Positions 1-64,000 of a stretch of 64,000 bases of DNA are shown piece after piece. The translations under genes were made by a program, and so were the position numbers. Source of the DNA: Chthonomonadales bacterium. Lineage in GTDB: Bacteria > Armatimonadota > Chthonomonadetes > Chthonomonadales > CAJBBX01. Positions within the stretch are counted from its first letter, which is position 1, and each line of letters starts with the position of its first letter. The notes under the pieces are model-generated. The model had not been told where the DNA came from and ran no database searches. It was given only the letters and a program-made list of their open reading frames with translations. Location: positions 6,289 to 70,288 of the forward strand of contig JADLGO010000064.1 in assembly GCA_020849275.1 (NCBI GenBank). The letters run 5' to 3'.

Positions 1-510
1 GGCCCAGGGGAACCCGACGCCCACGATCGCCAACAGCGCCGTGCGCGGCTCCCCGAGCCACGAGCGCGTGAGCGCGCCGGCCCCCGCCAACTCCAGAAGC
101 TGGTTCAGGAGCCCCACGCTGCCGTCGTAGATGAAGCTCCAGAGCAGCATCGTGACCATGCCCGGCACCACCATCGGCAGCGTGAAGGCCGTGCGCAGAG
201 CGTACTGCCAGCGGTGCGAGCGAAGCTGTGAGAGCAGCTCCGCCACGGCCAGGGGAACCAGGAGCGTGCGTGCCAGGCCGGCCAGGAGCAGCAGAACCTG
301 GTTGCCGATGCTGATGCCCAGGAACTCGTCGTGGCTCATGGCGGCGAAGTTCGCCAGGCCGGCCCAGCGCGGCGCCTCGCCGGTCTCCCAATGCGTGAAG
401 GCGCGGTAGAGCCCCACGAGCGCGGGAAGGTAGCTGAAGACGAGCAGCAGCCCCGCGGCGGGCAGAAGCATGACCGCCACGAGCGCCAGTGGCGACCCGC
501 GCCGGCTCAC
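1..510 (-). CDS. ABC sugar-transporter permease (MalF/UgpA type), N-terminal part only; gene runs off the left edge
   Basis: Not in the ORF track because it is open at the window edge. My translation of the minus strand from GTG at 508-510 gives VSRRGSPLALVAVMLLPAAGLLLVFSYLPALVGLYRAFTHWE...FTLPMVVPGMVTMLLWSFIYDGSVGLLNQLL...LAIVGVGFPW. This is typical of a binding-protein-dependent permease. The GTG overlaps the TGA of the upstream binding-protein gene (GTGA). Confidence 0.7.
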   Translation of the reverse strand, partial: MSRRGSPLALVAVMLLPAAGLLLVFSYLPALVGLYRAFTHWETGEAPRWAGLANFAAMSHDEFLGISIGNQVLLLLAGLARTLLVPLAVAELLSQLRSHRWQYALRTAFTLPMVVPGMVTMLLWSFIYDGSVGLLNQLLELAGAGALTRSWLGEPRTALLAIVGVGFPWA

Positions 511-2063
511 GAGACGCGGTCCCGGGTGCGCGGGTCCATGTCCAGCTTCTGCATGGCGATGACGCGGGGCACGGCCTCCCGCATGAGCCGCTGGTAGCGC
601 GAGAGGAATTGCGGCAGCGTCAGCAGGCCGTCCATGTAGCGCTGCGCCCACACGGTCCACTCCCAGGCCGACTGCTGCTCGTCGAGCAGGCCGCGGAAAG
701 AGAGCTTCTCGAAGCCGCGTCCCTCGAAGCCGCCGAAGTAGCCCCGGATCCTCTCCGGCAGCTCGGCGCCGGGGATGAGCATCGGTCCGGTGAGCGGCCG
801 GCGGTGGCGCACGGCCTGCTCCACGAGCACGCGCGCGGCGTGCGGCGTGGTCATGTACATCAGGAAGTCGATGCTGCGCGCGACCTGCTCGTGGCTCTTC
901 TTGACGACGGCCCACACGGTGCCCGGCCCCCCGACGCCGCGGAAGGGCGGCACATGGAACGCGGATCGGGCGAGCGGGGGCACGGGGAAGACGCCCCATC
1001 GGAAGCGAGCGCGGGCGGGCAGGTCCCCCATGTCGCGCAGGAGCAGCCCGAGAGTGGCCGAGGTGTCGAGCAGCATGGCGGCGCGCTGCGTGAGGAAGAG
1101 GTAGTAGGCTGTCTGGGCGCTGGCGCCGTGGAAGCCGCGCTGCCAGAAGCGGGAGAACTCGCGGATTCGCGTGTAGATCTCGGCGAACCGCGGGGTGTCG
1201 AACCGGACCGCGCCGGCTCGCACGGCGTCCAGGAGGCGCTCCGTGTTGACCACCACGAGCGCGTCGTTGTACGGGTCACGCAGGTCCAGGCGAAAGCGGG
1301 CGTTGCGGCTGGCATCGTAGTCCCAGTCGCCCGGGCGCGAGAGCAGGCGCGGCACGAGCGGGCGTGTGTAGGCGTCCGAAAAGAAACGCGCGATCCATCC
1401 CACGGTGCCCGACCAGTAGGAGTCCGCGTTGCCGGGCAGGGCGAACGGGACGATGCCGGCGTCGCGGATACGGACGGCGTGGGCGATCATCTCCTCCCAG
1501 GTGCGCGGCGGCGTCAGCCCGAGGCGCTCGAAGGTGACCGCGTTGTAGTAGAAGGCGATCTCGATGAAGTCGATCGGGATGAACGTGACGTCGCCGCCCA
1601 CCTTGAACTTCTCGAGGAACTGCGCGCTGAGCGTGGCGCGCCACGGGCGCCGCGTGTAGGGGTTGCGGCGGTCGAGGAACGGTGTGAGGTTGATGGTGAG
1701 GCCGCGCTCGTACATGCCCCAGCCGTAGTTGGCGTTGAAGAGGTCGGGCGCGGAGTCGCTGCCGCCGGGGATCTGGGTGCGGAGCCAGGTCTCGTAGCCG
1801 TTGACCGGCAGCACCTGGATGGTGACGTGCGCGCCGGGGTGCAGGGCCTCGTACTCGCGGGCGAGCGTCTCCAGCCCCTCCCGGTAGCTGGCGCTGACGG
1901 TGGCCACCACCACGCCCGGCGACGCGGCCGGCTCCGCGCCGCGGCGCCGCGTGGCCGAGGCGAGCGTGCCGAGGGCAGCGCCGCCCGCGGCCGCGGCGGC
2001 GCCCCCGAGCAGCTCGCGCCGGCTCGGGCGGCGGCCACGGGCCGGGAGTCCGCCGCCGGTCAT
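507..2063 (-). CDS. ABC transporter extracellular solute (sugar)-binding protein with twin-arginine-type signal
   Basis: Track ORF 507..2426 (TTG start) trimmed to the ATG at 2061-2063 (MTGGGLPARGRRPSRRELLGGAAAAAGG...). SRRELL twin-arginine motif, then an SBP-like body (VVVATVSASYREGLETLAREYEALHPGAHVTIQVLPVNGYETWL...). A permease follows with a 4-nt overlap. Confidence 0.8.
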   Translation of the reverse strand: MTGGGLPARGRRPSRRELLGGAAAAAGGAALGTLASATRRRGAEPAASPGVVVATVSASYREGLETLAREYEALHPGAHVTIQVLPVNGYETWLRTQIPGGSDSAPDLFNANYGWGMYERGLTINLTPFLDRRNPYTRRPWRATLSAQFLEKFKVGGDVTFIPIDFIEIAFYYNAVTFERLGLTPPRTWEEMIAHAVRIRDAGIVPFALPGNADSYWSGTVGWIARFFSDAYTRPLVPRLLSRPGDWDYDASRNARFRLDLRDPYNDALVVVNTERLLDAVRAGAVRFDTPRFAEIYTRIREFSRFWQRGFHGASAQTAYYLFLTQRAAMLLDTSATLGLLLRDMGDLPARARFRWGVFPVPPLARSAFHVPPFRGVGGPGTVWAVVKKSHEQVARSIDFLMYMTTPHAARVLVEQAVRHRRPLTGPMLIPGAELPERIRGYFGGFEGRGFEKLSFRGLLDEQQSAWEWTVWAQRYMDGLLTLPQFLSRYQRLMREAVPRVIAMQKLDMDPRTRDRVS

Positions 2064-2173
2064 GGCCGGTCTGCGGCGGGACGGACGCGCCGGGGCGGTA
2101 TGGCGAGGGAGGCTCTCATCCTGACCGACTGTTAGCCGCGCCGGTCGGCGGATCCTGTCGGCGAGGCGATGGG

Positions 2174-3403
2174 TCAGCGCGGGCCGGCGTGGCTCGCGTT
2201 GAAGGCCGCGATACGCTTCATGAGCGCCGGGTGCGACTCGGCGGTCACGTTGTTGGCCTTCTGCCAGGGGAAGTGCCAGGCCCAGACGGCGGCGAGCGAG
2301 CCGCCCTCGGCCTCCAGCAGGTCGATGGCGGCCGAGACGTAGCGCCCCTGGCGGTCCTCGGCCAGCGTCGGCCTCGAGTTTCCGAGCTCGCCCACGAAGA
2401 TGGGCACGCGCGCCGCGCGGGCGCAACGCACTCGGGCGCGCAGCGCCTCAAGCGAGCTTGGCACGCCCATGTTCTCCTCGGCGTCGCTCTCCGTGAGGCT
2501 GCCGTAGTGGTGGATGGAGAGCAGGTCGAGCGGCTCCGGCTGCTGGGTGAGCAGGCTCGCGAGGTTCTGGCGGAGAGTGTCCCGTGTCCACACCTGCCTG
2601 GGGAAGCTCTCGCGCAGGCTGACACTGGTGGGGCGCGGCCCGGCGTCGCCGCTGGTGACGAGGTGGTTGGCGTCGATGCTCTTGATGAAGGCGGTCATGT
2701 CGGCGTAGAAGCGCAGGATGTCGGCCGTGGTCAGGCTGTCGGCCGCGTTCCACTTGCTCTTGTGCCAGGGGCCGTCCATCACGCCGGGGCCGGGCGCGTC
2801 GCGGCCCTCCGAGTTGACGTCGGCGGCCAGGCAGAGCTCGTTGCAGATCTCCCATGCCAGCACGTTGGTGTCGTCGCGGTAGCGTGAGACGATCTCGCGC
2901 GCGTAGCGGCGCATGGCGGCGTAGGTGCGCGAGCGCGGGTCGGCGATCGCGCTGCAGTCTTCCTCGCAGAGCAGCGGCCACATGGATGCGTTGAAGAAGA
3001 TGCTGGGCACCAGCCGCACGCCGCTGCGACGGCAGAGCGCGAACACCTCGTCCATGCGAGCCCAGTAGGTCGTGGGGTCGTCCCAATACAGGCGCATGTC
3101 CTTCGGCCAGAACCCGGTGGCCCAGAAGCGGATGAAGGCGATGCGCTGCTTCGCCGCGCTGCGCACGGCCTCCTCCGCGCTCCGGCGGGCGGTCCGGGCG
3201 CTGCCGTGGGTCTCCTCGAGGTGCAGGCCGATGCCGGCGTAGTCGGTGAAGAGGCCGGGCGCGTTGACGCCGATGGCTCGGTACTCGCGTCCATCGAGCA
3301 TGAGCCGCGCCCCGTCGCGCGTCACGAACCCGGGCGCGCCGTGGGCCGCGCTCGCGGCGGCGAGGATCGCCGCGGCGGCGAGCGCGGCGCTGGTGATCGT
3401 CAT
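2174..3403 (-). CDS. Secreted clan GH-A (GH5-like) glycoside hydrolase
   Basis: Track ORF 2174..3433 trimmed to the ATG at 3401-3403, with GGAGG 6 nt upstream. Signal peptide MTITSAALAAAAILAAASAAHG. Acid/base-like motif VLAWEICNE and nucleophile-like motif VPIFVGELG. Confidence 0.75.
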   Translation of the reverse strand: MTITSAALAAAAILAAASAAHGAPGFVTRDGARLMLDGREYRAIGVNAPGLFTDYAGIGLHLEETHGSARTARRSAEEAVRSAAKQRIAFIRFWATGFWPKDMRLYWDDPTTYWARMDEVFALCRRSGVRLVPSIFFNASMWPLLCEEDCSAIADPRSRTYAAMRRYAREIVSRYRDDTNVLAWEICNELCLAADVNSEGRDAPGPGVMDGPWHKSKWNAADSLTTADILRFYADMTAFIKSIDANHLVTSGDAGPRPTSVSLRESFPRQVWTRDTLRQNLASLLTQQPEPLDLLSIHHYGSLTESDAEENMGVPSSLEALRARVRCARAARVPIFVGELGNSRPTLAEDRQGRYVSAAIDLLEAEGGSLAAVWAWHFPWQKANNVTAESHPALMKRIAAFNASHAGPR

Positions 3404-3434
3404 GGGAACCTCCGTGTGGTGACCGGCGCGCACA

Positions 3435-3468
3435 TCGCGCGCCGGCCTCGTCGCTCCTGCCGCGAGCG
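3435..3468. repeat. Left copy of 34-bp direct repeat TCGCGCGCCGGCCTCGTC(G)CTCCTGCCGCGAGCG
   Basis: Read directly. Identical to 6011-6044 except position 19 (G here, C there). Lies 32 nt upstream of the GH5-like start on the minus strand. Confidence 0.9.
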
Positions 3469-3705
3469 CCGCTTCCGACCTGGTTGGCTCCTGTGCGCGA
3501 CCTCACCCCGTCGGGCTCACAGCGACGGTATGCGCAGGCAGTTCGGCGAGACCGCACGGCATAGAGGCTGGTTTCGGAGGACGACTGGAAGCCAGAGCGC
3601 GTGGATCCCTTGTGGTCGTCGGCACCGTGACTGGTCGACGCTCACGAGCATCAGACTACCCCCGCCGACCTCCTTGTACTGCGGTCAAAGGCTGCGCTGC
3701 CCCAG

Positions 3706-4491
3706 CTATGCAGGAGGCGGTACGCTCCATACGTGCAGGCGGTTCTCGAAGCCGCTCTCGACCATCCAGATCTCGTCCTCGCCGTTGACGACCTCCAGGA
3801 TGGCGCGAACAAAGAGCTTCTCGAAGAAGAACGCTACCTGCCCAGCCTCCGCTGCGCTCTCGCACGGGAATATGAACCGCGTGACGGCGGTCGTCTCATC
3901 AATCAGGTAGCGCGACGGATCGGTCAACGCCTCCTGTCTGGGCTTGAGGCCTCCCGCGCGGAAACGCCCGCTTACATGGTAGATCGAATACCCACCGAAC
4001 TTGCGCCCGATCCACTCGAGGACACCCTGTCTGTACTTATCATTATCTGCTTCATCGCGTGGAAACACCTTCTCAATGTCCTTCTGAGAGATCGTATCGA
4101 GTTGTACGTCGAGGGTGTCCTTATAGAATAGCGAGTCGAGAACACCGCGAAGCGCGTTTTCGTTCGAGAGTGGCATAAAGAACTCGTAGATACGAACGAT
4201 GGTGTGTACATTGTGCTTATAGATCTCAACTGCACGCCGCACCTGAGTCACATGTCGCTGAAAGGAGGACCAATCCGCGAAGCGGCTGAAGGCGTCACTA
4301 ACCCGAAAGGCAACTTTGTTCCCATCAACCTCCAGAACCAGTCGGAGAAACTGTTTGGACCAGTACGTAGCAAAGCTTGTTACACTCCAGTCAGTCTTAT
4401 CCCGTAAGTCCTCCTTCTTGAAAGGCTTCTTTGAATTCCAATGCTCAACTAGAAACTCAAATGCTCTGCGCTGATTGGTGTCAGAAGGCAT
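3706..4491 (-). CDS. Hypothetical protein (261 aa), third gene of the cassette operon; no family recognised
   Basis: ATG at 4489-4491 with GAGGGA 6 nt upstream, 24 nt after the methyltransferase stop. This is the lowest-GC gene in the window. Non-repetitive, balanced amino-acid composition (MPSDTNQRRAFEFLVEHWNSKKPFKKEDLRDK...), so it looks like real coding sequence. Confidence 0.75.
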   Translation of the reverse strand: MPSDTNQRRAFEFLVEHWNSKKPFKKEDLRDKTDWSVTSFATYWSKQFLRLVLEVDGNKVAFRVSDAFSRFADWSSFQRHVTQVRRAVEIYKHNVHTIVRIYEFFMPLSNENALRGVLDSLFYKDTLDVQLDTISQKDIEKVFPRDEADNDKYRQGVLEWIGRKFGGYSIYHVSGRFRAGGLKPRQEALTDPSRYLIDETTAVTRFIFPCESAAEAGQVAFFFEKLFVRAILEVVNGEDEIWMVESGFENRLHVWSVPPPA

Positions 4492-4515
4492 GGTGAGTCC
4501 CTCGATTAGCTTGCT

Positions 4516-5400
4516 CTACCCCATCGACCTATCCGTGCATTCCGGAGGATAGTTGCGGATGATCAACTCTGGGACCTTACCCCGCGCATCGGCCTTGGAA
4601 TTGACTGTCCGCGTCGCGAAGACGCATTCGACATCGCCATCGCGATCACCGCCATAGTGGCTATAGAGCTGCCGGATCAGCGGTGTGTCCGAGTTTGAGA
4701 GCATCGCATAGGTGCCTCGATTGGTGAGATCATCGAAGACGTCGCGGAGCCGAGTCTGGTCTGCTTCTCCGAAGCCTGTGTGGTGATACGCAGTGAACCG
4801 CGAGGTCGCTGATACGGGGTGATACGGTGGATCGAGGTAGACCATGTCGTCTTTACGCGGTTCCGCGAGTACCTCGGAGAACGGCGCTGTACGGATCTCG
4901 ACTCCTTGAAGGACCCTCGCGGCGGCGCGCAGATTGGCCTCATCGACGATGGCGGGGCGCCGATGGCGACCGAATGGAACATTGAACCGGCCAGATCGGT
5001 TCTCGCGGTAGAGGCCGTTGTAGCAGGTCTTGTTCAGATAGATGACGCGCGCCGCGCGAGCGGCGATGTCGAGCGTACTCGCGTCTTTGTCCCGGATCCC
5101 ATAGTAGTAGGCTTCCTCGTACCGGTGCTTCCGGAGTTCCTCAATCACGAGGTCCACCCGGTCGCGCAGGGCGAGGTAAACATCCACGAGGGCCTGGTTC
5201 ACGTCCGATAGAAGCGCGTGCCGGAGCCTGCCCAGCGATGCCAACTCGAAGAAGAGCGCCCCGCCACCCACGAATGGCTCGAAATAACGGTCGAACGTCG
5301 ATGGCACGCGCGCGATTAGCTCGGAGAGGAGTTGGCCTTTGCCTCCTGCCCATTTGAGCACGGGGCGGGCCCGCGGCGCACCATTCGACTCATGTGGCAT
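4516..5400 (-). CDS. Dam/D12-class N6-adenine DNA methyltransferase (alpha-type motif order)
   Basis: LKWAGGKGQLL, the SAM motif YFEPFVGGGALFF, then the catalytic VYLDPPY near the C-terminal third. ATG at 5398-5400 overlaps the upstream nuclease-like ORF by 11 nt. Confidence 0.9.
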   Translation of the reverse strand: MPHESNGAPRARPVLKWAGGKGQLLSELIARVPSTFDRYFEPFVGGGALFFELASLGRLRHALLSDVNQALVDVYLALRDRVDLVIEELRKHRYEEAYYYGIRDKDASTLDIAARAARVIYLNKTCYNGLYRENRSGRFNVPFGRHRRPAIVDEANLRAAARVLQGVEIRTAPFSEVLAEPRKDDMVYLDPPYHPVSATSRFTAYHHTGFGEADQTRLRDVFDDLTNRGTYAMLSNSDTPLIRQLYSHYGGDRDGDVECVFATRTVNSKADARGKVPELIIRNYPPECTDRSMG

Positions 5401-5794
5401 TGGGCTCTAGTCCGAAGAAGAGGGCGAGCCAATCGCCCAGGTCAGCGAGGTCAAGCACCTTCCCAGTCGACAACAGATAGCCTCGCATATTGGCCGAGAA
5501 CCCGGGACCCGCGATGACCACGATCCCTCGGATTGGCCATGCTGCAATGTCGTTGAGCACGGCGGCTATCTTCTCCTCCGCCGACCCCGAAGTGGCCTGG
5601 AACTTGCACTCAACGCCCAGTGCCAGGCGAGTCGTCGGGTGAGTCAGCACGACGTCGATGTAGCGCACCGCGCCCCACACGCGGCGACCGACCCTAACCT
5701 CGATCCTGACTTCGAGGCCGAGGCGCTCGCCCAAGTATACAACCGTCTGCCTCAGGCCGCTCCCACTACTCACCGCCGCAGCTCCCCCAGGCAT
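5390..5794 (-). CDS. Small PD-(D/E)XK-type nuclease-like protein (134 aa), first gene of the cassette operon
   Basis: Track ORF 5390..5827 (TTG) trimmed to the ATG at 5792-5794, with GGAGGGA 6 nt upstream. Motif arrangement is RYIDVVL...(14 aa)...LGVECKF, i.e. D...ExK, followed by SGSAEEK. From memory this resembles the catalytic core of DpnII/MboI-family enzymes; this is unverified. Confidence 0.6.
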   Translation of the reverse strand: MPGGAAAVSSGSGLRQTVVYLGERLGLEVRIEVRVGRRVWGAVRYIDVVLTHPTTRLALGVECKFQATSGSAEEKIAAVLNDIAAWPIRGIVVIAGPGFSANMRGYLLSTGKVLDLADLGDWLALFFGLEPNAT

Positions 5795-6010
5795 CGGCGC
5801 TCCCTCCGTTCGCGTCATCTCCAGCAACGCAAGTCGTTACGTGGGCACCGCGATCGCTGGCGCCGAGAGCGCGGAGTTGCTCCGCTAGGGAATCGTAGCA
5901 CAGGCTGGCAGGTCCGCGACGCCCTACGCGCGTGTAGCTCGTAGGCGAGCCCGACTCGAGCCTGGCCCTGATGTCGTCACATCCCTGCGCGCGGGCCAAC
6001 ATCCGCGTTT

Positions 6011-6044
6011 TCGCGCGCCGGCCTCGTCCCTCCTGCCGCGAGCG
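6011..6044. repeat. Right copy of 34-bp direct repeat
   Basis: TCGCGCGCCGGCCTCGTC(C)CTCCTGCCGCGAGCG, read directly. Lies about 120 nt upstream of the 6163 start. Confidence 0.9.
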
Positions 6045-6162
6045 ATCGCCCGCTCGCGCCGCTACGCGGCCCACTGAGAGGGCCGGGCGGCGCGGCCGGC
6101 GAACAGAGGGCTCGGATGCCGCGGCGCCGCGCCGCGCGCCCATGGAGGAGGCCCTGAACACG

Positions 6163-8325
6163 ATGGAGGCCATGCTCACTCCCCGAGGCGTCCGCCGCGC
6201 CGGGCGCGCTGCCCTGCTCGCCCTGGCGGCGCTGGCGGCGCTGGCCGCGCTGCCCGCCGGGCCGTCGCGGGCCGCGCCCCCGCCGCCCGCGGGCAGGCCG
6301 CTACGCGTGGAGAACGCGTGGGTGCGCGTGGAGGCCGACCTGGCGAACGGATCCATTCTCCGCGTCCTCGACCGCGAGGGCGGCGTGGACCTCGCCGCCG
6401 ACCCCGCCCTGGCCGACAGCTTCCGCCTTCTACTGCGGCTGCCGGGCGGCCGGCGCCTCTGGGTGCGGGGGCGCGGGCAGGCGCTCTCCGCCGCGGAGCC
6501 GCGCGAGGGTGGCTTCGCGCTGCTCTGGAACGGGCCGCTGCGAGACGAGGCCGGCGGCGCGCACGCGATCGCGGCGCGCATGGGCGTCCGCCTTCGGGGC
6601 CGCTCCGTGCGCTTCGACTTCGCGCTGGACAACCGCTCGCGCGCCGTGGTGGAGGAGGTGTGGTACCCCGTGCTGGGCGGCTTCAGCCGCTTCGGCCCGT
6701 CGGCCGACGGCGCGACGCCGTCCACGCGCGAGCGGGCGGTCATCGACACGCCTCCGTGGATCAAGCCGCTCACGCTGCCTTTTGGCGAGCTCACGCCGCT
6801 CTACCCGGGCCAGCTCCAGATGGGGTTCGTAAGCGTGACGAACCCCGCCATCCGGCGCGGCCTCTACATCGGCTCGCACGATGTGACGCCCAGGCTGAAG
6901 GCCTTTCGTTTCGCCGAGGCGCGCAATGGGGACGCTGCCGATATCGTGGCCCAGCTCGTCCACTTTCCGTTCACCCGGCCGGGCGCTCGCTTCTCGGCGT
7001 CGCCGCTCGTGCTGCGCTTCCACGCCGGCGGCTGGCGTGAGGCCGGAGGCGTCTATCGCGACTGGTTCGTGCGCACCTTCGGCCTGGCCGACCCGCGCCG
7101 CGACTGGATCCGCCGCCAGGGCTTCTTCGTGATGACGATGTTCATGCTGCCCGAGGGCAACGTCAACTACCGATTCCGCGACATCGCGCGCTGGGCCCGC
7201 GCCGCCCGCGACTACGGCGTGCGCGCGGTGCAGATCGCCGGCTGGCAGTGCGGCGGCCACGACAACGGGTACCCGCTCTACACGCCCGACCCGCGGCTGG
7301 GAACCTGGAAGGAGCTCGAGGAGGGTATTCGCGCCTGCCATCGGATGGGTGTGCGGGTCTATTTCTTCGTCAACATCCAGCCGGCCATGCTGGACATCGC
7401 CTGGTACCGTCGCGAGCTCGAGGGCTACGCGGCCGTCAGCCGCCGGGGAGATCCCTACTGGATCGCTGGCTGGGGCATGGGCACCCTGGCCTCCCGCATG
7501 GGCCTTACCACGCCGCAGATGGCCTTCCTGGATCCCGCGTTCCCGGCCTTCCGGCGCGCGCTCGTGCGCGACTTTCGGCGCCTCGCCGAGGTCGGCGCCG
7601 ACGGCATCCATATTGACAAGATGTTCCCCGCGCTGCTGGACATGAACCCGCGCGCCCCGCTCGGACCGGACCGCTCTACCTGGCAGGGCGCGCTCGACAC
7701 CATCCGCGACATCGCGCGAGCCTGCCGCGCCGTCCGTCCGGGCTTCGCCATCTCCAACGAGTGCAACTGGGACCGGGTGCTCACCTACGGCGCCGCCACC
7801 TGGTGGGCAGGCAACATGAGCAACGCGCGCGCCGTGTTTCCGGAGGTTGTGGAGACCGTGGGCCACTACCAGCCGTGGGACTACGCGGGGCTCAACAACG
7901 CGGTGCGCCTGGGCCACGCCGTGATGCTGGCGCCGCACCAGTTCAGCCGCGACATGCGCTGCGAGACATGGCGCACCGGCATGTCGCCCTATGTGCGCGA
8001 GCTGAAGCGGATCCGCGACCGCCTGGCGGAGATCGTCTTCCTCGGGGAGCCGCGCGAGCGCGGCGAGGCGCGCTTCGAGGGCCTGCCGAAGGACTCCGCG
8101 CTCGACTTCGCCGTCTATCGCGGCCCTCGCTCCGGACGCCGCGCCTGCATCGTCACCAACGGCGCCTCCGCGCCGCGCACCGTCACGTTCGTTGGCTTCG
8201 ATGGAGGCCCGGGTGGCCGCGTGCGCGTCCATCGCCCCTTCGAGCGGCCCGTTGAGGCGGCGCTGCCGGCCCGGCTGCGCCTGCCCGCCGAGGGCATCGC
8301 CTTCATCGTGGAGGTGGCGCCATGA
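6163..8325 (+). CDS. Exported glycoside-hydrolase-like TIM-barrel protein (DUF6259-like by recollection), paralog A
   Basis: Track ORF 5971..8325 trimmed. ATG 6163 has GGAGGAGG 10 nt upstream; ATG 6142 and 6172 are alternatives. Signal-like RRAGRAALLALAALAALAALPAG. Barrel-type motif VGADGIHIDKMF and an NE-containing strand GFAISNECNWD. Confidence 0.7.
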   Translation: MEAMLTPRGVRRAGRAALLALAALAALAALPAGPSRAAPPPPAGRPLRVENAWVRVEADLANGSILRVLDREGGVDLAADPALADSFRLLLRLPGGRRLWVRGRGQALSAAEPREGGFALLWNGPLRDEAGGAHAIAARMGVRLRGRSVRFDFALDNRSRAVVEEVWYPVLGGFSRFGPSADGATPSTRERAVIDTPPWIKPLTLPFGELTPLYPGQLQMGFVSVTNPAIRRGLYIGSHDVTPRLKAFRFAEARNGDAADIVAQLVHFPFTRPGARFSASPLVLRFHAGGWREAGGVYRDWFVRTFGLADPRRDWIRRQGFFVMTMFMLPEGNVNYRFRDIARWARAARDYGVRAVQIAGWQCGGHDNGYPLYTPDPRLGTWKELEEGIRACHRMGVRVYFFVNIQPAMLDIAWYRRELEGYAAVSRRGDPYWIAGWGMGTLASRMGLTTPQMAFLDPAFPAFRRALVRDFRRLAEVGADGIHIDKMFPALLDMNPRAPLGPDRSTWQGALDTIRDIARACRAVRPGFAISNECNWDRVLTYGAATWWAGNMSNARAVFPEVVETVGHYQPWDYAGLNNAVRLGHAVMLAPHQFSRDMRCETWRTGMSPYVRELKRIRDRLAEIVFLGEPRERGEARFEGLPKDSALDFAVYRGPRSGRRACIVTNGASAPRTVTFVGFDGGPGGRVRVHRPFERPVEAALPARLRLPAEGIAFIVEVAP

Positions 8326-11009
8326 CCCGCGCCCGCGCGCTTCTCGGCTTGCTCGCGCTGGCGACGCTCGGAGCCCCGCCAGCGGCCGGCGGGACCGCCC
8401 ACCGTGCCGTGGGCGCCGGCCCACCCAACCCGGACTTCGAGACCGGCGACCTGCGCGGCTGGACCGCCGACGCGAACTGGACCGTCGACGACAACTCGGC
8501 CGGCGGCTGGTACAGCGGCTGGCAGGGGCGATGGTTCGCGTGGAGCGGCCGCGGCGGCGAGCCGAGGACGGGGCGTCTGCGCTCGGCGCCCTTCACGCTC
8601 GACCATGACGGCGTGGAGGTCTGGGTGGCCGGCTGGGCCGACATCTCCGGCCGCACGACGGACCGCTGGAACTACGTGTCGCTGCGCCTGGAGGACGGCC
8701 GCGAGGTCGATCGCGTCTACGCGCCGAACAGCGTCGCCTTCGTGCCGCTCGTGCTGGACGGCAGCGGCCATCGCGGGCGCAAGGTGGTGCTGGAGGCGGT
8801 CGACGACGGCGATCAGTCCGTGTTCTCGATGATCTGCATCGACCACGTGCGCACCGTGGACCTGCGACCGGCCCCGCGCGCCACCTGGCGCGACCCGGCC
8901 GGCTCCCACGTGCTCGAGAACGCGAGCTGCCGCGTGGAGGTGAGCCGGCGCAACGGCTCGATCACGCGCATCCGTGATCGCGTGGGCGGTCTGGAGCTGA
9001 TCGGCGAGCCACGGCTGGCGGGCAGCTTCAAGCTGACGCTGCCCATGCCAGGGCGCGAGGCGTGGCGGGCCACGGAGGCAAACGAGGTGCTCGGCAGCGC
9101 GCAGCGGCTGACGAGCGTGCGCCGCGCGCGCGATTCGCTGGAGCTCACCTGGGCCGGCCCGCTGCGCGCGGCGTCCGGCAGGCGCTACCCGGTCTCGGTG
9201 ACGATGCGCATCGCCCTCGGCGGCGAGGAGGTGCGCTTCGACCTGATCGTGCGCAACCGGAGCCGGCTGCCCGTGGGCGAGGTGTGGTACCCGCTGATCG
9301 GCGGCATGAGGGGCCTTGGCGCGCGCGCGAGGGACTGGGAGCGCACCGTGCTCTACCTGCCCACGGGGGCGGGGTTGGCGTCCGCGCGCCCGTTCCACAC
9401 CTTCCAGAACATGAGCTGGCTGGGCGTCATCGGCGCCGAGCAGTACTACGCCTACCCCGACTCGCTCTCGATGCCGTGGATCGACCTGCAGGCGCCGCGG
9501 CTCCGGCGGGGCGTCTGGTTCGCGGCGCTCGATCGGGCCAGCCGCTTGAAGGTGGCGCACCTGGAGATGTCGCCCGGCCTGGCCTCCGCGCGCCCCGGCG
9601 GCAACTGGCCCCGCCCGGAGGAGCTGCGCGGCCTTCCTGCCGGGGTGCGGGCCTGCTGGGTGCACATGCCCTATAAGCCGGCCGGCCGTGACTTCAGCGC
9701 CTCGACGGTGGTCCTGCGCTTCCATTCCGGCGGCTGGCGCGAGGCGGCGCGCCTCTACGGCGTCTGGTGGCGCGCCGGGCACACGGGCCCGGCGCCCGAA
9801 CCGGGTGACGCCTGGCAGGAGTGCGCGCCGGAGCGCTTCGATGACCTGCCCGCCCTCGCGCGCGGGGCGGCCGCCGCCGGCGTTCGCACGCTGCTGTTGG
9901 TCGACTGGAAGGCAGGCGGGTATGGCGACGGCGTGCCGCGGCTGGAGCCGGACGCGGCCCGGGGCGGCGCTGAGGGGCTGCGCGCCGCCCTCGCTGCCTG
10001 CCGTGCGCTCGGCGTGCGCGTGCTGCTGCGCGCCGGCCTGCAGCCCGTCTCGCTGCACGACGAGTGGTGCCGGCGCGTGCTGGCGCCGTTCGTCTGCCGC
10101 GACCGCTGGGGGGTGGAGCCTTCGGCGTTCGGCTGGGGGTCCGGATCGACGCTCTGGGAGCGGTGGGGCTCCGGCGAGCGGCGCGTGTGGCTGACGCTGG
10201 GCGCGCCCGGACTGCGCGCGGAGCTTGCAGCGCAGGCACGACGGCTGGCCACGCTGGGCGTGGACGGCCTGCACTTCGACTCCTACTTCGGGCGCACGCT
10301 GGACTTCAACCCTCTTTCCGGCTCGACGCCGGACCGAGCAGCGTGGGAGGGCGGCCTGGCCGCCGCGCGCGACATGCGGAGCGCGGGCGATGGCGCGCGC
10401 CCGGGCTTCACGGTGACGTTCGACGACGTGCGCGACGGCCTGGTCGCGTTCGGAGGCGCTTCGCGCGCGGCGGCCGCGGAGCCCTCCGCGTTCCGCGAGG
10501 CCTTCCCGCGCTGGCGACCGGACGTGCAGGCGGCCTCGCCGGACGCCCTCGGCGCCGTCGGGGAGGCACTGCGGCTGGGGGCGCGGGTGCGCGTGACGCT
10601 GCCCGGCGGGCTCACGCTGGCCGACGCGCGGTGCGCGGCGCTGGCCGCTCGTCTGCGGGAGCTCGGGGCCATTCGCGCGGCGCTCCCCGCGAGCCTGGCG
10701 CGCGGCGAGCCGCTGGACCCGGCCGGAGCGGACGTGCAGGGCGGCCTGCCGGTCGGCCTGTGGCGCGACCCGGCGACGGGCCGGCGCGCTTGCGTGGTGA
10801 CGAACCCCGGCGCATCGGCGGGGTCGGTCACGGTGCACGGGCTCGGCGGCGGCCGTCGCGCAGCGCGGATCTACCGCCCGGGCTTGTCCGCGCGGGCCGT
10901 TGCGCTCCCCGCCACACTCACGGTGGAGCCTGGCGGCTTCGTGGTCATTGCCGAGCGCGAGGGAGCCCCGGTACCACGGGCTTCGACGGAGGGCGCCGGG
11001 GTACACTGA
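8322..11009 (+). CDS. Paralog B of the preceding GH-like protein with an extra N-terminal CBM4/9-like beta-sandwich domain
   Basis: ATGA overlap with paralog A. Signal peptide MTRARALLGLLALATLGAPPAAG. N-terminal NPDFETGDLRGWT... lectin/CBM-like segment of about 180 aa. Blocks alignable with paralog A include RFDLIVRNRSRLPVGEVWYPLIGG, VVLRFHSGGWREAARLYGVWW and GVDGLHFDSYF. Confidence 0.7.
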   Translation: MTRARALLGLLALATLGAPPAAGGTAHRAVGAGPPNPDFETGDLRGWTADANWTVDDNSAGGWYSGWQGRWFAWSGRGGEPRTGRLRSAPFTLDHDGVEVWVAGWADISGRTTDRWNYVSLRLEDGREVDRVYAPNSVAFVPLVLDGSGHRGRKVVLEAVDDGDQSVFSMICIDHVRTVDLRPAPRATWRDPAGSHVLENASCRVEVSRRNGSITRIRDRVGGLELIGEPRLAGSFKLTLPMPGREAWRATEANEVLGSAQRLTSVRRARDSLELTWAGPLRAASGRRYPVSVTMRIALGGEEVRFDLIVRNRSRLPVGEVWYPLIGGMRGLGARARDWERTVLYLPTGAGLASARPFHTFQNMSWLGVIGAEQYYAYPDSLSMPWIDLQAPRLRRGVWFAALDRASRLKVAHLEMSPGLASARPGGNWPRPEELRGLPAGVRACWVHMPYKPAGRDFSASTVVLRFHSGGWREAARLYGVWWRAGHTGPAPEPGDAWQECAPERFDDLPALARGAAAAGVRTLLLVDWKAGGYGDGVPRLEPDAARGGAEGLRAALAACRALGVRVLLRAGLQPVSLHDEWCRRVLAPFVCRDRWGVEPSAFGWGSGSTLWERWGSGERRVWLTLGAPGLRAELAAQARRLATLGVDGLHFDSYFGRTLDFNPLSGSTPDRAAWEGGLAAARDMRSAGDGARPGFTVTFDDVRDGLVAFGGASRAAAAEPSAFREAFPRWRPDVQAASPDALGAVGEALRLGARVRVTLPGGLTLADARCAALAARLRELGAIRAALPASLARGEPLDPAGADVQGGLPVGLWRDPATGRRACVVTNPGASAGSVTVHGLGGGRRAARIYRPGLSARAVALPATLTVEPGGFVVIAEREGAPVPRASTEGAGVH

Positions 11010-11079
11010 GGCCGGCAGCCTTCGGCGCGCGCCCTCACCGCCCCGCCGCGACGGCTCCACATCCTTCAGGAGAACCCGC

Positions 11080-12009
11080 ATGCATTGGTCCATCATCGCG
11101 CTGGCGCTTGCCGCCGTGGCGGCCTCGGCGCCGTGCGCCGCCGCGCCCCGCAAGGTCATCCTCGACACCGACATCGGCGACGATGTGGACGACGCCTACG
11201 CCCTCGCCCTTGTCTGCGCGGACCCCAACGTCCGGCTCCTGGGCGTCACCACTGCCTTCGGCGACACGGCCAGGCGCGCCGAGCTCGCGGCGAGGCTCCT
11301 CTCCGTGCTCGGCAAACCCGAGGTGCCCGTGCGCGCCGGGCGCGCCGGTGGGCACCCGATCGGGCGGCAGTACGAGTGGGCGCGCGGGTTCCGCTCGCGC
11401 GCTCTGGCCGATGAGGAGGCCGTCGCGTTCATCAAGCGGCAGGTCGATCGGGCGCCCGGGGAGGTCACCCTCGTCGCCGTCGGAGCGCTCACGAACCTGG
11501 GCGATCTGGTGACGCGCCACCCGCGGTCGGCGAGGAAGATCCGCGAGATCGTGATCATGGGCGGGGCGGTCCACGTCGGCTACTCCAACAAGCCGCCCGT
11601 TGAGCCGGAGTGGAACATCCGCTGCGATCCGGCGGCGGCCCGAGCGGTCTACTCCAGCGGCGTTCCGCTCACGATGGCCGGCCTGGAGGCTACCACGATG
11701 CTCCAGCTCGACGTGGAGCGGCAGAAGCGCCTGTTCGCGCAGGGCGGCCGGGCCACGGACGCGCTCGCCGCGCTCACCGTGCTCTGGGGCAACGGCGTGC
11801 CCACCCTCTTCGACCCGATGGCGGTGGCATGGGCGCTGGGCCATCGCTTCTGCCAGACGGAGCGGCTACGCGTGGAGGTGGAGGAGAGCGGCCTGACGCG
11901 CATCGTGGAGGGCGAGCCGAATGTCACGGTCCTGATAGAGCCGCGCAAGGACGCCTTCCTGGACTGGTACGTGCAGGCGCTGGCGCCGCTCTCCGCGTCG
12001 CGACGCTGA
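11080..12009 (+). CDS. Secreted inosine/uridine-preferring nucleoside hydrolase family protein
   Basis: Track ORF 10900..12009 trimmed to ATG 11080 (AGGAG 7 nt upstream). Signal peptide MHWSIIALALAAVAASAPCAA, then ILDTDIGDDVDDAYALAL (an IUNH Asp-cluster motif). Confidence 0.8.
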   Translation: MHWSIIALALAAVAASAPCAAAPRKVILDTDIGDDVDDAYALALVCADPNVRLLGVTTAFGDTARRAELAARLLSVLGKPEVPVRAGRAGGHPIGRQYEWARGFRSRALADEEAVAFIKRQVDRAPGEVTLVAVGALTNLGDLVTRHPRSARKIREIVIMGGAVHVGYSNKPPVEPEWNIRCDPAAARAVYSSGVPLTMAGLEATTMLQLDVERQKRLFAQGGRATDALAALTVLWGNGVPTLFDPMAVAWALGHRFCQTERLRVEVEESGLTRIVEGEPNVTVLIEPRKDAFLDWYVQALAPLSASRR

Positions 12010-12022
12010 GAGGGGGCCCGCC

Positions 12023-14107
12023 CTATCGGCGAGCGCCCCGCATCAGCCGCAGCAGCTTCCCCTCGCCCGGGCCGAGGTCCACGTGTGCCACCCCATCGCT
12101 GCCCAGTGGCGCGCCGGTCGCCGCGTCGCGCGCCAGGGCGCCCGGCGGGAGCCCGACGCTGGCGAGCGCGGGCGCGCGCGTGTCGCGGTTCACCACGCAC
12201 AGGTAGTCGCCGCCGTCCGCGTGCCGGAACGCCTGCGCGTCGATGGAGGGCGAGTCGCACCGGGCCAGGTCGTTCGGACGCCAGCGCAGTCGCAGGAGCG
12301 TCGGGGCAAGCCGGCGCACCGCCGCGTTCACCGCGCGCACCTCGGCGTAGCGGTGGTCCATCGGCCGCAGGTCCATGTCCACGATTCCCTGGAGCCACTC
12401 GCCCTGCACGCCGGTCGTTGACTGGTAGAGGAAGTAGACGATCCCCTTGGCGCCGTGCGCGATCGCCTCCCAGACCATCAGCCGGACCTCGTTGGGCGCG
12501 GGGATGGCGCGCGGCGCGGGCTTGCCGAACCCGAAGCACTGCGGAATGACCCAGACCGGCCGCCCTCCGGCGATCTCCCGCGCGCGGTCGACGGCGGCCA
12601 CGTAGCTCTCGAGTGGCGCTCCGGCCAGGGGCGCGCCCGTCACCGGGTAGATGTCCACCAGCAGCACGTGGTAGCCGACCTCCCGGAAGAGCTCGGCATA
12701 GTCGCCCAGCAGGCAGGTGAAGCCGGGATGGCCGGGGTCCAGGGCCTCCACCACGCGCTTGGCGAGAGCGATCCGGGCGCGATTCTCCGGCGTGGGCGAG
12801 GGCTCGTCCACCAGGTAGTAGCCCAGAGTGGCCGGGTGGCGGCGCACGCCGTTGACGGCCTCGCGGAACTCGCGCACCCAGTCGCGCGACTCGAAGGAGG
12901 CCGGGTTCCAGAGGAAGCTGTTCACCTCGTCGAGGTGCACGATGACGCGGATGCCGTGGCGGCGCGCAGCGTCCAGAAGCGCCCGCCGGTGGTCGCGCGG
13001 GGTCCAGTTGGCGATGACCGTGTCCACTCCGAGGCCCTGAAGGTCGGCCAGCGTGCGCTCGAAGTAGGCGGCCGCGCGGGCCGGGTCGTCCACGTGGCGG
13101 TTGATGTAGCTGGCGTCCTCCTCCCAGAAGTACCAGGCCCCCAGGGGGAATCGCTCCGCCGCGCGCACCGGCGCCGGGCGCCAGCGCAGCCGGGCGTCCA
13201 CGAACAGTGGCGCCTCGCGCACCTCCGGCGCCTCGCCGGGCCGCTCGGCGGTCAGGCGCAGTCGGAACGCGCCGCCCCGGCCCAGCGCGTCGCGCGCCGC
13301 GGCGGGCAGGTCGGCGGAGGCCAGCGAGCGGCGGCCCGCCGGCTCCTTGCACGTCGGAAGCACCGCCGCGGCCACGCGGCCGCGCGCGTCCAGCAGGTCG
13401 ACGCGCGCCGTCGCCGGCGCGGCCAGCGTCCAGCGGAGGGTGAAGGCGTCGAGCACCCCATCGGGCGTCGGGCAGAAGCTGCTCGGCTCGGCGGTAACGG
13501 TGTCGGCAAGCGTTCCGGTGACGCGCAGGTTGTCCACGAGCACGGGCGCGGCGACGGAGAAGGAGTCGATGTAGCCCAGCCGCATCGGGCCGGGCGCGAT
13601 GCCTCGGCCGTAGTCGTCGCGGGCGGCGACGTGGCCATCCACCTCCAGGGTGCGCCCGTCGGGCCCGTAGGTGAAGGCGACGTGCCGCCACCGCCCGACG
13701 GGCCAGTCAACCCCGGCGGCCATCAGCCAGCGCCAGCCGCCATCGAAGACGCCGAACCGCAGTTCCGCGGTGTCACGATCCCAGTAGATCACGCTCGCGC
13801 CGCGCCACGCGCCCGCGGCGCCCACGTCGGTGAGCAGCATCCAGTGGCGTCCGTCGTGGCGCGGGACGATGGCCTCGTGGGGCGCCAGGTCGAGCTCCAC
13901 GCGGCCTGCCTCGCGCGGGAAGGCCGTCGCGGGATAGCGCACGCAGGCCGCGCCGGCCAGGCGCGCGGCGCGACCCGTGGGGCCCTCGACGAGGGTGGCC
14001 CCGCCCTCCAGCGTCGACGCCGGCGCGGCGTCGAAGGTGTCGAACAGGCTCTCGTAGGCGGCGGGCGCGCCCGAGAGCACGGTGCAGAGCAGCAGCGGAA
14101 CGAGCAT
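12023..14107 (-). CDS. Secreted LamG/concanavalin-like lectin domain + TIM-barrel glycosidase-like protein
   Basis: Track ORF trimmed to the ATG at 14105-14107 (signal MLVPLLLCTVLSGAPAA). The N-terminal about 230 aa look LamG-like (WRHVAFTYGPDGRTLEVDGHVAA). The C-terminal barrel has GYYLVDEP and GAKGIVYFLYQ. Confidence 0.65.
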   Translation of the reverse strand: MLVPLLLCTVLSGAPAAYESLFDTFDAAPASTLEGGATLVEGPTGRAARLAGAACVRYPATAFPREAGRVELDLAPHEAIVPRHDGRHWMLLTDVGAAGAWRGASVIYWDRDTAELRFGVFDGGWRWLMAAGVDWPVGRWRHVAFTYGPDGRTLEVDGHVAARDDYGRGIAPGPMRLGYIDSFSVAAPVLVDNLRVTGTLADTVTAEPSSFCPTPDGVLDAFTLRWTLAAPATARVDLLDARGRVAAAVLPTCKEPAGRRSLASADLPAAARDALGRGGAFRLRLTAERPGEAPEVREAPLFVDARLRWRPAPVRAAERFPLGAWYFWEEDASYINRHVDDPARAAAYFERTLADLQGLGVDTVIANWTPRDHRRALLDAARRHGIRVIVHLDEVNSFLWNPASFESRDWVREFREAVNGVRRHPATLGYYLVDEPSPTPENRARIALAKRVVEALDPGHPGFTCLLGDYAELFREVGYHVLLVDIYPVTGAPLAGAPLESYVAAVDRAREIAGGRPVWVIPQCFGFGKPAPRAIPAPNEVRLMVWEAIAHGAKGIVYFLYQSTTGVQGEWLQGIVDMDLRPMDHRYAEVRAVNAAVRRLAPTLLRLRWRPNDLARCDSPSIDAQAFRHADGGDYLCVVNRDTRAPALASVGLPPGALARDAATGAPLGSDGVAHVDLGPGEGKLLRLMRGARR

Positions 14108-14214
14108 CGCGGGATCCCTCTCCGGGCCGCGCGTCGGCCAACGAGCAGGCGTTCGGCGCGTCGTCCGCGGCATCCTTCACGGGCTCGGTGTGACCGAATC
14201 CGCCGCCAAGAACC

Positions 14215-14243
14215 TTGACATCGGCCGGCGACAGGATTATCTT
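14215..14243 (+). promoter_or_regulatory. Sigma70-like promoter TTGACA-17 nt-TATCTT upstream of the methyltransferase gene
   Basis: TTGACA at 14215-14220 and TATCTT at 14238-14243, spacer exactly 17 nt. An ACTAGT-centred AT-rich element (GCTAACTAGTAGC, 14251-14263) lies just downstream. Confidence 0.5.
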
Positions 14244-14341
14244 TAGTGTAGCTAACTAGTAGCGCGCTCCGGGCCAGTGTGCGCGGACCGCGGCTGCTCA
14301 CGAGCAGAGACCCCGTTCACGACGACGAAGGAGAGTATCCC

Positions 14342-15418
14342 ATGACGGCTACGATCTCGGAACCGAGAGTGGATCCGGCGAAGCTCGAGGCGTTTCTGGG
14401 CCGCGTGATCGGCGACATCGGCGCTGCAATGAGCTGCGGCCTGGCGCGCATCGGCGACCGGCTCGGCCTCTACAGGGCGATGGCCGGCGCCGGCCCCATC
14501 ACCGCCGGGCAGCTGGCCGAGCGCACCGGGACCGCCGAGCGCTACGTGCGTGAGTGGCTGATCAACCAGGCGGCCGGCGGCTACGTCGAGTACGACGCCG
14601 GAACGGAGCGCTACACGCTTCCCGCCGAGCACGCCATCGCCCTGGCCGACGAGTCGGCCCCCTTCTTCGTGGGCGGCGGCTTCCAGGTCGCGCTCGCCAT
14701 GCTCAAGGCGGAGCCGCGCATCGCGGACGCCTTCCGCACCGGCGAGGGCATGCTCTGGGGCGAGCACGACTCCGAGCTGTTCCCCGGCACTGCTCGCTTC
14801 TTCCGTCCTGGCTACGCGGCGCATCTCGTCTCCGAGTGGATCCCGGCCCTCGACGGGGTCGAGGAGCGGTTGCGGGCCGGAGGAAAGGTGGCGGACATCG
14901 GTTGCGGCTTCGGCGCGTCCACCATCCTGATGGCGAGCGCGTACCCGCGGTCGCGCTTCCTTGGCTTCGACACCCATGCGCCCTCGATCGAGCGGGCCCG
15001 CATGGCGGCCGGGGAGGCGGGCGTGGCGGACCGGGTCACCTTCGAGGTCGCGAGCGCTGCCGAGTTCCCCGGCTCGGGCTACGACCTGGTGACCTTCTTC
15101 GACTGCTTCCACGACATGGGGGACCCGGTGGCGGCCGCCCGTCGCGCCCGGGAGAGCCTGGCGCCCGGCGGCGCGGCGATGATCGTGGAGCCGATGGCTG
15201 GCGAGCGCGTGGAGGAGAACCTCAACCCGATCGGGCGTGCCTACTCCGGAGCGTCCACCCTCTGCTGCACGCCGAACGCGGTGGCCTGCGGCGGCGCCGG
15301 GCTTGGCGCGGTGGCGTCCGACACGGCGCTGCGCGCGGCCGCCGAGGCCGGGGGCTTCAGGCGCTTCCGCCGCGCGGCCGAGACCCCGTTCAACCGCGTG
15401 TTCGACGCGAGGCCCTGA
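14342..15418 (+). CDS. Class I SAM-dependent methyltransferase with N-terminal winged-helix (Rv2258c-like)
   Basis: Trimmed to ATG 14342 (AAGGAG 8 nt upstream). N-terminus KLEAFLGRVIGDIGAAMSCGLARIGDRLGLYRAM...ERYVREWLINQAAGGYV. SAM motif VADIGCGFGAS. Confidence 0.8.
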   Translation: MTATISEPRVDPAKLEAFLGRVIGDIGAAMSCGLARIGDRLGLYRAMAGAGPITAGQLAERTGTAERYVREWLINQAAGGYVEYDAGTERYTLPAEHAIALADESAPFFVGGGFQVALAMLKAEPRIADAFRTGEGMLWGEHDSELFPGTARFFRPGYAAHLVSEWIPALDGVEERLRAGGKVADIGCGFGASTILMASAYPRSRFLGFDTHAPSIERARMAAGEAGVADRVTFEVASAAEFPGSGYDLVTFFDCFHDMGDPVAAARRARESLAPGGAAMIVEPMAGERVEENLNPIGRAYSGASTLCCTPNAVACGGAGLGAVASDTALRAAAEAGGFRRFRRAAETPFNRVFDARP

Positions 15419-15535
15419 CGGCACGCCGGAACGCCCCGCGCGCCGCGCGCGTAGCTTATGCTCAGCGCCGCGCGGGGCGGGCCGCATTCGGGCAGGCTCG
15501 CCGCGGGGCCATCGGCGCGCATGGAGGGGGGACCG

Positions 15536-15961
15536 ATGAACAGGAAGGGGAGCGCCGTCTGGAAAGGCGGACTGAAGGACGGCCGCGGCACCGTGTCGAC
15601 CGACAGCGGGGCGCTGCGCGACGTGGTCTACACGTTCGGCACGCGTTTCGCGGGCGAGCCGGGCACCAACCCGGAGGAGCTGGTCGCCGCCGCCCACGCA
15701 GGGTGCTTCTCGATGGCGCTCAGCCTTGAGCTGGGCAAGGCCGGCCTCACGCCGGAGAGCGTCCGGACCACGTCGACGGTGACGCTGGAGAAGGTGGAGG
15801 ATGGTTTCGCCGTAACGAAGGTGCACCTGGACGTTTTGGCGCGCGTTCCGAACGCCGGGCATGCCGCCTTCGACGCCGCGGCCGGCGCGGCCAGGGCCGG
15901 GTGCCCCATCTCCCGGCTTCTGAGCGCGCCGATCACCATGACGGCGAAACTCGAGGCCTGA
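15536..15961 (+). CDS. osmC: OsmC family peroxiredoxin
   Basis: Trimmed to ATG 15536 (GGAGGGGGG upstream). MNRKGSAVWKGGLKDGRGTVST..., two conserved Cys contexts (AHAGCFSMAL and ARAGCPISR). Confidence 0.85.
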   Translation: MNRKGSAVWKGGLKDGRGTVSTDSGALRDVVYTFGTRFAGEPGTNPEELVAAAHAGCFSMALSLELGKAGLTPESVRTTSTVTLEKVEDGFAVTKVHLDVLARVPNAGHAAFDAAAGAARAGCPISRLLSAPITMTAKLEA

Positions 15962-16122
15962 GGTGGCGCGGCGGCGTCCGGCCGAGCCCGCGCGGTCGGG
16001 CGTGGCAGGGCGCCGCCGACAATCATTAGCGCGGCTAACCACATGCGGCGCGGTTTGTGCTATCATCGGTGCGGCCCGGCGCCGAGCCGGGCACGGCGGC
16101 ACATCGCCCTGGAGGCACCCTC

Positions 16123-18069
16123 ATGATGGCGCGCACCGACGGCACGGCACGGGTCCACTCCTTCCTCACCCTGCCTCGCTCGCGAGCGGCGCGACGGCTC
16201 GCCGCGCTGCTGACGGGACCGCTGCTGCTGGCCCTCGGGCCGGGCTGCGGCTCCGGCGGCGGGCGGTCCGGCAGCACGCTCCTCGTGAACTCACTCGCCG
16301 ACACGGCGCAGCCCGCGGTCGGCACCGTGACTCTGCGCTCGGCGGTCGCCGCCGCCCGGTCAGGCGACACCATCGCCTTCGACTCCACCCTTGACGGCGG
16401 TACCATCGACCTGGCCATCGTGGGCGAAGCGCACTCGACGCTGAAGGGTGAGACCTACGCCGGGATGGCGTTCGGCGGCTATGAGGATCGCGACTACGGC
16501 CCCTCGGCCCTCTACGCCCGCAAGAACCTGGAGATCGACGCGTCGCGCCTGCCGCACGGCGTCACGCTGCGCTGGAAGGGCGGTGACGCGAGGCCGGCCC
16601 GCGTGCTGGCCGTCTACGGCGATCTGGCGATGAAAAACGTCACCGTGACCGGCGGAGTCTCGGCGGCCGGCGCGCTGGCGGGCGGCTCGCAGCCCTACAC
16701 GCTAGCTCGCGGCGGCGGGATCGCCGTATGGGGCACCGCGACGCTCCAGCGATGCACGATCGCCGGGAACCGGTGCGTCGGCGACGCCGTAGCAAGCCGC
16801 GACCGCGGCACGTATGGCGGGGGCATCTACGCGAACGGTCTCGTCCTCACCGACTGCGTGGTGAGCGGCAACTCGGCCGTGGGCTACGGCGCGGCCGGAG
16901 GCGGCATCTACTCGGTGGGCGGCGTCGAGAACGTGGGGGGGCGCGGCAACGACACCTCGCTCGCGCGGTGCACCGTCAGCGGGAACCGGGTGACTGGCCA
17001 GCACGCCTATGGCGGCGGCGTCTTCACCCTCAGCGGCGGGCCGAACAACCTGGCGACGATGTACCTGGCCAACTGCACCATCGCCCGCAACCTCGCCGAG
17101 GACAACCCGGCGCTGCCGGAGGCCGGACCGCACTACTACCGCGGCGGGGGCGTCTACATGGGCGGCGGGTCGCTCTCGGTGACGAGCTGCACCATCGTGG
17201 AGAACGAGGTGACCGGCCACGCCGCCGTGTTCTCGGGCAAGCCGAACATCGGCGGCGGAGGCATCGCCGCCACCATCGGCAACGCGCATACGGTGGAGGA
17301 CGTGTGGGTGCAGCACTCCGTGGTCGCCGGGAACCGGCTCAACGGCGCGGCGGAGGATTGGTTCGCCGGCTCCCTGCTGAACTTCACCAGCGGTGGCTAC
17401 AACCTGTTTGGCGTCCTCGACTTCACCCAGATCCTGGCGCCGTGCCCCGACTGGACCTTCCTGAGCCGCAGGCACTACCCGAAGGCGGGCGACCGTGACG
17501 GCGTCGCGCTGGCGCAGGCCCTCGATCTGGGCGGCACCACGCGTCACGCCTCCGTCGTGTCGGCGGGCACCGACGCGGGCCAGCCCGCCGTGCTCTCCTA
17601 CACGCCAGGTGCGCTGGCCCTCGACCGCATCCCGCCCGCCGCCTACGCGCTCGACTACGTCCACGCCGGCTACACGGGTTTCGGCAAGGACACCGACGAC
17701 TTCCTCAACCACGTTCTGGCTCGCGTGCGCGCGGTCTACGGCTCCACTCTCGGCGCGGGTTTCGGTGCGGGTTTCGGCGACATGACGGGCGTCACCTGGT
17801 ACGGTCCGCGCGTCGCCTGGCCGAGCGAGCCGGCCAACGCGCCGTGGATCGCCTTCTGGCGCCAGCTCGACGCCGAGATCGGCGACCGGCTCGGCATGGC
17901 GGGCCTCGGGGACGAGTTCTGGGGTAGCTTCGCCAGCGGCCCCCTGGGTGGCCAGATCACGATGCAGGTCCAACGCAGTCGCCGGACCTACCGGCTCGTC
18001 GGCGCCGACCAGGCGGGTCGGAGCCGCCCCTCCGGCGGGCGCGGCGACGTCGGCGCCATCGAGCGATAG
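16123..18069 (+). CDS. Lipoprotein with right-handed parallel beta-helix repeats (choice-of-anchor-Q-like)
   Basis: Trimmed to ATG 16123 (GGAGG 7 nt upstream). Lipobox LLLALGPGC. Repeated GGGI(Y/A)...C(T/V)(I/V)xGN turns (e.g. RCTIAGNR, DCVVSGNS, RCTVSGNR, NCTIARN, SCTIVENE) and the GGYNLFG motif. Confidence 0.7.
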   Translation: MMARTDGTARVHSFLTLPRSRAARRLAALLTGPLLLALGPGCGSGGGRSGSTLLVNSLADTAQPAVGTVTLRSAVAAARSGDTIAFDSTLDGGTIDLAIVGEAHSTLKGETYAGMAFGGYEDRDYGPSALYARKNLEIDASRLPHGVTLRWKGGDARPARVLAVYGDLAMKNVTVTGGVSAAGALAGGSQPYTLARGGGIAVWGTATLQRCTIAGNRCVGDAVASRDRGTYGGGIYANGLVLTDCVVSGNSAVGYGAAGGGIYSVGGVENVGGRGNDTSLARCTVSGNRVTGQHAYGGGVFTLSGGPNNLATMYLANCTIARNLAEDNPALPEAGPHYYRGGGVYMGGGSLSVTSCTIVENEVTGHAAVFSGKPNIGGGGIAATIGNAHTVEDVWVQHSVVAGNRLNGAAEDWFAGSLLNFTSGGYNLFGVLDFTQILAPCPDWTFLSRRHYPKAGDRDGVALAQALDLGGTTRHASVVSAGTDAGQPAVLSYTPGALALDRIPPAAYALDYVHAGYTGFGKDTDDFLNHVLARVRAVYGSTLGAGFGAGFGDMTGVTWYGPRVAWPSEPANAPWIAFWRQLDAEIGDRLGMAGLGDEFWGSFASGPLGGQITMQVQRSRRTYRLVGADQAGRSRPSGGRGDVGAIER

Positions 18070-18106
18070 GTCGCGCGCCGCGGCGCGTGATTTCCAGCGG
18101 GACCCC

Positions 18107-18135
18107 TTGACAAACGCCGCATGTCGCCCTATCAT
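18107..18135 (+). promoter_or_regulatory. Sigma70-like promoter TTGACA-17 nt-TATCAT of the LacI-led operon
   Basis: TTGACA at 18107-18112 and TATCAT at 18130-18135, spacer 17 nt, 37 nt upstream of the lacI-family ATG. Confidence 0.6.
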
Positions 18136-18136
18136 G

Positions 18137-18159
18137 AAACTAGTTTACTAAACTAGTTT
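18137..18159. promoter_or_regulatory. Putative operator: two 10-bp palindromes AAACTAGTTT (18137-18146, 18150-18159) separated by ACT
   Basis: Read directly. The whole 23-mer is itself palindromic around the central C. It starts 2 nt after the -10 hexamer, so it covers the expected transcription start. Confidence 0.6.
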
Positions 18160-18171
18160 GGCAGGCGAGAG

Positions 18172-19251
18172 ATGCGGCGCAGGTCGACGGGCAAAGACGT
18201 GGCGGAACGGGCCGGCGTGTCACTGACCACGGTCTCCTTCGTGCTGAACGGTCGGACCGACCGGGCCATCAGCGACGAGACGCGCGAGCGCGTGCTCGGC
18301 GCCGCCCGCGAGCTCGGCTACCGGCCCAACGGCCTGGTACGCGGCCTGGTACGAGGTCGCACCCAGACCGTAGGCGTCGTCGTTCCCCGCCTCGACAGCA
18401 GCTTCCACGCCACCATCGTGCAGGGCATCCAGGAGGTCTGCGCCCGTCGCGACCACCGGATTCTGCTGGCCGACTCCCGCCATGAGCTCGAGTACGAGCA
18501 GCGACAGGTGGACCTCTTGCTCGAGCACCGCGTGGACGGCATCATCTCCGTGGCGATGCCGGACGACGCGCCCGCCGAGCGCACGCGCTCCTGGGTGGGG
18601 CGGCTGGCGGCCGAGGGGGTGGCCTTCCTGGTGGTGGACGACCACTCGTTCGGCGACCTCGTGGACTGCGTCGTCTCCGATGACCTTCGCGGGGCGCGCC
18701 TGGCGGCCGAGCACCTGATCGCGCTCGGGCACCGGCGCATCGCGCATCTGAGCGCCGGGCAGGCGATGAGCTCCTCTCGCGACCGCCGCGCGGGCTACCT
18801 GGCGGCCCTCGCCGCCGCAGGCGTTGCGCCGGACGAGCGCCTGATCGCCGGCGGATCCTACTTTCTGCGCGCCGAGGAGCTGCGCCGGGCCGCCGAGGCG
18901 CTCCTCGCGCTCCCCGACCGCCCCACCGCCCTCTTCGCCGCCAACGACGACCTGGCGGCCGAGGCGATCGCCGCCGCGCGCGACCTCGGCCTGCATGTGC
19001 CTGGCGACCTGGCCGTGGCGGGCTACGGCAACACGGAGGTCGGCCGTCACTTGGAGATCACCAGCATCCATCAGGAGCCGCTGGAGATGGGCCGGCGCGC
19101 CGCCCTGCGGCTCTCGACCCGCCTGGAGGAGCGGGACCTGCCTCCCGAGATCGAGCTTCTCCCCGTGCGTCTCGTCGTCCGCGCGTCCTCGGGCGCGCGG
19201 AACCTCGCGGCCGCCCCTCCTGCCGGCCGCGCCGCTTCGGACAGCGCCTGA
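18172..19251 (+). CDS. LacI family transcriptional regulator
   Basis: N-terminal [24 protein letters not shown], then a periplasmic-binding-protein-like sugar-binding fold (VDGIISVAM..., [14 protein letters not shown]..., VAGYGN). Confidence 0.9.
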
Positions 19252-19315
19252 GCGCCCCTGGACGGGCGCGGCGCAGCAGGCATCGACACTCGCCCATACA
19301 AGGAGGCTCCACGCC

Positions 19316-20101
19316 ATGCGACGCAGAAGGACCGGCTTCACCCTGATCGAGCTACTCGTCGTCATCGCCATCATCGCGATCCTCGCGGCCATCCTGTTCC
19401 CGGTGTTCGCCCAGGCCCGCGAGAAGGCCCGCGCCGTCTCCTGCCTCAGCAACATGAAGCAGGTCAGCCTGGCGATGCTGATGTACGCGCAGGACTCCGA
19501 CGAGAGCTTCGCAATCAACCGGCGCTTCGGGCCCGATCCGGCGGCGCCCCAGTGGTACTACACCTGGCGCTACGCCGTGCAGCCCTACGTCAAGAGCGAC
19601 CCGCTCTGGCTCTGCGGCTCCGCTCCGCAGCACCTCAACGAGTTCAAGTGGACCGAGCTCAACGGGCCATTCATCGTGCCGCAGGGCTGCATCGCGGACG
19701 GATCAATGACCATCGACGACTACAACGCCACCCCGCGGCGTTGGCGCGGCTTCGCCAACTACGCCTCCAACGGCCACTGGTCGTGGTACGACAATCGCCT
19801 GGGCCTGGCCTACTTCGAGAAGCCCGCGGGCATCATCCTCCTCGTTGACATGCGCGACTTCTGGCCCGACATGGAGGCCTGGACGATCCCCTGGAACTTC
19901 GGCGACGGCTACGGCGCCATCGGCTGCTACCACAGCCGGGGCAACAACTGGGCCTTTGTCGACGGGCACGTCAAGTGGCAGCGCATCGCGCAGACGCTGG
20001 CCCCCGATTTCCAGTGGAACAACTACGCCGAGACCGACATGCCGGGAATTCCCTACACTGTCGCCGGCTTGCAGGCAGCCATCCCGCCCGCGTGCCGCTG
20101 A
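19316..20101 (+). CDS. Prepilin-type N-terminal cleavage/methylation domain protein with DUF1559-like body and H-X9-DG motif
   Basis: Track ORF trimmed to ATG 19316 (AGGAGG 9 nt upstream). MRRRRTG|[32 protein letters not shown], then [22 protein letters not shown], then the C-terminal [13 protein letters not shown] (H-X9-DG). Confidence 0.85.
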
Positions 20102-20112
20102 AGCGCCGCTCC

Positions 20113-20143
20113 GGAGCCCGGCCCGCCGGCCGGGCCGGGCTCC
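20113..20143 (+). promoter_or_regulatory. GC-rich stem-loop inside the operon (possible attenuator or RNA-stability element)
   Basis: GGAGCCCGGCC (20113-20123) pairs perfectly with GGCCGGGCTCC (20133-20143) around a 9-nt loop. It lies between the pseudopilin-like stop (20101) and the next start (20169). There is no U-tract. Confidence 0.4.
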
Positions 20144-20168
20144 CCGCGCCGCCGAGAGGAGCGCACCC

Positions 20169-20384
20169 ATGCGAAGGGAGATCCCCGCGCCCGTGGTGAT
20201 CGGCATTCTGGTGGTGATCCTGGGCGCCATCGGCCTGGTCGTCTTCCGGTCCTTCCAGGGCCCCCCGGAGGGCACCGGGATCAGCGACGCGGACCTGCGC
20301 AAGCAGGTACAGTACCGGCAGCAGCACGGCATGCTGCCGACCGGCGCACCGCCGCCGGAAGGCCGGCCGCCCGCCCGCCGGTAG
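20169..20384 (+). CDS. Small single-pass membrane protein (71 aa)
   Basis: ATG 20169 with GAGAGGAG 7 nt upstream. MRREIPAPVVIGILVVILGAIGLVVFRSF, then a Pro/Gly-rich tail. Analogous in position and topology to 25451-25756. Confidence 0.55.
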   Translation: MRREIPAPVVIGILVVILGAIGLVVFRSFQGPPEGTGISDADLRKQVQYRQQHGMLPTGAPPPEGRPPARR

Positions 20385-20405
20385 GGGGCCGGAGGGAGCC
20401 CTATC

Positions 20406-21239
20406 ATGCGTACCGAACCAACGCCGGAGGAGATCGCCGCCTACCGCGACGACGGCTTCGTGGTGCTGCACGGCTTCCTCGAACCCGCCGAGCTGGAGGA
20501 GTGGCGCGCGGCCGTGGAGGAGGCCGTCGCGGCGCGGCAGGGAGCCGGCCTGCCGGGCGGCCGGTGGCGGCGCGACGAGGAGCACTCGGACGACTACTAC
20601 GAGCGCGTGTTCGTGCAGCGTGTGAACCTCTGGATGGATAGCCCGCGCCTGCGCGGCCTGCTGCTCGATGAGCGCATCGGCCGCCTGGCCGCCGACCTGG
20701 CCGGCGTGGGCGGCGTGCGAATCTGGCACGATCAGGCGCTCATCAAGCCGCCGTGGGCCAACCCGACGGCATGGCACCTCGACGCGCCGTACTGGTCGTT
20801 CTCCTCGCGCGACGCCATCAGCCTCTGGCTCGCGCTCGACGACGCCACCGTGCGCAACGGATGCATGTACTTTCTGCCCGGTACCCACCGGCGGGCCACC
20901 TACGACAACGTGTCGATCGGGCGCAACCTGGGCGCGCTCTTCGGGGTCTATCCCGACTGGGCCTCGGAGGAGCCGCGTGCCGCCGAAATGCGCGCCGGCT
21001 CGTGCTCGTTCCACAACGGACTGGTGGCGCACGCGGCGGGACCCAACATGACTCCCCGGCCGCGCCGGGCGATGACGTGCGGCTTCATGCCGGACGGAGC
21101 GACCTTCAACGGCAAGCAGAACATCCTTTCGGACGCGCAGGTCGCCCGGCTCACGGTTGGCGATCCGCTGACGGACGAGCGGCAGAACCCCCTGGTCTTC
21201 TCGCGGGGCTCCGGCGCCGGGCAAGGAGGGCCGCATTGA
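20406..21239 (+). CDS. Phytanoyl-CoA dioxygenase (PhyH) family Fe(II)/2-oxoglutarate oxygenase
   Basis: GGAGGGAG 8 nt upstream. YRDDGFVVLHGFL, an HxD triad element in WHLDAPYW and a distal His in SFHNGLVAHAAGPN. Confidence 0.75.
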   Translation: MRTEPTPEEIAAYRDDGFVVLHGFLEPAELEEWRAAVEEAVAARQGAGLPGGRWRRDEEHSDDYYERVFVQRVNLWMDSPRLRGLLLDERIGRLAADLAGVGGVRIWHDQALIKPPWANPTAWHLDAPYWSFSSRDAISLWLALDDATVRNGCMYFLPGTHRRATYDNVSIGRNLGALFGVYPDWASEEPRAAEMRAGSCSFHNGLVAHAAGPNMTPRPRRAMTCGFMPDGATFNGKQNILSDAQVARLTVGDPLTDERQNPLVFSRGSGAGQGGPH

Positions 21240-22177
21240 GCGCGCACGCCCCGGAGCCCGTGGACTCGCCGGAGCCGGCGGCGACCGCGGAGCGAGCGCC
21301 GCGTCGCCGCGTACTGCTGACGACCGACTGCGGGACCGAGATGGACGATCAGTGGGCGCTGGCGCACCTGGCGCTCTCGCCGGAGTGGGACCTGGTGGGC
21401 GTCGTGACGACGCACGCGCCCAACCTGGCCGGTTCCGCCGCCGAGCGGACGGCCGAGGCGGCGCGCGAGGTGCTGCGGCGCGTCGCGCCGGGGTGCGGCG
21501 TGGAGGTGCGCGCGGGCTCCAGCGTCCCCCTGCCGGACGCGAGGACACCACTCGCGAACCGGGGCGTCGAGCGCATCCTGGAGCGCGCGGCAGTGCGCGG
21601 GCCGGAAGGGCGCCTGACGGTGCTTGCCATCGGCGCGGCCACCGACGTCGCTTCCGCCCTGCTGGCGGACCCCACGCTGGCGGAGCGGATCGAGGTCGTG
21701 GCGATGGGGTTCCAGGGCCGCAGTGTCGGTGGCGACGAGTGGAACGTGAAGAACGACCCGGCGGCCTGGCGGGTGCTCCTGGGGTCGCGCGTGCCGCTGA
21801 CGGTGGGCGCCGCGGACGTCTGCAAGCGCCGCCTTCTGATGACCGGCGAGCGGGCCTGCGATCGGTTCGCGGGCCGCGGGCCGGTCGGCCGCTACCTCGC
21901 CGACCTGCTGATCGAGTGGCTCGGCGCCAACGGCGCGACGGCCAGCCTCGTCACCGGTCGGTCGGACGCCTGGCCCGTGTGGGACGAGATCGTCGTCGCG
22001 CACCTACTCGGGCTCTCCGCCGTGCGCCGGCATCCGCGCCCCCTGCTCCGCGAGGATCTGACCTTCGGAAGCCGGTCCGACGCGGCCGCGGACCGGGGCA
22101 TCGACTGGATCACGGACGTCGACGATGCGGGCCTTTGGGAGGACCTGGCCGGCAAGCTGCTCCCTGGTGGTCGGTAG
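21236..22177 (+). CDS. Nucleoside-hydrolase-fold protein with a divergent Asp-cluster motif
   Basis: No in-frame ATG near the 5' end. TTG at 21236 overlaps the PhyH stop (TTGA) and has AAGGAGGG 5 nt upstream. VLLTTDCGTEMDDQWALAHL occupies the position of the canonical DxDxxxDD motif. Confidence 0.6.
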   Translation: MSAHAPEPVDSPEPAATAERAPRRRVLLTTDCGTEMDDQWALAHLALSPEWDLVGVVTTHAPNLAGSAAERTAEAAREVLRRVAPGCGVEVRAGSSVPLPDARTPLANRGVERILERAAVRGPEGRLTVLAIGAATDVASALLADPTLAERIEVVAMGFQGRSVGGDEWNVKNDPAAWRVLLGSRVPLTVGAADVCKRRLLMTGERACDRFAGRGPVGRYLADLLIEWLGANGATASLVTGRSDAWPVWDEIVVAHLLGLSAVRRHPRPLLREDLTFGSRSDAAADRGIDWITDVDDAGLWEDLAGKLLPGGR

Positions 22178-24098
22178 GAGCGAGCCGACGCCGCGCGCCG
22201 GCGCGAGTGTCCCCCCGGAGCGCGCGCTGGCGCCCCCCGGCCGTCGTGCGGGGGGTTCGCTCACGGCGGCGGCCTGGGTCGGCGTCGCCCTGGCGCCCCT
22301 CGTCTGCATCTGGGTGTTCCGCGCCGAGATCCTCTACCACTCGGCCGACCTGGCGTCCAACGCGCTGAGCCTTGCGGCGGTGGGGGTGCTGCTCGTCCTG
22401 CTGGCCCTGCGCGCCATCCTCCCGCGCCTTCTGAGCGCCCGCCGCGTGCTGCTGATCTACGCCGCGGTCGCCGGCACGGTGGGAATCTGCACGATGGGGA
22501 TGGTGCAGTTCCTGATCACCACTCTGGCCGCGCCGTTCTGGTTCGCCAGTCCGTCCAATCGCTGGCAGGAGTTCCTGCCGCTGATCCCGGCCTGGGCCGC
22601 GCCCCGGTCGCCCGAGGTGGTGCGCGGGTTCTTTCTTGGCCGCTCCAGCCTCTACGCCCCCGGGGTGTGGCGGGCCTGGCTGACGCCGGCGCTCGCCTGG
22701 GGAGCGTTCCTGGCCGCGCTGCTGGCGGCACAGTACTGCCTGGCGCACCTCTTCTACCCGCGCTGGGCGCGGCAGGAGCGGCTCGCCTTTCCGGTGGTGC
22801 AGGTGCCCTTGGCGCTCGTGAACGCAGGCGCGTCCGGCCGCGGCGCGCTGCTCGCCGGCGCCGGGATCGCGCTCGCCGTGCAGGGGCTCAACACCGTCCA
22901 TCACGCCGTGCCGGCCGTGCCGGGGCTGCGCGTGCTGCCCGTGGAGTTCGGCTCCACCCTGCCGGAGCCGTGGAACGCGGTCGGCACGCTGTGGTACAGC
23001 TTCTACCCCTGCATCATCGGCCTTTCGGCGCTCGTGCCCACCAACATCCTCTTCTCGTGCGTGTTCTTCTTTCTCCTGACCAAAGGCGAGAACGTGGCGG
23101 CGCAGGTCTGGGGCCTGCGGCAGGTCGGGCCGGCCGGCGCCGGATTCCCCTACGGCGGCGAGCAGGCGCAGGGCGCCGTGCTGGCGTTGGTGCTCGTGAT
23201 CGTCTGGTCGGCCCGCGCTTCGCTGCGCGCCTCCCTTCGGCGTCCGACGGACCGCGCCGCCTGGGCGGTGCTGGCCCTCGCGACCGCGGCCCTGTGCGGC
23301 TTCGGCCTGGCCCTCGGCATGCGGCCGGTTTCGGTCGGCCTGCTGTTCGGGCTGTTCCTGCTCTTCATGCTGGGCTGCGCCTGGCTGCGGGCGGCCGTCG
23401 GGCCGGTGTGGAACCCGGGCAACGATGTGGCCTGGTGGGTGCGCGGCGTGGCCGCCGGCGGCCTGACGCCGGCCGACGGCGTCGGGTTGGCCTACCTGCG
23501 CTGGTTCTCGTTCGGCGATTGGCGGGCGCATGGCCTGCCGACGTACGCGGACATGATGCGGCTCTCCGAGGCGGCCGGGATCCCCCGGCGGCGGCTCGCC
23601 GGCGTGCTGGCGGCGGGCTCGCTCCTCGGAATCCTCGCCAGCCTGTGGGTCGCGCTGGACGTCTACTACCGCTACGGGGCCGCCACGGCGCTGACCGACC
23701 CGTGGCGCACCTACCAGGGGCGTCTCGCCTTCGAGAATCTGCGCTCGCAGATGGACGGCGTGGCGCCCGCGCCGGACCTGCCGCAGTGGGAGGCGGCCGC
23801 GTTCGGCCTCCTCGCGGTTCTGCTGCTGCAGGGCGCCAACAACCGGCTGCTCTGGTGGCCGTGGCACCCGGCGGGGTTCGTGATGGCGCAGACCGGCTCG
23901 CTCGAGTGGTTCTGGTGCCCGATGGCCATCGCGGGCGTCGCCAAGGCGCTGATCCTGCGCGCCGGCGGCATGCGCCTCTACCACCGCGCGCTGCCCTTCT
24001 TCGTCGGCCTGATCCTGGGCGACTACGCCCTCAGCGTGGCGCTGGCCCTCGTCGGCGCCGCGCTGCGTCTACCCATGTACAAACCCTTCCCGATCTGA
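22125..24098 (+). CDS. Large polytopic membrane protein (at least 12 predicted TM segments), family unknown
   Basis: A long run of hydrophobic helices, e.g. AAWVGVALAPLVCIWVF, LLIYAAVAGTVGICTMGMVQFLI, ILFSCVFFFLLT, VSVGLLFGLFLLFMLGCAWL. The start is uncertain: ATG 22125 overlaps the upstream gene by 53 nt, and GTG 22167 is an alternative. Confidence 0.65.
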   Translation: MRAFGRTWPASCSLVVGRSEPTPRAGASVPPERALAPPGRRAGGSLTAAAWVGVALAPLVCIWVFRAEILYHSADLASNALSLAAVGVLLVLLALRAILPRLLSARRVLLIYAAVAGTVGICTMGMVQFLITTLAAPFWFASPSNRWQEFLPLIPAWAAPRSPEVVRGFFLGRSSLYAPGVWRAWLTPALAWGAFLAALLAAQYCLAHLFYPRWARQERLAFPVVQVPLALVNAGASGRGALLAGAGIALAVQGLNTVHHAVPAVPGLRVLPVEFGSTLPEPWNAVGTLWYSFYPCIIGLSALVPTNILFSCVFFFLLTKGENVAAQVWGLRQVGPAGAGFPYGGEQAQGAVLALVLVIVWSARASLRASLRRPTDRAAWAVLALATAALCGFGLALGMRPVSVGLLFGLFLLFMLGCAWLRAAVGPVWNPGNDVAWWVRGVAAGGLTPADGVGLAYLRWFSFGDWRAHGLPTYADMMRLSEAAGIPRRRLAGVLAAGSLLGILASLWVALDVYYRYGAATALTDPWRTYQGRLAFENLRSQMDGVAPAPDLPQWEAAAFGLLAVLLLQGANNRLLWWPWHPAGFVMAQTGSLEWFWCPMAIAGVAKALILRAGGMRLYHRALPFFVGLILGDYALSVALALVGAALRLPMYKPFPI

Positions 24099-24131
24099 TT
24101 GGCGGTGCGCGACGCGCCCGACACATGAACG

Positions 24132-25268
24132 ATGCGAGGCCCACTCATGCTGGCACTATGCGCGCTGGCCGCTCTCGGCCCCGAGGGAGCGGGAGATCGG
24201 CGCCGACTCGCTCCGGCCTTCCAGCCCGGACCGCGAACCTACAACTACGCCCCCTGCCTGGTGCGCGAGCCCGGCGCTCCCGCGTTGCACGCCTGGTACT
24301 GCGCGAACCGCACTCCGGGCGACGTCACCGACTACCTCTGTCACCGAAAGGCCACGCGGGTGAACGGGCGGTGGGAGTGGGGAGCCGAGGAGGTGGCGCT
24401 TGCTCCGGCCGAGCGCAGGGAGGCCTGGGACAGCCGGCACGCGTGTGACCCCGAGGTGGTGGCCGGGCGCTTTCGCTACCGCGGCCAGGACTGGCGCTAC
24501 GCGCTGCTCTACCTGGGGTGCGACGCCGAGCGCTGCACGCACAACCAGGTCGGCGTGGCCTTCGCGCGCTCGCTGGACGGGCCGTGGACCCGCTACCCGG
24601 ACCCGATCGTTCGCTACACGGAGCGGCCGGAGGGGGGAATCGTCGACGAGTACATCGGCTGGCCCGTCTACCGCTACTGGGGGGTGGGCCAGCCGGCGGC
24701 GCTCTCGCTGGACCGCGCCGGGCGCGTCCTCCTCTTCTTCTCGCGCGGCGAGGAGGAGCCCGGGGAGGAGATGGCCGTGGTGGACCTCTCGGACATGGAC
24801 CGCGGGGCGGTCGTGACCGAGCGCGCGAAGGTGCCGACGGCGGGGCTGTGGCCCTCGGCCGAGGCCGGCTCGCGCAGCCTCACCAACGTGGCCGTCGCGC
24901 TGGACGAGCAGCGCGGCCGGCTCTACATGGCGCGCGAAGATCTTCCCCCGGCCGATGGGCGGTTCCCCGGCTTCATCGCCGCCCGCAGTTCGCTGGCGTC
25001 GATCCCGTGGGCGGCCCTCCGCCGCGGTGAAGGAGCGTGGATCCCCATCGGCGACGTGGACGAGCCCCGCACCCTCTGGCCCCGCAACCACAACGCGACC
25101 CTCGCTAGGGACGTCTGGGGCCGCGTCCTCGAGCGGGATCGGCTGACCGTCGGCGTCTCGGTTGCCGAGACCTATGCCGCGGCTCCGCCGAGCTTCACAT
25201 GGCTCTGGACCTACCGGATCGTCCTCCTGGACTGGCCGACGGCGCCCTCGTCGAAGCCAGCGCGCTAG
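24132..25268 (+). CDS. Secreted five-bladed beta-propeller glycosidase-like protein (GH43/GH-F-like)
   Basis: Signal-like MRGPLMLALCALAALG. YNYAPCLV, SRHACDPEVV and VGVAFARSLDGPWTRYPDP are reminiscent of GH43-type propellers. Family not verified. Confidence 0.55.
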   Translation: MRGPLMLALCALAALGPEGAGDRRRLAPAFQPGPRTYNYAPCLVREPGAPALHAWYCANRTPGDVTDYLCHRKATRVNGRWEWGAEEVALAPAERREAWDSRHACDPEVVAGRFRYRGQDWRYALLYLGCDAERCTHNQVGVAFARSLDGPWTRYPDPIVRYTERPEGGIVDEYIGWPVYRYWGVGQPAALSLDRAGRVLLFFSRGEEEPGEEMAVVDLSDMDRGAVVTERAKVPTAGLWPSAEAGSRSLTNVAVALDEQRGRLYMAREDLPPADGRFPGFIAARSSLASIPWAALRRGEGAWIPIGDVDEPRTLWPRNHNATLARDVWGRVLERDRLTVGVSVAETYAAAPPSFTWLWTYRIVLLDWPTAPSSKPAR

Positions 25269-25365
25269 GAGCGCCCCAGGGGAGCCGCGGCCCCGCGCGA
25301 TACGCGCGGGGCCGCTCTGCGCTGGCTCGCTGTTCTGTGGCGCAAAATGGTGCGGCGCGAATCGC

Positions 25366-25394
25366 TTGACAAGACCGGCGGGCTGTGTTAGCAT
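25366..25394 (+). promoter_or_regulatory. Sigma70-like promoter TTGACA-17 nt-TAGCAT
   Basis: TTGACA at 25366-25371 and TAGCAT at 25389-25394, spacer 17 nt, upstream of the small-TM/pseudopilin-like gene pair. Confidence 0.55.
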
Positions 25395-25403
25395 GGCGAC
25401 AAC

Positions 25404-25415
25404 CTCTCTAGAGAG
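25404..25415. promoter_or_regulatory. Putative operator: perfect 12-bp palindrome CTCTCTAGAGAG (copy 1)
   Basis: Read directly, 10 nt downstream of the -10 hexamer. An identical 12-mer (13-mer with the preceding C) is at 27680-27691. Confidence 0.6.
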
Positions 25416-25450
25416 ATAGCGGAGGCAGCAGAAATGGAGGTGATCTGCCC

Positions 25451-25756
25451 ATGGCTGGCAAGTCGGGTTCCGCGTCGAGCTCTCCACTTGCGGCGCCGCT
25501 GCCGCCCCAGGTCGTCGTCGTGGCCGCGCTCCTGGTGATCACGGTGATCGGATGGGTGGCCTACCATGCGTTCGGGCCCATGGCCCAGCCCCCGACCTTC
25601 ACGGTGAGTGACCAGAAGGCGTGGGTCGCGGACCTTGCCCGAAAGAGCGGTGGCGACTTCTCCAGGCTCGGCCCGGCCGAACAGAAGAGGCTCGACGCAA
25701 TCTCGCTCGGAAACGGAGCCCGGATGCTTCGAAGCGCCTATGAGCGGCGCAAGTAG
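25451..25756 (+). CDS. Small single-pass membrane protein (101 aa)
   Basis: ATG 25451 (GGAGG 10 nt upstream). TM helix [21 protein letters not shown], then a soluble tail. Immediately precedes the second pseudopilin-like gene. Confidence 0.55.
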
Positions 25757-25766
25757 GAGGAGAGGA

Positions 25767-26531
25767 ATGCGAACCCACCGGTCGTCAGAGCACGTGTCGG
25801 GATTCACGCTCATCGAGCTGCTAGTCGTCATCGCGATCATCGCGATCCTTGCAGCGATCCTGTTCCCGGTCTTTGCCCAGGCCCGCGAGAAGGCACGTCA
25901 GACCTCCTGCCTCTCGAACATGAAGCAGATCGCCCTGGCGATGCGCATGTACAGCCAGGACAACGATGAGACCGCGTCGCTCGCGCGCTACGCCCCCTAC
26001 TTCTGGGACGGGGCCGTGTGGCCCGAGACGCACACCTGGCGGATGGCGGTGCAGCCCTATATCAAGAATAAGGGCCTCACCCGCTGCCCGTCCAACGCCT
26101 ACTACAACGCCGGCGTGGAGGTCGAAGAGCCCGTCTTTCGCTCGTACGCCATGAACTCCGCCGCACTCTACGGCGACAAGTACGCCGAGGCCTCCATCAC
26201 CGAGCCCGCCGAGATCATCCAGGTCGCGGAGTGCCGCTACCAGTACCCCGACCTCTATCCGCAGATCGAGAGCCCGTTCTCGTCCTTCCTCTACTCCTCC
26301 GAGCCCGAGCCGACGCCGGACTCCCCTCTGGGAGTCATGCAGACGCACACCGGCCAGAGCAACTACGCGTTCTTCGATGGGCACGCCAAGTCCATTCGCC
26401 CGGTCGCCACGCTGAACTCGCACACCCCCTGGACGATGTGGTATTGCACCGGGTGGGCGAGCGAGGGCGACGCCGAGTACAACCGGCAGGGCCTGGTCGG
26501 GCAACTCCTGGCGCACGCCGAGTACCGCTGA
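25767..26531 (+). CDS. Prepilin-type N-terminal cleavage/methylation domain protein with DUF1559-like body and H-X9-DG motif
   Basis: Trimmed to ATG 25767 (GGAGGAGAGG just upstream). ...HVSG|[67 protein letters not shown] (H-X9-DG). Confidence 0.85.
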
Positions 26532-26554
26532 GGGGTCACCCGCGCGCGCCTCGG

Positions 26555-26588
26555 ACGACCGGGCCGCTCAGCGCGGCGGCCCGGTCGT
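26555..26588. terminator. Bidirectional terminator-like hairpin between convergent genes
   Basis: ACGACCGGGCCGC (26555-26567) pairs perfectly with GCGGCCCGGTCGT (26576-26588) around an 8-nt loop. The right arm overlaps the last codons of the regulator gene. Confidence 0.5.
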
Positions 26589-27614
26589 TCCCCGCTCGAT
26601 GAGCCGCGTCGGCAGCGTCACGTCGCGCACGGCCTCGCCGCGCGAGAAGGCAACCACCGCCCGGGCCGCCTCCTCGCCCAGCTCGCGTCGCGGCTGGTAG
26701 ATGGTGGTGAGGCCGCACGGCCAGTAGGCCGCCACCGAGAAATCGCCAAAGCCCACCACGCTCAGATCGTCCGGCACGGCAAGGCCGCGATCGCGCGCTG
26801 CCTTGATGGCTCCGATGGCCGCCAGGTCGCTGGCCGCCACGAGCGCGGTGGGGCGCTCGGGCCGGGCGAGCAGCTCCGAGGCGCCCTGGTAGCCCCGCTC
26901 CTCCCGAAAGCCGGCGCCCGCCTCCATGTCGGGGGAGAGGCCGCGCGCGCGCATCGCGGAGGTGAAGCCGCGCTGCCGCTCGATGCCGTCCACGTTGTCG
27001 GGCCAGCCCGTGAGGAACCCGATGCGCGAGTGCCCCAGCGCCGCCAGATGCTCCACGGCCAGGACGGTGCCGCCCGCGTTGTCCACGACGATCGAGGGCA
27101 CGGCGCGCCTGCCCTGATAGCGGTTGAGCGCCACCACACGGCAGCCGAGGTCCTTCAGGCGCTCGACGATCGCCGAGTCCTCGCGGTCGGCCACCAGGCA
27201 GGCGACGCAGGTCTCGCCGTCGACGAGCTCGACGCGGTCGATCACCGCGGCGGGCTGTCCCAGGCGCTCCATGCCGGTCTCGTAGCCGTCAAGAACGTCG
27301 GGCAGGTAGAGGGGATCCAGCCGCTGCCAGAGCGCCGGCACGAGCAGAGCCGCGGCCGGGACAGCGCGCGAGCCGTCGCCGTTGGGGCCGTGCGGCAGAA
27401 CGAAGGTGCCCTTGCCGGGCACGCGCTGCAGCAGGCGGTCGGTCACCAGGCTGCCGACCGCCTGGCGCACCGTCATGTAGGCGACTCCGAAGCGGCGCGC
27501 GAGCTCGTGCTCGGCAGGGATGCGCTCGCCCGCCCGCCACACGCCGGCCTGGATCTGGCTGCGCAGGCTTCGCTCCACCTCGCGGTGCTTCGTTCGGCTG
27601 TTCGTCGATGTCAT
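26568..27614 (-). CDS. GntR-type winged-helix regulator fused to a LacI/PBP1-type sugar-binding domain
   Basis: N-terminus RIPAEHELARRFGVAYMTVRQAVGSLVTDRLLQRVPGKGTFV (GntR HTH). C-terminus resembles LacI-family ligand domains (HSRIGFLTGWPDN..., ALVAASDLAAIGAIKAARDRGLAVPDDLSVVGFGD). Confidence 0.85.
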   Translation of the reverse strand: MTSTNSRTKHREVERSLRSQIQAGVWRAGERIPAEHELARRFGVAYMTVRQAVGSLVTDRLLQRVPGKGTFVLPHGPNGDGSRAVPAAALLVPALWQRLDPLYLPDVLDGYETGMERLGQPAAVIDRVELVDGETCVACLVADREDSAIVERLKDLGCRVVALNRYQGRRAVPSIVVDNAGGTVLAVEHLAALGHSRIGFLTGWPDNVDGIERQRGFTSAMRARGLSPDMEAGAGFREERGYQGASELLARPERPTALVAASDLAAIGAIKAARDRGLAVPDDLSVVGFGDFSVAAYWPCGLTTIYQPRRELGEEAARAVVAFSRGEAVRDVTLPTRLIERGTTGPPR

Positions 27615-27679
27615 GGCGGCGTGATCTCTCCGTAGGGCCGGCAGGGCGGGGACGCGAGCGCCGCGGGCCCGGCCATCGC

Positions 27680-27691
27680 CTCTCTAGAGAG
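27680..27691. promoter_or_regulatory. Putative operator: perfect 12-bp palindrome CTCTCTAGAGAG (copy 2)
   Basis: Read directly. Lies in the 216-bp divergent region between the regulator (start 27614, minus) and rhaT (start 27831, plus). Confidence 0.6.
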
Positions 27692-27830
27692 TTCCGCGCC
27701 GAACCCCGATCTACCTTCTGTGAGCGGGCCGCTCGCGGGGCGGCGCCGCTCGTGAGCCTGTCGTGGCCGCCGGGGTGCGCAGGAGCCGGCGCGGCGGCGC
27801 CGAACACATCCCCGAAGGAGGGCGCGCCAC

Positions 27831-28877
27831 ATGGCCAACCCGTTCCTCGGAGTCCTGCTTCACGCGGTCGGTGGCCTCGCCGCCGGCAGCTTCTACGTGC
27901 CGTTTCGCAGGGTGCTCCGCTGGGCCTGGGAGAGCTACTGGCTCGTGCAGGGCGTTCTGGCGTGGCTCGTCATGCCGTGGGTGGGTGCGCTGCTGACGGC
28001 GCCGCGCGCCGTTGAGATCCTCCAGCGCAGCTCCGGGTCCAGCGTGGCGCTGGCCTACCTCTTCGGCGTGCTCTGGGGCGTGGGCGGCCTGACGTTCGGG
28101 CTGAGCATGCGTTACCTGGGCCTATCGCTCGGCTATGCGGTGGCGCTCGGATTCTGCGCCGCCTTCGGCACGCTCATCCCGCCCATCGCGCAGGGCAAGG
28201 CGGGCAGCCTGCTGGCCACCGCCGGTGGCCTCACCGTGCTCGCCGGCATCGCCGTCTGCCTGGCCGGCATCGCCGTGTGCGGCTACGCGGGCATCCGCAA
28301 GGAGCGCGAGCTGACCGACGCGCAGAAGCACGAGGCGGTGCGCGAGTTCGCGCTGGGCAAAGGCTTCGCGGTGGCCATCTTCGCCGGCATCATGAGCGCC
28401 TGCATGGCCTTCGGCATCAGCGCGGGCGCGCCGATCGCCCATATGGCCGTGCGGCTCGGGACGCCGGCCATCCACCAGAACAACCCGGTCTTCATCCCGA
28501 TCATGGCGGGCGGATTCACCACCAACGTGGCCTGGTGCCTGGCGCTCAACGTGCGCAACCGCACCCTGCGCGACTACGTGACCGGCTCCCCGGCGCTGCT
28601 CGCGCGCAACTACCTGTTCGCCGGGTTGGCCGGCGTCATCTGGTACCTGCAGTTCTTCTTCTACGGCATGGGCACCACGCAGATGGGACGCTACGACTTC
28701 TCGAGCTGGACCATCCATATGGCTTTCATCATCGTCTTCAGCAACCTTTGGGGCATCGGCTTCCACGAGTGGCGCGGCGTGCGGCGGGTCACCATGGCGG
28801 TCGTCTGGGCCGGCATCGCGGTGCTCATCCTCTCCACGGTGATCATCGGGGCCGGCAACTACCTGGCGTCGCGATGA
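27831..28877 (+). CDS. rhaT: L-rhamnose/proton symporter
   Basis: GAAGGAGGG upstream. Strong resemblance to E. coli RhaT along the whole length (SFYVPFRRVLRWAWESYW, GLSMRYLGLSLG, VIWYLQFFFYGMG, FSSWTIHMAF). Confidence 0.9.
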   Translation: MANPFLGVLLHAVGGLAAGSFYVPFRRVLRWAWESYWLVQGVLAWLVMPWVGALLTAPRAVEILQRSSGSSVALAYLFGVLWGVGGLTFGLSMRYLGLSLGYAVALGFCAAFGTLIPPIAQGKAGSLLATAGGLTVLAGIAVCLAGIAVCGYAGIRKERELTDAQKHEAVREFALGKGFAVAIFAGIMSACMAFGISAGAPIAHMAVRLGTPAIHQNNPVFIPIMAGGFTTNVAWCLALNVRNRTLRDYVTGSPALLARNYLFAGLAGVIWYLQFFFYGMGTTQMGRYDFSSWTIHMAFIIVFSNLWGIGFHEWRGVRRVTMAVVWAGIAVLILSTVIIGAGNYLASR

Positions 28878-29848
28878 GCGGGGCCGGCCGGGCCGCGCGC
28901 GCGGCGACCCTCGTGGCGGCGAGCGGCAGCGTGCTGTTCGCCTTCTCGGAGCGGCTGTTCTGGTCGTTCTGGCGACGCGGCGACACTCCGGGCGAGTTGC
29001 TCATCACCTGGCTCGCCTACTGCCTGCTTGCCTGGATCTTCCTGGCGATCGTGCGGGCCTGGCGCGTCGACGGCCCGTGGCCGCTCTTTCTGGCCGGCGC
29101 CGTCTATGGCTGGATCGGCGAGGGGGTCCTGGTGGACACGCTCTACGGCGGGCCGGGCAACCCGCTGCCGCTCTCCATCTCGTGGACCGGCCTGGCGTGG
29201 CACGCGCTGCTGAGCGTGTGGGTCGGCTGGTACGCGCTGCGCCTCGCGCTCACGGCGGGCCCCGCCACGCGGGCCGCCGGCGTCTGCGCGGCGATCGGCG
29301 CGGGCTGGGGCGCCTGGGCGCTCTGGTGGCCGCGGGAGCCCGAGGGGATCGTCTCGGTCGGCGTGGGCGCGTTCGCCTCCCATGCGCTCTTCGTGTGGGC
29401 GTTGCTGAGCGCCGCCGCGTGGGCCTGGGGCGCGGCCGGAGCCGACGCCTTCCGGCCGGGGCGCGGGCAGCACATGGGCCTGGCGCTCCTCGTGCTCGCC
29501 TTCTTCGGGCTGGTGCGGGCGCCCGTCACGCCGGCGGCCGCCGCCGTGCTGCCGCCGCTGCTCGCGCTCTGCTGGCTGGGCCTGCGCGCTCACCGACGCG
29601 TCGCCTCCGGGCCGGACCTGCTGGACGTGCTCTCCAAGCCGGTCCCGCCCTTGCGGCTGCTTGCCCTGGCAGCGATGCCCGCGGCGGCAATCGCTGTCTA
29701 CGGCGCCGGGCGCGCGGCGGGGCTCGCGCCGCCAACGAACGTGGCGGTCTACCTGGTCACCACGCCGCTCGGCTTCGCGTGCTTCGCGTGGGCGCTGCTC
29801 GTGTGCATGCGCGGGCGGGCCGGGCGCCCGGCCGCCGGCGCCCCGTGA
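28874..29848 (+). CDS. Trp-rich polytopic membrane protein (324 aa), family unknown
   Basis: ATG 28874 overlaps the rhaT stop (ATGA). Part of track ORF 28277..29848. Repeated hydrophobic helices (WLAYCLLAWIFLAIV, LAWHALLSVWVGWYAL, GAGWGAWALWW, LALLVLAFFGLV). Confidence 0.6.
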   Translation: MSGAGRAARAATLVAASGSVLFAFSERLFWSFWRRGDTPGELLITWLAYCLLAWIFLAIVRAWRVDGPWPLFLAGAVYGWIGEGVLVDTLYGGPGNPLPLSISWTGLAWHALLSVWVGWYALRLALTAGPATRAAGVCAAIGAGWGAWALWWPREPEGIVSVGVGAFASHALFVWALLSAAAWAWGAAGADAFRPGRGQHMGLALLVLAFFGLVRAPVTPAAAAVLPPLLALCWLGLRAHRRVASGPDLLDVLSKPVPPLRLLALAAMPAAAIAVYGAGRAAGLAPPTNVAVYLVTTPLGFACFAWALLVCMRGRAGRPAAGAP

Positions 29849-29964
29849 GCGCCAACGGGCTCTCGGCCGGGGAGGGCCGGACCCACGCGCGGCCGACGGC
29901 GCTCGCCCGTAGCCCTTGCGCGCCCGGCAGCGGCAGGGCGCATGTGAACCCACGGGAGACCATC

Positions 29965-32646
29965 ATGCCCATCGTGCCGTTCGGCCCTTGCGTGCTCCTG
30001 GCCCTGGCGCTGTTCCTGCTGGCGTCATGCGCGTCCGACGCGTTCGCGGACGAACGGGTGGTTGTCTCCAACGCGGCCTTCCGTCTGGAGGTGTACTGCG
30101 CCGCCGGCGACGTGCTCGCCACCCTCACCGACCTGCGCTCCGGGCGCCGCCTGGCGGACGGGCCCGTGCTCTACGCGGCCACGCGCGAAGGCGTGCGCGC
30201 GGAGGGGCTGGAGGGAGCCACCGCGCGCGCCGCCGCAGGCCGGCTCACGGTGCGCGGCCGCCTGGCGGGGCTGGAGCTGACGCAGACCTTCACAGCCGTG
30301 CGCGGCAGACCGTGGCTGGAGGAGCGCATCGCCCTCCGCAACCCGGGCCGCTCCGGAGCGCGCCTGGAGGACCTGGCGATCGGCCTGGGCCGTCCCCTGA
30401 TCGACGCCGCGGGCCGTCCCGCCGCCGACCTGGCGGCCGACCGCTGGATCGCGGTCCCCTTCCGTCACCGCGCAACGGACCCGAAGGGGTTGCGCCGCGA
30501 CTACGGCGCGGCCGACCTCGGCAAGGGCGCCGGCCACGGCCTCGTGAGCGGACCGGAGCAGTGGCCCCAGGACGGCCCGCGCCGGCTCTGGCTCTCCGAG
30601 GGTTGGGCCTGGACGCATGGCGGCGAGACGGTGGGCCTCTTTCGCTACTGCCAGGAGCACCTTCAGTTCAGCGCACTCTCGCCGGAGACCGGCGTTCTCG
30701 GCACTCGCCTGCGCTTCGGAGGCGCCTGGATGGCCGGCGGCGAGCCGGCCGCGCTCGGACGGATGGCCGGCGGCGTCCGCGTGGACCTGGGCCTCACGCG
30801 CTACGCGGCCGTGCGCGGCGGCTGGGCGGAGGCAGCCCGCGCCTTCCGCGACCTGCTGGACGAGAAGGGCTGCCGGTTCCCCGCGGACTACAACCCGCCC
30901 GTGCACTGGGAGCAGCTCTACAACATGGAGGGCGCCTGGAACGACCGGCCTCACCGCTACACCCTGGCGGCCATCGAGAGGGAAGCCGCGCTCGGCCGCG
31001 CCTACGGCTGCGAGGCGATCTACCTGGACCCGGGATGGGACACGGCCTTCGGAACCTTCCTGTGGGGCGAGGACTGGCTGGGGCCGCGCCGGGCGTTCGT
31101 GGACCGAATGCGGCGCGAGCACGGCCTGGAGCTGGCGCTGCACTGCCCGCTCGCCACGTGGATGTCGGGACCTCTGAGCTGGGGCATCGAGGCCGTGGAG
31201 AGCTGGCCGAAGGCGGGGCTCCGCCGCGACCCGCGCGCCGCCAACGGCGACCCGCCGCCGGTGCCGGCCGTGGTGGACGGCCGGCGCAACCTGGCGCTCC
31301 TGCCGGACGCGCGCGCCTCGGCGTCCTCGGTGCTGGACGGCGGGAGCTGGCCGATCCACCAGGTCGCGCACCTGGCCGACGGCTGGTACGGCAACACGGG
31401 GAGCTGGATCGCCGGGACGGCGCCGGCCTGGGCCGAGATCGACCTTGGCGCCGCCTACCGCGTGGGCGAGGTGCGGCTGGGCAACGACCACAGGGGTCAG
31501 TATTCGGACCGCGCGGCCACCCGGCTTCGCGTTCGGGCCACCGAGGACGAGTCGGGAGACTCCGGTTGGACGACGGTGCGCGAGGTCGGGCCGACCCGGC
31601 TGGCGGGAACCGCCGCGTTCGCCTTCTCGCCCGTGCGCGCCCGGCGGATCCGCGTGGAGATCCTGGAGGCCGCCGACGGACTGCCACGACTGGACGAGAT
31701 CGAGGTGCTCGAGGCGGACCCCGCGCCGCCGGCCGAGGCCGCCGAGCACGAGCGGCGCGCGCGCCGCGGCCCGAAGCCCCCGCCCGCCGGCGCGGCTGGA
31801 CCCCGGGTCTGCCTGGGCTCGCGCCAGTATATCGACGAGGCCGCGAAGCGGCTCATCGCCAACTGCGACGACGGCGCCGTTTTCCTGATGCTCGACGGCA
31901 ACTGGTGGAGCGGGGACTGCATCGACCCCGACCACGGCCACCCGATTCCCTACCGCTGGGAGGACCACATACGCGCCAACCTGGAGCTGGCGCGGCGAGT
32001 GCACGCTCGCCATCCCCGCGTGCTCATCGAGATGCACGACATGATCGCCGGCGGCAGCACGGCGCGGCCCACGCCCGTCTACTACAAGTACGGCCTGCCG
32101 GGCAGCTTCGACGAGAACTGGGGCCTGGAGTTGATGTGGGACCCGATGGCGGACCTGCGCGAGGGCCGGGCCGAGGCGCTCTACGACTACAACCTGGGCT
32201 GCAATATCCCGGTCTACCTGCACATCGACCTGCGCAAGGACAACCGCGCGTGCGTGGTGCTATGGTGGTACGCTTCAACGTGTCGGCACCTGGGCATCGG
32301 CGGCACGCATGCCGACCCGGCGACGGCGGCCGCGCAGCAGGCGGCCATGCGCCGCTATCGGGAACTGGAGCGCTTCTTCAAGCGCGGCGAGTTCGTGGGG
32401 CTGAGCCCCCAGGTGCACGCGCACGCGCTGCCGGCCGAGAACGCCGTGGTGCTCAACCTGTTCAACCTCTCCGACACCTCGCGCGCGGTGACAGCGGAGA
32501 GCCCGCTGGCGTCGCTGGGTCTGGATCGCGCGGAGCGCTACGCCGTGATCGGCGATGGCGTGAACGTGAGTGACGGGGTGCTGCGCGTGCGGCGCGAGAT
32601 GGCGCCGTGGTCGGCGGAGGTTGCGCTCGTTCGGCCGGCGCGCTGA
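29965..32646 (+). CDS. Secreted GH36/GH27-like (alpha-galactosidase-like) TIM-barrel protein with an inserted discoidin (F5/8 type C)-like domain
   Basis: Track ORF 29077..32646 trimmed to ATG 29965 (signal MPIVPFGPCVLLALALFLLASCAS). Barrel motifs GCEAIYLDPGWD and GAVFLMLDGNWW. Between them is a galactose-binding-like segment of about 140 aa (AWAEIDLGAAYRVGEVRLGN...IRVEILEAADGLPRLDEIEVLE). Confidence 0.6.
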   Translation: MPIVPFGPCVLLALALFLLASCASDAFADERVVVSNAAFRLEVYCAAGDVLATLTDLRSGRRLADGPVLYAATREGVRAEGLEGATARAAAGRLTVRGRLAGLELTQTFTAVRGRPWLEERIALRNPGRSGARLEDLAIGLGRPLIDAAGRPAADLAADRWIAVPFRHRATDPKGLRRDYGAADLGKGAGHGLVSGPEQWPQDGPRRLWLSEGWAWTHGGETVGLFRYCQEHLQFSALSPETGVLGTRLRFGGAWMAGGEPAALGRMAGGVRVDLGLTRYAAVRGGWAEAARAFRDLLDEKGCRFPADYNPPVHWEQLYNMEGAWNDRPHRYTLAAIEREAALGRAYGCEAIYLDPGWDTAFGTFLWGEDWLGPRRAFVDRMRREHGLELALHCPLATWMSGPLSWGIEAVESWPKAGLRRDPRAANGDPPPVPAVVDGRRNLALLPDARASASSVLDGGSWPIHQVAHLADGWYGNTGSWIAGTAPAWAEIDLGAAYRVGEVRLGNDHRGQYSDRAATRLRVRATEDESGDSGWTTVREVGPTRLAGTAAFAFSPVRARRIRVEILEAADGLPRLDEIEVLEADPAPPAEAAEHERRARRGPKPPPAGAAGPRVCLGSRQYIDEAAKRLIANCDDGAVFLMLDGNWWSGDCIDPDHGHPIPYRWEDHIRANLELARRVHARHPRVLIEMHDMIAGGSTARPTPVYYKYGLPGSFDENWGLELMWDPMADLREGRAEALYDYNLGCNIPVYLHIDLRKDNRACVVLWWYASTCRHLGIGGTHADPATAAAQQAAMRRYRELERFFKRGEFVGLSPQVHAHALPAENAVVLNLFNLSDTSRAVTAESPLASLGLDRAERYAVIGDGVNVSDGVLRVRREMAPWSAEVALVRPAR

Positions 32647-32710
32647 TGGCGGGTAGATCGGGGCTCGCCGTTGCCGCTGCTTAGAGGTCACCACGGGAGG
32701 GGAGGACGCG

Positions 32711-34045
32711 ATGCGCGCCGACGATGGGCTGGCGGAGGCCGCCGCGATGGCGGCGAGCGCGCCCGCGGCCGGAGGCCCCGTGCGGCCCCTGGCGAGCGCC
32801 TTCGTCACGCTCTTCGAGTCGCCGGACCCGGACCGCGTCTTCTGCTACACGCCCGGCCTGGCGCGCCTGGGGTCCGGGCGGCTGGTGGCCACGCTCGACC
32901 TCGGCGGCCCCGGAGTGGCCGACCTGCCTGGAATCAGGCTCCAGCGCGGAGACGGCGGCAATCCGTCGCAGGGCAAGGTGCTCACCAGCGACGACGGGGG
33001 CCTCCACTGGACGCACCGCGCCGACTTCCCCTTCTACCACGCGCGGCCGTTTGCCGCCGGCCGCAGCCTCTACGTGCTCGGGCACGCGGGCGACCTGCGC
33101 ATCATGCGCTCAGACGACGAGGGCGTCACCTGGTCGGCGTCCGCCGCGCTCACGCGCGGCCAGGAGTGGCATCAGTCGGCGTGCAACGTACACTATGCCG
33201 GCGGCTGCGTCTACCTGGTCATGGAGCGGCGCGTGTCGCACCAGATCCGCGCCTGGGCCGTGGGTGAGCTCGCGCCGGTCCTGATGCGCGCCCGGGTCGA
33301 TGACGACCTGACGCGTCGGGAGAGCTGGACCTTCGCGTCCGAGCTCAGCTTCGGCCAGGCCCTGGCGGGCGCCGCCGAGGGCCCGGAGGTCGACTACTTC
33401 GGCGTGCCCTTCCACCGCGCCCCCTACCCGGCCGGCGCCGAAGCCGCGCCGGGCCGCCGCTGCGCGCCGATGGGCTGGCTGGAGACGAACGTCGTGCAGA
33501 TTGTGGATCGTGACCACGCATGGTTCGCGCCGGGCACCTTCCACCTCTGGATGCGCGCGCACACGGGCGGCACGGGCTACGCGGCGGTGGCGAAGGTGCT
33601 GGAGAGCGCCGATGGGTCGATGGCCACGATGCTCGAGACGGTGCCGAGCGGCAAGCGCATCCTCTACGCGCCCTGCCCGGGCGGGCAGATGCGCTTCCAC
33701 GTGCTCTACGACGCCGAGAGCCGGCTCTACTGGCTCCTGAGCAGCCAGGCCACCGACTCCATGACGCGCGCCGACCGGCTGCCTCCGGAGCGGTTCAACC
33801 TGCCGAACAACGAGCGCCACCGGCTGCAACTGCACTTCTCGCGCAACATGGTGGACTGGTGCTTCGCCGGCATCGTGGCGGTGGGGGGCGGACCGAGGGA
33901 GTCGCGGCACTATGCCAGCATGGTAGTCGACGGCGAGGACCTGGTGGTGCTCTCGCGCAGCGGTGACGCGCGGGCGCGCAGCGCCCACGACGGCAACCTG
34001 ATCACCTTCCACCGCATCCCGCGCTTCCGCGACCTGGTCTACTGA
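32711..34045 (+). CDS. BNR/Asp-box repeat beta-propeller protein (sialidase/GH33-like), no signal peptide
   Basis: GGAGG 5 nt upstream. Asp-box motifs SDDGGLHW and SDDEGVTW. Propeller-like repeats throughout. Confidence 0.7.
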   Translation: MRADDGLAEAAAMAASAPAAGGPVRPLASAFVTLFESPDPDRVFCYTPGLARLGSGRLVATLDLGGPGVADLPGIRLQRGDGGNPSQGKVLTSDDGGLHWTHRADFPFYHARPFAAGRSLYVLGHAGDLRIMRSDDEGVTWSASAALTRGQEWHQSACNVHYAGGCVYLVMERRVSHQIRAWAVGELAPVLMRARVDDDLTRRESWTFASELSFGQALAGAAEGPEVDYFGVPFHRAPYPAGAEAAPGRRCAPMGWLETNVVQIVDRDHAWFAPGTFHLWMRAHTGGTGYAAVAKVLESADGSMATMLETVPSGKRILYAPCPGGQMRFHVLYDAESRLYWLLSSQATDSMTRADRLPPERFNLPNNERHRLQLHFSRNMVDWCFAGIVAVGGGPRESRHYASMVVDGEDLVVLSRSGDARARSAHDGNLITFHRIPRFRDLVY

Positions 34046-34048
34046 GAC

Positions 34049-34078
34049 CGAAGGCCGCGCGACGACGCGCGGCCTTCG
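34049..34078. terminator. Bidirectional terminator-like hairpin
   Basis: CGAAGGCCGCGCG / CGCGCGGCCTTCG, a perfect 13-bp stem with a 4-nt loop (ACGA). It fills the 40-nt gap between convergent genes. Confidence 0.6.
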
Positions 34079-34085
34079 CGCAACC

Positions 34086-34982
34086 TCAGCCCGGCGCCCG
34101 GCGCCATTGCTCGCGCAGGAAGGCAACGGCCTTCGGGATCTCCGTCTCGCGGTCGCCGATCACCCCGCACTCCAGGCTGCAGAAGTCCTGGTAGCCGATC
34201 ATCTTCAGACCCCGGAAGCCGTTGATGTAGTCGCGATCGTCCTGGCCAGGCAGATTGCGCTTGCGCGAGGCGAGGTGGACGTGGTGCAGATACGGGCCCG
34301 CGGAGATGAAGGCGCCCATGTCGCTCGTCTCCTCGATGCCCATGTGGTAGAAGTCGCCCATCATATGGACGCCGGGGCTCTCGACATCGCGGCAGATGGC
34401 GGCGGCATCGGCGAGCTGGCGCAAGAAGAACGCTTCGCCTCGGTTGAGTGGCTCCAGCAGCACGCGCGTGCCGGCGGCGCGCGCGTGTTCGCCCAACTCG
34501 CGCAACAGGCCCACCAGGATGTCGCGCGCCTCCTTGTTGCCGAGGTTCGTCTGGCCGTTAAAGGCGGGCACCACGATCATCCCGGTGGATCCCAGCTCAC
34601 CCGCGGCGGTCAGGATCTCCTTGATGGTGGTCATCGCACGCTGACGCTCGGTCTCCTGGTTGGAGATCAGCGCGCCCTGGAACCCGGCGCAGATGGCGCT
34701 CAGCCGGACCTTGCGACCGTTGAGGGCCTCCCGGATCTCGCGGACTCGCCCAGGCAGGCCGCCGCCTCCCACCTCGAGGCCGTCGAAGTCCCAGCGCTCC
34801 ATGCGGTCGAGCCTCTCAGCCAGGCTCTGGCCGGGGATGATGCCTTCCTGGCTGGAGACCTTCAGCACCGCGCGCGCCTTCGGCTGCGCCGGGCGGGCCC
34901 GCGCCGTGCCCCCGGCCGCCGCCGCCAGGCCGGCCGCCGCGCCGGCCGCGAGCAGTCCGCGCCGATCCAGTTTCATGCCCAT
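34086..34982 (-). CDS. TAT-exported sugar phosphate isomerase/epimerase (xylose-isomerase-like TIM barrel)
   Basis: Twin-arginine signal MGMKLDRRGLLAAGAAAGLAAAAGGTARA. TIM-barrel family features (VHLASRKRNLPG..., FCSLECG). Confidence 0.8.
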   Translation of the reverse strand: MGMKLDRRGLLAAGAAAGLAAAAGGTARARPAQPKARAVLKVSSQEGIIPGQSLAERLDRMERWDFDGLEVGGGGLPGRVREIREALNGRKVRLSAICAGFQGALISNQETERQRAMTTIKEILTAAGELGSTGMIVVPAFNGQTNLGNKEARDILVGLLRELGEHARAAGTRVLLEPLNRGEAFFLRQLADAAAICRDVESPGVHMMGDFYHMGIEETSDMGAFISAGPYLHHVHLASRKRNLPGQDDRDYINGFRGLKMIGYQDFCSLECGVIGDRETEIPKAVAFLREQWRRAPG

Positions 34983-35007
34983 CCTCCTCCGCGTCGCCCG
35001 CGTGCGC

Positions 35008-36297
35008 CTACGTGAGCTGCGTCTTGCCCGGAACCGCGACCGGCGGCACGCCGAGAACCCTCTTCAGGTCGTCGACTGCCGGCATCAGGCTCTCCTTCGA
35101 GTTGAGGGCCTCGTCCCAGGTGACCACCTGCCCGGTGTAGGCGGCCATCCGGCCCATGATGGCCGAGAGGGTGCTCTCCGCCACGGCCCGGGCCTCGTTG
35201 AGCGGCTTACCGGCCCGGATGCTGTTGACGAGGTCGGTGTGCTCGGTGACGTACGGGTTGTTGCCCTGGCCCTGGTAGCGCCAGGGGGTGGCGCCCCAGA
35301 TGTTGGAGCTGCAGTCGGACACGCCCCTGGTGCCCACGACGCGCTCCGACACGTTGCTGGGCGTGTTGTCCCAGTGGCGGCACATGCTCATCACGCGCAC
35401 CCCGTTGGGATACTCGAAGTCGATGGCGAAGTGGTCGAATATCTGCCCGTAGACCGGCGCGGTGCGCTGCGCGCGGCCACCCACGCCCATCGCCGAGACC
35501 GGGTGCGCGCCGAAGGCCCAGTTGGCGACGTCGATGTTGTGGACGTGCTGCTCCACGATGTGGTCGCCGCACAGCCAGGTCAGGTAGTACCAGTGGCGGA
35601 TCTGCCACTCGAGCGTGGCGTCGTTTTCGGTGAACTCGCCGGTGCCGTTGCCCACGCCGCCGCCGTTCCAGTAGACCTGGGCGCCCACCAGGTCGCCGAT
35701 GGCGCCATCGTGGATGCGCCGCATCGTGGCGACGTAGCCGTTCTGGTGGCGGCGCTGCGTGCCGGCGACCACGGCCAGGCCCTTCTGTGTGGCCAAATCG
35801 CCGGCGGCGAGGACGGCGCGGATGCCGGGGGCGTCCGTGGCGACGGGCTTCTCCATGAAGACGTGCTTGCCGGCCTCGATCGCTGCCTGGAAATGAACCG
35901 GGCGAAAGCCGGGCGGCGTGGCCAGGATCACCAGCTGAATGTCCTGGGCGAGCACGTGCTTGTAGGCGTCGATCCCGGTGAAGCAGCGCTCGTCGGTCAC
36001 CTTGAGCTTGTCGCCAAGGCCCTTCAGGTGCTCGCGGCTGCCGTTGAGGCGATCCTCGAAGACGTCGCCCATCGCCCAGATCTCGATGTTGGGGGCGGAG
36101 TTGGCGCAGTCGCCCGCGGCGCCGGTGCCGCGGCCGCCGCAGCCGATCAGGCCGACGCGGATGCGGTCGGAGCCCTGCGCGAAGGCGTAGTTGCCGGTGG
36201 AGAGGAGGGCGGCGGACACGGCAGCGGCTGCCGAGGACCTCAGAAAGTGCCTGCGCGTGACGCCGTTGCCGGCGGGCGCGTCGTTCGGTGCGCTCAT
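35008..36297 (-). CDS. TAT-exported Gfo/Idh/MocA family oxidoreductase
   Basis: Track ORF 35008..36657 trimmed to the ATG at 36295-36297 (GGGAGGA upstream). Signal TRRHFLRSSAAAAVSAALL. Rossmann motif IRVGLIGCGGRG and the EKP motif HVFMEKPVA. Confidence 0.85.
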   Translation of the reverse strand: MSAPNDAPAGNGVTRRHFLRSSAAAAVSAALLSTGNYAFAQGSDRIRVGLIGCGGRGTGAAGDCANSAPNIEIWAMGDVFEDRLNGSREHLKGLGDKLKVTDERCFTGIDAYKHVLAQDIQLVILATPPGFRPVHFQAAIEAGKHVFMEKPVATDAPGIRAVLAAGDLATQKGLAVVAGTQRRHQNGYVATMRRIHDGAIGDLVGAQVYWNGGGVGNGTGEFTENDATLEWQIRHWYYLTWLCGDHIVEQHVHNIDVANWAFGAHPVSAMGVGGRAQRTAPVYGQIFDHFAIDFEYPNGVRVMSMCRHWDNTPSNVSERVVGTRGVSDCSSNIWGATPWRYQGQGNNPYVTEHTDLVNSIRAGKPLNEARAVAESTLSAIMGRMAAYTGQVVTWDEALNSKESLMPAVDDLKRVLGVPPVAVPGKTQLT

Positions 36298-36460
36298 GGT
36301 TCCTCCCTGGTGTGCGACTGGCGTTGCGTTCCGGGGGAGCGGGCGCCCGGACCCCGGAGGTCCCGGACTCGCGCCGCGCTCCGGCACGGGAGGGCGGCCC
36401 GCCGCGGGTAGAATAGAGACGGCGGCGAAGGGGCGACGATGGGCGGCGCGAGCCGTCAGG

Positions 36461-37318
36461 TTATGGCTCGCGGAGGACGCGGAAGCCGGCGAAGGAGCCG
36501 TCCGCAAGCCACCACTTGCTCTTGGGGATCTGCGGGTCGGTTGCGTTCCAGTCCGGCGTCTGCCAGGCGCGCGTGCCGAAGAGGATCCGGGCGGCCGGGT
36601 CGTCGTAGGTCCCCCCACAGAGAACGGGCTTCCCGTCGAGCCCGGTGCACCACTCACCGGCGTTGCCGAGCATGTCGTGGATCCCCCAGGCGTTCGGCGC
36701 CTTCCTGCCGGCGGGCTGCGTCTGCCCCTTGCTGTTGGCGGCGTACCAGGCGACCTTCTGGAGCTGCGCGGTCGTCGTCTTCGGCGATCCCTTCACGCCT
36801 GCGCGCGCCGCCCATTCCCATTCGGCCTCCGTGGGGAGGCGGTACTTCTTGCCGGTCTTCGCCGAGAGCCAGGCGCAGTACTGCTGCCCGGTGTGGTAGG
36901 TCACGTTGATGACCGGGAAGCCCTTGTGTCCCCAGCCCAGGTCGGCGGGTATATACGGGCGGCTGGGCCGGGAGACGGCGTCGGCGCCGGCCTTGGGCGC
37001 GGGGCCGGATGCGGCCAGCGGGAAGGCGTAGGGGTCGAACGCGTCCCAGGTCAGTTCGGTCTGTTCGATCCAGAAGGGCTTGATCGTCACGGCCTGCGAG
37101 ACGGCGTTCTTGCCCGTCCGTTTGATGGTGATGACGCCGCCCGGCACGGCGATCATGGCGAGCTTGACCGTGGTGTCGGGCACGGCTTCCACATACGATT
37201 TCGGCGAGCCGGTCGGCGCGTCCTGGGCAGGGATGGGCATCGCCGTCGCGGCCAGCAGGGTCGCGGCGGCTGCGCAGGCCGCGGCCAACCGGCCCTGGGC
37301 AGAGATGAGGCGTTTCAC
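36461..37318 (-). CDS. Secreted formylglycine-generating-enzyme (FGE-sulfatase/SUMF1) domain protein
   Basis: GTG start at 37316-37318. Signal MKRLISAQGRLAAACAAAATLLAATA. Hallmarks YRLPTEAEWEWAARAG and WGIHDMLGNAGEWC. Confidence 0.8.
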   Translation of the reverse strand: MKRLISAQGRLAAACAAAATLLAATAMPIPAQDAPTGSPKSYVEAVPDTTVKLAMIAVPGGVITIKRTGKNAVSQAVTIKPFWIEQTELTWDAFDPYAFPLAASGPAPKAGADAVSRPSRPYIPADLGWGHKGFPVINVTYHTGQQYCAWLSAKTGKKYRLPTEAEWEWAARAGVKGSPKTTTAQLQKVAWYAANSKGQTQPAGRKAPNAWGIHDMLGNAGEWCTGLDGKPVLCGGTYDDPAARILFGTRAWQTPDWNATDPQIPKSKWWLADGSFAGFRVLREP

Positions 37319-37319
37319 G

Positions 37320-38342
37320 ATGATGAGGTACCTTCCCGTGTCGGTTGCGCTGGCGGGGACCGTGGCGTGGGGGCTCGCGGGCGCGGCGGACGAGAGTCCC
37401 CTGGCGCGTTACCAGTATACTCAACTTCATATGGGCGTGCAAGTGCGCATCGTGGTCTACGCGCCCTCCCGGGCCGCCGCCGAGACGGCGTGCGAGGCGG
37501 CCTTCGAGCGCTTCGCGCAACTCGACCAGACGCTCAGCGACTACCGACCCTCCAGCGAGATCAACCGCCTCTGCGACGCCGCCGGCGGCCCGCCCGTCCG
37601 CGTCAGCCGCGACCTCTACCGCGTTCTGGAGCGCGCCCAGCAGGTCTCGCGGCGCAGCGGCGGCGCGTTCGATGTGACCGTGGGGCCGCTCGTTGCCCTG
37701 TGGCGCGCCGCCCGCAAGAGCGGCCGCCTGCCCGCCGACCCGGAGCTGCGCGCGGCGCGGGCTCTCGTGGGCTGGCGCAAGGTGCGGCTCCTGCCGCGCG
37801 AGCGCGCCGTGCGGCTTGCGACCCCCGGCATGAGGCTCGATCTGGGCGGCATCGCCAAGGGCTACGCCGGGGACTGCGCGCAGGCCGTGCTGCGCCGGCG
37901 CGGCATCCGCAGCGCTCTCGTGGAGGCCGGCGGCGACATCGTGGTGAGCGACGCGCCGCCCGGCCGCGCCGGATGGGAGATCGAGGCGCAGGAGCGCGGC
38001 GGCACGCGCACCCTCGTCCTCGCCAACTCCGCCGTCTCCACCTCTGGCGACACGGAGCAGTTCGTTGAGGTCGACGGGCGACGCTACTCGCATGTGGTGG
38101 ACCCGCGCACCGGCCTGGGGCTCACCACCCGCGTCGCCGCCACCGTCGTCGCGCCGGACGGGCTCACCTCCGACCCGCTCTCCACCGCCGTCTGCATCCT
38201 CGGCCCCGAGAAGGGCCCCGCCTTCGCCGCCGCCTGGAAGCGCGTCCGCGCGACCGTCCGGCGTGCCGGCGACCCTTCCCCCGCCGGGACGGGCCAGCAA
38301 CCCACCGACCCATCCCCCAACCGAGGAGCAACCACACCGTGA
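37320..38342 (+). CDS. apbE: FAD:protein FMN transferase (ApbE family)
   Basis: Track ORF 37080..38342 trimmed. ATG 37320/37323 (ATG 37305 and GTG 37338 are alternatives). YRPSSEINRL, GAFDVTVGPL, LDLGGIAKGYA, SGDTEQF...RYSHVVDPRTG. Confidence 0.8.
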   Translation: MMRYLPVSVALAGTVAWGLAGAADESPLARYQYTQLHMGVQVRIVVYAPSRAAAETACEAAFERFAQLDQTLSDYRPSSEINRLCDAAGGPPVRVSRDLYRVLERAQQVSRRSGGAFDVTVGPLVALWRAARKSGRLPADPELRAARALVGWRKVRLLPRERAVRLATPGMRLDLGGIAKGYAGDCAQAVLRRRGIRSALVEAGGDIVVSDAPPGRAGWEIEAQERGGTRTLVLANSAVSTSGDTEQFVEVDGRRYSHVVDPRTGLGLTTRVAATVVAPDGLTSDPLSTAVCILGPEKGPAFAAAWKRVRATVRRAGDPSPAGTGQQPTDPSPNRGATTP

Positions 38343-39784
38343 ACGTTAAGCTATCGACCGGGCGAGAGATCCCGATCGAGATGCACAAGGTGCGCATCGT
38401 GCAGAGGGCCCGGCTTGCGCCCGCCGCGGAGCGGCTGGAGGCGATGCGGGAGGCGGGCTACAACACCTTCCTCCTGCGGACCCGCGACGTGCTCGTCGAC
38501 ATGCTCACCGACAGCGGCACCAACGCCATGAGCGACAACCAGCTCGCCGCGATGATGGTGGCCGACGATGCATACGCCGGCGGCGATAGCTTCTACCGGC
38601 TCGGAGATGCCGTCCGCGAGGTGCTCGGGTTCGAGCACTACATGCCGGTGCATCAGGGGCGGGCGGCCGAGCACCTGCTGGCCAGGGTATTGGTAAAGCC
38701 CGGCGATCGCGTGGTGACCAACTACCACTTCACCACGACTCGCGCCCACTTCGAGCTGGCGGGAGCCGGCGTCCTCGAGTTGTTCACCGACGAGGCGCTC
38801 AACACGGCCAGCGAGGCCCCGTTCAAGGGGAACCTGGACCTCGATCGCCTGTGCGCCGCCATCGCCGAGCACGGCCCTGAGCGCATCCCGTTCGTGCGCA
38901 TGGAGTGCACCACCAACCTGATCGGCGGCCAGCCTTTCTCCATGGAGAACCTCAAGGCGGTCCGCCAGATCGCCTCGCGCCACGGCATTCCCCTCGTCAT
39001 CGACGGCAGCCTCGTCTCGGAGAATGCCTACTTCATCAAGCGGCGCGAGCCCGCTTACCGCGACACGCCGCTGCCCGCGATCGTCCGCGAGATGATGGCG
39101 CAGGCCGATCTGCTCTACCTCTCCGGCCGCAAGAGCACCTGCGTCCGCGGCGGCCTGATCGCCACCAACCGCCGTGAGCTCTTTGAGCGCATCAAGCCCT
39201 GGCTGCCCGTCTACGAGGGGTTCCTGACATACGGCGGCATGTCGTCCAAGGAGATCGAGGCGATGGCGGTCGGGCTGCGCGAGATGACCGACATCGACGT
39301 GGCCAGCAGCTCCGCCGACCTGATCCAGCACTTCGTGGCGCGCATGGTGGAGGAGGGAGTGCCGGCAGTGACGCCCCCCGGCGGGCTCGCCGGCCACGTG
39401 GACGCCCGCCGGTTCGTTCCGCACATCGGTTCAATGGGCTATCCGGCCGGCGCGCTCTGCGCCGCCATCTACCTGGTGTCCGGCGTCCGGGCCATGGAGC
39501 GAGGCACCGTCTCCACGGACCGCGACGGCGAGGGCGTCGAGGTGGCCTCCGACCTGGAGTTGGCGCGCCTGGCGGTGCCGCGCCGCGTCTACACGATGGC
39601 GCACATCGAGTACGTGGTAGACCGCCTGAAGTGGCTCTACGCGCACCGCGACCTGGTGGGCGGCCTGCGGTTCGTAGAGGAGCCGCCCGTGCTGCGCTTC
39701 TTCTTCGGGCGGCTGGAGCCCGTGGGCGACTGGGGACGCGCGCTCGTGGAGGCCTTCACCTCGGAGTTCGGCCCGGCGATGTAG
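38339..39784 (+). CDS. Beta-eliminating lyase family PLP enzyme (tryptophanase / tyrosine phenol-lyase-like)
   Basis: GTG 38339 overlaps the apbE stop (GTGA), with GAGGAG 9 nt upstream. FLLRTRDVLVDMLTDSGTNAMS, the PLP-Lys context LYLSGRKSTCVRGG, and C-terminal RFFFGRLEP. Confidence 0.8.
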   Translation: MNVKLSTGREIPIEMHKVRIVQRARLAPAAERLEAMREAGYNTFLLRTRDVLVDMLTDSGTNAMSDNQLAAMMVADDAYAGGDSFYRLGDAVREVLGFEHYMPVHQGRAAEHLLARVLVKPGDRVVTNYHFTTTRAHFELAGAGVLELFTDEALNTASEAPFKGNLDLDRLCAAIAEHGPERIPFVRMECTTNLIGGQPFSMENLKAVRQIASRHGIPLVIDGSLVSENAYFIKRREPAYRDTPLPAIVREMMAQADLLYLSGRKSTCVRGGLIATNRRELFERIKPWLPVYEGFLTYGGMSSKEIEAMAVGLREMTDIDVASSSADLIQHFVARMVEEGVPAVTPPGGLAGHVDARRFVPHIGSMGYPAGALCAAIYLVSGVRAMERGTVSTDRDGEGVEVASDLELARLAVPRRVYTMAHIEYVVDRLKWLYAHRDLVGGLRFVEEPPVLRFFFGRLEPVGDWGRALVEAFTSEFGPAM

Positions 39785-39826
39785 CCGTCCGCCGATCCGG
39801 CGCGCATGGCCGTCCGGAGTCAGCGT

Positions 39827-39858
39827 GAGTCGGGGGCGCGGCGCGGCGCCCCCGACTC
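39827..39858. terminator. Bidirectional terminator-like hairpin
   Basis: GAGTCGGGGGCGC / GCGCCCCCGACTC, a 13-bp perfect stem with a 6-nt loop, between convergent genes. No U-tract. Confidence 0.5.
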
Positions 39859-39887
39859 GCATGTCAATCCCGCTCGCGCCGGGCGCG

Positions 39888-40769
39888 TCAGTCGTCGGCC
39901 AGCCGCTTGAGGTAGTCGGCGGCGGCGCGGATGTTGGCGCGGCGGCCTGCCTCGTCGTACTTGCCGATAGACTCGTCCTCAATGCACAGGTCACGGTCGT
40001 AGCCGGCGGCCCGCAGAAGCCCGACCACCCGCGCGTGGTCGATGTCGCCCTCCGTGATCGGCGACACGTAGGTCTCGTACTCGTAGCCGATCTCCCGTGG
40101 ACGGTTGCGCATCTCCTCGGGGTAGCGGATGTTCTTAACGTGGGTGTGCTTCGTGGCCGGCGCGAAGTGCTCCAGGATCTCGTAGACACGGTCGAGAGGG
40201 TGACCCGCCCAGTAGAAGTTGCCCGTGTCCAGATTCAGGCCCAGACGCGACGAGCCCACGGCGGCGAGCAGACCGTCGAGGAAGTGCGGGTCATTGCCCT
40301 GAAAGCCGTGGTTCTCGATGCCCAGGTCCACGCGCAGCCCGTCCGTGCGCTCGAGAACGTGCTTCATGCCGCTGGCGAAGATGGCCTCCCGCTCCTGGAG
40401 CGGCAGCTCCCGCTCGCCGTGCATCATGGCGTCGATGCGCACGACGGGCACCTTCAGGCTCGCCGCCACCTCCACCACGCGCACCACCCAGGCCAGCTCG
40501 CGGTCGATGTCGGGCGCGTTGAAGTTGTTGGGCAACAGGAAGGCCGAGATGGTGACGCCGCCCCGGCGCGTCTGGTCGGACAGGCGCGCCACGTCGTCGT
40601 CGCTGCTCAGCGCCAGGTGCGGGCGCTCCGGCGTGGGCGTTACGGCCCGCACGCGGTAATCGCGATCCACGGCGAGCTCGACGCCGGGGATGTCGTAGAA
40701 GCGCAGGCCATCGGCAATGCTCTCGAACCCGGTGGCCAACAGGATATCGTCGCGTATCGAAACGTACAT
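39888..40769 (-). CDS. Sugar phosphate isomerase/epimerase (xylose-isomerase-like TIM barrel), cytoplasmic
   Basis: Track ORF 39888..41066 trimmed to the ATG at 40767-40769 (GAGGG 7 nt upstream). LGIENHGF, LNLDTGNFYWAG, HTHVKN. Confidence 0.8.
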   Translation of the reverse strand: MYVSIRDDILLATGFESIADGLRFYDIPGVELAVDRDYRVRAVTPTPERPHLALSSDDDVARLSDQTRRGGVTISAFLLPNNFNAPDIDRELAWVVRVVEVAASLKVPVVRIDAMMHGERELPLQEREAIFASGMKHVLERTDGLRVDLGIENHGFQGNDPHFLDGLLAAVGSSRLGLNLDTGNFYWAGHPLDRVYEILEHFAPATKHTHVKNIRYPEEMRNRPREIGYEYETYVSPITEGDIDHARVVGLLRAAGYDRDLCIEDESIGKYDEAGRRANIRAAADYLKRLADD

Positions 40770-40935
40770 GGGAGTACCCTCATACCGCGTGTTGCCCCAT
40801 GATTCGGCGCGCCGTCGGCGGCTACCTCCAGCCGCGTTCCGGTTCCGCGCTCCCTGCACGGCACACGCATCCCGGCCCTCGCCGGCAGGCCGCCGGCGAG
40901 GGCCGGGTGCGGACCTCGCGTGAGCGCCGCGAGCC

Positions 40936-41664
40936 TCAGAACGCGCTGCTGGCGGCCGGGTTGACGATCGGGTACTCGCCCGTGGCCCCCTGGCCCCCCG
41001 GGCAGAGGATTCGGCCGACCGGGAAGTACTTGGCGTGGCCGTCGCCGAAGGCGAGGTTGGAGCCATCGTGGCGCGGCGAAGCGCCGTTGGCCAGGGCGAC
41101 GCGCGCCAGGTAGGTCACGTTGTAGGCGGTGCCGGGCCCGGTCCCGCCGGCATCCCAGTCGTTGAAGATGCCCGCGAAGCGCGAGTCGGCCACGAGGGCC
41201 ACGTCCGCCACGCCGTGCAGCGAGCCGCCGAGAGCGGCCAGCTTGCTGTAGCCCCGCCCCTGGTCATAGACGTACTCGTTGTACGCGTAGCTCAGGTCAA
41301 TACGGGCGTTCGCCGGGCCCAGGAGCTGGTCCAGGGCGCTCGGGCAGGTCAGGATCTGGTCGTTCCTCGTGTAGGGGTAGAGCGTCAGCCAGATGGCGCC
41401 CCAGTTGTAGTTGTTCCGGTCGGGCGAGCCAAAGAGCCCGTTCGGGTAGTCAACGAAGCGCGTGGTGGGAAGGGCCTCGTCGTAGTCCTGCGCGTACATC
41501 TGCAGCGCGAGGCTGATCTTCTTGCACTGACAGCTCCTTTCGTGGCACACCACCTGCGAGGGTTGTGGGTCGAGGGGCGCGGCGGGGCGCGTTGCGTGGG
41601 CGGCCTCGGCTTCCCGTTCCCCGATCGGTTGGGAAGCTCTTTCGTGCCGCGGCGTACCAGGCAC
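40936..41664 (-). CDS. DUF1559-like protein lacking the prepilin leader/TM helix (possible 5'-truncated gene remnant)
   Basis: SCQCKKISLALQMYAQDYDE aligns with SCLSNMKQ(I/V)(A/S)LAM(R/L)MY(S/A)QD(N/S)DE of the two intact paralogs. C-terminal HDGSNLAFGDGH is H-X8-DG. No GFTLIELL segment. The track start is a GTG without an SD. The only good SD (AAGGAG, complement of about 41535-41540) feeds an out-of-frame GTG. Confidence 0.5.
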   Translation of the reverse strand: MPGTPRHERASQPIGEREAEAAHATRPAAPLDPQPSQVVCHERSCQCKKISLALQMYAQDYDEALPTTRFVDYPNGLFGSPDRNNYNWGAIWLTLYPYTRNDQILTCPSALDQLLGPANARIDLSYAYNEYVYDQGRGYSKLAALGGSLHGVADVALVADSRFAGIFNDWDAGGTGPGTAYNVTYLARVALANGASPRHDGSNLAFGDGHAKYFPVGRILCPGGQGATGEYPIVNPAASSAF

Positions 41665-41769
41665 TATTCTACATCAGTTTCCCGCCGCCCGCCCGGATCG
41701 ATGCTCGCCGGCGGCCGGACCGCGAACGAATGCCCCGCCGACGGGCGAAAGGAGGGGCGGAGGTCGGAC

Positions 41770-43632
41770 ATGAGCGTAACCGGGTGCATCGTGGCCGCAG
41801 CGGTCGCTGCGTTAGCCGGGGTCGGGGCGAGTGCGGGCCGCGAGGACGCTGCCATGGCGCCCCCGGAGACGGAGGTCCTCCGGACGCTGCGCAAGGGGCA
41901 TCCCCGTCTGCTGGCCGACGCCGCGCGCTTCGCCCAGTTGCGCCAGGCGGTGGCGAGCGACCCGTACCTCAAGCCCCGCTACGAGGCGCTGCGCGCCGCG
42001 GGCGATCGGCTGCTGGGCGAGCCGCCCAGCGAGTATGTGATCCCGGACGGCCTGCGCTTGCTGGCCACCAGCCGCCGCGTGCTCGACCGCGTGCAGGCGC
42101 TCGCCTTCCTCTACCGCATGGACGGCGACCGGCGATGGGCCGAGCGCGCCTGGGCAGAGTTACACGCCGCGGCCGCGTTCAGGGACTGGAACCCACGCCA
42201 CTTCCTCGACACGGCGGAGATGACGCACGCTTTCGCGATCGGCTACGATTGGCTGCACGACTTCTGGACGCCCGAGCAGCGCGCGGAGCTTCGCGCCGCC
42301 ATCGTGGAGAAGGGGCTGAAGCAGGCGCTCGGCACGCGCCGCGGGCACATGTGGTGGTCGCGGGCGAACCACAACTGGAACCAGGTGTGCAACGGCGGCC
42401 TGGGCATGGGCGCCCTCGCCGTTGCCGACGAGGAGCCCGAGGTGGCGGCGCAGATTCTGCACGACGCGCTCGCCTCGCTGCCGCGCGCCATCTCGCAATA
42501 CGGCCCCGACGGCGCCTGGGCCGAGGGACCCGGCTACTGGCACTACGCCACGATGTACACCGTCGCGTTCATGGCCGGCCTCCAGAGCGCGCTCGGAACC
42601 GACTTTGGCCTCTCGGCCATTCCTGGCTTCTCTCGGTGCGGCCTGTTCCTGATACACACCATCGGCCCCTCCGGGCGCTCATTCAACTACGCCGACGCCC
42701 ACGAGGGCACCGTCCGCTCGGCCGAGATGTGGTGGCTTGCGCGACGGTTCCGCGTGCCCGGCTACGGCTGGTACGCCAGAGCGCACTCGCCCGGCAACGT
42801 GCTGGAGATCCTCTGGTACGACCCGTCGATCCCCACCGTCCGCCCGCGCGGCCTGCCGCTCGCGTTCCGCTTTCGCAAGGCCGAGGTGGCTGCCATGCGA
42901 ACCGCCTGGGGCGACCGGAACGCGGTGTGGGTCGGCCTCAAGGCTGGGGACAACAAAGCCAACCACAGCCATCTGGACCTGGGCAGCTTCGTGTTGGAGG
43001 CCGGCGGCGTGCGCTGGGCAGTCGACCCGGGCAGCGACGACTACAACCTGCCCGGCTACTTCGGCCTGCAGCGCTTCTCTTACTATCGCCTGCGCGCGGA
43101 GGCGCACAACACCCTCGTATACGGGCCGGGCGCCGCGCCGGACCAGGACGCGCGCGCTGTCTGCTCAATCGTCGACTTCGGCCGCAAGGGGGGCGCCTGG
43201 ACGGCCGGGGTCGACCTGGCGCCGGCCTATGCCGGCAAGGTCGAGGCCGCCCACCGCCAGGTGACCCTCCGCGACGACGGCCGCGTGACGGTCCGCGACA
43301 CGATGCGCGCGGCCGTGCCCGTCGATGCCTGGTGGTTCATGCACACCGGCGCCGACATCGCCCTCGGCGCGAACGGGCGCGAGGCGGTGCTGACCCGGGG
43401 GGGCAGGCGCCTGCGGGTGACCATCGCCGCGCCGGCCGGGGCCGCCATCGCCGTGATGGACGCGGCGCCGCTGCCCACCTCGCCGAACCCGCCGATGCAG
43501 AGCCGCAACGCGGGCCTGCGCAAGCTGGCGATCCACTTCCCGGCCACCGCGTCGCTCGACCTGACGGTGGAGATGGCGTTGGAGCCGTCGAGCGCGCGCG
43601 CACCCGGCCGGACGCCCGGTGCCCCTCGCTGA
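41770..43632 (+). CDS. Secreted heparinase II/III-like polysaccharide lyase
   Basis: Track ORF 41035..43632 trimmed to ATG 41770 (GGAGG 6 nt upstream). Signal MSVTGCIVAAAVAALAGVGASA. Alpha/alpha-toroid N-domain (HPRLL..., NHNWNQVCNGG) and the C-domain hallmark KANHSHLDLGSFVLEAGGVRWAVDPG. Confidence 0.75.
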   Translation: MSVTGCIVAAAVAALAGVGASAGREDAAMAPPETEVLRTLRKGHPRLLADAARFAQLRQAVASDPYLKPRYEALRAAGDRLLGEPPSEYVIPDGLRLLATSRRVLDRVQALAFLYRMDGDRRWAERAWAELHAAAAFRDWNPRHFLDTAEMTHAFAIGYDWLHDFWTPEQRAELRAAIVEKGLKQALGTRRGHMWWSRANHNWNQVCNGGLGMGALAVADEEPEVAAQILHDALASLPRAISQYGPDGAWAEGPGYWHYATMYTVAFMAGLQSALGTDFGLSAIPGFSRCGLFLIHTIGPSGRSFNYADAHEGTVRSAEMWWLARRFRVPGYGWYARAHSPGNVLEILWYDPSIPTVRPRGLPLAFRFRKAEVAAMRTAWGDRNAVWVGLKAGDNKANHSHLDLGSFVLEAGGVRWAVDPGSDDYNLPGYFGLQRFSYYRLRAEAHNTLVYGPGAAPDQDARAVCSIVDFGRKGGAWTAGVDLAPAYAGKVEAAHRQVTLRDDGRVTVRDTMRAAVPVDAWWFMHTGADIALGANGREAVLTRGGRRLRVTIAAPAGAAIAVMDAAPLPTSPNPPMQSRNAGLRKLAIHFPATASLDLTVEMALEPSSARAPGRTPGAPR

Positions 43633-43651
43633 CGCGCCGACGCGACGCGCC

Positions 43652-44836
43652 CTACGATCCGGCGCGGGCCGCAACGCGCGGCGCGCGCTGGCGCGGCCCG
43701 TTCAGCATCGTGCCCAGCCAGGTGTAGCGTACGCTCGTCTCGTACACGAGCAGCAGCAGCCCGCTCACCCCACCGCACACCAGGGCAAGTTTGAGCACGG
43801 GCGGCAGCGGCCAGTCGCGCACGATCGCCTGCGCGGCGATGATCAACGGCACGTGGGCCAGGTAGAGCCAGTAGGAGGCGTCGGAGATGTAGCGCAACAC
43901 CCGGCTCTCGCGCCGGAGCATCTCGCGAAACAGGCCCATCAGTCCGAAGGACATCACCCAGGCGTAGCTGACCTCGATCGCGACGGCGAGAGGGCGATGC
44001 AGCGGCTGCGCCACCAACCCCGGCTCGCCGGGACGGACCATCGCGAAGGCGAGCCCGAGGGGCAGAAGAACCAGAAGGCCGACCGGAAGAGTCAGGCGCC
44101 ACCGGCTGCCCACGCGGGCGGCCGCGTCGTCGCAGTCGAAGTAGAGCGCGCCGAACAGGAAGAAGATGGCGTAGTAGAGCAGCACGGGCAGCGCCGGCAG
44201 GACGCCGGTCGAGGTGTCCGGTCCGAAGCTCGGGTACAACTCCCCCATGAACCACTGCGGCGCCATCGTCAGCGGCACCAGCCACAGGTAGCGCGCGGGC
44301 GAGAGGATCGGGGCGCGCGGCGGGCCGTTCCAGCCCGCGCGCTCGGCGACGCGGGCGGCGAGCGCGAAGGCCGCCACGAGCCAGCACAGGTACCACAGGA
44401 ACCAGAGGTGGTGGAAGACCGGCCGGTCAATGAACTGGGCGACCAGGCTACCCGCCGTGGCGTTCGCGGCGGCCCACCCTCGCTCCGCGCCGCTCGCCCG
44501 CGCGCTCACCCAGTTGACCAGGGGCACGACGGTGACGAGGGCCAGCAGGCACGGGAGGAGCACGCGCCGCGCGCGGTGCTCGACGAGTGCCCGCAGGCCC
44601 CGCTTGCGCCAGAGCATCGCGGTGAAGAAGCCGCTCACCAGGAAGAAGAGGGGCAGCCGAAACCCATGCACGGCCAGGTAGAACCAGGCGAACGCCACGT
44701 GCTGGCGCGTGTCCTGAACGGGCCAGGGCAGCCCGGAGTACGCGAGAGCGGAGTGCAGCGCGACGCCCGCCAGCATGGCGATGGCGCGCAGCGCGTCCAG
44801 ATCGTGCCGGCGCGGGATGGCGCGGGGCGCTGTCAT
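43652..44836 (-). CDS. Acyltransferase family 3 integral membrane protein (O-acyl/acetyltransferase-like)
   Basis: RRHDLDALRAIAMLAGVALHSALAY at the N-terminus, followed by about 10 TM helices. Confidence 0.75.
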   Translation of the reverse strand: MTAPRAIPRRHDLDALRAIAMLAGVALHSALAYSGLPWPVQDTRQHVAFAWFYLAVHGFRLPLFFLVSGFFTAMLWRKRGLRALVEHRARRVLLPCLLALVTVVPLVNWVSARASGAERGWAAANATAGSLVAQFIDRPVFHHLWFLWYLCWLVAAFALAARVAERAGWNGPPRAPILSPARYLWLVPLTMAPQWFMGELYPSFGPDTSTGVLPALPVLLYYAIFFLFGALYFDCDDAAARVGSRWRLTLPVGLLVLLPLGLAFAMVRPGEPGLVAQPLHRPLAVAIEVSYAWVMSFGLMGLFREMLRRESRVLRYISDASYWLYLAHVPLIIAAQAIVRDWPLPPVLKLALVCGGVSGLLLLVYETSVRYTWLGTMLNGPRQRAPRVAARAGS

Positions 44837-45039
44837 GCCTGGTCGGTCCCTTGCGGGGAGCGGTCCTCGGAGCCGCCTCCCGCCCTCGCATCAGTATAGC
44901 GCGGATCGCGCGCGCCGCTGTCGGCAGGGATGTGGCCGGCGGCGAGCGAATCAGGCGCAGCAGGTGGCCGTGGCGCGCTGGCGGTGCTCGCCGGGCCACG
45001 GTTCGGCGCCGGTACGCCGCCCCGAAGGGAGTCGCCGCC

Positions 45040-45774
45040 ATGCTGCGCCTGCTCGTGCTCGCCTGCGCGCTGAGCCCGGCCGCCCAGCGCGAGCCGGTCG
45101 TCCTCCGTGCCGCCCGCCCCGCGGGCGTGCCGGTGCGCGTGGCCGAGGTGTGCCTGGCGGACCCGCGCGTGCGGGTGCGCGTGCAAGTGGCCTCCGGGTT
45201 CCCGGGACGCGCCGAGCTCTTCGAGCGCATGGTGGCGCGCAGCCGGCCGCTGCTGGCGGTCAACGGCGCCTACTTCTCAAAGACGACGCTCGCGCCCATC
45301 GGCGACCTGGTGGTGGACGGCCGGCTCGTGCGCAGCGGCCTGATGGGCACGGCGCTCGCCATCGCTCCCGACGGTCGCGCCCTGATTCGCCGCGTGCGCT
45401 GGGGGCACTCCGAGGACTGGAGCGCCTACAGCACCGTGCTCGCCTGCGGTCCGGCGCTCGTGCTGAACGGGCAGGTGGACGTGCACCCGGAGGCCGAGGG
45501 CTTCCGCGATCCGCACATCATGGGCTCGACGCGCCGCATGGGCGTTGGCATCACGCCGGACGACCGGCTGCTCATCGTGACCACGCTGGCGCCGGTCAGC
45601 TTCGCGGAGTGGGCCCGAGTCATGCTCGGTCTGGGCTGCCGCGACGCCATGAACCTGGACGCGGGAGCCTCGCTGGCGCTGTACTACCGCGGTCGGGTTC
45701 TCATCAGGCCCGGCCGCGCCCTCACGAACCTGCTCACCGTGCATGTGAGCGCCGGGAGCGCCGCCGCGCCCTGA
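45040..45774 (+). CDS. Phosphodiester glycosidase family protein (DUF2233/NAGPA-like)
   Basis: Trimmed to ATG 45040 (AAGGGAG upstream). LLAVNGAYF, ACGPALVLNGQV, RRMGVGITPDDRLLIVT, AMNLDAGAS. Confidence 0.7.
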   Translation: MLRLLVLACALSPAAQREPVVLRAARPAGVPVRVAEVCLADPRVRVRVQVASGFPGRAELFERMVARSRPLLAVNGAYFSKTTLAPIGDLVVDGRLVRSGLMGTALAIAPDGRALIRRVRWGHSEDWSAYSTVLACGPALVLNGQVDVHPEAEGFRDPHIMGSTRRMGVGITPDDRLLIVTTLAPVSFAEWARVMLGLGCRDAMNLDAGASLALYYRGRVLIRPGRALTNLLTVHVSAGSAAAP

Positions 45775-45793
45775 CGCCGCCAAAGGAGCGCCT

Positions 45794-47491
45794 GTGCATC
45801 CTCTCCTCTGCCTGGCCGCCGTGCTGGGCACCGCCGCGCCGGCCGGGCGCGAGCTTGCCGTGGACCTCTGGGACTGGACCCCGCCCTGCCGTGACCTGGC
45901 CATCTTTCGGCGCTGGGTGGCCGACCTGAAGTCCATCGGCGCCACGCGCGTGGAGATCTCGGCCCCGTGGCGCCTCCTGGAGCCGCGGCCGGGCGAGCAC
46001 GACCTCACGTTCATCGCCGAGCGCCTGGCCATCGTGGAGGAGGCCTGGCTCGGCCTGCGCGTACGCATCAACAGCTACTACAGCGGCGCGACGCCGGACT
46101 GGCTGGAGTGCGACCGGTGGATGGACGCGCAGGGGAAGCCGGCGGCCGACATCCCTTCGATCACGGACGCGCGCTTCTGGGAGCGCTACGCGCCCCTCTG
46201 CACCGCGATCGCGCGCCGCTTCCGCGGCCGCGGAGTGCAGTACAGCCCGTTCATCGGCGTGCACGCGGAGCTGAAGTGGTCGGACTGGTGGAGCTATGAC
46301 CGCTCCACCCTGGCCTCCTGGCGCACCGCGATCGGGGCGCGGCCGCGCGCGGCCTGGCTCGGCCGGATCGTCGGGGGCGCCGACCTGCCGGAGCGCCCGC
46401 CCGTTCCAGGGCCCACCGGCGGCGCGCCGGACCTCGACGCGGCGAACCGAGCCTGGATCGCCTTCCGCGAGGAGTGCTGGCGCGAGGCGGTGCGCCGCTT
46501 CGTGGCGGCGATCCGGGCCGGCGACGCGCGCGCCGCGGTCAGCGTGCCGCTCGGCGAGAGCTATCGGCGCGAGAGCGCGGCCATGTCCAACCTGGACTAT
46601 CGGGGCCTCTCGCGCGGCGCCGCTCACGTGCGGCACAGCTACGACTTCTTCTGGCACGCCGGCCAGGACCCCTGGCAGGCGGCGGCCTCCGTGGCCGCGT
46701 TCCGGGGCATCACCCGTTTGCCCGTCAGCCTGGAGATCGACGGGCCGGTGCTCTTTCAGCAGTTCGGCTACCGGGAGGAGGACCTGCTGCGGATCGCCGG
46801 CGCGGCGCTCGGCGCGGGGGCGATGCTCAAGGTGGCCAACTTCTCCTACCTGGAGCGACTCCCTTCGTCGTGGCCCTTCATGGTGGAGCTCGGACGCCGC
46901 GCGGCAGCGGCCGCGGCCCCCGTCGATCCGCCGCCGGCGGAAACCGTGCTGCTGTTCGTCTCGAAGTGGGCGAACTACCTCTACCGCGAGCCCACGCAGT
47001 GGCTGCACGACGCGCAGTTCGGCGCGTGGCGAATGCTCACCACCGCCGGCTATCCCGTGCGGGTGGTGTGCGAGGACAACCTGGCGGAGGGTCTGGGGCG
47101 CTACCGGGGGCTCTACGTGGCCTTCTCGCCGCCGGAGTTGATGCCGGAGGCCGACCGGAGCGCGCTGAACCGGCTGGCGCGCCGTCTGCCGAGCGTGACG
47201 GAGCTCGCGCGGGCGCCCCTGCCCGGCGAGGACCCCGCGGCCGTCGGCTCCTGCCCGGCGGGCGCGTTCGCCGCGTGGGCGCCTGGCCTGCCCGCTCACG
47301 TCGACGGCCCGGCGGCGCCCGCCGTCGATGGCCGCCGCGTGGCGCTGGGCTACCCGCTGGCCTACGTGTGGCTGCAAGGCACGGACCGCGCCGCGCAAGA
47401 CCGCGTTCTGGGGTGGGCCTGCGCACGCTCCTGGGGGCCTCCCCGCCGGGAGCGCGCGAGCGCTCCTCAGGTCACGCGCTCGCGACGCTGA
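45794..47491 (+). CDS. GH42-like (clan GH-A beta-galactosidase-like) protein
   Basis: GTG 45794 with AAGGAG 5 nt upstream. GATRVEISAPWRLLEPRPGEHDLTF. A later segment VLLFVSKWANYLY...AGYPVRVVCEDNL resembles a GH42 trimerisation-like domain. Confidence 0.55.
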   Translation: MHPLLCLAAVLGTAAPAGRELAVDLWDWTPPCRDLAIFRRWVADLKSIGATRVEISAPWRLLEPRPGEHDLTFIAERLAIVEEAWLGLRVRINSYYSGATPDWLECDRWMDAQGKPAADIPSITDARFWERYAPLCTAIARRFRGRGVQYSPFIGVHAELKWSDWWSYDRSTLASWRTAIGARPRAAWLGRIVGGADLPERPPVPGPTGGAPDLDAANRAWIAFREECWREAVRRFVAAIRAGDARAAVSVPLGESYRRESAAMSNLDYRGLSRGAAHVRHSYDFFWHAGQDPWQAAASVAAFRGITRLPVSLEIDGPVLFQQFGYREEDLLRIAGAALGAGAMLKVANFSYLERLPSSWPFMVELGRRAAAAAAPVDPPPAETVLLFVSKWANYLYREPTQWLHDAQFGAWRMLTTAGYPVRVVCEDNLAEGLGRYRGLYVAFSPPELMPEADRSALNRLARRLPSVTELARAPLPGEDPAAVGSCPAGAFAAWAPGLPAHVDGPAAPAVDGRRVALGYPLAYVWLQGTDRAAQDRVLGWACARSWGPPRRERASAPQVTRSRR

Positions 47492-47595
47492 CCGCGGCCG
47501 ATGTCGCCGCGCGCCGCGCGGCCCCGGGGGCGGCGCTCCCGGCCGGGCTCATCCCAGCGAGTCGCGCGGGTCAACGACCGACCGTGCCGGACGTG

Positions 47596-48657
47596 CTACC
47601 CGCCGGCAGGCCACCGCCTGCGTGCCACCCGGCACCCGAGCCACAGCCGGTGGAGCAGCCCGGAGAACACGAGGGCCCACACCAGCAACGCAATACACGC
47701 GAAGACGCGCGATAGGGTCGATAGGTACGGGAGCCCGGTCGCCGCGTGCATCTGGAACGTACACGTCGCGTACATCCCCAGCGGGAACGCGATGTCCCAG
47801 TAATCCGGGCCGTAGCGGACGGGATAGCCCCGCCAGAGGTGTCGCCATGCCTCCAGGGCCACGAGGAGCGGGATCCACCAGGTGCACAGGACCCAGAAGA
47901 GCAGCGTGTAGCCGTCCAGGAACGGCAGTATGCGCTGCAGGAACGGCCAGCGGGCGGCGTTCTGGATGAGCGTGGCCCCTGACAGCGTGGTGATGGCGAT
48001 CGCGCCCATGTTGATCCAATAGGGCGGCGTGAACTCGCGCGGGGTCAGTGGGAAGAAGGCAAGCCGGTAGAAGATGAGCGAGATCAGCAGCAGATAGAGC
48101 GCGCTCCCCAGCAGGAACAGGGCCAGCGAGAGGAAGATCAGCCCCGGCGCTCGTCCCGCCGACTGCCCGGCGACCTGAAGGCCCAGGATGGCGACCGACT
48201 GGGTTGCCACGACGGCGATCAGCCAGGCGCCGTTGAGCCCCTCCTCCAGGTTGGGCTTGATCCGGTCCACGAAGACGGCCACGAGGAACGCGTACGTCAG
48301 CAGGAGCCACAGCGCCCCGCCGAGGAGCCAGAGCGCGAGCCCGGCCCTGGCACTGTGGGCAAGGAGGACGAACTGGCTGCCCACGGTGCAGGTGGCCGCC
48401 ACGGTCGAGAGGAAGCCGGGGCCTCGGGAGTGGCTGCTCAGGTCCGCCAGCAGGTTGGGGAAGAAGCGGGCGAGGCGAACTCCCGTAAGCAGCCACAGGA
48501 CCGCGTAGGCCGCCAGGTTGATAACGAAGAGCACCCACGCGACCGGCATGACGCCCAGCAGGCTGCTCGCGATGGACACGATGCCGGTCGCCATCACGAG
48601 CGCGAAGTAGCCGGGATGCAACTCCTTCGCCGTCTTCAGGAGGGCGTCGCGCAGCAT
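47596..48657 (-). CDS. TehA / tellurite-resistance-dicarboxylate (TDT, SLAC1-like) family anion transporter
   Basis: About 10 TM helices. N-terminus LHPGYFALVMATGIVSIAS and PPYWINMGAIAITTLSG, typical of the TDT family. Confidence 0.75.
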   Translation of the reverse strand: MLRDALLKTAKELHPGYFALVMATGIVSIASSLLGVMPVAWVLFVINLAAYAVLWLLTGVRLARFFPNLLADLSSHSRGPGFLSTVAATCTVGSQFVLLAHSARAGLALWLLGGALWLLLTYAFLVAVFVDRIKPNLEEGLNGAWLIAVVATQSVAILGLQVAGQSAGRAPGLIFLSLALFLLGSALYLLLISLIFYRLAFFPLTPREFTPPYWINMGAIAITTLSGATLIQNAARWPFLQRILPFLDGYTLLFWVLCTWWIPLLVALEAWRHLWRGYPVRYGPDYWDIAFPLGMYATCTFQMHAATGLPYLSTLSRVFACIALLVWALVFSGLLHRLWLGCRVARRRWPAGG

Positions 48658-48690
48658 GATGGCGGATGAGCGCCCTCCTCCGGCGGGCGC

Positions 48691-50292
48691 CTATATGTTC
48701 GCCAGCTCGCCGAAGTACTCACGGTCCTCGTTGTACCCTCCCTCTCCTTCGCCGACGCTCCGGATGGATTCGACCAGCTCGATCGCCCTCACCCACTTGA
48801 CCATCTTGAAGCCAAGCTGGTTCTCCACGCGCAGGCGCACCGGCGCGCCGTGCAGCTTGCCGAGGGGAGCGCGGTTCATCTCGTCGGCCAGCATCGTGAG
48901 CGGGTGGCTGGCGTCACGCAGGGAGAGGCTGTCGTAGAACTCACCTCCCTCGCTGCCCTCGCCGTAGGAGTAGAAGACCACCGCGCGCGCCTCCGGTTTC
49001 GGCCGGGCCCGCTTCAGCACTTCCGCCAGGGGCACCCCGCCCCACTCCGCGATGCCCGACCAGCCCTGGATGCAGTGGTGCAGGGTGATCTGCGTTCTGC
49101 GGGGCATGGCGCGCAGGTCGGCCAGCGACAGCTCCAGCGGCTCCTCCAGCAGACCGAAGACCCGCAGGCGGTAGTCGTCAAACCCTTGCTCCTCCAGTTG
49201 CGTCCACTCACCCGACGTCGGCACCTTGCCGTTGGCCCAGAAGTACGGGGAGATGTCGGCGGGCGCGAACTCGGCCTTTGGCGCCGCCCGGTCCAGCAGC
49301 AGGCTCATCACCGGCGTGACGATGGCCTTCGCCGCGTGCTGGACGGCGCGCGGCCGCTTCCAGGCCAGCCAGTGGGCGGCCGCGTTGACCGCGACCACCG
49401 CGGCGATCCCCACCAACCCCAGCACCCACCCGATCGGAAGCGTGTTGTCGGTGCCCATGACGATGTGGTTCATGTTTCTGGCGAACCCGGTGATGGCCAC
49501 CATCGCCACGTGCGCGATCGTGAAGGCCACGAAGCTGAGCATCACCAGGAAGTGCAGCGAGCGTCCGATCTGGCGGTTGCCCGGCAGCTTGGGGTACCAG
49601 CCGAACCGGTTGGTCAGCGCCGGTGACATCGAGGGACCTGTGAGAATCGCCAGGGGCGCCAGGATGAACACCACGCCGAAGTAGGTGAGCTGCTGGAGCG
49701 CGTTGTAGCGAAAGAACCCGTTGGGCTCTGTAGGCAGATGGAACGTCGCGTAGTGCACGAAGACGGCCCAGGCGTCGGGCACGATGCTCCAGGAGACGGG
49801 CGTCAGCCGTCGCCACTGGCTGCCGCTGAGCAGCAGGACCACGAAAACAACGCCGTTGACCACCCAGAACAGCACGCTGAGGAAGTGCCAGTGGCGCGCC
49901 ATGCCGATCGTGTGGCGTCCCCCCGGCAGGCCGATCCAGGGCGAGAGGGCGAGGGAATCGTCCTTGGCCGTCCACACGCGGTCGCGCGGCACCACCACGG
50001 GCGTCAGGCGAAGCCACTCCGTGCCGGGCGTGCAGTGCAGGTTCCAGTAGAGCCGGGGGTGGTCCATCAGGACCTGCGCGCCGCTGCGGATGAGCAGGAC
50101 CAGGAACAGGAAGTTGACGTAGTGCGTGATCCGCAGCCAGGCTGGAAACCCCTGGGGCGCGCCGACCGGAGCCGGCTGCGCGCCGGGCGGGATGGCCGGC
50201 AGCCCGAACACCGCCCACTGGAAGTAGGCTCCGGCCACCGCCAGCAGCACCGGCGCGACGAACACCAGCAGCGTTCTGGACTGAACTCGCAT
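48691..50292 (-). CDS. Fusion protein: b-type cytochrome membrane domain + sulfite-oxidase-family (YedY/MsrP-like) molybdopterin oxidoreductase domain
   Basis: N-terminal about 330 aa has TM helices carrying conserved His (RITHYVNF, ARHWHFLSVLFW, SLHFLVMLSFVAFTIAHV). The C-terminal about 190 aa has ITLHHCIQGWSGIAEWGGVPL (Mo-ligand Cys context) and LGFKMVKWV. The ATG lies 3 nt after the nuoN stop. Confidence 0.75.
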   Translation of the reverse strand: MRVQSRTLLVFVAPVLLAVAGAYFQWAVFGLPAIPPGAQPAPVGAPQGFPAWLRITHYVNFLFLVLLIRSGAQVLMDHPRLYWNLHCTPGTEWLRLTPVVVPRDRVWTAKDDSLALSPWIGLPGGRHTIGMARHWHFLSVLFWVVNGVVFVVLLLSGSQWRRLTPVSWSIVPDAWAVFVHYATFHLPTEPNGFFRYNALQQLTYFGVVFILAPLAILTGPSMSPALTNRFGWYPKLPGNRQIGRSLHFLVMLSFVAFTIAHVAMVAITGFARNMNHIVMGTDNTLPIGWVLGLVGIAAVVAVNAAAHWLAWKRPRAVQHAAKAIVTPVMSLLLDRAAPKAEFAPADISPYFWANGKVPTSGEWTQLEEQGFDDYRLRVFGLLEEPLELSLADLRAMPRRTQITLHHCIQGWSGIAEWGGVPLAEVLKRARPKPEARAVVFYSYGEGSEGGEFYDSLSLRDASHPLTMLADEMNRAPLGKLHGAPVRLRVENQLGFKMVKWVRAIELVESIRSVGEGEGGYNEDREYFGELANI

Positions 50293-50295
50293 AGC

Positions 50296-51738
50296 TTACA
50301 CCCCGATGCACGAACGGATGAGGGCGATGAGCGGCGACGGGTAGACGCCCAGCCACACCAGCAGCAACGCGAGCGCCGCCAGCGCGATGGCGCCGGGCAT
50401 CGCCATCGCCGGCGCGGGAGGTCGAGCATCGAGGGCCTGCTCCGGGTCGCTGTAGACCGCAACCACGATGCGCAGGTAGTAGAACAGGCCGATGACGCTC
50501 GTCACCACCAGCACCAGAATGAGCCACCACAGCGCCACGCCCGCCCCGGACGCGACCAGGTAGAACTTGCCGATGAACCCGGCCGTCAGCGGGATGCCGG
50601 CGAGCGAGAGCAGCATCCCGGTCAGGACCACGGCCAGCCACGGCCGGCGCGCGAACAGGCCGCGGAGGTCCTCCATTCGGTCCGCGTCGCGCTCACCGTC
50701 CGACAGCACGGCGATCACCCCGAAGGCGCCGAGCATGGTGACGAAGTAGGCGGCCAGGTAGAAGGTGGCGGCCGTGATGGCCAGCGCCCCGCCGGCCAGC
50801 GGCGCAACCAGCAGGTAGCCGAGGTGCGCGACGGACGAGTAGGCCAGGATGCGCTTGACGTTGTCTTGCAGCAGCGCGAGCAGGTTCCCCATCACCATCG
50901 AGGCGACCGCCAGGATGGCGAACACGGTGAAGAGCGCCCCGTGACCCTCGTGGATTCCGATGCCCATGTAGAGGCGCAGGAGCACGGCGAACACGCTACC
51001 CTTGGAGACGGTCGCCACGAACGCGCCCGTCGGAGCCGGGGCGCCCTCGTAGACGTCGGGAATCCAGAGGTGGAACGGCGCCACCGCCAGCTTGTAGCCA
51101 ATACCGATCACCAGCATCCCGATGCCGGTCAGCAGCAGAAGCGCATCGGGGCCGGCGGCGCGGCCCACCGCGCTCGCCAGCGCCGCGATCTCCATCGTCC
51201 CCGCGGCGGCGTAGACCAGCGCCATGCCGAACAGGAGGAACGCCGCCGAGGCGGCGGCCAGCACCAGGTACTTCAGGCCCGCCTCCGCGCTGCGCCGGCT
51301 CGCGCGGGGAAAGGCGATCAGCGCGTACAGCGAGACGCTCAGCACCTCCAGGCTCAGGAAGAACGAGGCGAGATGCGCGCTCGCGGCAAGCCCGGCCGAG
51401 CCCAGCGTCGCCAGGAGCAGGAGCACGTAGAACTCCTCGCGTTGGCCCGCTTGGCGCTCGAGGTACGTCCAGGAGAGCGCTGCCACCAGCAGCGCCGCCG
51501 CCAGGATCAGGCCGATGTAGAGGAGGGCGAACCCGTCGAGGACGAAGAGCGGCGTGACCTGGCGGGCTCGCGCGCCGGCGGACACGGGCAGCATCGCGAA
51601 CGAGGCGGTCAGCCCGGCCAGCGTCAGCGACGCGGTCAGCACGTGGCTGCGGTGAAGCCCGATCGCCAGCAGCACCAACACGACGGCGCCGGCCAGCACC
51701 AGCAGCGGCAGTAGAGCGATGGCGGCCTGCCCGGTCAC
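50296..51738 (-). CDS. nuoN: NADH-quinone oxidoreductase subunit N
   Basis: Track ORF trimmed to the GTG at 51736-51738, overlapping the nuoM stop (GTGA). VTGQAAIALLPLLVLAG... resembles E. coli NuoN. Confidence 0.9.
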   Translation of the reverse strand: MTGQAAIALLPLLVLAGAVVLVLLAIGLHRSHVLTASLTLAGLTASFAMLPVSAGARARQVTPLFVLDGFALLYIGLILAAALLVAALSWTYLERQAGQREEFYVLLLLATLGSAGLAASAHLASFFLSLEVLSVSLYALIAFPRASRRSAEAGLKYLVLAAASAAFLLFGMALVYAAAGTMEIAALASAVGRAAGPDALLLLTGIGMLVIGIGYKLAVAPFHLWIPDVYEGAPAPTGAFVATVSKGSVFAVLLRLYMGIGIHEGHGALFTVFAILAVASMVMGNLLALLQDNVKRILAYSSVAHLGYLLVAPLAGGALAITAATFYLAAYFVTMLGAFGVIAVLSDGERDADRMEDLRGLFARRPWLAVVLTGMLLSLAGIPLTAGFIGKFYLVASGAGVALWWLILVLVVTSVIGLFYYLRIVVAVYSDPEQALDARPPAPAMAMPGAIALAALALLLVWLGVYPSPLIALIRSCIGV

Positions 51739-53273
51739 CGGGAATCCCCCGAGCGCGCGGCCGGCGCCGCGCGCGCCACGGCCGGCGTGGATGGGCTGCC
51801 CGCGACCCGGCGCAGGCCGCCGATCGACTGCCGAAAGGTGTCCATGACGGGTTGAGGGTAGAGCCCCAGCCACAGGATCACCACCGTCAGCGCCGCGATC
51901 ACCGCCACCTCGCGAGCGTTGAGGTCCGGCACGCGCCAGTCGTGGTCGTTGGGGCCCTGGAAGACACGTTGCACCATCCAGAGCGCGTAGACCGTCGAGG
52001 TGATCAGGCCGAGCGAGGCGATGATGGCCGCTGGCGGACTGACCTGGTAGGTCCCCAGCAGCACCAGGAACTCACCGAGGAAGTTGCCCAGGCCCGGCAG
52101 CCCCATGGAGGCCAGCGCGAAGAGCATCGTGGCGGCGCCCATGCGCGGCGCGGTCTGCCAGAGGCCCTGCATTCGGCCCATGTCGCGCGTGTGCGTGCGC
52201 TCCTGGAGCGCGCCCACCAGAATGAAGAGGGCGCCCGTGCTGACGCCGTGGCAGAGGATCTGCAGCATCACGCCTTGCAGCGCCAACTCGTTGCCGACGA
52301 AGGCGCCGAGAAGGACGAACCCCATGTGGCTCACGCTCGTGTAGGCCACCAGGCGTTTGAGGTCGGTCTGTCCGAAGGCCAGCAGCGCGCCATACAGGAC
52401 GCTCGCGACGCCGAGGGCCATCGCCACCGGCGCCCACCACGCGGCCGCCGTGGGGAAGAGCGGGATGGCGAAGCGCAGCAGCCCATAGGCCCCCGTCTTC
52501 AGCATGAGGCCGGCCAGCACCACGCTGCCCGCCGTCGGCGCCTCCGTGTGGGCGTCAGGCAGCCACGTGTGCACGGGCACCGCGGGCAGCTTGACGGCGA
52601 ACGCCGCGAAGAAACCCAGCATTAGCCAGACGGCCAGGGTGGGCGACATGCGCGTGCCCATCAGCTCGGCCAGCTCGAACGTGTAGATGCCGGTCTGGCT
52701 CGCGTGCGCAAAGTAGAGCCCCAGGATGGCGACCAGCATGAGCAGGCCGCTCAACTGGGTGAACAGGAAGAACTTGGCGGCCGCGTACACCCGGCGCTCG
52801 TGCCCCCAGATCGCGATCAGAAGGTACATGGGGACGAGCATCATCTCCCAGAAGAAGTAGAACAGGAACAGGTCCTGCGCCAGGAACACGCCGGTGACCC
52901 CGGCCAGCACCCACAGCAGGTTGAAGTGGAAGAAGCCGACCCGCTCGCGGATGTCCGTCCACGAGGCCGCCACCGACAGGACGCCCAGGAAGCCCGTGAG
53001 GAGCACCAGGAGCAGACTCAGGCCGTCGATCGCCAGGTGGAAGCGGATGCCGAGGTCGGGGATCCACGGCGCGTTCAGCGCCGCCATCCAGTCCGCGCGA
53101 TCGGCGAGCACCGGCTGCCCGGCGTGCCCCGCCCACAGCGCCAGCGCGAGCAGCAGCTCGGCGGCCGTCGCCGCGAGCGCGATCCAGCGCGACCAGGTCG
53201 AGCTCCAGCGGCCCGCGATCCAGGCCAGGATGCCGCCCACTGTCGGGGCGACCAGCAGCCATACCAGCATCAT
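51735..53273 (-). CDS. nuoM: NADH-quinone oxidoreductase subunit M
   Basis: Trimmed to the ATG at 53271-53273 (ATGA overlap with nuoL). MMLVWLLVAP...IRFHLAIDGLSLLLVLLTGFLGVL...FLFYFFWEMMLVPMYLLIAIWGH, close to E. coli NuoM. Confidence 0.95.
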   Translation of the reverse strand: MMLVWLLVAPTVGGILAWIAGRWSSTWSRWIALAATAAELLLALALWAGHAGQPVLADRADWMAALNAPWIPDLGIRFHLAIDGLSLLLVLLTGFLGVLSVAASWTDIRERVGFFHFNLLWVLAGVTGVFLAQDLFLFYFFWEMMLVPMYLLIAIWGHERRVYAAAKFFLFTQLSGLLMLVAILGLYFAHASQTGIYTFELAELMGTRMSPTLAVWLMLGFFAAFAVKLPAVPVHTWLPDAHTEAPTAGSVVLAGLMLKTGAYGLLRFAIPLFPTAAAWWAPVAMALGVASVLYGALLAFGQTDLKRLVAYTSVSHMGFVLLGAFVGNELALQGVMLQILCHGVSTGALFILVGALQERTHTRDMGRMQGLWQTAPRMGAATMLFALASMGLPGLGNFLGEFLVLLGTYQVSPPAAIIASLGLITSTVYALWMVQRVFQGPNDHDWRVPDLNAREVAVIAALTVVILWLGLYPQPVMDTFRQSIGGLRRVAGSPSTPAVARAAPAARSGDSR

Positions 53274-55177
53274 GAGAGCACCACGATGGCAATGATAACG
53301 ATGGCGCCGAACGCGACCGCGGCCGCGTACCAGCGCACGCTCCCTGTCTCCGTGCGGCGCAGCAGCCGCCAGAGTGCCTGGTTCGCCCAGGCGATGCCTG
53401 CGTAGGGCAGGTCCACCACATCGCCTCGGTTGGCCCGCGCCAGCCACATGTACGGCCACACGATCAACCGGTCGTAGAGCCAGTCGAACCCCCAGCCGGC
53501 GAACCAGAACCGGTGCAGGGCTGCGCCCGCCGGCGTGCGCGCGGCCGCCTCCACCCGGCGCGGCGCGCGCAGCCACAGCGCATATGCCAGTCCGATGCCG
53601 GCGATGCACACGATGGCGGCGATCACCTCGAACGCCCACTCCTGGCCAGCCGCCTCGGGTCGAACACCGGCGGCCGGCAGCGCCGAGCGCAGCAGTCCGG
53701 AGAAGAACGGCTTGTCGCCCAACGGCTCGGGTATCTCAACGAACCCGCCGACCACGGAGAGGATGCCCAGAACGATGAGCGGCGCGAGGATGCTCGCCCC
53801 GGACCCGCGGATGGGCAGGGCGCGCTGCGTGGCCTCCCGAGGGGCGCCAAAGAAGGTCATGAACACCATGCGAAACGTGTAGAGCGAGGTAAGAAACGCT
53901 CCGGCGATCCCGGCGGCCCACAGGACGGGCCCTCCGATGGGCGAGGACCAGGCGCGCCAGAGAATCAGGTCCTTGCTGTAGAAGCCGGCCGTGACCAGCG
54001 GCAGCGCGGCCAGCGAGCAGGCCCCGGCCAGAAACGTCCAGAACACCACCGGCAGCTCGGCGCGCAGGCCGCCCATCTTGCGCATGTCGTGCTCATGGCG
54101 CACCGCAAGAATGACCGCCCCCGCGGCCAGGAAGAGCAGCGCCTTGAAGAAGGCGTGGGTCATGAAGTGGAAGATGGCCGCCGACCAGGCGCCCACTCCC
54201 AGCGCCAGGAACATGTAGCCGATCTGGCTGACGGTGGAGTAGGCCAGCACGCGCTTGATGTCGTACTGCGTGAGCGCGCTGAAGCCGGCCAGCAGCAGCG
54301 TGGCGGCGCCGATCACGGCCACGGCGAGCTGCACGGGCGGCGCCAGGGCGAAGAGGACGTGCGTCCGGGCGATGAGATAGACGCCGGCCGTGACCATGGT
54401 CGCGGCGTGGATCAGCGCGGAGACCGGCGTCGGCCCGGCCATCGCGTCCGGCAGCCAGGTCTGCAGCGGGAGCTGCGCCGACTTCCCGACGGCGCCCCCC
54501 AGCAGCAGGGCCGCCGCCGCCACGGGCAGGGCCGAGCCCATTGGCCAGTCCGCCGCCGCGCGGTGCATCAGCTCCTGGATGTGCAGCGTGCCCAGGTGGG
54601 TGAGCAGCAGGAACAGCCCGATGGCCATGGCCGTGTCGCCCACGCGCGTCACCACGAACGCCTTGCGCGCCGCGTAGCCGTTGGCCGGATCGCGGTGCCA
54701 GAAGCCGATCAGAAGGTAGCTGCAAAGGCCCACCCCCTCCCAGCCCAGGTACAGCAGGAGCAGGTTGTCGGCAAGAACCAGAGTCAGCATCGATCCCACA
54801 AAGAGGTTCATGTAGGCGAAGAAGCGCGCGTACCCGTCCTCGTCGTACATGAACCCGGCCGAATAGACGTGGATCAGCAACCCGACGAAGCACACGACCA
54901 GCGCCATGATCAGCGACAGGGAGTCCAGGTAGAAGGCGATGCCTGGCGCGAAGCCGCCGACCCGGAACCAGGTCCAGAGCGTCTCGGTGTAGGCGCCGCC
55001 GGGCGGCGGGTGCGCCAGGTAGCGGATGGTGATCAGAATGGCCAGGAGGGTCGAGACGCCGACGGCGCCCGACCCGACGACGGCCGGGATGGGCCGCCGC
55101 CAGCGGCTCCCGAAGAGCGCCAGCGCCGCACAGCTCACGAACGGTAGAACCGGTATCAGCCAGAGCAGCGAAAGCAC
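53270..55177 (-). CDS. nuoL: NADH-quinone oxidoreductase subunit L
   Basis: GTG start. LLLLYLGWEGVGLCSYLLIGFW, typical NuoL. Confidence 0.95.
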   Translation of the reverse strand: MLSLLWLIPVLPFVSCAALALFGSRWRRPIPAVVGSGAVGVSTLLAILITIRYLAHPPPGGAYTETLWTWFRVGGFAPGIAFYLDSLSLIMALVVCFVGLLIHVYSAGFMYDEDGYARFFAYMNLFVGSMLTLVLADNLLLLYLGWEGVGLCSYLLIGFWHRDPANGYAARKAFVVTRVGDTAMAIGLFLLLTHLGTLHIQELMHRAAADWPMGSALPVAAAALLLGGAVGKSAQLPLQTWLPDAMAGPTPVSALIHAATMVTAGVYLIARTHVLFALAPPVQLAVAVIGAATLLLAGFSALTQYDIKRVLAYSTVSQIGYMFLALGVGAWSAAIFHFMTHAFFKALLFLAAGAVILAVRHEHDMRKMGGLRAELPVVFWTFLAGACSLAALPLVTAGFYSKDLILWRAWSSPIGGPVLWAAGIAGAFLTSLYTFRMVFMTFFGAPREATQRALPIRGSGASILAPLIVLGILSVVGGFVEIPEPLGDKPFFSGLLRSALPAAGVRPEAAGQEWAFEVIAAIVCIAGIGLAYALWLRAPRRVEAAARTPAGAALHRFWFAGWGFDWLYDRLIVWPYMWLARANRGDVVDLPYAGIAWANQALWRLLRRTETGSVRWYAAAVAFGAIVIIAIVVLS

Positions 55178-55178
55178 A

Positions 55179-55487
55179 TCACCCTCGCATCTCGCTCGCC
55201 GCGTCGACGTCGATGGTGCCGAAGCGCTGGTAGACCAGCAGCACCAGCGCCAGGCCCACGCAGACCTCGGCCGCCGCCATGGCCAGGATGAAGAGGAACA
55301 TCACCTGGCCGTCGGGCTCGCCCCAGCGCGCGCCGGCGACGATGAAGGCCAGGCCGGCGGCGTTGAGCATCACCTCGATCGCCATCAGCACGAACAGCAC
55401 GTTGCGCCGCACCAGCACGCCGAGCAGCCCCAGTCCGAACAGCACCCCCGCCAGGATCAGCCCCGCTTCCATCGGCACCGTGGCCAT
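55179..55487 (-). CDS. nuoK: NADH-quinone oxidoreductase subunit K
   Basis: 102 aa, three TM helices. [22 protein letters not shown]...[12 protein letters not shown]. Confidence 0.95.
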
Positions 55488-55497
55488 CGTGCTCCCC

Positions 55498-56064
55498 CTA
55501 CGCGTCGCGTTCCGTCACCACCCGCTCGCGCGCCCCCTCGCCGTGCCCGGCGACCGGGCCGCCGATCGGGTCCGGCTGCTCGCGCCGGCCGAGGTGGTAG
55601 GCCCCGACGAGGCCCGCCAGCAGGAGCATCGAGGCGAGCTCGACGCCCAGCATGTAGGGACCGTAGAGCGCGATCCCCACCTCCCTGGGCCCGACGATGC
55701 GCCCTCCACCGGCCGGGACGGCCCCGCGGAGGGCCACGTACACAAGCTCGGCGATCAGGACAGCCGCCAGCACGCACGGCCCGACCCACGTCGTCGGCTT
55801 GAGCCACTCCGCCTCCTGCCGGGCCGTGCGGGGCCCCAGGTTCAGCAGCATGACGACGAAGACGAACAGCACCATGATCGCCCCGGCGTAGATGATGATC
55901 TCCAGCGCCGCCGCGAACGGCGCGCCCAGCGCGTAGAAGACGACCGCCACCGCCAGCAGCGACACGATCAGGTACAGCAGCGCGTGGACCGGACTGACCC
56001 GCGTGATCACCAGGACGGTGGAGAGCACGGCGACGGCCGCCGCCACATAGAAGACGACGTTCAT
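55498..56064 (-). CDS. nuoJ: NADH-quinone oxidoreductase subunit J
   Basis: [50 protein letters not shown]. Confidence 0.9.
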
Positions 56065-56074
56065 GGCTTCGCTC

Positions 56075-56590
56075 CTACGGCAGCGCGCGGCGCAGGTCGG
56101 TCGGCGGCTCCTCGTTCTCGGCCTCGCCCTTGTCCTTGCCGCCGATCTTGAGCCCCGCCACCCGGTAGAAGTTGTATCCGGGGTACTTCCCCACCCCGCT
56201 GATCAACAGGTCTTCCTTCTCGTAGACCAGGTTCTGCCGGCGGTACTCACTCATCTCGAAGTCGGGAGTGAGCTGGATGGCGTAGGTCGGGCATGCGTCC
56301 TCGCAGAAGCCGCAGAAGATGCAGCGCGAGAAGTTGATCCGGAACCACTCCGGGTAGCGCCGGCCGGTCTCGTCCTCGGTCGCCTGCAACGCGATGCACT
56401 CCACCGGGCAGACGGCCGAGCACAGATGGCACGCCACGCACCGCTCGCCGCCGTCCGGGTCGCGCGAGAGGATGATGCGGCCGCGCCAGCGCGGCGGCAC
56501 ATACGCCTTCTGCTCCGGGTATTGCACGGTGGCGCGCTTGCGGAACGTGTGCCGCAGCACGTCGCCCATCGCTCTCAGCAGGCTCAGCAT
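56075..56590 (-). CDS. nuoI: NADH-quinone oxidoreductase subunit I (2x[4Fe-4S])
   Basis: Trimmed from the TTG (56596) to the ATG at 56588-56590, with GGAGGAGGG 6 nt upstream. [12 protein letters not shown] and [12 protein letters not shown]. Confidence 0.95.
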
Positions 56591-56636
56591 GTGCAACCCT
56601 CCTCCGGCCGCGCCCGGCGCCGCCGGGCCGACCGGC

Positions 56637-57593
56637 TCACCCGCGCAGCGCCAGCACGACCGCGCCCGTGACCACCAGGTTCGCCAGCGAGACAGGCAAC
56701 ATGACCTTCCAGCCGAAGGACATGAGCCGATCGTAGCGCGGGCGCGGCAGGGACGCCCGCAGCAGGATGAAGAAGCAGAGGAAGGCGAAGGTCTTCAGGA
56801 TGAACCAGACGATCGGCGGCAGGCCCGGCCCCAGCCAGCCGCCGAAGAACAGCGCGGCGATCATCGCCGAGATGAGCGTGATGCCCAGGTACTCGCCGAC
56901 GAAGAACATGCCGAACTTCATGCCCGAGTACTCGGTGTGGAAGCCGGCGACCAGCTCACTCTCCGCCTCCGGCAGGTCGAACGGCAGCCTTCGCGTCTCC
57001 GCGATGCCTGCGATCAGGAAGACCACGAAGCCGAAGAACTGGGGGATGCAGAACCACAGGCCCTGCTGCGCCAGGACGATCTCGCGGATGCTGAACGAGC
57101 CCGCGATGGCCACCACGCCCATCAGCGACAGGCCCATGAACACCTCGTAGCTGAGCATCTGAGCGACCGCGCGCAGAGCGCCGAGCAGCGAGTACTTGCT
57201 GTCGGAGGCCCACCCAGCCAGCACGATGCTGTAGACGCCCAGGGACGACATTCCCAGGAAGAAGAGCAGCCCGATGCTCAGGTCGGCGATCTGGATGCCT
57301 GGGGCAAACGGAACTACCGCGAAAGCCATCAGGACGGTGACCATGACGATGGCTGGCGCCAGCACGAAGACGGCCCGGTCGGCGAATGGCGGCGTCCAAT
57401 CCTCTTTGGCGAACAGCTTGAGCGCGTCGGCGAGCGGCTGGAGCAGGCCGAACGGCCCGACGCGGTTGGGCCCGTAGCGGTCCTGCCAGACGGCGAGCAG
57501 GCGTCGCTCCAACCAGATCATGCCGGCCGCGACGGTGAGTGTCGCAAAGAGCACGCACACCAGGGTGACGACCGATCGGAGGGGCTCGCTCAT
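56637..57593 (-). CDS. nuoH: NADH-quinone oxidoreductase subunit H
   Basis: Track ORF 56637..59564 trimmed to the ATG at 57591-57593 (ATGA overlap with nuoG). [35 protein letters not shown]. Confidence 0.95.
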
Positions 57594-60349
57594 GCCGCTC
57601 CCTCCGGCGCTTCGGAAGGCGCGGGCGCCGCGGGAGGCGCTAGCGCCAGTCGGGCGCGCGCAGGGAGCGAGGGCATCGGCAGGCTGGCTAGCCCGACGGG
57701 CAGAGCGGCCACGCCCGGCGGCAGGCCGGGACGGATGCGCGCGGGCAGCCGGAGCCTGCGGTCGCCGATCGTCACATCGATCCCGTCGTCCTCGCCGGCG
57801 CCCAGCCGCGCGGCGTCGGCGGGCGCCAGGCCCACGTAGGGGGCAGGCGCGCGCTCCGCGACGCCGGGCGCGAGCACGCTTAGCTCCTCCGAGCCGAACA
57901 CATGGTGGGCGGGCGTCAGCAGCCACTCGTCCGCCGTGGGAGTGAAGGCGGCGGGCGGCTGGGCGTAGTAGGTGGGAGCGGCCCCGACGGCGGGCTCGAT
58001 CAGCCGGATGCCCGGATCGCCACCGCGCAGAGGGCCCGCCACCTCCTCCTGGAACCGGTTGAGCGCCTGGATCGAGTTCCAGCCGGGCGCCCAGAACCGG
58101 GGGATCAGCGGGGCGGGCGGCTCGCCGTGGTAGCCCTCCATGGTGAACGCCAGCGGGGAGTCCGGGTCGTCGGGTGGGCGCGGCTCGTGGACGCTGACGG
58201 CGGCATGGATCGCCGTCCGGCCGCTCCAGCGGCCGTGCTGGCGGGCGACCTTCTGCCCGGCGATGCGGAAGTCGGCGGGAGGGGCCACGCTCACCGCCGC
58301 GGCGAGCGCGGGCAGCTCCCGGGCCATCGCGGCGACGACCTCGTCCAGGTCCTGCCATCCGCCTACCCCTCCGATGTCCGCCGCCGCGGCCACGTCGCGC
58401 AGCCAGCGCCAGCTCTCCCGCACGTCGCCGCCCGGAGTCAGCGCCTGGTAGAACCTCTGCAACCGCCCCTCGCTGTTCACCAGGTCGCCGTCCGCCTCGG
58501 CGAAGGTCGCGGCGGGCAGGAGCAGGTCGGCCCCGTTCGTGGTGGGGTTTCCCAGGTGGTCGAGTACGATGGTGCGCGCCGCGCCACCGAGGAGTGCGTC
58601 CGCCGCAGGGGCGTCCAACCGGCGGTGGAGGTCGTTCTCCAGCACGATCACCGTGTCGGCCCTGCCCTCGCGCGCGGCCTGGACGGCGAAGTCCAGCGAC
58701 GGCGCGCCCATCAGTCCCAGGCCCAGGCTGTTGCACTCCGGCGCCACGAAGGCGAGAGCCGCCGGCCGCCCGACCGCGCGGAGCGCCCACGCGACGTTGG
58801 CGGCGCCGCGCACGATCGGCTCGCTGGCGCAGCCGACGCCGGTGACGACCAGGGGCCGCTCGGCGGCCGCGAGCGCCCGCGCGATGCGCTCCGCCAGCTC
58901 GCGCAGCGGGCCCGGCAGGTCGGGCGGCGGCGGGGCCGCCGGGTCCAGAGTCGCGGCCGCCGCGAAAGCCAGACGCGCAATGTCGTCCGGAGCGGCCCGG
59001 TACGTCTGCGCGGCGAGGTCGTCCAGGCGGGTGGCGTCCGGCGTGGCGATGAAGAGCGGGCCGCGGGCGTCCTGGAGGGCCTCGCGCACGGCGTAGTCGT
59101 CCCAGTCGGGAATGCGCAGCTTGCTGGCGATCTCGCGGATGGGCTGCTGGCGCGCGGACTGCCGGAGCGCCAGGGCCAGAATGGGGGCCGTGTTGCTCAC
59201 GTCCTCGCCCAGCACGAGCGCCGCGTCGCATCGGCGGACGTCGGCGAGGGAGGGTGAGCGCGCCGGCCCACGCCCGAGGATGTCGAGCCCCAGCGCGGTC
59301 AGCCGCGCCTCCTCTTCCGACAGCCCGGAGTAGAAGCGCTCGGGCCCCACGAGTGCGCGCAGGGCGAAGTTCGCCTCCAGCGACGCGCGCGGCGAGCCGA
59401 TGCCGATGGCCCTTCCACGCTCGCCCAGAATGGCCGCCGCCGCCTTCAGCGCCTCCTCTCGGCTGACGGGCCGGGCCTCCGCGCCGCGAGCCGACCGTAG
59501 CAGGGGCGCGCGCACGCGCCGCTCGCTGTTGACGAACTCGTAGCCGTAGCGCCCGCGATCGCACAGGAAGTAGCTGTTCACCTGGCCGTTGTAGCGGTTG
59601 CGGATGCGGCGCAGGCTATCGTAGCGCTCGCCGGGGAGGGTGTTGCACCCCACGCCGCAGTGAACACAGACCGAGGGCGCGGTCTGCAGGTCCCACTTGC
59701 GGGTGTAGTGGCGCGCCAGGGTCTTGTCGTCGAAGACCCCGGTCGGGCATACCTCCACCAGGTTGCCGCTGAACTCGCTCTCCAGCGTGCCGTCCGCATG
59801 CCGCCCGAAGTAGACCAGCGCGCGGATGCCGAAGGCGTCGAAGTCGCGGCCGCCCGCGTAGTCGCGGTAGAAGCGCACGCATCGGTAGCACTGGATGCAG
59901 CGGTTCATCTCGTGGGTGATGAACGGCCCCAGGTTCTGGTTGCGGAAGGTGCGCTTGCGCCCGGTGAACCGCCGGTAGTCATGGCCGGTCATCACGGTCA
60001 TGTCCTGCAGGTGGCACTCGCTGCCCTCGTCACACACCGGGCAGTCGTGCGGGTGGCTCAGCATGAGCCACTCGATCACGCCGGCCCGGAACGCGCGCGC
60101 CTCCGGGTCCTCGATGGAGATGCGCGCTCCGTCGCTGGCCGGGGTCATGCAGGCCATGACCAGCCGGCCTTTCGTGTCTTGCTCGTCGTGGAACTGCTTG
60201 ACGGCGCACTGCCGACAGGCGCCCACGGAGCCCATCGCCGGGTGCCAACAGAAGTAGGGCAGGTTCAGGCCCAGGCTGAGGCAGGCGGCGAGCAGGTTTT
60301 GCCCCTCGGGCACCTCGAACGGGCGTCCATCTACGATGATGGCCGGCAT
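57590..60349 (-). CDS. nuoG: NADH-quinone oxidoreductase subunit G (long, E. coli type, 919 aa)
   Basis: N-terminal 2Fe-2S/4Fe-4S Cys clusters ([46 protein letters not shown]), then a molybdopterin-like domain. Confidence 0.95.
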
Positions 60350-61636
60350 CTAGGGCGACCTCCACGGGCATCGGCGCTCCCGGATGTGGCGCTCGAAGTC
60401 CTCGCGGAAGAGCGTCAGCGCGCTCTGCAGCGGCTCCATGGCGCCGGGGGCCAGTGCACAGTAGGTATGGCCGGGCCCCAGCATCCCGGCGTGCGCCGCC
60501 AGGCGGTCCAGGTACTCCTCGCGGCCCCGGCCCTCCTCCATCTCGCTCAGCATCTGCTCGCACCAGCGCAGGCCGCCCCAGCAGGGCGTGCACCACCCGC
60601 ACGACTCCTGCGCGAAGAAGTGCGTCAGGTTCCGCGTCATCCCGACCGGGCACGAGCGGTCGTCCAGGATGATCATCGTCCCGGTACCCATCCGGCTGCC
60701 CACCTTCTGCACGGTGTCGAAGTCCATCGCCACGTCCAGGTGCTGCTCGCCGAGGAAGTCCGTCGAGGCGCCGCCGGGCAGGAGCCCGCGGAAGCGGTAG
60801 CCTTCCCGCATCCCGCCCGCGTGCTCCTCCAGGAGCTCGCGGATGGGGGTGCCCATGGGCAGCTCCCACAGCCCCGGCCGGCGCACCCGGCCGCTCGCGC
60901 CGTAGAGCTTGGTGCCTCCGTTGGGCGTGCGGCTGAGCCCCTTGAACCAGTCGGCGCCGTTGTTGACGATGTGCGGCACGCAGCAGAGCGTCTCCACGTT
61001 GTTAACGACGGTTGGCTTGCCCCAGAGGCCGCTCGTCTGCGGGTAGGGCGGCTTGGAGCGTGGGTTGGCGCGCTTGCCCTCCAGCGCGTTGAGCAGGCCG
61101 GTCTCCTCGCCGCACATGTAGCGGCCTGCGCTCACGTGCAGGTGCATGTCCAGGTCATAGCCGCTGCCCAGGATGTTGCGGCCCAGGTACCCGCGCTCGT
61201 ACGCCTCCGCGATGGCCTTCTCCAGCCGGCGCGCCGCCACTCTGTAGGCCCAGCGCAGGAAGATGTAGGCCACGCTCGCCTGCACCGCGTACGCCGCGAT
61301 GATCGCCCCCTCCACCATCTGGTGCGGGTCGCCTTCCAGCAGCAGCCGATCCTTGAAGGTGCCGGGCTCCATCTCGTCCGCGTTCACCACCAGGTATCTG
61401 GGCCGGGGCGCGTCCTCGCCCATCGGCACGAAGCTCCACTTCTGCCCGGTGGCGAAGCCCGCGCCGCCCCGTCCGCGCAGGGTCGAGCTCCTGACCTGCT
61501 GCGTCACCTCGGCGGGGGTCAGTGAGCCCAGCGCCTTGCGGAGGGCCTGGTACCCGCCTGCCTGCTCGTACCCGACGGCGTCGAGGGGCGGCCGGTCCGG
61601 GCGGATACGGCCGGTTAGCGGAGTCTCGCCTGGCAT
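60350..61636 (-). CDS. nuoF: NADH-quinone oxidoreductase subunit F
   Basis: LRGRGGAGFATGQKW, YMCGEETGLLNALEG, ESCGWCTPCWGG. Confidence 0.95.
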   Translation of the reverse strand: MPGETPLTGRIRPDRPPLDAVGYEQAGGYQALRKALGSLTPAEVTQQVRSSTLRGRGGAGFATGQKWSFVPMGEDAPRPRYLVVNADEMEPGTFKDRLLLEGDPHQMVEGAIIAAYAVQASVAYIFLRWAYRVAARRLEKAIAEAYERGYLGRNILGSGYDLDMHLHVSAGRYMCGEETGLLNALEGKRANPRSKPPYPQTSGLWGKPTVVNNVETLCCVPHIVNNGADWFKGLSRTPNGGTKLYGASGRVRRPGLWELPMGTPIRELLEEHAGGMREGYRFRGLLPGGASTDFLGEQHLDVAMDFDTVQKVGSRMGTGTMIILDDRSCPVGMTRNLTHFFAQESCGWCTPCWGGLRWCEQMLSEMEEGRGREEYLDRLAAHAGMLGPGHTYCALAPGAMEPLQSALTLFREDFERHIRERRCPWRSP

Positions 61637-61640
61637 CTAG

Positions 61641-62105
61641 CTACTCGTACCTCTCCAGGATCGCGTCAAGATGATCGGGCGCGACGTCGCGGTGCAGGTC
61701 CTCGTCGACCATGATCGCTGGCGCGTGGTCGCAGGCGCCCAGGCACACGATCGGCAGCAGCGTGAACCGGCCGTCGGCCGTCGTCTGCCCCATCTCGACG
61801 CCGAGGCGCTCCGACAGGCGCTCCCGCAGCGCCCCATAGCCCATCAGCCAGCAGCTCACGCTGTCGCAGATCAGGATGATGTGCCGTCCGACCGGCTCCC
61901 GAAAGATGAGGTTGTAGAAGGTCGCAACCGCGTCCAGCTCGTCGACGGTCATCTCCAGGTGCCCGGCCACGTCGTGCAGCGCCTCGTCGGAGACCCAGCC
62001 CCGGTGTCGCTGCACGACTTTGAGCGCCTCGATGCAGACGGCCTGCTTGCGCGCGTAGTGGGGGATCTCCGCGTCGATCGCCTGTCGCTCGGTCTCGCTG
62101 AGCAT
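61641..62105 (-). CDS. nuoE: NADH-quinone oxidoreductase subunit E
   Basis: Track ORF trimmed to the ATG at 62103-62105 (GAGAGGG upstream). ILICDSVSCWLMG and VCLGACDHAPAIMV (2Fe-2S ligands). Confidence 0.9.
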   Translation of the reverse strand: MLSETERQAIDAEIPHYARKQAVCIEALKVVQRHRGWVSDEALHDVAGHLEMTVDELDAVATFYNLIFREPVGRHIILICDSVSCWLMGYGALRERLSERLGVEMGQTTADGRFTLLPIVCLGACDHAPAIMVDEDLHRDVAPDHLDAILERYE

Positions 62106-62119
62106 GTACGCCGCCCTCT

Positions 62120-63871
62120 CTAGCGGTCCACGTCTGCCAGGACGAAGTCGATGCTGCCAAGGATGGCCAGCAGGTCGGGGATCATGCCACCGCGGCTGAG
62201 CAGCGGCACGGTCTGTATGTGCGCGAACGACGGAGTGCGAATGCGGACACGGTACGGAATGGTGCCGCCGTCGCTGATCAGGTAGTAGCCGTTGGCGCCC
62301 TTGGTCGCCTCGATGGTGACAAGGGCCTCGCCGGGCGGGATGACCGGCCCCCAGGAGACGCCCAGGAAATGGGTGATGAGCGTCTCGATGTCGTGCATCG
62401 TGCGCTCCTTGAGCGGGGGGGTGGCCAAAGGGTGGTCCGACTTGTAGGGTCCGGACGGCATACCGTCCAGGCACTGCCGGATGATCCGCAGGCTCTGGCG
62501 CATCTCGGCCACGCGCACGACGGCGCGGTCATAGCAGTCGCCATGCTCGGCGGTGGGGATGTCGAACTCGAATTGCTCGTAGCCGGAGTACGGGCGCTTC
62601 GTGCGGAAGTCCCACGCGAAGCCGCACGCGCGCAGGTTGGGGCCGGTCACCCCCCAATCGATGGCCTCGTCCAGCGTGAACGCGCCGATGCCCTTCGTCC
62701 GGGCCTGGAAGATCCGGTTGCCCATGACCAGCGAGTCGTACTCGTCCAGGCGCGGCGGCATGTAGTCGAGGAACTCGCGCACCATCGCGTCCCAGCCGTT
62801 CGGCAGGTCCTGCGCGACCCCTCCGATCCGGAACCAGTTGGGGTGCATTCGCGCTCCGCAGACAGCCTCGATGATCTGGAAGGCGCGCTCTCGATCGGTA
62901 AACATGTAGAAGACCGGGGAGAGCTGCCCCACGTCCTGGGCGAACGTGCCGTACCAGACGAGGTGGCTGATGATGCGGAACAACTCGACGAGCATCACCC
63001 GTATGACCGTGGCCCGACCCGGCACGGTGATGCCGGCGAGCTCCTCCACCGCAAGGCAATAGGGCAGGTTGTTGGTGACGCCGGCCAGGTAGTCGATGCG
63101 GTCGGTGTAGGGGATGTAGGTGTGCCAGGACTGGCGCTCGCCCATCTTCTCGGCGCCGCGATGGTGATAGCCGATGTCGGGAACGGCGTCCAGGATGACC
63201 TCTCCATCGAGTTGCAGCACGATGCGCAGGATGCCGTGGGTGCCCGGGTGCTGCGGACCGACGTTGAGGAACATGAAGTCCGCGTCCTCACGGCGGCGCT
63301 TCAGGCCCCACTCCTCGGGGCGAAACAGCAGCGCCTCCTGCTCGGCCTGTTCCTTCTCCCGTGGCAGGCGGAACGGCTCCATGTCAGTGGCCCGCGCCGG
63401 GTGGTCCTTGCGCAGCGGGTGGCCGCTCCAGGTGGGGGGCATCAGGATGCGCCGCAGGTGCGGGTGGCCACGCGGAGTGACGCCGAACATGTCCCACATC
63501 TCGCGCTCGTACCAGTTGGCGCTCGGCCAGATGCCGGTGATCGTCGGCACTGTGGGCTGCTCGCCCTGGAGGGGCACCTTGATGCGGACGTCCGCGTTGC
63601 GCTCGAACGAGAGGAGGTGGTAGACGACGCTGAAGTCGGCGGCGGGCAGGCCGTCACGATGGGTGCGCACGCGCTCGTCCATCGCGGTCAGGTCGTAGAG
63701 CATGCGGTAGGGCGAGCGGACCCCGGCCTTGAGGTGGCGCAGCACGTCCGGGACGCGGTCGGCGCCGGTCCAGAGCGTCGGGACGCCGTCGCGCGTCGGC
63801 TGGACCGTGAAGGCGTCCGCGCCGAACCTCTCCTGAAGCTCCTCGACGATGGTTGGCTGCTCGGTCATCAT
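62120..63871 (-). CDS. nuoCD: Fused NADH-quinone oxidoreductase subunit C/D
   Basis: 583 aa. N-terminal NuoC-like part ([14 protein letters not shown]), then NuoD-like part ([23 protein letters not shown]..., HRGAEKM, RIRTPSF) in one ORF. Confidence 0.95.
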
Positions 63872-63897
63872 GAACCGACGCTCCCCCCGAGCGGTCT

Positions 63898-64000
63898 CTA
63901 CGATTCTTCCGGCGACCGCAGGAGGGTCTGTTCCTGGCGCGCGGGGCGCTTCAGGTCGCGCAGCGAGGGCATCGGCGGCCGGTAGACGCCCTCCTGCCCC
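63898..64000 (-). CDS. nuoB: NADH-quinone oxidoreductase subunit B, C-terminal end only (gene continues beyond the right edge)
   Basis: My translation of the minus strand gives ...[33 protein letters not shown]. It is collinear with the E. coli NuoB tail ([33 protein letters not shown]). TAG at 63898-63900. Confidence 0.75.

Follow-up and report, generated by a model that had tools for sequence, protein, structure and literature searches.

A foreign restriction-modification-like operon between long direct repeats in an uncultured Chthonomonadales lineage, probably inserted with long target duplication

The genome of an uncultured Chthonomonadales lineage (Armatimonadota) carries a 2.5-kb foreign operon which codes for a putative restriction-modification (R-M) unit and is bracketed by 34-bp direct repeats. 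In all likelihood, the operon was inserted with long target duplication, in the manner described for R-M units, after this lineage had split from a sister lineage that is ~95% identical and lacks the cassette. The features of the locus are given below by their positions in the window, i.e., the whole 64-kb stretch of DNA that was analyzed.

2174-3403, minus strand: GH5 cellulase/mannanase-family glycoside hydrolase, 409 aa (PF00150 at 1.7e-10)
3435-3468, plus strand: left 34-bp direct repeat (segment C), matching the right copy at 33 of 34 positions
3469-5986, minus strand: inserted foreign DNA, 2,518 bp, GC 0.60, missing from the sister lineage
3469-3705, minus strand: non-coding 3' end of the insert, past the last gene; GC 0.66, no credible ORF
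3706-4491, minus strand: gene 3, uncharacterised protein of 261 aa ("unk261"), matching nothing in Pfam, NCBIfam or PADLOC
4516-5400, minus strand: gene 2, Dam-family N6-adenine DNA methyltransferase, 294 aa (PF02086 at 1.1e-58)
5390-5794, minus strand: gene 1, minimal PD-(D/E)XK nuclease (PDDEXK_11), 134 aa (PF20472 at 2.7e-17)
5795-5986, minus strand: non-coding 5' end of the insert, GC 0.67; presumed operon promoter region
5987-6010, plus strand: segment B, target-derived, right of the insert only; 22/24 identical to positions 7230-7253 of the empty-site contig L042
6011-6044, plus strand: right 34-bp direct repeat (segment C), matching the empty-site copy at 31 of 34 positions
6172-8325, plus strand: DUF6259-family gene, 717 aa (PF19773 at 3.5e-07)

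The cassette is foreign in origin. Its composition departs from that of the flanks, as a preliminary description of the sequence had held (GC of 0.60 over positions 3469-6010, vs 0.72-0.74), and the spot counts of 45%, 53% and 60% given there were reproduced on recounting (0.45, 0.533 and 0.60). The windowed GC and tetranucleotide profile proposed there as a check shows this region to be the only low-GC island in the 64-kb window, with a tetranucleotide distance between insert and host of 0.453, compared to a background of 0.186 ± 0.028 (maximum 0.258). GC3 in the three cassette genes is 0.66-0.75, vs 0.92-0.95 in the resident genes. For the cassette proteins, the closest homologues belong to other phyla and share 57-72% identity with them, and in the protein collection the 90%-identity cluster of each of the three holds the product of this locus only.

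The operon comprises three co-oriented minus-strand genes (3706-4491, 4516-5400 and 5390-5794), all of which had been recognized earlier; genes 1 and 2 overlap by 11 bp, and genes 2 and 3 are separated by a gap of 24 bp. The first, which appears in the NCBI annotation as a 145-aa version starting at TTG 5827, codes for a nuclease that combines the D...ExK motif with a restriction-endonuclease-like fold in its predicted structure (AF2 model, pLDDT 84.7). Residues D47, E62 and K64 are invariant or near-invariant among 35-40 homologues, and the Foldseek matches of the model include AF1548, the R2 endonuclease domain, MspJI, Hjc and NucS (E of 2e-4 to 5e-3). A literature search for PDDEXK_11 found no papers. 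The methyltransferase encoded by gene 2 carries the motifs FVGGGA and DPPY, and further profiles identify it as a member of the Dam family (TIGR00571 at 1e-82) and as a Type II methyltransferase (PADLOC, 1.2e-90).

The third protein, unk261, has a winged helix as its N-terminal domain, and its C-terminal domain contains the invariant acidic motifs DETTAV and GEDEIW. None of 47 family members scanned singly matches Pfam, NCBIfam or PADLOC any more than unk261 itself does; a PDB sequence-profile search with the family alignment gave nothing below E = 0.18, and its AF2 model (pLDDT 83.5) yielded in Foldseek weak winged-helix matches for the N-terminal domain (E > 0.04) and none for the C-terminal domain. 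A tblastn search of PLSDB plasmids and INPHARED phages likewise produced no match. The protein has 848 homologues, all unnamed, of which the best apart from itself is 57% identical. In the nuclease, it may act as the subunit that binds DNA or as a second subunit.

Together, sequence and predicted fold support the view of the cargo as a Type II R-M-like system of three parts, in line with the R-M gene unit of the preliminary description: a Dam-family methyltransferase with both of its motifs is encoded on the same strand as a neighbouring nuclease with an intact D...ExK motif. Heteromeric Type II restriction enzymes, such as BspD6I, BtsI and BsrDI, combine a small catalytic subunit with a larger DNA-recognition subunit. 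The cassette resembles them in that a bare PD-(D/E)XK core of 134 aa is encoded beside a larger winged-helix protein and a methyltransferase; its proteins differ from them, however, in lacking sequence or fold similarity to these enzymes, and unk261 matches nothing in the PDB. The stretch upstream of gene 1 (5795-5986) is presumed from its position to contain the operon promoter; a sigma-70 consensus scan, which is blind to other promoter types, found no sites. A simple terminator scan detected none within 3469-3705, and its four terminator-like matches all fall inside coding sequence, in a number near the shuffle expectation.

The empty site is found in the sister lineage. The preliminary description had predicted that a related genome without the cassette would show the two flanking genes in divergent orientation and the 34-mer in one copy, and this is the arrangement in four independent Logan assemblies (SRR27710292-295, contigs L038-L044), where the GH5 and DUF6259 genes lie 215 bp apart, with one 34-mer between them and an intergenic region that is identical in all four. 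To the left of the cassette, the sister lineage matches the window at 95.9% identity across 3,440 bp, and to the right at 94.7% across 12,351 bp (15.8 kb in all). A blastn comparison of its contig L042 with the window shows homology stopping at 3440 and restarting at 5987, and the left 34-mer carries the target-derived part on to 3468. No second lineage with an empty site exists in the databases. More distant GH5 relatives are at most 68% identical and not syntenic; a 67% homologue (P0130) was rejected on account of its non-syntenic context. A scan of the GTDB species representatives with the GH5 protein gave a best relative of 53% identity and none that was syntenic; thus, the GTDB representatives contain no empty site.

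The filled structure does not stem from an assembly artefact. Base-by-base comparison of six filled-site contigs (Logan series SRR11294xxx and SRR24928xxx) showed each of them to agree with the window at 100% identity, a further contig (L016) likewise matches it, and the filled gene order recurs in more than ten contigs and in one NCBI MAG. Two short Logan contigs, L004 and L010, were considered as hidden empty-site variants and rejected, since they carry cassette sequence up to their ends.

The repeat pair described earlier at 3435-3468 and 6011-6044 holds in coordinates, orientation and identity, and the 2,542 bp stated to lie between the copies is exact. The left copy reads TCGCGCGCCGGCCTCGTCGCTCCTGCCGCGAGCG, and the right copy, in the same orientation, differs from it by a G to C change at position 19 (33/34). 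The left copy is 30/34 identical to the single empty-site copy (L042 7254-7287), and its likeness to the empty site may reach 3472, i.e., 4 bp more (CCGC). A longer duplication based on the hexamer CACATC (3431 and 5978) was rejected, as it would require three mismatches and a gap of 4 nt. Imperfect short repeats are abundant in GC-rich genomes, and 4.5 kb of this region contain 16 families of them, so that the 34-mer might be imagined as a chance repeat or as a REP-like element dispersed among intergenic sites. This explanation is hardly credible, however, and within the window it is refuted, given that the 34-mer occurs in the 64 kb only as the two copies that bracket the insert (both strands, up to 3 mismatches), vs 0 expected by chance, with zero matches in 100 dinucleotide-preserving shuffles; that the sister lineage has a single copy, in the orthologous position; and that all other local repeats are background matches of 66-85% identity in GC-rich DNA.

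Each repeat copy lies upstream of a resident gene. The left copy is 32 bp from the GH5 start codon, which had correctly been placed at 3403 on the minus strand; this gene has a GC3 of 0.95 and an orthologue (P0122) in the empty-site contigs. The right copy is located ~98-128 bp upstream of the start of the DUF6259 gene. That start had been given as near 6163, a position that has to be corrected to ATG 6142 or, more likely, to ATG 6172. The latter is common to both lineages and fits the 717 aa of the cluster members, whereas the in-frame ATG 6142, which would give 727 aa, exists in this lineage only and reads ACG in the empty lineage.

The junctions reveal more than a simple repeat. The order of segments at the empty site is A-B-C-D, where B measures 27 bp and C is the 34-mer, vs A-C-insert-B-C-D at the filled site; segment B, which at the empty site lies between the GH5-proximal TCGCGC and the 34-mer, is retained on the right side of the insert only. 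The earlier proposal that one intergenic site was duplicated on insertion is thus borne out by the single empty-site copy, yet the duplication is not a clean one of 34 bp. This one-sidedness would be explained either by a duplication of 58-62 bp with a later 33-bp deletion, which is probable, or by a templated join of the left copy. The former, with the deletion between the TCGCGC repeats, is the simplest account. No intermediate form of the junction was found. In a check for a recognition-site footprint at the junction, GATC was absent from the empty site and GCGATCGC occurred 11 times in the window.

Accordingly worded as a sequence of steps, the preferred account would begin with the entry of the foreign operon, in one lineage and with no recombinase encoded by the element, into the 215 bp that separate the GH5 and DUF6259 genes and form their divergent promoter region. 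A target stretch of ~58-62 bp (segments B and C, L042 7230-7287/7291) would be duplicated in the process, either through widely staggered breaks or through joining on two sister duplexes while linear DNA was being integrated illegitimately, such that the cassette came to lie between direct repeats. Slippage between two TCGCGC hexamers would then have removed 33 bp from the GH5-side copy, so that a repeat of 34 bp is what is left today. The retention of segment C beside each flanking gene may have preserved the upstream regulatory sequence of both.

The templated alternative, in which the left 34-bp "repeat" is a fill-in rather than a staggered duplication, is possible, though rather unlikely. 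It envisages a double-strand break just past the GH5-proximal TCGCGC (L042 7226/7230) and ligation of the right end of the foreign DNA to segment B, while the left chromosomal end, terminating in TCGCGC, anneals to the other TCGCGC at a distance of 33 bp on a sister duplex; ~28-32 nt (segment C) would then be copied and joined to the foreign DNA at the CCGC microhomology. It calls for one event vs two, and predicts the filled site exactly as A(TCGCGC)-C-insert-B-C-D, with a loss of only 3 nt of the target (ACG) and with the 6-bp and 4-bp microhomologies precisely at the switch points. TCGCGC is frequent, however, with 112 copies in 64 kb, and its presence at the junction could therefore be a coincidence. 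Furthermore, it is chiefly from alternative end joining in eukaryotes that such templated insertions are known.

The timing of the event follows from the repeats. The two copies differ from each other at 1 of 34 positions, and from the empty-site copy at 3-4 of 34, which indicates that the duplication is younger than the split of the lineages. The polarity could also be reversed: direct repeats favour deletion, and with two lineages only, polarity has to be derived from indirect arguments, so that an ancestral cassette might have been lost in the sister lineage by recombination between the repeats. Such a course is very improbable. If the present repeats recombined with each other, segment B would be lost and A-C-D would result, whereas the empty site keeps B between A and C and thus did not arise by excision from the structure seen today. 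The GC3 and tetranucleotide usage of the cassette are far from those of the host, the repeat copies are closer to each other than to their orthologue, and the repeats themselves would still require an earlier insertion with duplication.

If insertion with target duplication is preferred, the agent of mobility must be considered. Pfam assigns no integrase, transposase, resolvase or phage gene among all genes within ~10 kb, and the insert has no terminal inverted repeats, the best inverted match of one end to the other being an internal 9-mer; both results agree with the preliminary description. Insertion of an IS or transposon was rejected, there being no transposase and no terminal inverted repeats, and a duplication of at least 34 bp, vs 2-14 bp. 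Direct repeats of 30-50 bp around islands are typical of att duplication, and a module related to the cassette (L110/L117) is located at the tRNA-Gln 3' end, 31 bp of which are duplicated. One could thus regard the 34-mer, or a core within it, as an att site and the cassette as a non-autonomous element mobilized in trans by a tyrosine or serine recombinase. We consider this quite improbable: neither the cassette nor the surrounding 10 kb codes for an integrase, the target is not a tRNA (an Rfam scan of 3300-6300 gave no match to any family, tRNA included), a one-sided segment B is not expected from conservative exchange within the 34-mer, and the protein collection holds no other copy of the cassette, whose nearest homologues are the 57-72% identical ones mentioned above. 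For want of a recombinase in the element and of a tRNA or Rfam match, an integrase-mediated island was rejected, save for the slight possibility of action in trans. The locus nevertheless shares with tRNA-targeted islets and integrase islands bearing R-M genes a foreign composition and target-derived direct repeats, but differs from them in the absence of an integrase, a tRNA and a conserved att core, and in the asymmetry of the duplicated segments.

Insertion of R-M units with long target duplication is attributed to Nobusato, Uchiyama, Ohashi and Kobayashi (2000, Gene 259:99), as cited in reference 37 of PMC2853133, and the same mode was treated by Furuta, Abe and Kobayashi (2010, NAR 38:2428; PMC2853133). 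The latter authors required M and R homologues, an insert of <20 kb and repeats of >30 bp, as well as a single-copy empty site in a close relative, no mobility gene and <10 further copies of the repeat in the genome. In the present case, the Dam-family methyltransferase and the PD-(D/E)XK nuclease represent M and R, the insert measures 2,518 bp, and the repeat, at 34 bp, is just above the threshold. Both of its copies align to one sequence in the empty site (30/34 and 31/34), with segment B on the right only; no mobility gene was recognized by Pfam within ~10 kb, and no further copies of the 34-mer exist within the 64-kb window at up to 3 mismatches.

The likeness to the Kobayashi-type insertions is therefore considerable: a small unit of M and putative R with no mobility gene, repeats of >30 bp, a single-copy empty site, and repeats at the 5' ends of neighbouring genes, both of which are left intact. 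The repeat length also falls within the published range of 24-423 bp, which was established for Burkholderia, Acidovorax, Clavibacter, Thermus, Microcystis, Haemophilus and others (PMC2853133). The preliminary description had seen here the Helicobacter pylori mode of R-M insertion in an unrelated high-GC lineage. The mode indeed matches, yet high-GC cases are already listed, with repeats of 29 bp in Clavibacter, 57/64 in Acidovorax and 384/412 in Burkholderia (PMC2853133); Thermus is a further high-GC taxon among them. The differences lie in the host, since Armatimonadota (Chthonomonadales) are not among the published cases; in the cargo, an uncharacterised three-gene family; and in the unclean duplication, in which a 27-bp target segment is one-sided. 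As a ~95% identical relative retains the empty site, the case is a clean new example of an insertion mode already described, and does not overturn current understanding.

The cargo itself is a member of a widespread, uncharacterised three-gene R-M-like family. Among 17 metagenome loci that extend for 2.5 kb or more on each side, the unk261 family adjoins a methyltransferase in 16, and a small PD-(D/E)XK ORF was detected in 13 of these 16. One family member (L091) is bracketed by repeats of at least 68 bp. The family is a candidate for a new type of restriction enzyme. With its minimal nuclease, its winged-helix partner and a methyltransferase that would be interchangeable, it may also be conceived as a self-mobilizing R-M unit, whose own two-subunit nuclease would cut widely spaced staggered breaks and thereby generate long duplications; this would explain the long repeats, in the absence of an integrase, around independent members (L091 and L110/L117), and is at present a doubtful proposition.

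The locus presents an unusually well-documented movement of an R-M unit with no recognizable mobility gene, in which filled and empty alleles are available at ~95% identity and the argument for polarity is clear, and it extends the host range of this insertion mode to the Armatimonadota. Its asymmetric junction constrains the mechanism to a duplication of 58-62 bp with a subsequent slippage deletion, or to a microhomology-templated join. The work also draws attention to a large unannotated family of more than 800 homologues, whose 261-aa component has no Pfam model and is consistently linked to a methyltransferase. Should the family prove to be self-mobilizing, it would open an experimental route to the way in which insertion with long target duplication proceeds.

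The locus is very probably an R-M-type cassette whose insertion duplicated target sequence and involved no recombinase encoded by the element. The insert (3469-5986) lies between a GH5 gene (2174-3403, minus strand) and a DUF6259 gene (6172-8325, plus strand), and the two direct repeats and three co-oriented genes of the preliminary description were both recovered, the genes forming one operon:

3435-3468, plus strand, left copy of the 34-mer, TCGCGCGCCGGCCTCGTCGCTCCTGCCGCGAGCG
3706-4491, minus strand, gene for a 261-aa protein, its start 24 bp downstream of the methyltransferase stop codon
4516-5400, minus strand, Dam-family N6-adenine methyltransferase, 294 aa (PF02086, 1.1e-58; TIGR00571, 1e-82; PADLOC Type II MTase, 1.2e-90)
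5390-5794, minus strand, PDDEXK_11 nuclease, 134 aa (PF20472, 2.7e-17)
6011-6044, same orientation as the left copy, right copy of the 34-mer, with one mismatch to the left copy

The 2,542 bp between the repeat copies have a GC content of 0.60, compared with 0.72-0.74 in the flanks, and the three spot counts on which a low GC content had been proposed were exact. A windowed profile, suggested earlier as a check, identifies the cassette as the sole low-GC island of the window, with a tetranucleotide distance between the insert and the rest of the window of 0.453 (background 0.186 +/- 0.028, maximum 0.258). The GC3 values of the three enclosed genes are 0.66, 0.73 and 0.75, and those of five resident genes are 0.92-0.95. 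When both strands were searched with up to 3 mismatches, only the two copies of the 34-mer were found in the 64-kb window, and its interpretation as a dispersed (REP-like) repeat was thus rejected. None of 100 dinucleotide-preserving shuffles contained any match to it, and the remaining local "repeats" represent GC-rich background of 66-85% identity.

The window derives from a MAG deposited at NCBI as Chthonomonadales bacterium, with locus tags IT208_17045-17060. All six filled-site Logan contigs that were compared base by base (run series SRR11294xxx and SRR24928xxx) agree with the window at 100% identity, which excludes an assembly artefact as the origin of the cassette structure. Each flanking gene has a variant in its 90%-identity protein cluster (P0122 for the GH5 and P0124 for the DUF6259 protein), encoded on four contigs from SRR27710292-295. 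These contigs exhibit the empty site that had been predicted for a relative: a spacer of 215 bp, the same in all four samples, separates the divergent GH5 and DUF6259 genes, no cassette is present, and the 34-mer occurs exactly once. On the left side, 3,440 bp align to the window at 95.9% identity, and on the right side 12,351 bp do so at 94.7%; homology stops at 3440 and restarts at 5987. Among GTDB species representatives the best GH5 is 53% identical and lacks synteny, and the next protein matches to the GH5 protein are at most 68% identical, the one context examined being non-syntenic. An ATG at 6142, which would give a 727-aa DUF6259 product, is ACG in the empty-site lineage; the start present in both lineages, and used by NCBI, is the ATG at 6172 (717 aa).

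The empty site, in the coordinates of contig L042, reads A-B-C-D, where A ends in TCGCGC (7221-7226), B is a 27-bp segment (7227-7253), C is the 34-mer (7254-7287), which itself begins with TCGCGC, and D runs into the DUF6259 gene. The filled site reads A-C-insert-B-C-D: the GH5-side C directly follows A, and B occurs on the right side of the insert alone (5987-6010 in the window), without its first 3 nt and with 22 of 24 positions identical. A clean 34-bp target-site duplication would have given A-B-C-insert-C-D, so that only part of the original proposal stands, namely that target sequence was duplicated on insertion, while the clean 34-bp duplication is contradicted by the one-sided position of B. 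The polarity of insertion is clear, both because the cassette composition is foreign and because recombination between the two repeats as they now stand would remove B, which the empty site retains between A and C. Furthermore, the window copies differ from one another at one of 34 positions and each differs from the orthologous empty-site copy at 3-4; since they are closer to each other than to the orthologous copy, the duplication is placed in the filled lineage after the split.

Duplication followed by deletion is the favoured mode of joining, since it matches a documented one, and is held with slightly less than even confidence. A stretch of 58-62 bp (L042 7230-7287, or to 7291 with an extra CCGC) would first have been duplicated to yield A-B-C-insert-B-C-D, and slippage from one TCGCGC hexamer to the other would then have removed 33 bp from the left copy. 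No such intermediate was found, and a rather unlikely alternative dispenses with it in a single event, in which a break after the first TCGCGC would allow the left end to anneal at the second TCGCGC on the sister duplex, copy C and join the foreign DNA at CCGC. Two GCGATCGC octamers, with GATC/CGATCG inside, occur 190 bp apart at this locus, one in the 5' non-coding end of the insert (5850-5857) and the other at the outer end of the right repeat (6042-6049), where it arises by a CC-to-ATC difference from the empty-site lineage. The window contains 11 such octamers, and this pair may be due to chance.

The preliminary description saw no integrase, transposase or terminal inverted repeats, and the search bears this out: the cassette and about 10 kb around it contain no integrase, transposase, resolvase or phage gene, and the best match between the insert ends is an internal 9-mer. 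A scan of positions 3300-6300 against Rfam found neither a tRNA nor any other family. Insertion with long target duplication was defined by Furuta, Abe and Kobayashi 2010 (PMC2853133) by R and M genes in an insert of <20 kb, repeats of >30 bp that align to one empty-site sequence, and the lack of mobility genes. Their cases, with repeats of 24-423 bp, come from Helicobacter, Haemophilus, Campylobacter, Neisseria, Thermus, Microcystis, Burkholderia, Acidovorax and Clavibacter; gene starts are often covered by the repeats, and the neighbouring genes stay intact. A possible role of double-strand breaks made by the R-M system was suggested there, and amplification and release of repeat-flanked units was proposed. 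The present locus agrees with these cases in gene content, insert length, repeat length, alignment of both repeats to one empty-site sequence and lack of mobility genes, the count of the repeat covering 64 kb of the genome; it differs in its phylum, its uncharacterised cargo and its asymmetric junction. The idea that an unrelated high-GC lineage would be new for this mode does not hold, as high-GC hosts are already on that list.

The predicted nuclease, the gene of which overlaps that of the methyltransferase by 11 bp, is a bare catalytic core. Its PD-(D/E)XK signature (D47...E62-x-K64) shows little or no variation across 35-40 homologues, and its AlphaFold model (pLDDT 84.7) matches proteins of the restriction-endonuclease fold, namely AF1548, the R2 retrotransposon endonuclease domain, MspJI, Hjc and NucS in Foldseek (E 2e-4 to 5e-3). 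The 261-aa protein has no match in Pfam, NCBIfam or PADLOC, and nothing below E = 0.18 among PDB sequences. Its AF2 model (pLDDT 83.5) comprises an N-terminal winged helix with weak Foldseek matches, and a C-terminal domain with invariant acidic motifs (DETTAV, GEDEIW) for which Foldseek returned no structural match. The most conserved motifs, DETTAV, RFIFPC and GEDEIWMVE, fall where confidence in the model is lowest (residues 191-210 and 231-261; pLDDT 58-73); speculatively, these would be strands that stay disordered until a partner such as the 134-aa nuclease is bound. Homologues of the nuclease (990) and of the 261-aa protein (848) are nearly all unnamed.

The analysis covered 80 metagenome loci with a homologue of the 261-aa gene, and context was counted in the 17 with at least 2.5 kb on both sides. 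A DNA methyltransferase gene adjoins the family gene in 16 of these, its class varying by locus between Dam and beta (PF01555). A small PD-(D/E)XK ORF is present in 13 of the 16 (by tblastn in 7, and in 6 as a divergent ORF of 138-198 aa that occupies the space separating the methyltransferase and 261-aa genes). In locus L060 (4676-5599) and many of L052-L078, the pair of nuclease and 261-aa protein is coupled to a beta-class N6/N4 methyltransferase rather than a Dam-class one; this large subgroup and the variable gene order indicate that the methyltransferase partner was exchanged during evolution of the family. Because gene order and methyltransferase vary while the nuclease and 261-aa protein remain paired, we infer a Type II R-M-like system with a putative two-subunit endonuclease, composed of the catalytic core and its winged-helix partner. 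No member of the family turned up among PLSDB plasmids or INPHARED phages.

Of 30 related loci whose flanks could be used, two distinct ones also have long direct repeats on either side and no integrase. In L091 (metagenome contig PDWJ01014161.1), repeats of at least 68 bp (1497-1564 and 5219-5286, 66/68 identical) enclose a 105-aa ORF, the 261-aa family gene, Dam and PDDEXK_11 genes and an extra passenger BrnT toxin gene, with no integrase in the module; the contig ends within the right repeat, and weaker similarity runs about 30 bp further upstream. The L117 module (also L110) lies directly 3' of a tRNA-Gln (125-198), the 3' end of which recurs as a perfect 31-bp copy about 4.2 kb downstream, at about 4360-4390. 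None of the ORFs between these copies outside the module is integrase-sized, and one of 134 aa had no Pfam match. This locus could represent either a tRNA-targeted islet in decay or a further case of long target duplication. Judged from these two loci, it is a possibility that the family moves repeatedly by insertion with long target duplication.

Two paralogous DUF6259-like genes in tandem (6142-8325 and 8322-11009, with an ATGA stop/start overlap) adjoin a GH42-family gene and a nucleoside hydrolase gene, and the GH5 gene and an ABC sugar transporter lie on the other side; by gene content this looks like a polysaccharide-utilisation cluster, split by the cassette at its divergent promoter. 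The locus is a new instance of a known phenomenon and not a new phenomenon; the most useful leads that it offers are an uncharacterised nuclease family with a putative two-subunit organisation and the existence of both alleles, from which the mechanism can be approached.

Follow-up and report, generated by a model that had tools for sequence, protein, structure and literature searches.

Three closely linked genes occupy positions 3706 to 5794 on the minus strand of the window (the whole stretch of 64 kb of DNA that was analysed). The open reading frames of the original prediction were recovered at their coordinates and with their spacing: genes A and B share 11 nt (ATGCCACATGA) and a 24-nt gap lies ahead of gene C. 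All three genes are contained in an island bounded by a direct repeat, and the locus is composed of the following features:

3435-3468, no strand: left copy of a 34-bp direct repeat (TCGCGCGCCGGCCTCGTCGCTCCTGCCGCGAGCG), island boundary
3469-6010, no strand: inserted island of 2542 bp with genes A, B and C, GC 0.50-0.66 versus 0.72 for the host
3706-4491, minus strand: gene C, 261 aa, unnamed family, predicted winged-helix-like N-domain and ferredoxin-fold (PII/SAM-lyase-like) C-domain
3724-4200, minus strand: residues 98-256 of C, beta-alpha-beta-beta-alpha-beta(-beta) domain interrupted by a helical insert (120-164)
4246-4491, minus strand: residues 1-82 of C, helix-strand-helix-helix-hairpin, winged-helix-like according to the AF2 model and alignments
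4516-5400, minus strand: gene B, 294 aa, Dam-family (D12, alpha-class) N6-adenine DNA methyltransferase
5390-5794, minus strand: gene A, 134 aa, PF20472 (PDDEXK_11) minimal PD-(D/E)XK nuclease
5795-6010, minus strand: non-coding island DNA 5' of A, presumed operon promoter region
6011-6044, no strand: right copy of the 34-bp direct repeat

Each start had been assigned its own Shine-Dalgarno sequence, which held for A (GGAGGG, 7 nt 5' of the ATG) and for C (GAGGGA, within the 24-nt B-C spacer) but not for B, where the signal is weak. A mechanical call extends the open reading frame of A back to a TTG at 5827; public gene calls give the 134-aa form. A scan of 5795-6010 covering sigma-70-type promoters found no match to the consensus, and the terminator-like sites returned by scanning were set aside as all were inside coding sequence.

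The 34-bp repeat brackets the whole 2542-bp insert, a feature that the original prediction had overlooked. Its two copies are 33/34 identical and are the only ones in the 64 kb, the likeness between them stops sharply at either end, and none of 100 shuffled sequences contained two copies. Besides the three genes, the island comprises 237 bp of non-coding DNA downstream and 216 bp upstream of them; no integrase, transposase or tRNA was found within 3469-6010. It is flanked by divergent host genes, a DUF6259 gene and a GH5 cellulase gene whose end is at 3403. Insertion with long target duplication (duplication >30 bp, insert <20 kb) has been described as a pattern for R-M units (PMC2853133), and the present island agrees with it in its 34-bp repeat, its 2542-bp insert and its lack of a mobility gene. 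No empty insertion site was found: the flanking cellulase gene occurs on 16 contigs, and the island on every one of these. The insert's GC content is 9-18 points under that of the host and the proposed stepwise decrease along the operon is real, from 0.72 in the flanks to 0.63 in A, 0.61 in B and 0.54 in C. The mosaic origin deduced from these steps was nevertheless rejected, because C is GC-poorer than the DNA around it in all of the loci linked to a methyltransferase (32/32) and because all three genes lie here in a single repeat-bounded insert. GATC sites show no depletion in the window (observed/expected 0.94), which is uninformative since the insertion is recent.

The earlier assignment of gene B as a Dam/D12 methyltransferase was borne out by matches with PF02086 (1e-58) and TIGR00571 dam (1e-82), the FxGxG and DPPY motifs being visible in its translation. 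Among solved structures, its closest relative is DpnM (2dpm), an R-M enzyme, aligned over the full length (E 1.5e-66), ahead of E. coli Dam (E 4e-39); within PADLOC it matched generic methyltransferase models only. Both DpnM and Dam recognise GATC, and B may share this specificity, for which sequence is no certain guide.

Gene A had been described as nuclease-like, in agreement with its match to PF20472 PDDEXK_11 (2.7e-17, above the curated cut-off) and with its intact D...ExK site. Residues D47, E62 and K64 are invariant in an alignment of 41 sequences, as are Q66, E73, E74 and K75. Its AF2 model (pLDDT 86) matches the nuclease cores of AF1548, MspJI, NucS, Can2, Hjc and Ecl18kI, and this predicted structure, in which a restriction-endonuclease-like fold bears D...(D/E)xK, places A within the PD-(D/E)XK superfamily. 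Sequence searches with A matched neither a restriction-enzyme model nor any other component in PADLOC-DB v2, and recovered no restriction enzyme or other relative among solved structures (PDB). Neither A nor C matched PF04556 (the R.DpnII/MboI family) at E<=1, and MutH was not among the PDB sequence or fold matches of A. A literature search on PF20472/PDDEXK_11 found no description of such a system. To our knowledge, A, with 129-134 aa, is below the size of every known Type II enzyme. Should A serve as the nuclease in a GATC-type system, it would rank with the smallest known restriction enzymes, and its family, which comprises more than 1100 clusters at 90% identity from many phyla, would define a widespread R-M family.

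The association of A with methyltransferases was evaluated on 27 metagenomic A loci having at least 1 kb of flanking sequence on each side. A D12 methyltransferase gene was directly beside A in 24 of them and a methyltransferase gene was within about 1.1 kb in all 27; A and Dam therefore form a recurrent two-gene module, also found in complete genomes, in which either gene order is seen and the genes often overlap. A-B pairs were GC-poorer than their flanks in 14/22 loci. Since A is also paired with a CcrM-like beta-class methyltransferase, GATC specificity is uncertain at the level of the family. C was detected in just 6/80 A loci (1/13 among those with at least 3 kb of flank) and is thus optional for A. 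The best reading of A and Dam is a compact DpnII-like Type II R-M system with a non-canonical nuclease. As A is not recognised by PADLOC models, a PADLOC-based screen would probably call its methyltransferase orphan.

Gene C had been considered impossible to place in any family. This holds for curated libraries, no match being obtained in Pfam, PADLOC, NCBIfam, PHROGs or the PDB sequences, but C does belong to a large and well-conserved unnamed family of about 500 clusters at 50% identity, which has no Pfam, PADLOC or NCBIfam name. A profile built from 55 sequences found no relative in the PDB, SAM lyases and PII proteins included. At the level of predicted structure (AF2 model, pLDDT 88), the sole PDB match below 1e-3 was a phage SAM lyase (6zm9, E 3.5e-4, probability 1.0), followed by PII/GlnK/CutA proteins (probability 0.9-0.99), and the BFVD matches (down to 8e-6) were small uncharacterised phage proteins, including some from podovirus-type phages. 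C resembles SAM lyases in fold alone (TM of 0.51-0.65 on the target): residues 98-256 adopt, in the AF2 model, the ferredoxin-like beta1-alpha1-beta2-beta3-alpha2-beta4 arrangement. The N-domain resembles a winged helix, an assignment made from the topology of the model only, and its third helix carries a TYWSKQ motif that is conserved only in methyltransferase-linked members.

The family-wide invariant residues of C (E111, G167, Y168, S169, G175, R176, Y195, E199, T200, T201, A202, E238, W242 and E245) are all in the 98-256 domain. E199, found in all 82 sequences (100%), is located after the variable loop at 179-195; in the model and alignment, E199-T200-T201 come after this beta2-beta3 loop and N236/E238 are in the alpha2-beta4 loop. 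In SAM and SAM-AMP lyases, conserved Glu and Gln residues (E69/E71, Q104/Q108) hold the ligand (PMC7877911, PMC12255297), and E199 and N236/E238 of C may occupy the corresponding positions, on the basis of a topological match made without superposition. C does not display the features of PD-(D/E)XK enzymes, its AF2 topology being beta-alpha-beta-beta-alpha-beta, with no ExK motif and no nuclease among the top matches. A hidden PD-(D/E)XK, HNH, GIY-YIG or half-pipe enzyme was ruled out by the predicted topology and the Foldseek matches, and look-alikes of the DnaQ DxETTG, Y-family SIDE and GIY-YIG motifs, noticed by eye, did not fit in spacing and fold. SeqA was not found among the PDB sequence or fold matches.

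C adjoins D12 or N6_N4 methyltransferase genes, whether or not A or an HNH protein is also encoded there, and usually precedes a fourth small protein, D, for which 591 homologues were collected; the best 120 of these 591 are unnamed and have no Pfam domain. D also occurs as a fusion partner of C or of D12 or N6_N4 methyltransferases, indicating that C is functionally tied to the methyltransferase. The only fusions of C are those with D and with one 355-aa N-terminal region (P0354), none of which has a Pfam match. The closest relatives of C are in C-D-Dam-A-(N6_N4 methyltransferase) cassettes within integrase or relaxase elements, beside genes for Mrr_cat, Mrr_N-kinase and reverse transcriptase; these fuller relatives of the cassette thus have an extra beta-class methyltransferase and reside in integrative or mobilisable elements next to Mrr-like genes. 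C is also found alone, in Chloroflexi and Spirochaetes: in 25/61 genomic loci (about 40%) it stands among housekeeping genes with no methyltransferase nearby. No riboswitch with a link to SAM was found 5' of solitary C genes, where cobalamin and c-di-GMP riboswitches and tRNA, all unrelated, were the only hits. A literature search on SAM lyases in defence islands gave no description of this system.

With moderate confidence, we favour an acquired cassette consisting of a compact DpnII-like Type II R-M system (A and B) and an optional accessory gene, C. Of the readings first proposed, the compact Type II R-M system with an accessory factor gave the best fit, given the recurrent A-Dam pair and the DpnM-like B. 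Methyltransferase motifs, an adjacent nuclease with an intact site, recurrent linkage and signs of mobility are all present; homology of A to a characterised restriction enzyme was not found in PADLOC, the PDB sequences or the DpnII family. This self-contained cassette would have been acquired horizontally, apparently by inserting between genes and duplicating a 34-bp target. B would then methylate adenine in GATC on host DNA, and an oligomer of A would cut the unmethylated sites of incoming DNA. C, an optional add-on in which a winged-helix-like DNA-binding module would be joined to a PII/SAM-lyase-like ferredoxin-fold domain, has its invariant residues at positions that may correspond to those where SAM lyases and PII proteins hold a nucleoside ligand. 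It would most likely bind, or possibly cleave, SAM or a related adenosyl compound, thereby adjusting the balance of methylation and restriction or the expression of the system. Most probably, C serves as an accessory, perhaps with a link to SAM, and not as the nuclease.

The original prediction also offered C as the real effector and A as its helper. This was not supported, because A and its methyltransferase mostly occur without C and because the fold of C is SAM-lyase/PII-like and that of no known nuclease. The related idea that C (with D if present) is itself the restriction effector, combining a winged-helix reader with a catalytic domain whose fold would be new among restriction enzymes, is possible but rather unlikely. 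Its invariant acidic cluster (E111, D198, E199, E238, E245) would then perform metal-dependent cleavage or base excision, and A would be a second nuclease, independent or cooperating. Cassettes lacking A and any recognisable nuclease (methyltransferase-C-D in Pyrinomonadaceae, methyltransferase-C in Asgard archaea) do suggest that C may be an effector in its own right, and C resembles restriction genes in being located beside two unrelated methyltransferase classes. The retention of TYWSKQ, on the putative recognition helix, in the methyltransferase-linked subgroup and the foreign composition of C in every one of the 32 loci of this type point in the same direction. However, the fold is of the ligand-binding or lyase PII-like kind, with PabI, HNH, GIY-YIG and PLD not among the top matches, the Spirochaete members have no DNA-binding-like N-domain, and a lone restriction enzyme would be expected to be lethal in the 25 loci where C has no methyltransferase nearby. 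A hetero-complex in which A is the catalytic module and the methyltransferase (as in a split Type IIG-like enzyme) or C recognises DNA and recruits A seems improbable. The structural neighbours MspJI, Can2, NucS and R2 RLE depend on other domains for targeting, the A/B overlap suggests translational coupling, an HNH protein takes the place of A beside the methyltransferase and C in some cassettes, and the D-domain fusions suggest physical complexes. Against this, A is 60-70% identical although paired with both alpha- and beta-class methyltransferases, a conservation hard to reconcile with a specific A-methyltransferase complex, and most A loci are devoid of C.

The same 60-70% identity of A across phyla is unusually high for a restriction enzyme and argues against the R-M reading. 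It would suit a function in Dam-linked DNA maintenance rather than defence, with A as a methyl-directed nicking or repair nuclease (an analogue of MutH or Vsr) and C as a reader of the methylation state or a repair accessory. A-Dam pairs do occur amid housekeeping genes in Chloroflexi genomes, C is found between PcrA/UvrD and a NUDIX gene in one Anaerolineae clade, NucS/EndoMS is among the structural neighbours of A, and the overlap of the A and B genes recalls dcm-vsr, in which nuclease and methyltransferase genes overlap. We nevertheless regard this explanation as unlikely: the insertion in this window is recent, flanked by repeats and foreign in composition, and A-B pairs are foreign even amid housekeeping genes (GC 0.56 versus 0.65 in locus L086, 0.53 versus 0.62 in L090). 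In addition, the closest relatives are in mobile elements beside Mrr-type genes, B is closer to the R-M enzyme DpnM than to the orphan E. coli Dam, and the neighbours of solitary C are heterogeneous. An anti-restriction module of a mobile element, in which orphan methyltransferases would pre-protect the DNA and a SAM-lyase-like C would disable SAM-dependent host defences, is very improbable. The nearest structural match of C is indeed a phage anti-restriction SAM lyase, related cassettes directly follow a relaxase or integrase gene, and the PADLOC orphan-methyltransferase model scores nearly as high as the Type II methyltransferase model. Yet A and C were absent from 2.9 million viral contigs, 50,697 phage records and 72,556 plasmid records, a conserved nuclease gene with an intact site is tightly coupled to the methyltransferase, and a SAM lyase would starve the module's own methyltransferases.

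The three genes most likely form an unusual restriction-modification variant with a new accessory family, C. The C/D module is the more interesting part of it, as a large unnamed family tied by gene order and fusion to two adenine methyltransferase classes, with a fold whose other known bearers are phage enzymes that overcome restriction by destroying SAM. For the C(+D) module, the third reading of the original prediction, a methylation-linked defence system of a new type, may still apply. If a cellular, DNA-binding C acts within R-M cassettes, this suggests that hosts also manipulate or monitor SAM in immunity. We tentatively propose, as a conceivable though unlikely case, that C and D represent an uncharacterised cellular family, DNA-tethered and SAM-lyase/PII-like, coupling the SAM pool to adenine methyltransferase-based immunity. 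C may then monitor SAM or break it down locally, depriving incoming DNA of rescue by methylation, or else halt restriction once a phage depletes SAM. This would constitute a small-molecule checkpoint within Type II R-M, with solitary paralogues in Chloroflexi and Spirochaetes having other roles.

Among known systems, the DpnII system of Streptococcus pneumoniae (DpnM, DpnA and R.DpnII, specific for GATC) is likewise a small mobile cassette, and B is a full-length homologue of DpnM. A counterpart of DpnA, a beta-class N6_N4 methyltransferase, is found in the fuller cassette relatives but not in this window. The nuclease of DpnII belongs to the R.DpnII/MboI family of about 288 aa, whereas a 134-aa PF20472 protein is found here, and DpnII has no equivalent of C or D. 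A shares the alpha-beta-beta-beta-alpha-beta core and D...ExK of minimal PD-(D/E)XK modules (AF1548/Mrr-like, Hjc and XisH proteins; domains of MspJI, NucS and Can2), but it is stand-alone, methyltransferase-linked and without sequence likeness to solved structures. The C-domain of C has the ferredoxin-like topology of phage SAM lyases (Svi3-3, T3 SAMase), SAM-AMP lyases and the PII-like superfamily. In contrast to SAM lyases, C is cellular and twice as large, with a 45-residue helical insert, a DNA-binding-like N-domain and no sequence similarity, and it is encoded beside SAM-consuming methyltransferases. Its layout, an N-terminal winged helix and a C-terminal ferredoxin-fold ligand-binding or oligomerisation domain, is similar to that of Lrp/AsnC-type regulators, although no Pfam HTH or AsnC match was obtained, and in some cassettes it comes first, upstream of the R-M genes, like the genes of R-M controller proteins. 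It is, however, much larger than controller proteins and also found without R-M genes, and it differs from both groups in an invariant acidic motif that looks catalytic or ligand-binding.

The three minus-strand open reading frames of the original prediction were confirmed at their places, with the 11-nt overlap and the 24-nt gap, and they were found between two direct copies of a 34-bp sequence that has no third copy in the 64-kb window:

5794 to 5390, minus strand: gene A, small PD-(D/E)XK protein, 134 aa counted from the ATG
5400 to 4516, minus strand: gene B, Dam-family methyltransferase, 294 aa
4491 to 3706, minus strand: gene C, protein of 261 aa
3435-3468 and 6011-6044: copies of the 34-bp repeat, direct orientation, 33/34 identical

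A GGAGGG Shine-Dalgarno sequence lies 7 nt upstream of the A start, the A/B overlap is ATGCCACATGA, and the spacer between B and C includes GAGGGA. Similarity between the repeat copies ends abruptly on either side, and they bracket the island exactly, the 2542 bp between them holding A, B, C and no other gene. The prediction was borne out as regards the operon, but these sharp edges had escaped it. The island is located between divergent host genes, for a GH5 cellulase on one side and a DUF6259 protein on the other, and shows the same pattern as the 'insertion with long target duplication' of R-M units (Furuta et al.; PMC2853133), with repeats above 30 bp, inserts below 20 kb and no mobility genes. 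The repeat looks like a long target duplication produced by insertion. No empty insertion site was found, all contigs with the cellulase also carrying the island.

GC content falls from about 72% in host DNA to 63% in A, 61% in B and 54% in C, a gradient formerly taken as a sign of a mosaic operon. This reading was rejected because C lies below its surroundings in 32/32 methyltransferase-linked and 13/16 solitary loci, so that low GC is a trait of its family. Over the whole window, CTAG is strongly rare (17 observed versus 99 expected under a Markov model), GTAC moderately rare (0.69) and GATC near expectation (0.94).

Protein A belongs to PF20472 (PDDEXK_11), a family for which literature searches retrieved no paper. 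Its 1151 homologous clusters have a typical length of 129 aa, with identities of 60-70% across Armatimonadota, Chloroflexota, Hydrogenedentota and others, and D47, E62, K64, Q66, E73, E74 and K75 are invariant. Its AF2 model (pLDDT 86) shows the restriction-endonuclease-like core in minimal form, closest to AF1548, VC1899, the R2 endonuclease domain, the MspJI nuclease domain, NucS/EndoMS, Can2, Hjc, XisH and Ecl18kI. The identity of B as a methyltransferase held in matches to PF02086 (1e-58) and TIGR00571 'dam' (1e-82). Its best solved relative, over the full length, is DpnM (E 1.5e-66), the methyltransferase partner in the DpnII R-M system of the pneumococcus, well ahead of E. coli Dam (4e-39); GATC specificity is therefore likely, judging from homology.

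A D12 methyltransferase precedes or follows A in 80 metagenomic loci (A before B in 35, B before A in 22, and variants). Where both flanks reach at least 1 kb (27 loci), it directly adjoins A in 24, and in the other three a methyltransferase lies within about 1.1 kb. The pair is also present in complete genomes, including that of Promineifilum, where it is compositionally foreign (GC 0.56 versus 0.65), and in 14 of 22 pairs GC was lower than in the flanks by more than 2 points. A nuclease-methyltransferase pair that recurs and moves in this way has the appearance of a Type II R-M system. The very small size of A, its unusual conservation and the lack of a match to PADLOC restriction models speak against this reading; its nuclease family is uncharacterised.

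Protein C had been considered an orphan. No homologue bears a name or a Pfam domain, but the family is large, with 848 clusters at 90% identity and 500 at 50%, nearly all of 255-300 aa. Its AF2 model (pLDDT 88) has two parts. Residues 1-82 (helix-strand-helix-helix-hairpin) can be read, from topology, as winged-helix-like, and residues 98-256 form a ferredoxin-like beta-alpha-beta-beta-alpha-beta(-beta) domain with a helical insert. The latter is a separable module, since P0354, a homologue of 541 aa, joins it to an unrelated 355-residue N-terminal region without Pfam match. The sole PDB structural match below 1e-3 was the phage SAM lyase Svi3-3 (6zm9), followed by PII, GlnK, CutA and NIF3-insert proteins, and the best BFVD matches were uncharacterised phage proteins of 100-150 aa, podovirus-type phages included (down to 8e-6, TM on target up to 0.65). 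No nuclease fold appeared among these PDB and BFVD matches, and a profile search of PDB sequences gave no sequence-level signal.

In an alignment of 82 members from all clades, positions conserved at 90% or more were all at residue 77 or later, nearly all within the ferredoxin-like domain; key residues are E111, G167-Y168-S169, G175-R176, Y195, E199-T200-T201-A202, E238, W242 and E245. SAM/SAM-AMP lyases hold their ligand through two conserved residues, a Glu closing the beta2-beta3 'T-loop' on its C-terminal side and a Gln of the alpha2-beta4 'B-loop' (PMC7877911, PMC12255297). E199 of C, right behind the variable beta2-beta3 loop, and N236 and E238, within the alpha2-beta4 loop, occupy like positions in the model, a suggestive correspondence that is topological only.

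An adenine methyltransferase, of the D12 or the unrelated N6_N4 class, lay within 1.6 kb of C in 35 of the 61 genomic loci whose flanks were long enough. Several arrangements were found, D being a further small protein:

Methyltransferase-A-C-D: Acidobacteriota, Binatia, delta- and gammaproteobacteria
A-methyltransferase with C nearby: the window, L010, L016
Methyltransferase-HNH-C: some Anaerolineales
Methyltransferase-C-D or methyltransferase-C, without any nuclease: Pyrinomonadaceae, Asgard archaea

In the other 25, mostly from Chloroflexi and Spirochaetes, C is solitary among assorted housekeeping genes, with a PcrA/UvrD-C-NUDIX arrangement in one Anaerolineae clade. Solitary proteins do not conserve the N-terminal motif TYWSKQ, and those of spirochaetes lack the N-domain. 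Near solitary C genes, the PcrA/UvrD helicase upstream of C in L075 (467-3751) bears an intein (Intein_splicing/Hint matches inside the helicase domain), and in L066 (7759-8020, minus strand, and 3718-3791) there are tandem c-di-GMP-I riboswitches, and a tRNA gene immediately upstream of C. In L043 (5636-5824), the gene after C is served by a cobalamin riboswitch that lies shortly downstream of C. About 0.5 kb downstream from its methyltransferase-C-D cassette, L036 carries a second, distant C-like ORF of 293 aa (6370-7251, minus strand, E 3e-6 against the C profile). The D12 methyltransferase of L003 (4856-5576) is in two fragments, with A and C intact, and C is split in L055 and L077 (around 5001-5935); these cases, compatible with real decay or long-read indel errors, were left out of the evidence. 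In Asgard archaea (Promethearchaeota), a conserved ORF of 179-189 aa in convergent orientation comes after the Dam-C pair; it has no family assignment, with only a weak Abi_alpha hint (E 0.0096):

L038 5781-6350, minus strand
L039 5882-6421, minus strand
L041 5920-6459, minus strand
L084 5888-6457, minus strand

D, an ORF of 95-135 aa, directly follows C in 19 of the genomic loci examined (L012 5862-6263, L001 6795-7130 and 17 others). It has no Pfam or NCBIfam name, its alignment shows WLRxNGY...RRNWWExLAG...FPVL, and none of its 591 homologues was named among the matches listed. P0290, P0320 and P0361 carry it as a C-terminal extension of C, and elsewhere it is fused to either end of D12 methyltransferases and to one N6_N4 methyltransferase (L016, L010, L124, L132). 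Such alternative fusions are an argument for joint action of C, D and the methyltransferase. D is absent from the window. The closest relatives of its C (56% identity) belong to five-gene cassettes, C-D-Dam-A followed by a convergent N6_N4 methyltransferase (L178 4270-8534; L180 5001-8504), inside integrase- or relaxase-bearing elements and beside Mrr_cat, Mrr_N-kinase and reverse-transcriptase genes, so that the window represents a reduced form of a larger mobile module. An unnamed 169-aa ORF precedes C in L178.

The reading we favor, with about an even chance of being right as a whole, is that A and B would form a compact Type II R-M pair of the DpnII kind, its nuclease minimal and non-canonical, and that C would be an accessory protein with a functional tie to the methyltransferase, the conserved domain of C most likely binding, and perhaps cleaving, SAM or a related adenosyl compound. 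Gene structure, family assignments, the fold, the gene associations and the signature of insertion were shown directly, whereas specificity, cleavage and the C ligand are inferred. 'Compact Type II R-M plus accessory' was accordingly the best-supported part of the original prediction, and its proposal of C as the effector persists only as the main rival. In this rival, C together with D would itself be an effector with a new fold. The cassettes without nuclease fit it; the fold of C and its homologues that are solitary or devoid of the N-domain make it rather unlikely.

A housekeeping, Dam-linked repair role is decidedly unlikely, and recruitment of A into a hetero-complex by B or C less likely still. 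An anti-restriction role for a mobile element is very improbable; neither A nor C was found in phage, plasmid and viral-contig collections. A DNA-tethered SAM-lyase/PII-like checkpoint as a part of R-M systems is a speculative idea, the most novel one considered and doubtful at present, which would be of high interest if true. R-M-like systems are a known kind; the nuclease family of A, however, is uncharacterised and not recognised by PADLOC, and C and D are unnamed families whose fold had not earlier been linked to cellular R-M cassettes. The two-methyltransferase layout of the five-gene module recalls that of DpnII.

Follow-up and report, generated by a model that had tools for sequence, protein, structure and literature searches.

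The 64,000-nt stretch of DNA analyzed here (the window) carries on its minus strand, at positions 3706..4491, an unannotated gene for a conserved two-domain protein of 261 aa, which we refer to as T. The open reading frame has an ATG start codon, the N-terminus (MPSDTNQRRAF) agrees with the starts of its homologs, and a Shine-Dalgarno-like sequence (GAGGGA) that resembles a ribosome-binding site is present on the same strand at positions 4498-4503. Directly upstream on the minus strand, as an earlier note on this DNA had described, is a gene for a D12/Dam-family N6-adenine DNA methyltransferase (4516..5400). Between the end of the methylase gene and the start of T are 24 nt (4492..4515, minus strand) in which no terminator-like site was found, and co-transcription of T with the methylase is plausible.

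The GC content of the T gene, 0.536, is the lowest in the window, whose overall value is 0.713, and the 786-bp segments with the least GC in all 64 kb (0.518-0.520) begin at positions 3951-4011. These values mark a low-GC island of about 2.3 kb (3600..5900), outside of which the minimum for a 786-bp segment is 0.639. The island contains the three genes of the cassette described here and no others and, based on identical metagenome contigs, is flanked by a DUF6259 gene on one side and a cellulase gene on the other. T also differs from the host genes in GC3 (0.66 versus 0.91 in a flanking gene) and in its balanced amino acid composition, the A+R+G+P fraction being 0.23 (versus 0.45 in two neighboring host ORFs) and the K+F+Y+N+I fraction 0.25 (versus 0.08-0.14 in the same two ORFs). 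The earlier note had read the balanced composition as a sign of a gene that is foreign and genuinely coding. Both expectations hold: the island carrying T, the methylase and a PD-(D/E)XK gene is foreign, and T belongs to a conserved family whose size (848 homologs) establishes that it is truly coding.

The methylase, a protein of 294 aa with a DPPY motif, is DpnM-like, having matches to PF02086 (E-value 1.1e-58) and TIGR00571 (1e-82, 277.8 bits); its best match among solved structures is DpnM (2dpm, 1.5e-66), followed by E. coli Dam. Based on this similarity, it probably methylates GATC. The observed/expected ratio of GATC in the window is 0.94, and this absence of avoidance or depletion sits uneasily with restriction at that site. 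The first gene of the cassette, which was overlooked in the earlier note, is upstream of the methylase gene and overlaps its start by 11 nt (5390..5794, minus strand). It encodes a small PD-(D/E)XK nuclease of 134 aa (PF20472, PDDEXK_11; Pfam E-value 2.7e-17) in which the D...ExK (D...ECK) and AEEK motifs are intact, and it was called on every metagenome contig covering its position. When the three proteins were compared with PADLOC-DB v2, only the methylase was recognized (MTase_II, 1.2e-90), with no match for T or the PD-(D/E)XK protein, and a search of the literature on PF20472 and comparable systems found nothing relevant.

The 848 homologs of T, identified at E<=0.01, form about 494 clusters at 50% identity, so that T is an orphan, as it had been called, solely in its lack of annotation. 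Identity to T is about 50% across 41 aligned homologs, and the family includes members from Acidobacteriota, Binatia, Myxococcota, Chloroflexota, Spirochaetes and Asgard archaea, with 38-57% identity being retained in distant phyla and archaea. This spread is the pattern expected of horizontally exchanged restriction-modification (RM) genes. There is no named protein among the homologs, comparison of T with the families of Pfam, NCBIfam, PADLOC and PHROGs produced nothing usable, and sequence and profile searches against the PDB produced only chance matches (ORC5, 0.21; pyrophosphatase, 0.17). Scanning 98 diverse members against Pfam at E<=10 yielded only weak matches of the winged helix-turn-helix type (DUF3489, in eight members) and DUF1949 (in three members); the weak DUF3489, Crp and sigma-r4 matches in family members are to the N-terminal domain. 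As tblastn searches of 72,556 plasmids and 50,697 phage genomes gave no match to T, the family is absent from known plasmids and phages. No Pfam domains were found in the longer family members, although inspection by eye identified three fusions to a second small protein, S (P0169, P0208 and P0241), one N-terminus of 355 aa without known identity and one similarly unplaced C-terminal extension. In some assemblies (L048 and L070) T is split into two ORFs, which we take to be assembly frameshifts. A broken methylase gene beside an intact T (L096), considered as proof of a harmless T, was dropped because assembly frameshifts split ORFs elsewhere.

The AF2 model of T (pLDDT 90.2) has two domains. 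Residues 1-85 (4237..4491, minus strand) form a winged helix, the secondary structure of which (H5-20, b24-25, H26-32, H37-51, b52-54, b61-64) follows the H-b-H-H-b-b order (a1-b1-a2-a3-b2-b3) that defines this topology. Consistent with this, the top 50 PDB matches obtained by Foldseek for the isolated domain are all winged-helix proteins (AspA, MarR, HlyU, ROQ and others), each match being weak (probability 0.8-0.95, E-value 0.05-0.2, TM 0.4-0.5). A winged helix at the N-terminus was therefore a correct reading of the sequence and extends over about 85 aa. The recognition helix corresponds to residues 37-51, and within it T42, Y43, W44, S45, K46 and Q47 are nearly invariant in methylase-linked members of the family, with T42, Y43 and K46 being kept in the methylase-linked group only. 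The two domains have very different isoelectric points, 9.8 for the N-terminal domain and 5.1 for the C-terminal domain.

The acidic C-terminal domain (residues 95-261; 3709..4209, minus strand) is modeled as a ferredoxin/GlnB-like b-a-b-b-a-b(b) core with a helical insert of ~55 aa, and is the putative catalytic domain. The top PDB fold match of T is a SAM lyase (6znb, E-value 1.5e-3, TM 0.31 over the query and 0.56 over the target), with PII and CutA scoring nearly as high, and its viral fold matches are small podophage proteins of similar size (E-values of 2.6e-5 to 3e-4, TM 0.5-0.63). The nearest folds belong to proteins that bind ligands or act as lyases (PII, CutA, SAM lyase), an observation that runs counter to a role in restriction. 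No nuclease was present in the top 50 Foldseek matches of full-length T, and the family, PDB and Foldseek searches revealed no PD-(D/E)XK, HNH, GIY-YIG, PLD or half-pipe fold or motif. With respect to the PD-(D/E)XK signature, D...(D/E)xK on an a-b-b-b-a-b core, the neighboring 5390-5794 protein has it and T does not. More generally, the C-terminal domain has no known nuclease or glycosylase fold or motif, P-loop or SAM motif that these searches could find; the earlier note had likewise seen no clear ExK, HNH, GIY-YIG, P-loop or SAM motif. A reading of the segment GYSIYHV...YLIDETT as GIY-YIG, HUH or AEP-like was discarded since no such fold is among the Foldseek results.

Conservation in this domain was determined from 98 representatives at 29-48% identity. 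S169, Y195 and E199 are invariant, and E111, D119, D125, R176, D198, T200, T201, E238 and E245 are conserved in at least 90% of the sequences, with the same residues found in both clades of the family (see below). The retention of these charged and polar residues down to ~30% identity in both clades is as expected of an active site.

Gene neighborhoods were compared in 35 genome loci of the clade to which the window belongs (clade A), counting partners within 2 kb of T. An N6-adenine methylase is present in 30 of the 35 loci, and three of the five loci without one are on truncated contigs. The methylases are of two classes, D12 in 26 loci and beta-class (PF01555) in nine, with both occurring together in some (L026, L028, L033 and L034). 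All sequences of the PF01555 neighbor cluster have the DPPY motif, and these enzymes are by sequence most similar to CcrM (GANTC); the linked methylases are of the adenine type only and never C5. The earlier note had asked whether homologs of T always neighbor a D12 methylase; for this clade, linkage to an adenine methylase is supported, but the partner is not always of the D12 class. The pairing of two methylase classes (D12 and CcrM-like) with a conserved T recognition helix is awkward for a restriction enzyme of matched specificity.

The other partners of T are more variable. The small PF20472 nuclease is within 2 kb of T in 19 of the 35 loci and absent from 16, with an HNH nuclease in its place in three other loci, while the small, undescribed protein S is found in 27 of the 35 loci and has no homolog in the window. 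Over half of the cassettes thus own a bona fide nuclease with intact catalytic residues, which could itself be the real restriction enzyme. PF20472 and HNH, which are unrelated, share one slot between the methylase (M) and T in different clades, and this alternation fits accessory nucleases around a constant T. The order of the genes is shuffled, from PDD-M-T (PDD being the PD-(D/E)XK gene) in the window to M-PDD-T-S (L003), T-(S-M)-PDD (L011), M-S-T-PDD (L023) and T-S-M-PDD (L098), and despite this the linkage of methylase and T is kept. Three arrangements combine methylase and T with no recognized nuclease. The order M>T is found in Asgard archaea and M>T>S, where S is the sole gene after T, in Pyrinomonadaceae; in a Hydrogenedentes genome the two genes converge (T> <M) with 1 nt between them, a classic type II layout. 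Since the S domain may be fused to T, as noted above, or to the methylase (L005 and L011), these gene fusions suggest that T and the methylase have a common partner.

The surroundings of T relatives, which include an integrase with Mrr_cat and SNF2, HicAB/ParE/BrnT, and AbiEii and DarT, are mobile or defense-related, and a gene with a DpnI_C domain is located 770 nt from the cassette of L097. The regions upstream of 26 cassettes share no convincing operator or palindrome. AAACGA/TCGTTT words occur in six of the regions but are weak, promoter-like, inconsistent in orientation and partly from related genomes, and GATC is not enriched overall (24 observed versus 19.8 expected, P 0.2).

The sister clade (clade B) is different in that no methylase is near T in 28 of 32 genome loci (it is present in four), the contexts being housekeeping or ordinary ones. 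Conserved linkage to a DNA methyltransferase, by which an R gene may be judged, is thus a property of the window's clade and not of its sister. Seven loci, all from Anaerolineae, have the order pcrA-T-NUDIX, T being preceded by a PcrA-type helicase gene and followed at once by a NUDIX gene; in L049, for example, the helicase has a TIGR01073 match of 831 bits and the start of the NUDIX gene overlaps the stop of T. Apart from pcrA-NUDIX, clade-B contexts are not conserved. The earlier note had considered that homologs mainly outside methylase contexts would speak against its proposal of a DNA-directed function, and for this clade that is what we found. Methylase-free T proteins in the sister clade are hard to square with an unprotected restriction enzyme unless they have been domesticated. 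They retain the same C-domain residues as T, and on a midpoint-rooted NJ tree methylase linkage is found in all of clade A as well as in basal clade-B branches (L041 and L036/38/40). As the methylase-linked state is basal on this tree, the housekeeping contexts look derived.

Our preferred interpretation, which we consider quite possible though still short of probable, is that T is the restriction or effector subunit, and the constant methylase partner, of a compact, mobile RM-like cassette of a new type. The gene, its two-domain fold, its pattern of conservation, its linkage to adenine methylases and its mobile or defense-island contexts are the observations from which we infer DNA binding, GATC specificity, any catalysis and a division of labor with the small nuclease. 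The basic winged helix of T would bind DNA at or near the site protected by the partner N6-adenine methylase, which in the window is probably GATC, while the methylase would shield the host DNA. Damage to unmethylated DNA, whether a nick, a cut or the excision of a base, would be the work of the acidic C-terminal domain, acting as an enzyme whose likely active site comprises S169, Y195, D198-E199-T200-T201, E111, D119, D125, E238 and E245. The small PD-(D/E)XK protein, or elsewhere the HNH protein, would act as an add-on to convert the lesion or bring it to completion, for instance by a second-strand cut, a role like that of the small catalytic subunits in heterodimeric restriction enzymes.

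A more specific proposal, which is speculative and in our estimation rather doubtful, is that the C-terminal domain represents an unrecognized restriction fold (GlnB/SAM-lyase-like) that, guided by the winged helix, would nick unmethylated sites containing adenine, or attack them by excising bases or by lyase chemistry, helped by interchangeable small nucleases and by an S adaptor shared with the methylase. In Chloroflexota, beside PcrA and NUDIX, it would have been domesticated as a methylase-independent DNA-maintenance factor, for which Sau3AI and MutH provide a parallel.

T could instead be a non-catalytic subunit for DNA recognition or regulation. The target, or whether it is methylated, would be read by the winged helix, with ligand sensing or complex assembly as the task of the GlnB-like domain; PD-(D/E)XK or HNH would then do the cutting, and in modules of methylase and T alone, T would be the reader or regulator of an orphan methylase. 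A winged helix joined to a PII/GlnB-like domain is a common layout of one-component regulators, and IclR regulators are among the weaker full-length fold matches. Also in keeping with such a subunit are the lack of any nuclease motif in T, the intact nuclease without a DNA-binding domain of its own in 19 of the 35 loci (and the HNH nuclease in three others), and the tolerance of T without a methylase in 28 loci. Yet the strongest conservation lies in charged residues of the C-terminal domain (E111, D119, D125, D198, E199, E238 and E245), a pattern seen more in catalytic domains than in sensors, and nuclease-free cassettes of methylase and T, sometimes with S, are frequent and variously arranged. 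Moreover, T is last in the operon of the window, unlike controller proteins, and the upstream regions offer no common operator-like motif beyond the weak AAACGA words. On balance we think this explanation unlikely.

It is highly improbable, in our view, that the C-terminal domain is a distant relative of the phage SAM lyases, GlnB-like trimers that bind SAM at their subunit interfaces and cleave it to MTA and homoserine lactone, and that S-adenosylmethionine or a similar adenosyl compound is its ligand or its substrate, by which DNA binding would be coupled to SAM turnover in, for example, methylation control or a SAM-dependent effector. In favor of such a relationship, Svi3-3 (6znb), a SAM lyase, heads the PDB fold matches, the small podophage proteins head the viral ones, and the partner methylase consumes SAM. 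In addition, the invariant Ser, Tyr, Glu and Thr of T are the kinds of residue found at the ligand contacts of Svi3-3 (S50, Y58, E69, S71 and Q104; PMC7877911). However, when the T family was aligned by hhalign to nine SAM lyases of the T3 type, one being T3 SAMase itself and the other eight its phage relatives, the probabilities were 0.3-0.4% (E-values 0.15-0.24), a single-sequence comparison was also negative (0.07%), and the almost equal matches to PII and CutA place the likeness at the level of the common fold. T also has the 55-aa helical insert and many conserved acidic residues that are missing from SAM lyases. A motif match between T and these enzymes (DETT versus EEKT, and G-x-Y/F-R), noted by eye only, was set aside after the negative hhalign result.

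Lastly, the pcrA and NUDIX neighbors in seven Anaerolineae loci, the C-domain residues kept in methylase-free loci and the exclusively adenine-type methylases would suit a role in the repair or maintenance of DNA, with T as a helper of the MutH kind that is linked to the state of adenine methylation and is only secondarily part of RM-like cassettes. This is very unlikely given that housekeeping contexts look derived on the NJ tree, that clade-B contexts are not conserved beyond pcrA-NUDIX, and that a foreign island surrounds the window copy and defense or mobile islands surround its relatives.

Restriction enzymes rest on a handful of catalytic folds only. The T family is widespread, numbering about 500 clusters at 50% identity in organisms that range from Acidobacteriota of soil to Asgard archaea, and is a constant partner of adenine methylases that matches no restriction fold; if T is catalytic, it would bring to restriction a new fold or chemistry and might yield a new class of reagent. 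The fusion of S, a second undescribed domain, to either T or the methylase suggests a complex of all three, and the methylase-free sister clade is a natural test of the domestication of a restriction component. Because Pfam, NCBIfam and PADLOC do not recognize the family, these cassettes are now annotated as orphan methylases and hypothetical proteins.

Among known systems, the phage SAM lyases (Svi3-3 and T3 SAMase) and the GlnB/PII superfamily share with the T C-terminal domain a ferredoxin-like b-a-b-b-a-b sandwich (PMC7877911). T differs from the lyases in its winged helix, long helical insert, other conserved residues and cellular, methylase-linked context, and has no profile similarity to them. 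The controller (C) proteins of RM systems, which are ~80-100 aa long, have an Xre-type HTH and are encoded before the endonuclease gene, resemble T as a type of DNA-binding protein encoded within an RM operon. At 261 aa, with a winged helix rather than an Xre domain, a large conserved acidic domain, the last position in the window's cassette and no common operator upstream of the 26 cassettes, T is not one of them.

DpnI combines a PD-(D/E)XK catalytic domain with a winged helix that reads methylated GATC; it depends on methylation and has no methylase gene alongside. T likewise combines a winged helix and an effector domain in a setting of GATC methylation, although its domain order is reversed and its effector domain is unrelated. 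The R.PabI-type restriction glycosylases have a half-pipe fold, no classical nuclease motif and an N6-adenine methylase partner, and rely on other enzymes to cleave the strand. They are a precedent for a motif-less restriction effector paired with such a methylase, although PabI is absent from the Foldseek matches of T.

In the heterodimeric type II enzymes BspD6I, BtsI and BsrDI, a large DNA-recognizing subunit is combined with a small catalytic one. The PF20472 nuclease, which lacks a DNA-binding domain, is similarly found beside a methylase and a larger protein that has such a domain, but here the large protein has no recognizable nuclease fold, and the small nuclease is missing from 16 of the 35 loci and replaced by HNH in three.

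The remaining comparison is with the GATC systems of the DpnII/MboI/LlaDCHI type, of which DpnII comprises DpnM, DpnA and DpnB and so has both D12 and beta-class adenine methylases. T resembles neither the DpnII/MboI endonuclease family nor any family of restriction enzymes in Pfam, and its cassettes often add the 134-aa PD-(D/E)XK protein and S. Nevertheless, the window methylase is most similar to DpnM (2dpm), some T cassettes also have both D12 and beta-class adenine methylases, and the T cassette is, as in these systems, a compact operon in which the non-methylase gene is last.

The T gene, an ATG-initiated ORF on the minus strand at 3706..4491, encodes a 261-aa protein and has a GC content of 0.536 versus 0.713 for the whole window. 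Across the 64 kb the GC minimum in 786-bp windows lies at starts 3951-4011 (0.518-0.520), while outside the island such windows never fall below 0.639. The gene also differs from its host surroundings in GC3 (0.66 versus 0.91 in the adjacent host gene) and in the combined share of A, R, G and P (23% versus 45% in two flanking host ORFs). Directly upstream on the same strand is a D12/Dam methyltransferase gene (4516..5400, minus strand). The two are separated by 24 nt, in which GAGGGA resembles a ribosome-binding site and no terminator-like hairpin was found. These features of the locus agree with the earlier note, which overlooked the third gene of the low-GC island. This gene (5390..5794, minus strand) lies upstream of the methylase gene, overlaps its start by 11 nt and encodes a 134-aa PD-(D/E)XK nuclease of PF20472 (PDDEXK_11) with an intact D...ExK motif (D...ECK). 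The exact window protein was found again on 28 metagenome contigs and, wherever the flanks were covered, the same three-gene cassette has a DUF6259 gene on one side and a cellulase gene on the other.

Several other properties of the window were recorded. CTAG occurs 17 times where 99 are expected, a strong depletion (ratio 0.17); for GTAC the depletion is moderate (ratio 0.69). No Rfam family (tRNA, rRNA or riboswitch) reached threshold anywhere in the 64 kb. Strong AT skew at normal GC occurs at 22000-24000, 29000-30000 and 50000-58000, with values of -0.32 to -0.39 and +0.24 to +0.31, the positive values applying to seven of the eight bins of 1 kb between 50 and 58 kb; these stretches may be large genes of biased composition on opposite strands.

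T had been described as an orphan, which is incorrect: a search of 5.8 billion proteins returned 848 homologues at E<=0.01, and 1.84 billion representatives, searched exhaustively with a profile, yielded 494 clusters at 50% identity. Together with the low-GC island, these homologues bear out the proposal that T is foreign and genuinely coding. Almost every homologue is 255-300 aa long; all are "hypothetical" or nameless, and none has a Pfam domain. Sequence or profile searches with T against Pfam, NCBIfam, PADLOC, PHROGs and the PDB were all negative, as were scans of 98 diverse family members one by one at E<=10, and T had no match in 72,556 plasmids and 50,697 phage genomes. One-genome-per-species contigs yielded 80 T loci, in Acidobacteriota, Binatia, Myxococcota, Gammaproteobacteria, Verrucomicrobiota, Chloroflexota, Spirochaetes, one cyanobacterium and Asgard archaea.

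For these 80 loci, ORFs were called and clustered, representatives were annotated with Pfam and NCBIfam, and local HMMs were run in all six frames. On a midpoint-rooted NJ tree the family falls into two clades. Clade A comprises 35 loci and the window, and an N6-adenine methylase lies within 2 kb of T in 30 of the 35. The suggested methylase linkage therefore holds in this clade and fails for the half of the family found outside methylase contexts. Nor is the partner always of the D12 class, which occurs in 26 loci, since nine carry a PF01555 enzyme and some have both; all members of the PF01555 neighbour cluster carry DPPY. The linkage persists while gene order varies between loci. The PF20472 nuclease is found in 19 of the 35 loci, and a second small protein, S, in 27. 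Of the five loci that lack a methylase, three are on truncated contigs and the others read AbiEii-PDD-T-S (PDD being the PF20472 nuclease) and T-DarT. Methylase and T also occur without a recognised nuclease, as methylase>T in Asgard archaea, as methylase>T>S in Pyrinomonadaceae, where S is the sole addition, and, in one Hydrogenedentes genome, as convergent genes separated by 1 nt. Surrounding genes include integrase, Mrr_cat and SNF2 as well as HicAB, ParE and BrnT toxin-antitoxin genes. The methylase or T gene is split into two ORFs in several assemblies (L096:6856-7576; L048, L070, L012 and L076); we suspect that the splits are frameshifts from assembly and not pseudogenes, which makes such loci unfit as evidence that T does no harm in the absence of its methylase.

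Clade B comprises 32 loci, mostly from Chloroflexota. Methylase linkage is confined to its basal branches, with three cassettes of the form D12-HNH-T and one locus where a PF01555-RAMA methylase is convergent with T; the other 28 loci lack a methylase. In seven of these 28, all from Anaerolineae, a PcrA-type helicase gene lies upstream of T and a NUDIX gene immediately downstream; at L049:5775-9304, for example, the helicase scores 831 bits against TIGR01073, the NUDIX gene starts within the end of T, overlapping its stop, and there is no methylase in the vicinity. This pcrA-linked homologue may be a domesticated form of T. Other methylase-free contexts consist of unrelated housekeeping genes.

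The S protein (92-140 aa) has the motif WLRxNGY...RRNWWEILAG...FPVLxAAQxRQG and a basic tail, and is usually encoded immediately downstream of T (L003:8877-9272 and about 27 other loci). It is fused to the methylase at L005:8914-10179 and L011:8887-10077, and to T in proteins P0169, P0208 and P0241. S matched nothing in Pfam or the PDB and is absent from the window. It is a second undescribed protein family, beside T.

The window methylase most resembles DpnM (2dpm, 1.5e-66), with E. coli Dam second; its target is therefore likely GATC. The PF01555 partners are most CcrM-like. GATC clusters sharing the 10-mer CGATCCGATC lie within 150 nt upstream of three PF01555-type cassettes from two phyla (L001, L002 and L023; 11 sites versus 1.6 expected), which hints that these CcrM-like enzymes also act on GATC; the clusters may serve methylation-sensitive regulation. 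There was no GATC enrichment upstream of the cassettes overall and no GATC avoidance in the window. AAACGA/TCGTTT words recur upstream of cassettes (L003, L008, L010, L025, L029, L048, L070 and L079), sometimes as inverted repeats (AAACGA-N7-TCGTTT in L008); their orientation is inconsistent, some overlap promoter-like TTGATA/TATAAA and the statistics are borderline. A 164-aa gene at L097:9563-10057, 770 nt downstream of a PF01555-PDD-T-S cassette, encodes a DpnI_C domain (PF17726), which in DpnI is the winged helix that recognises GATC in its methylated form.

The AlphaFold2 model of T (pLDDT 90.2, pTM 0.66; 42-sequence alignment) has two domains, and the pTM suggests that their mutual orientation is loose. 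Residues 1-85 follow the canonical winged-helix order (H5-20, b24-25, H26-32, H37-51, hairpin 52-54/61-64; pLDDT 86.6 when modelled alone), and the top 50 Foldseek PDB matches of the isolated domain are all winged-helix proteins (AspA, MarR family, HlyU, ROQ), with weak statistics (E 0.05-0.2, prob 0.8-0.95). The winged helix proposed earlier thus stands, as does the lack of a known motif in the rest of the protein, for which database searches were negative and Foldseek gave no nuclease. The N-domain is basic (pI 9.8) and the C-domain acidic (pI 5.1), the latter (residues 95-261) forming a b-a-b-b-a-b(b) ferredoxin-like sandwich with a helical insert of ~55 residues after the first strand. Among 98 representatives (29-48% identity), G167, S169, G175, Y195, E199 and F206 are invariant and E111, D119, D125, Y168, R176, D198, T200, T201, E238, W242 and E245 are kept in at least 90%. 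The C-domain residues are conserved in methylase-linked and methylase-free groups alike; T42, Y43 and K46 of the recognition helix are conserved only in the methylase-linked group. In one 541-aa member, P0228, the winged helix is missing and its place is taken by 355 unrelated N-terminal residues that match nothing in Pfam, which shows that the C-terminal domain is able to work with other N-terminal modules.

On the most economical reading, which we hold tentatively and at slightly less than even confidence, adenine methylases and T form a compact, mobile RM-like module in which T is the constant partner and acts in restriction or as an effector. DNA would be targeted by the winged helix and damaged in a reaction of the conserved acidic domain, and the helpers, PD-(D/E)XK or HNH proteins, would be interchangeable. 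In the main rival reading, the role of T is limited to DNA recognition or regulation, and cutting is left to the small nucleases. The sensor-like fold and the 28 loci without a methylase speak for it; the active-site-like conservation and the methylase-T modules that have no recognised nuclease speak against it, and we consider this rival rather unlikely.

A SAM-lyase-like or SAM-binding role is a minority hypothesis that we regard as improbable. The best PDB fold match of the C-domain is the phage SAM lyase Svi3-3 (6znb, E 1.5e-3, TM 0.56 on target). This lyase is a GlnB-like trimer and contacts its ligand through S50, Y58, E69, S71 and Q104 (PMC7877911). The next matches are PII, GlnK and CutA; among viral proteins, small podophage proteins that are uncharacterised score best (E 2.6e-5 to 3e-4). 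When the T family was compared by hhalign with the T3 SAMase and eight phage relatives, the probability was only 0.3-0.4%, so the resemblance does not go beyond a shared fold. A primary role in repair is just as improbable.

The earlier interpretation of T is thus supported in part. Reading T as the effector partner of the methylases, we see the window cassette as a variant of type II-like RM systems with a DpnM-like methylase. No nuclease fold was found among the Foldseek matches of T, and T and the S domain lie outside every described family and known restriction fold.
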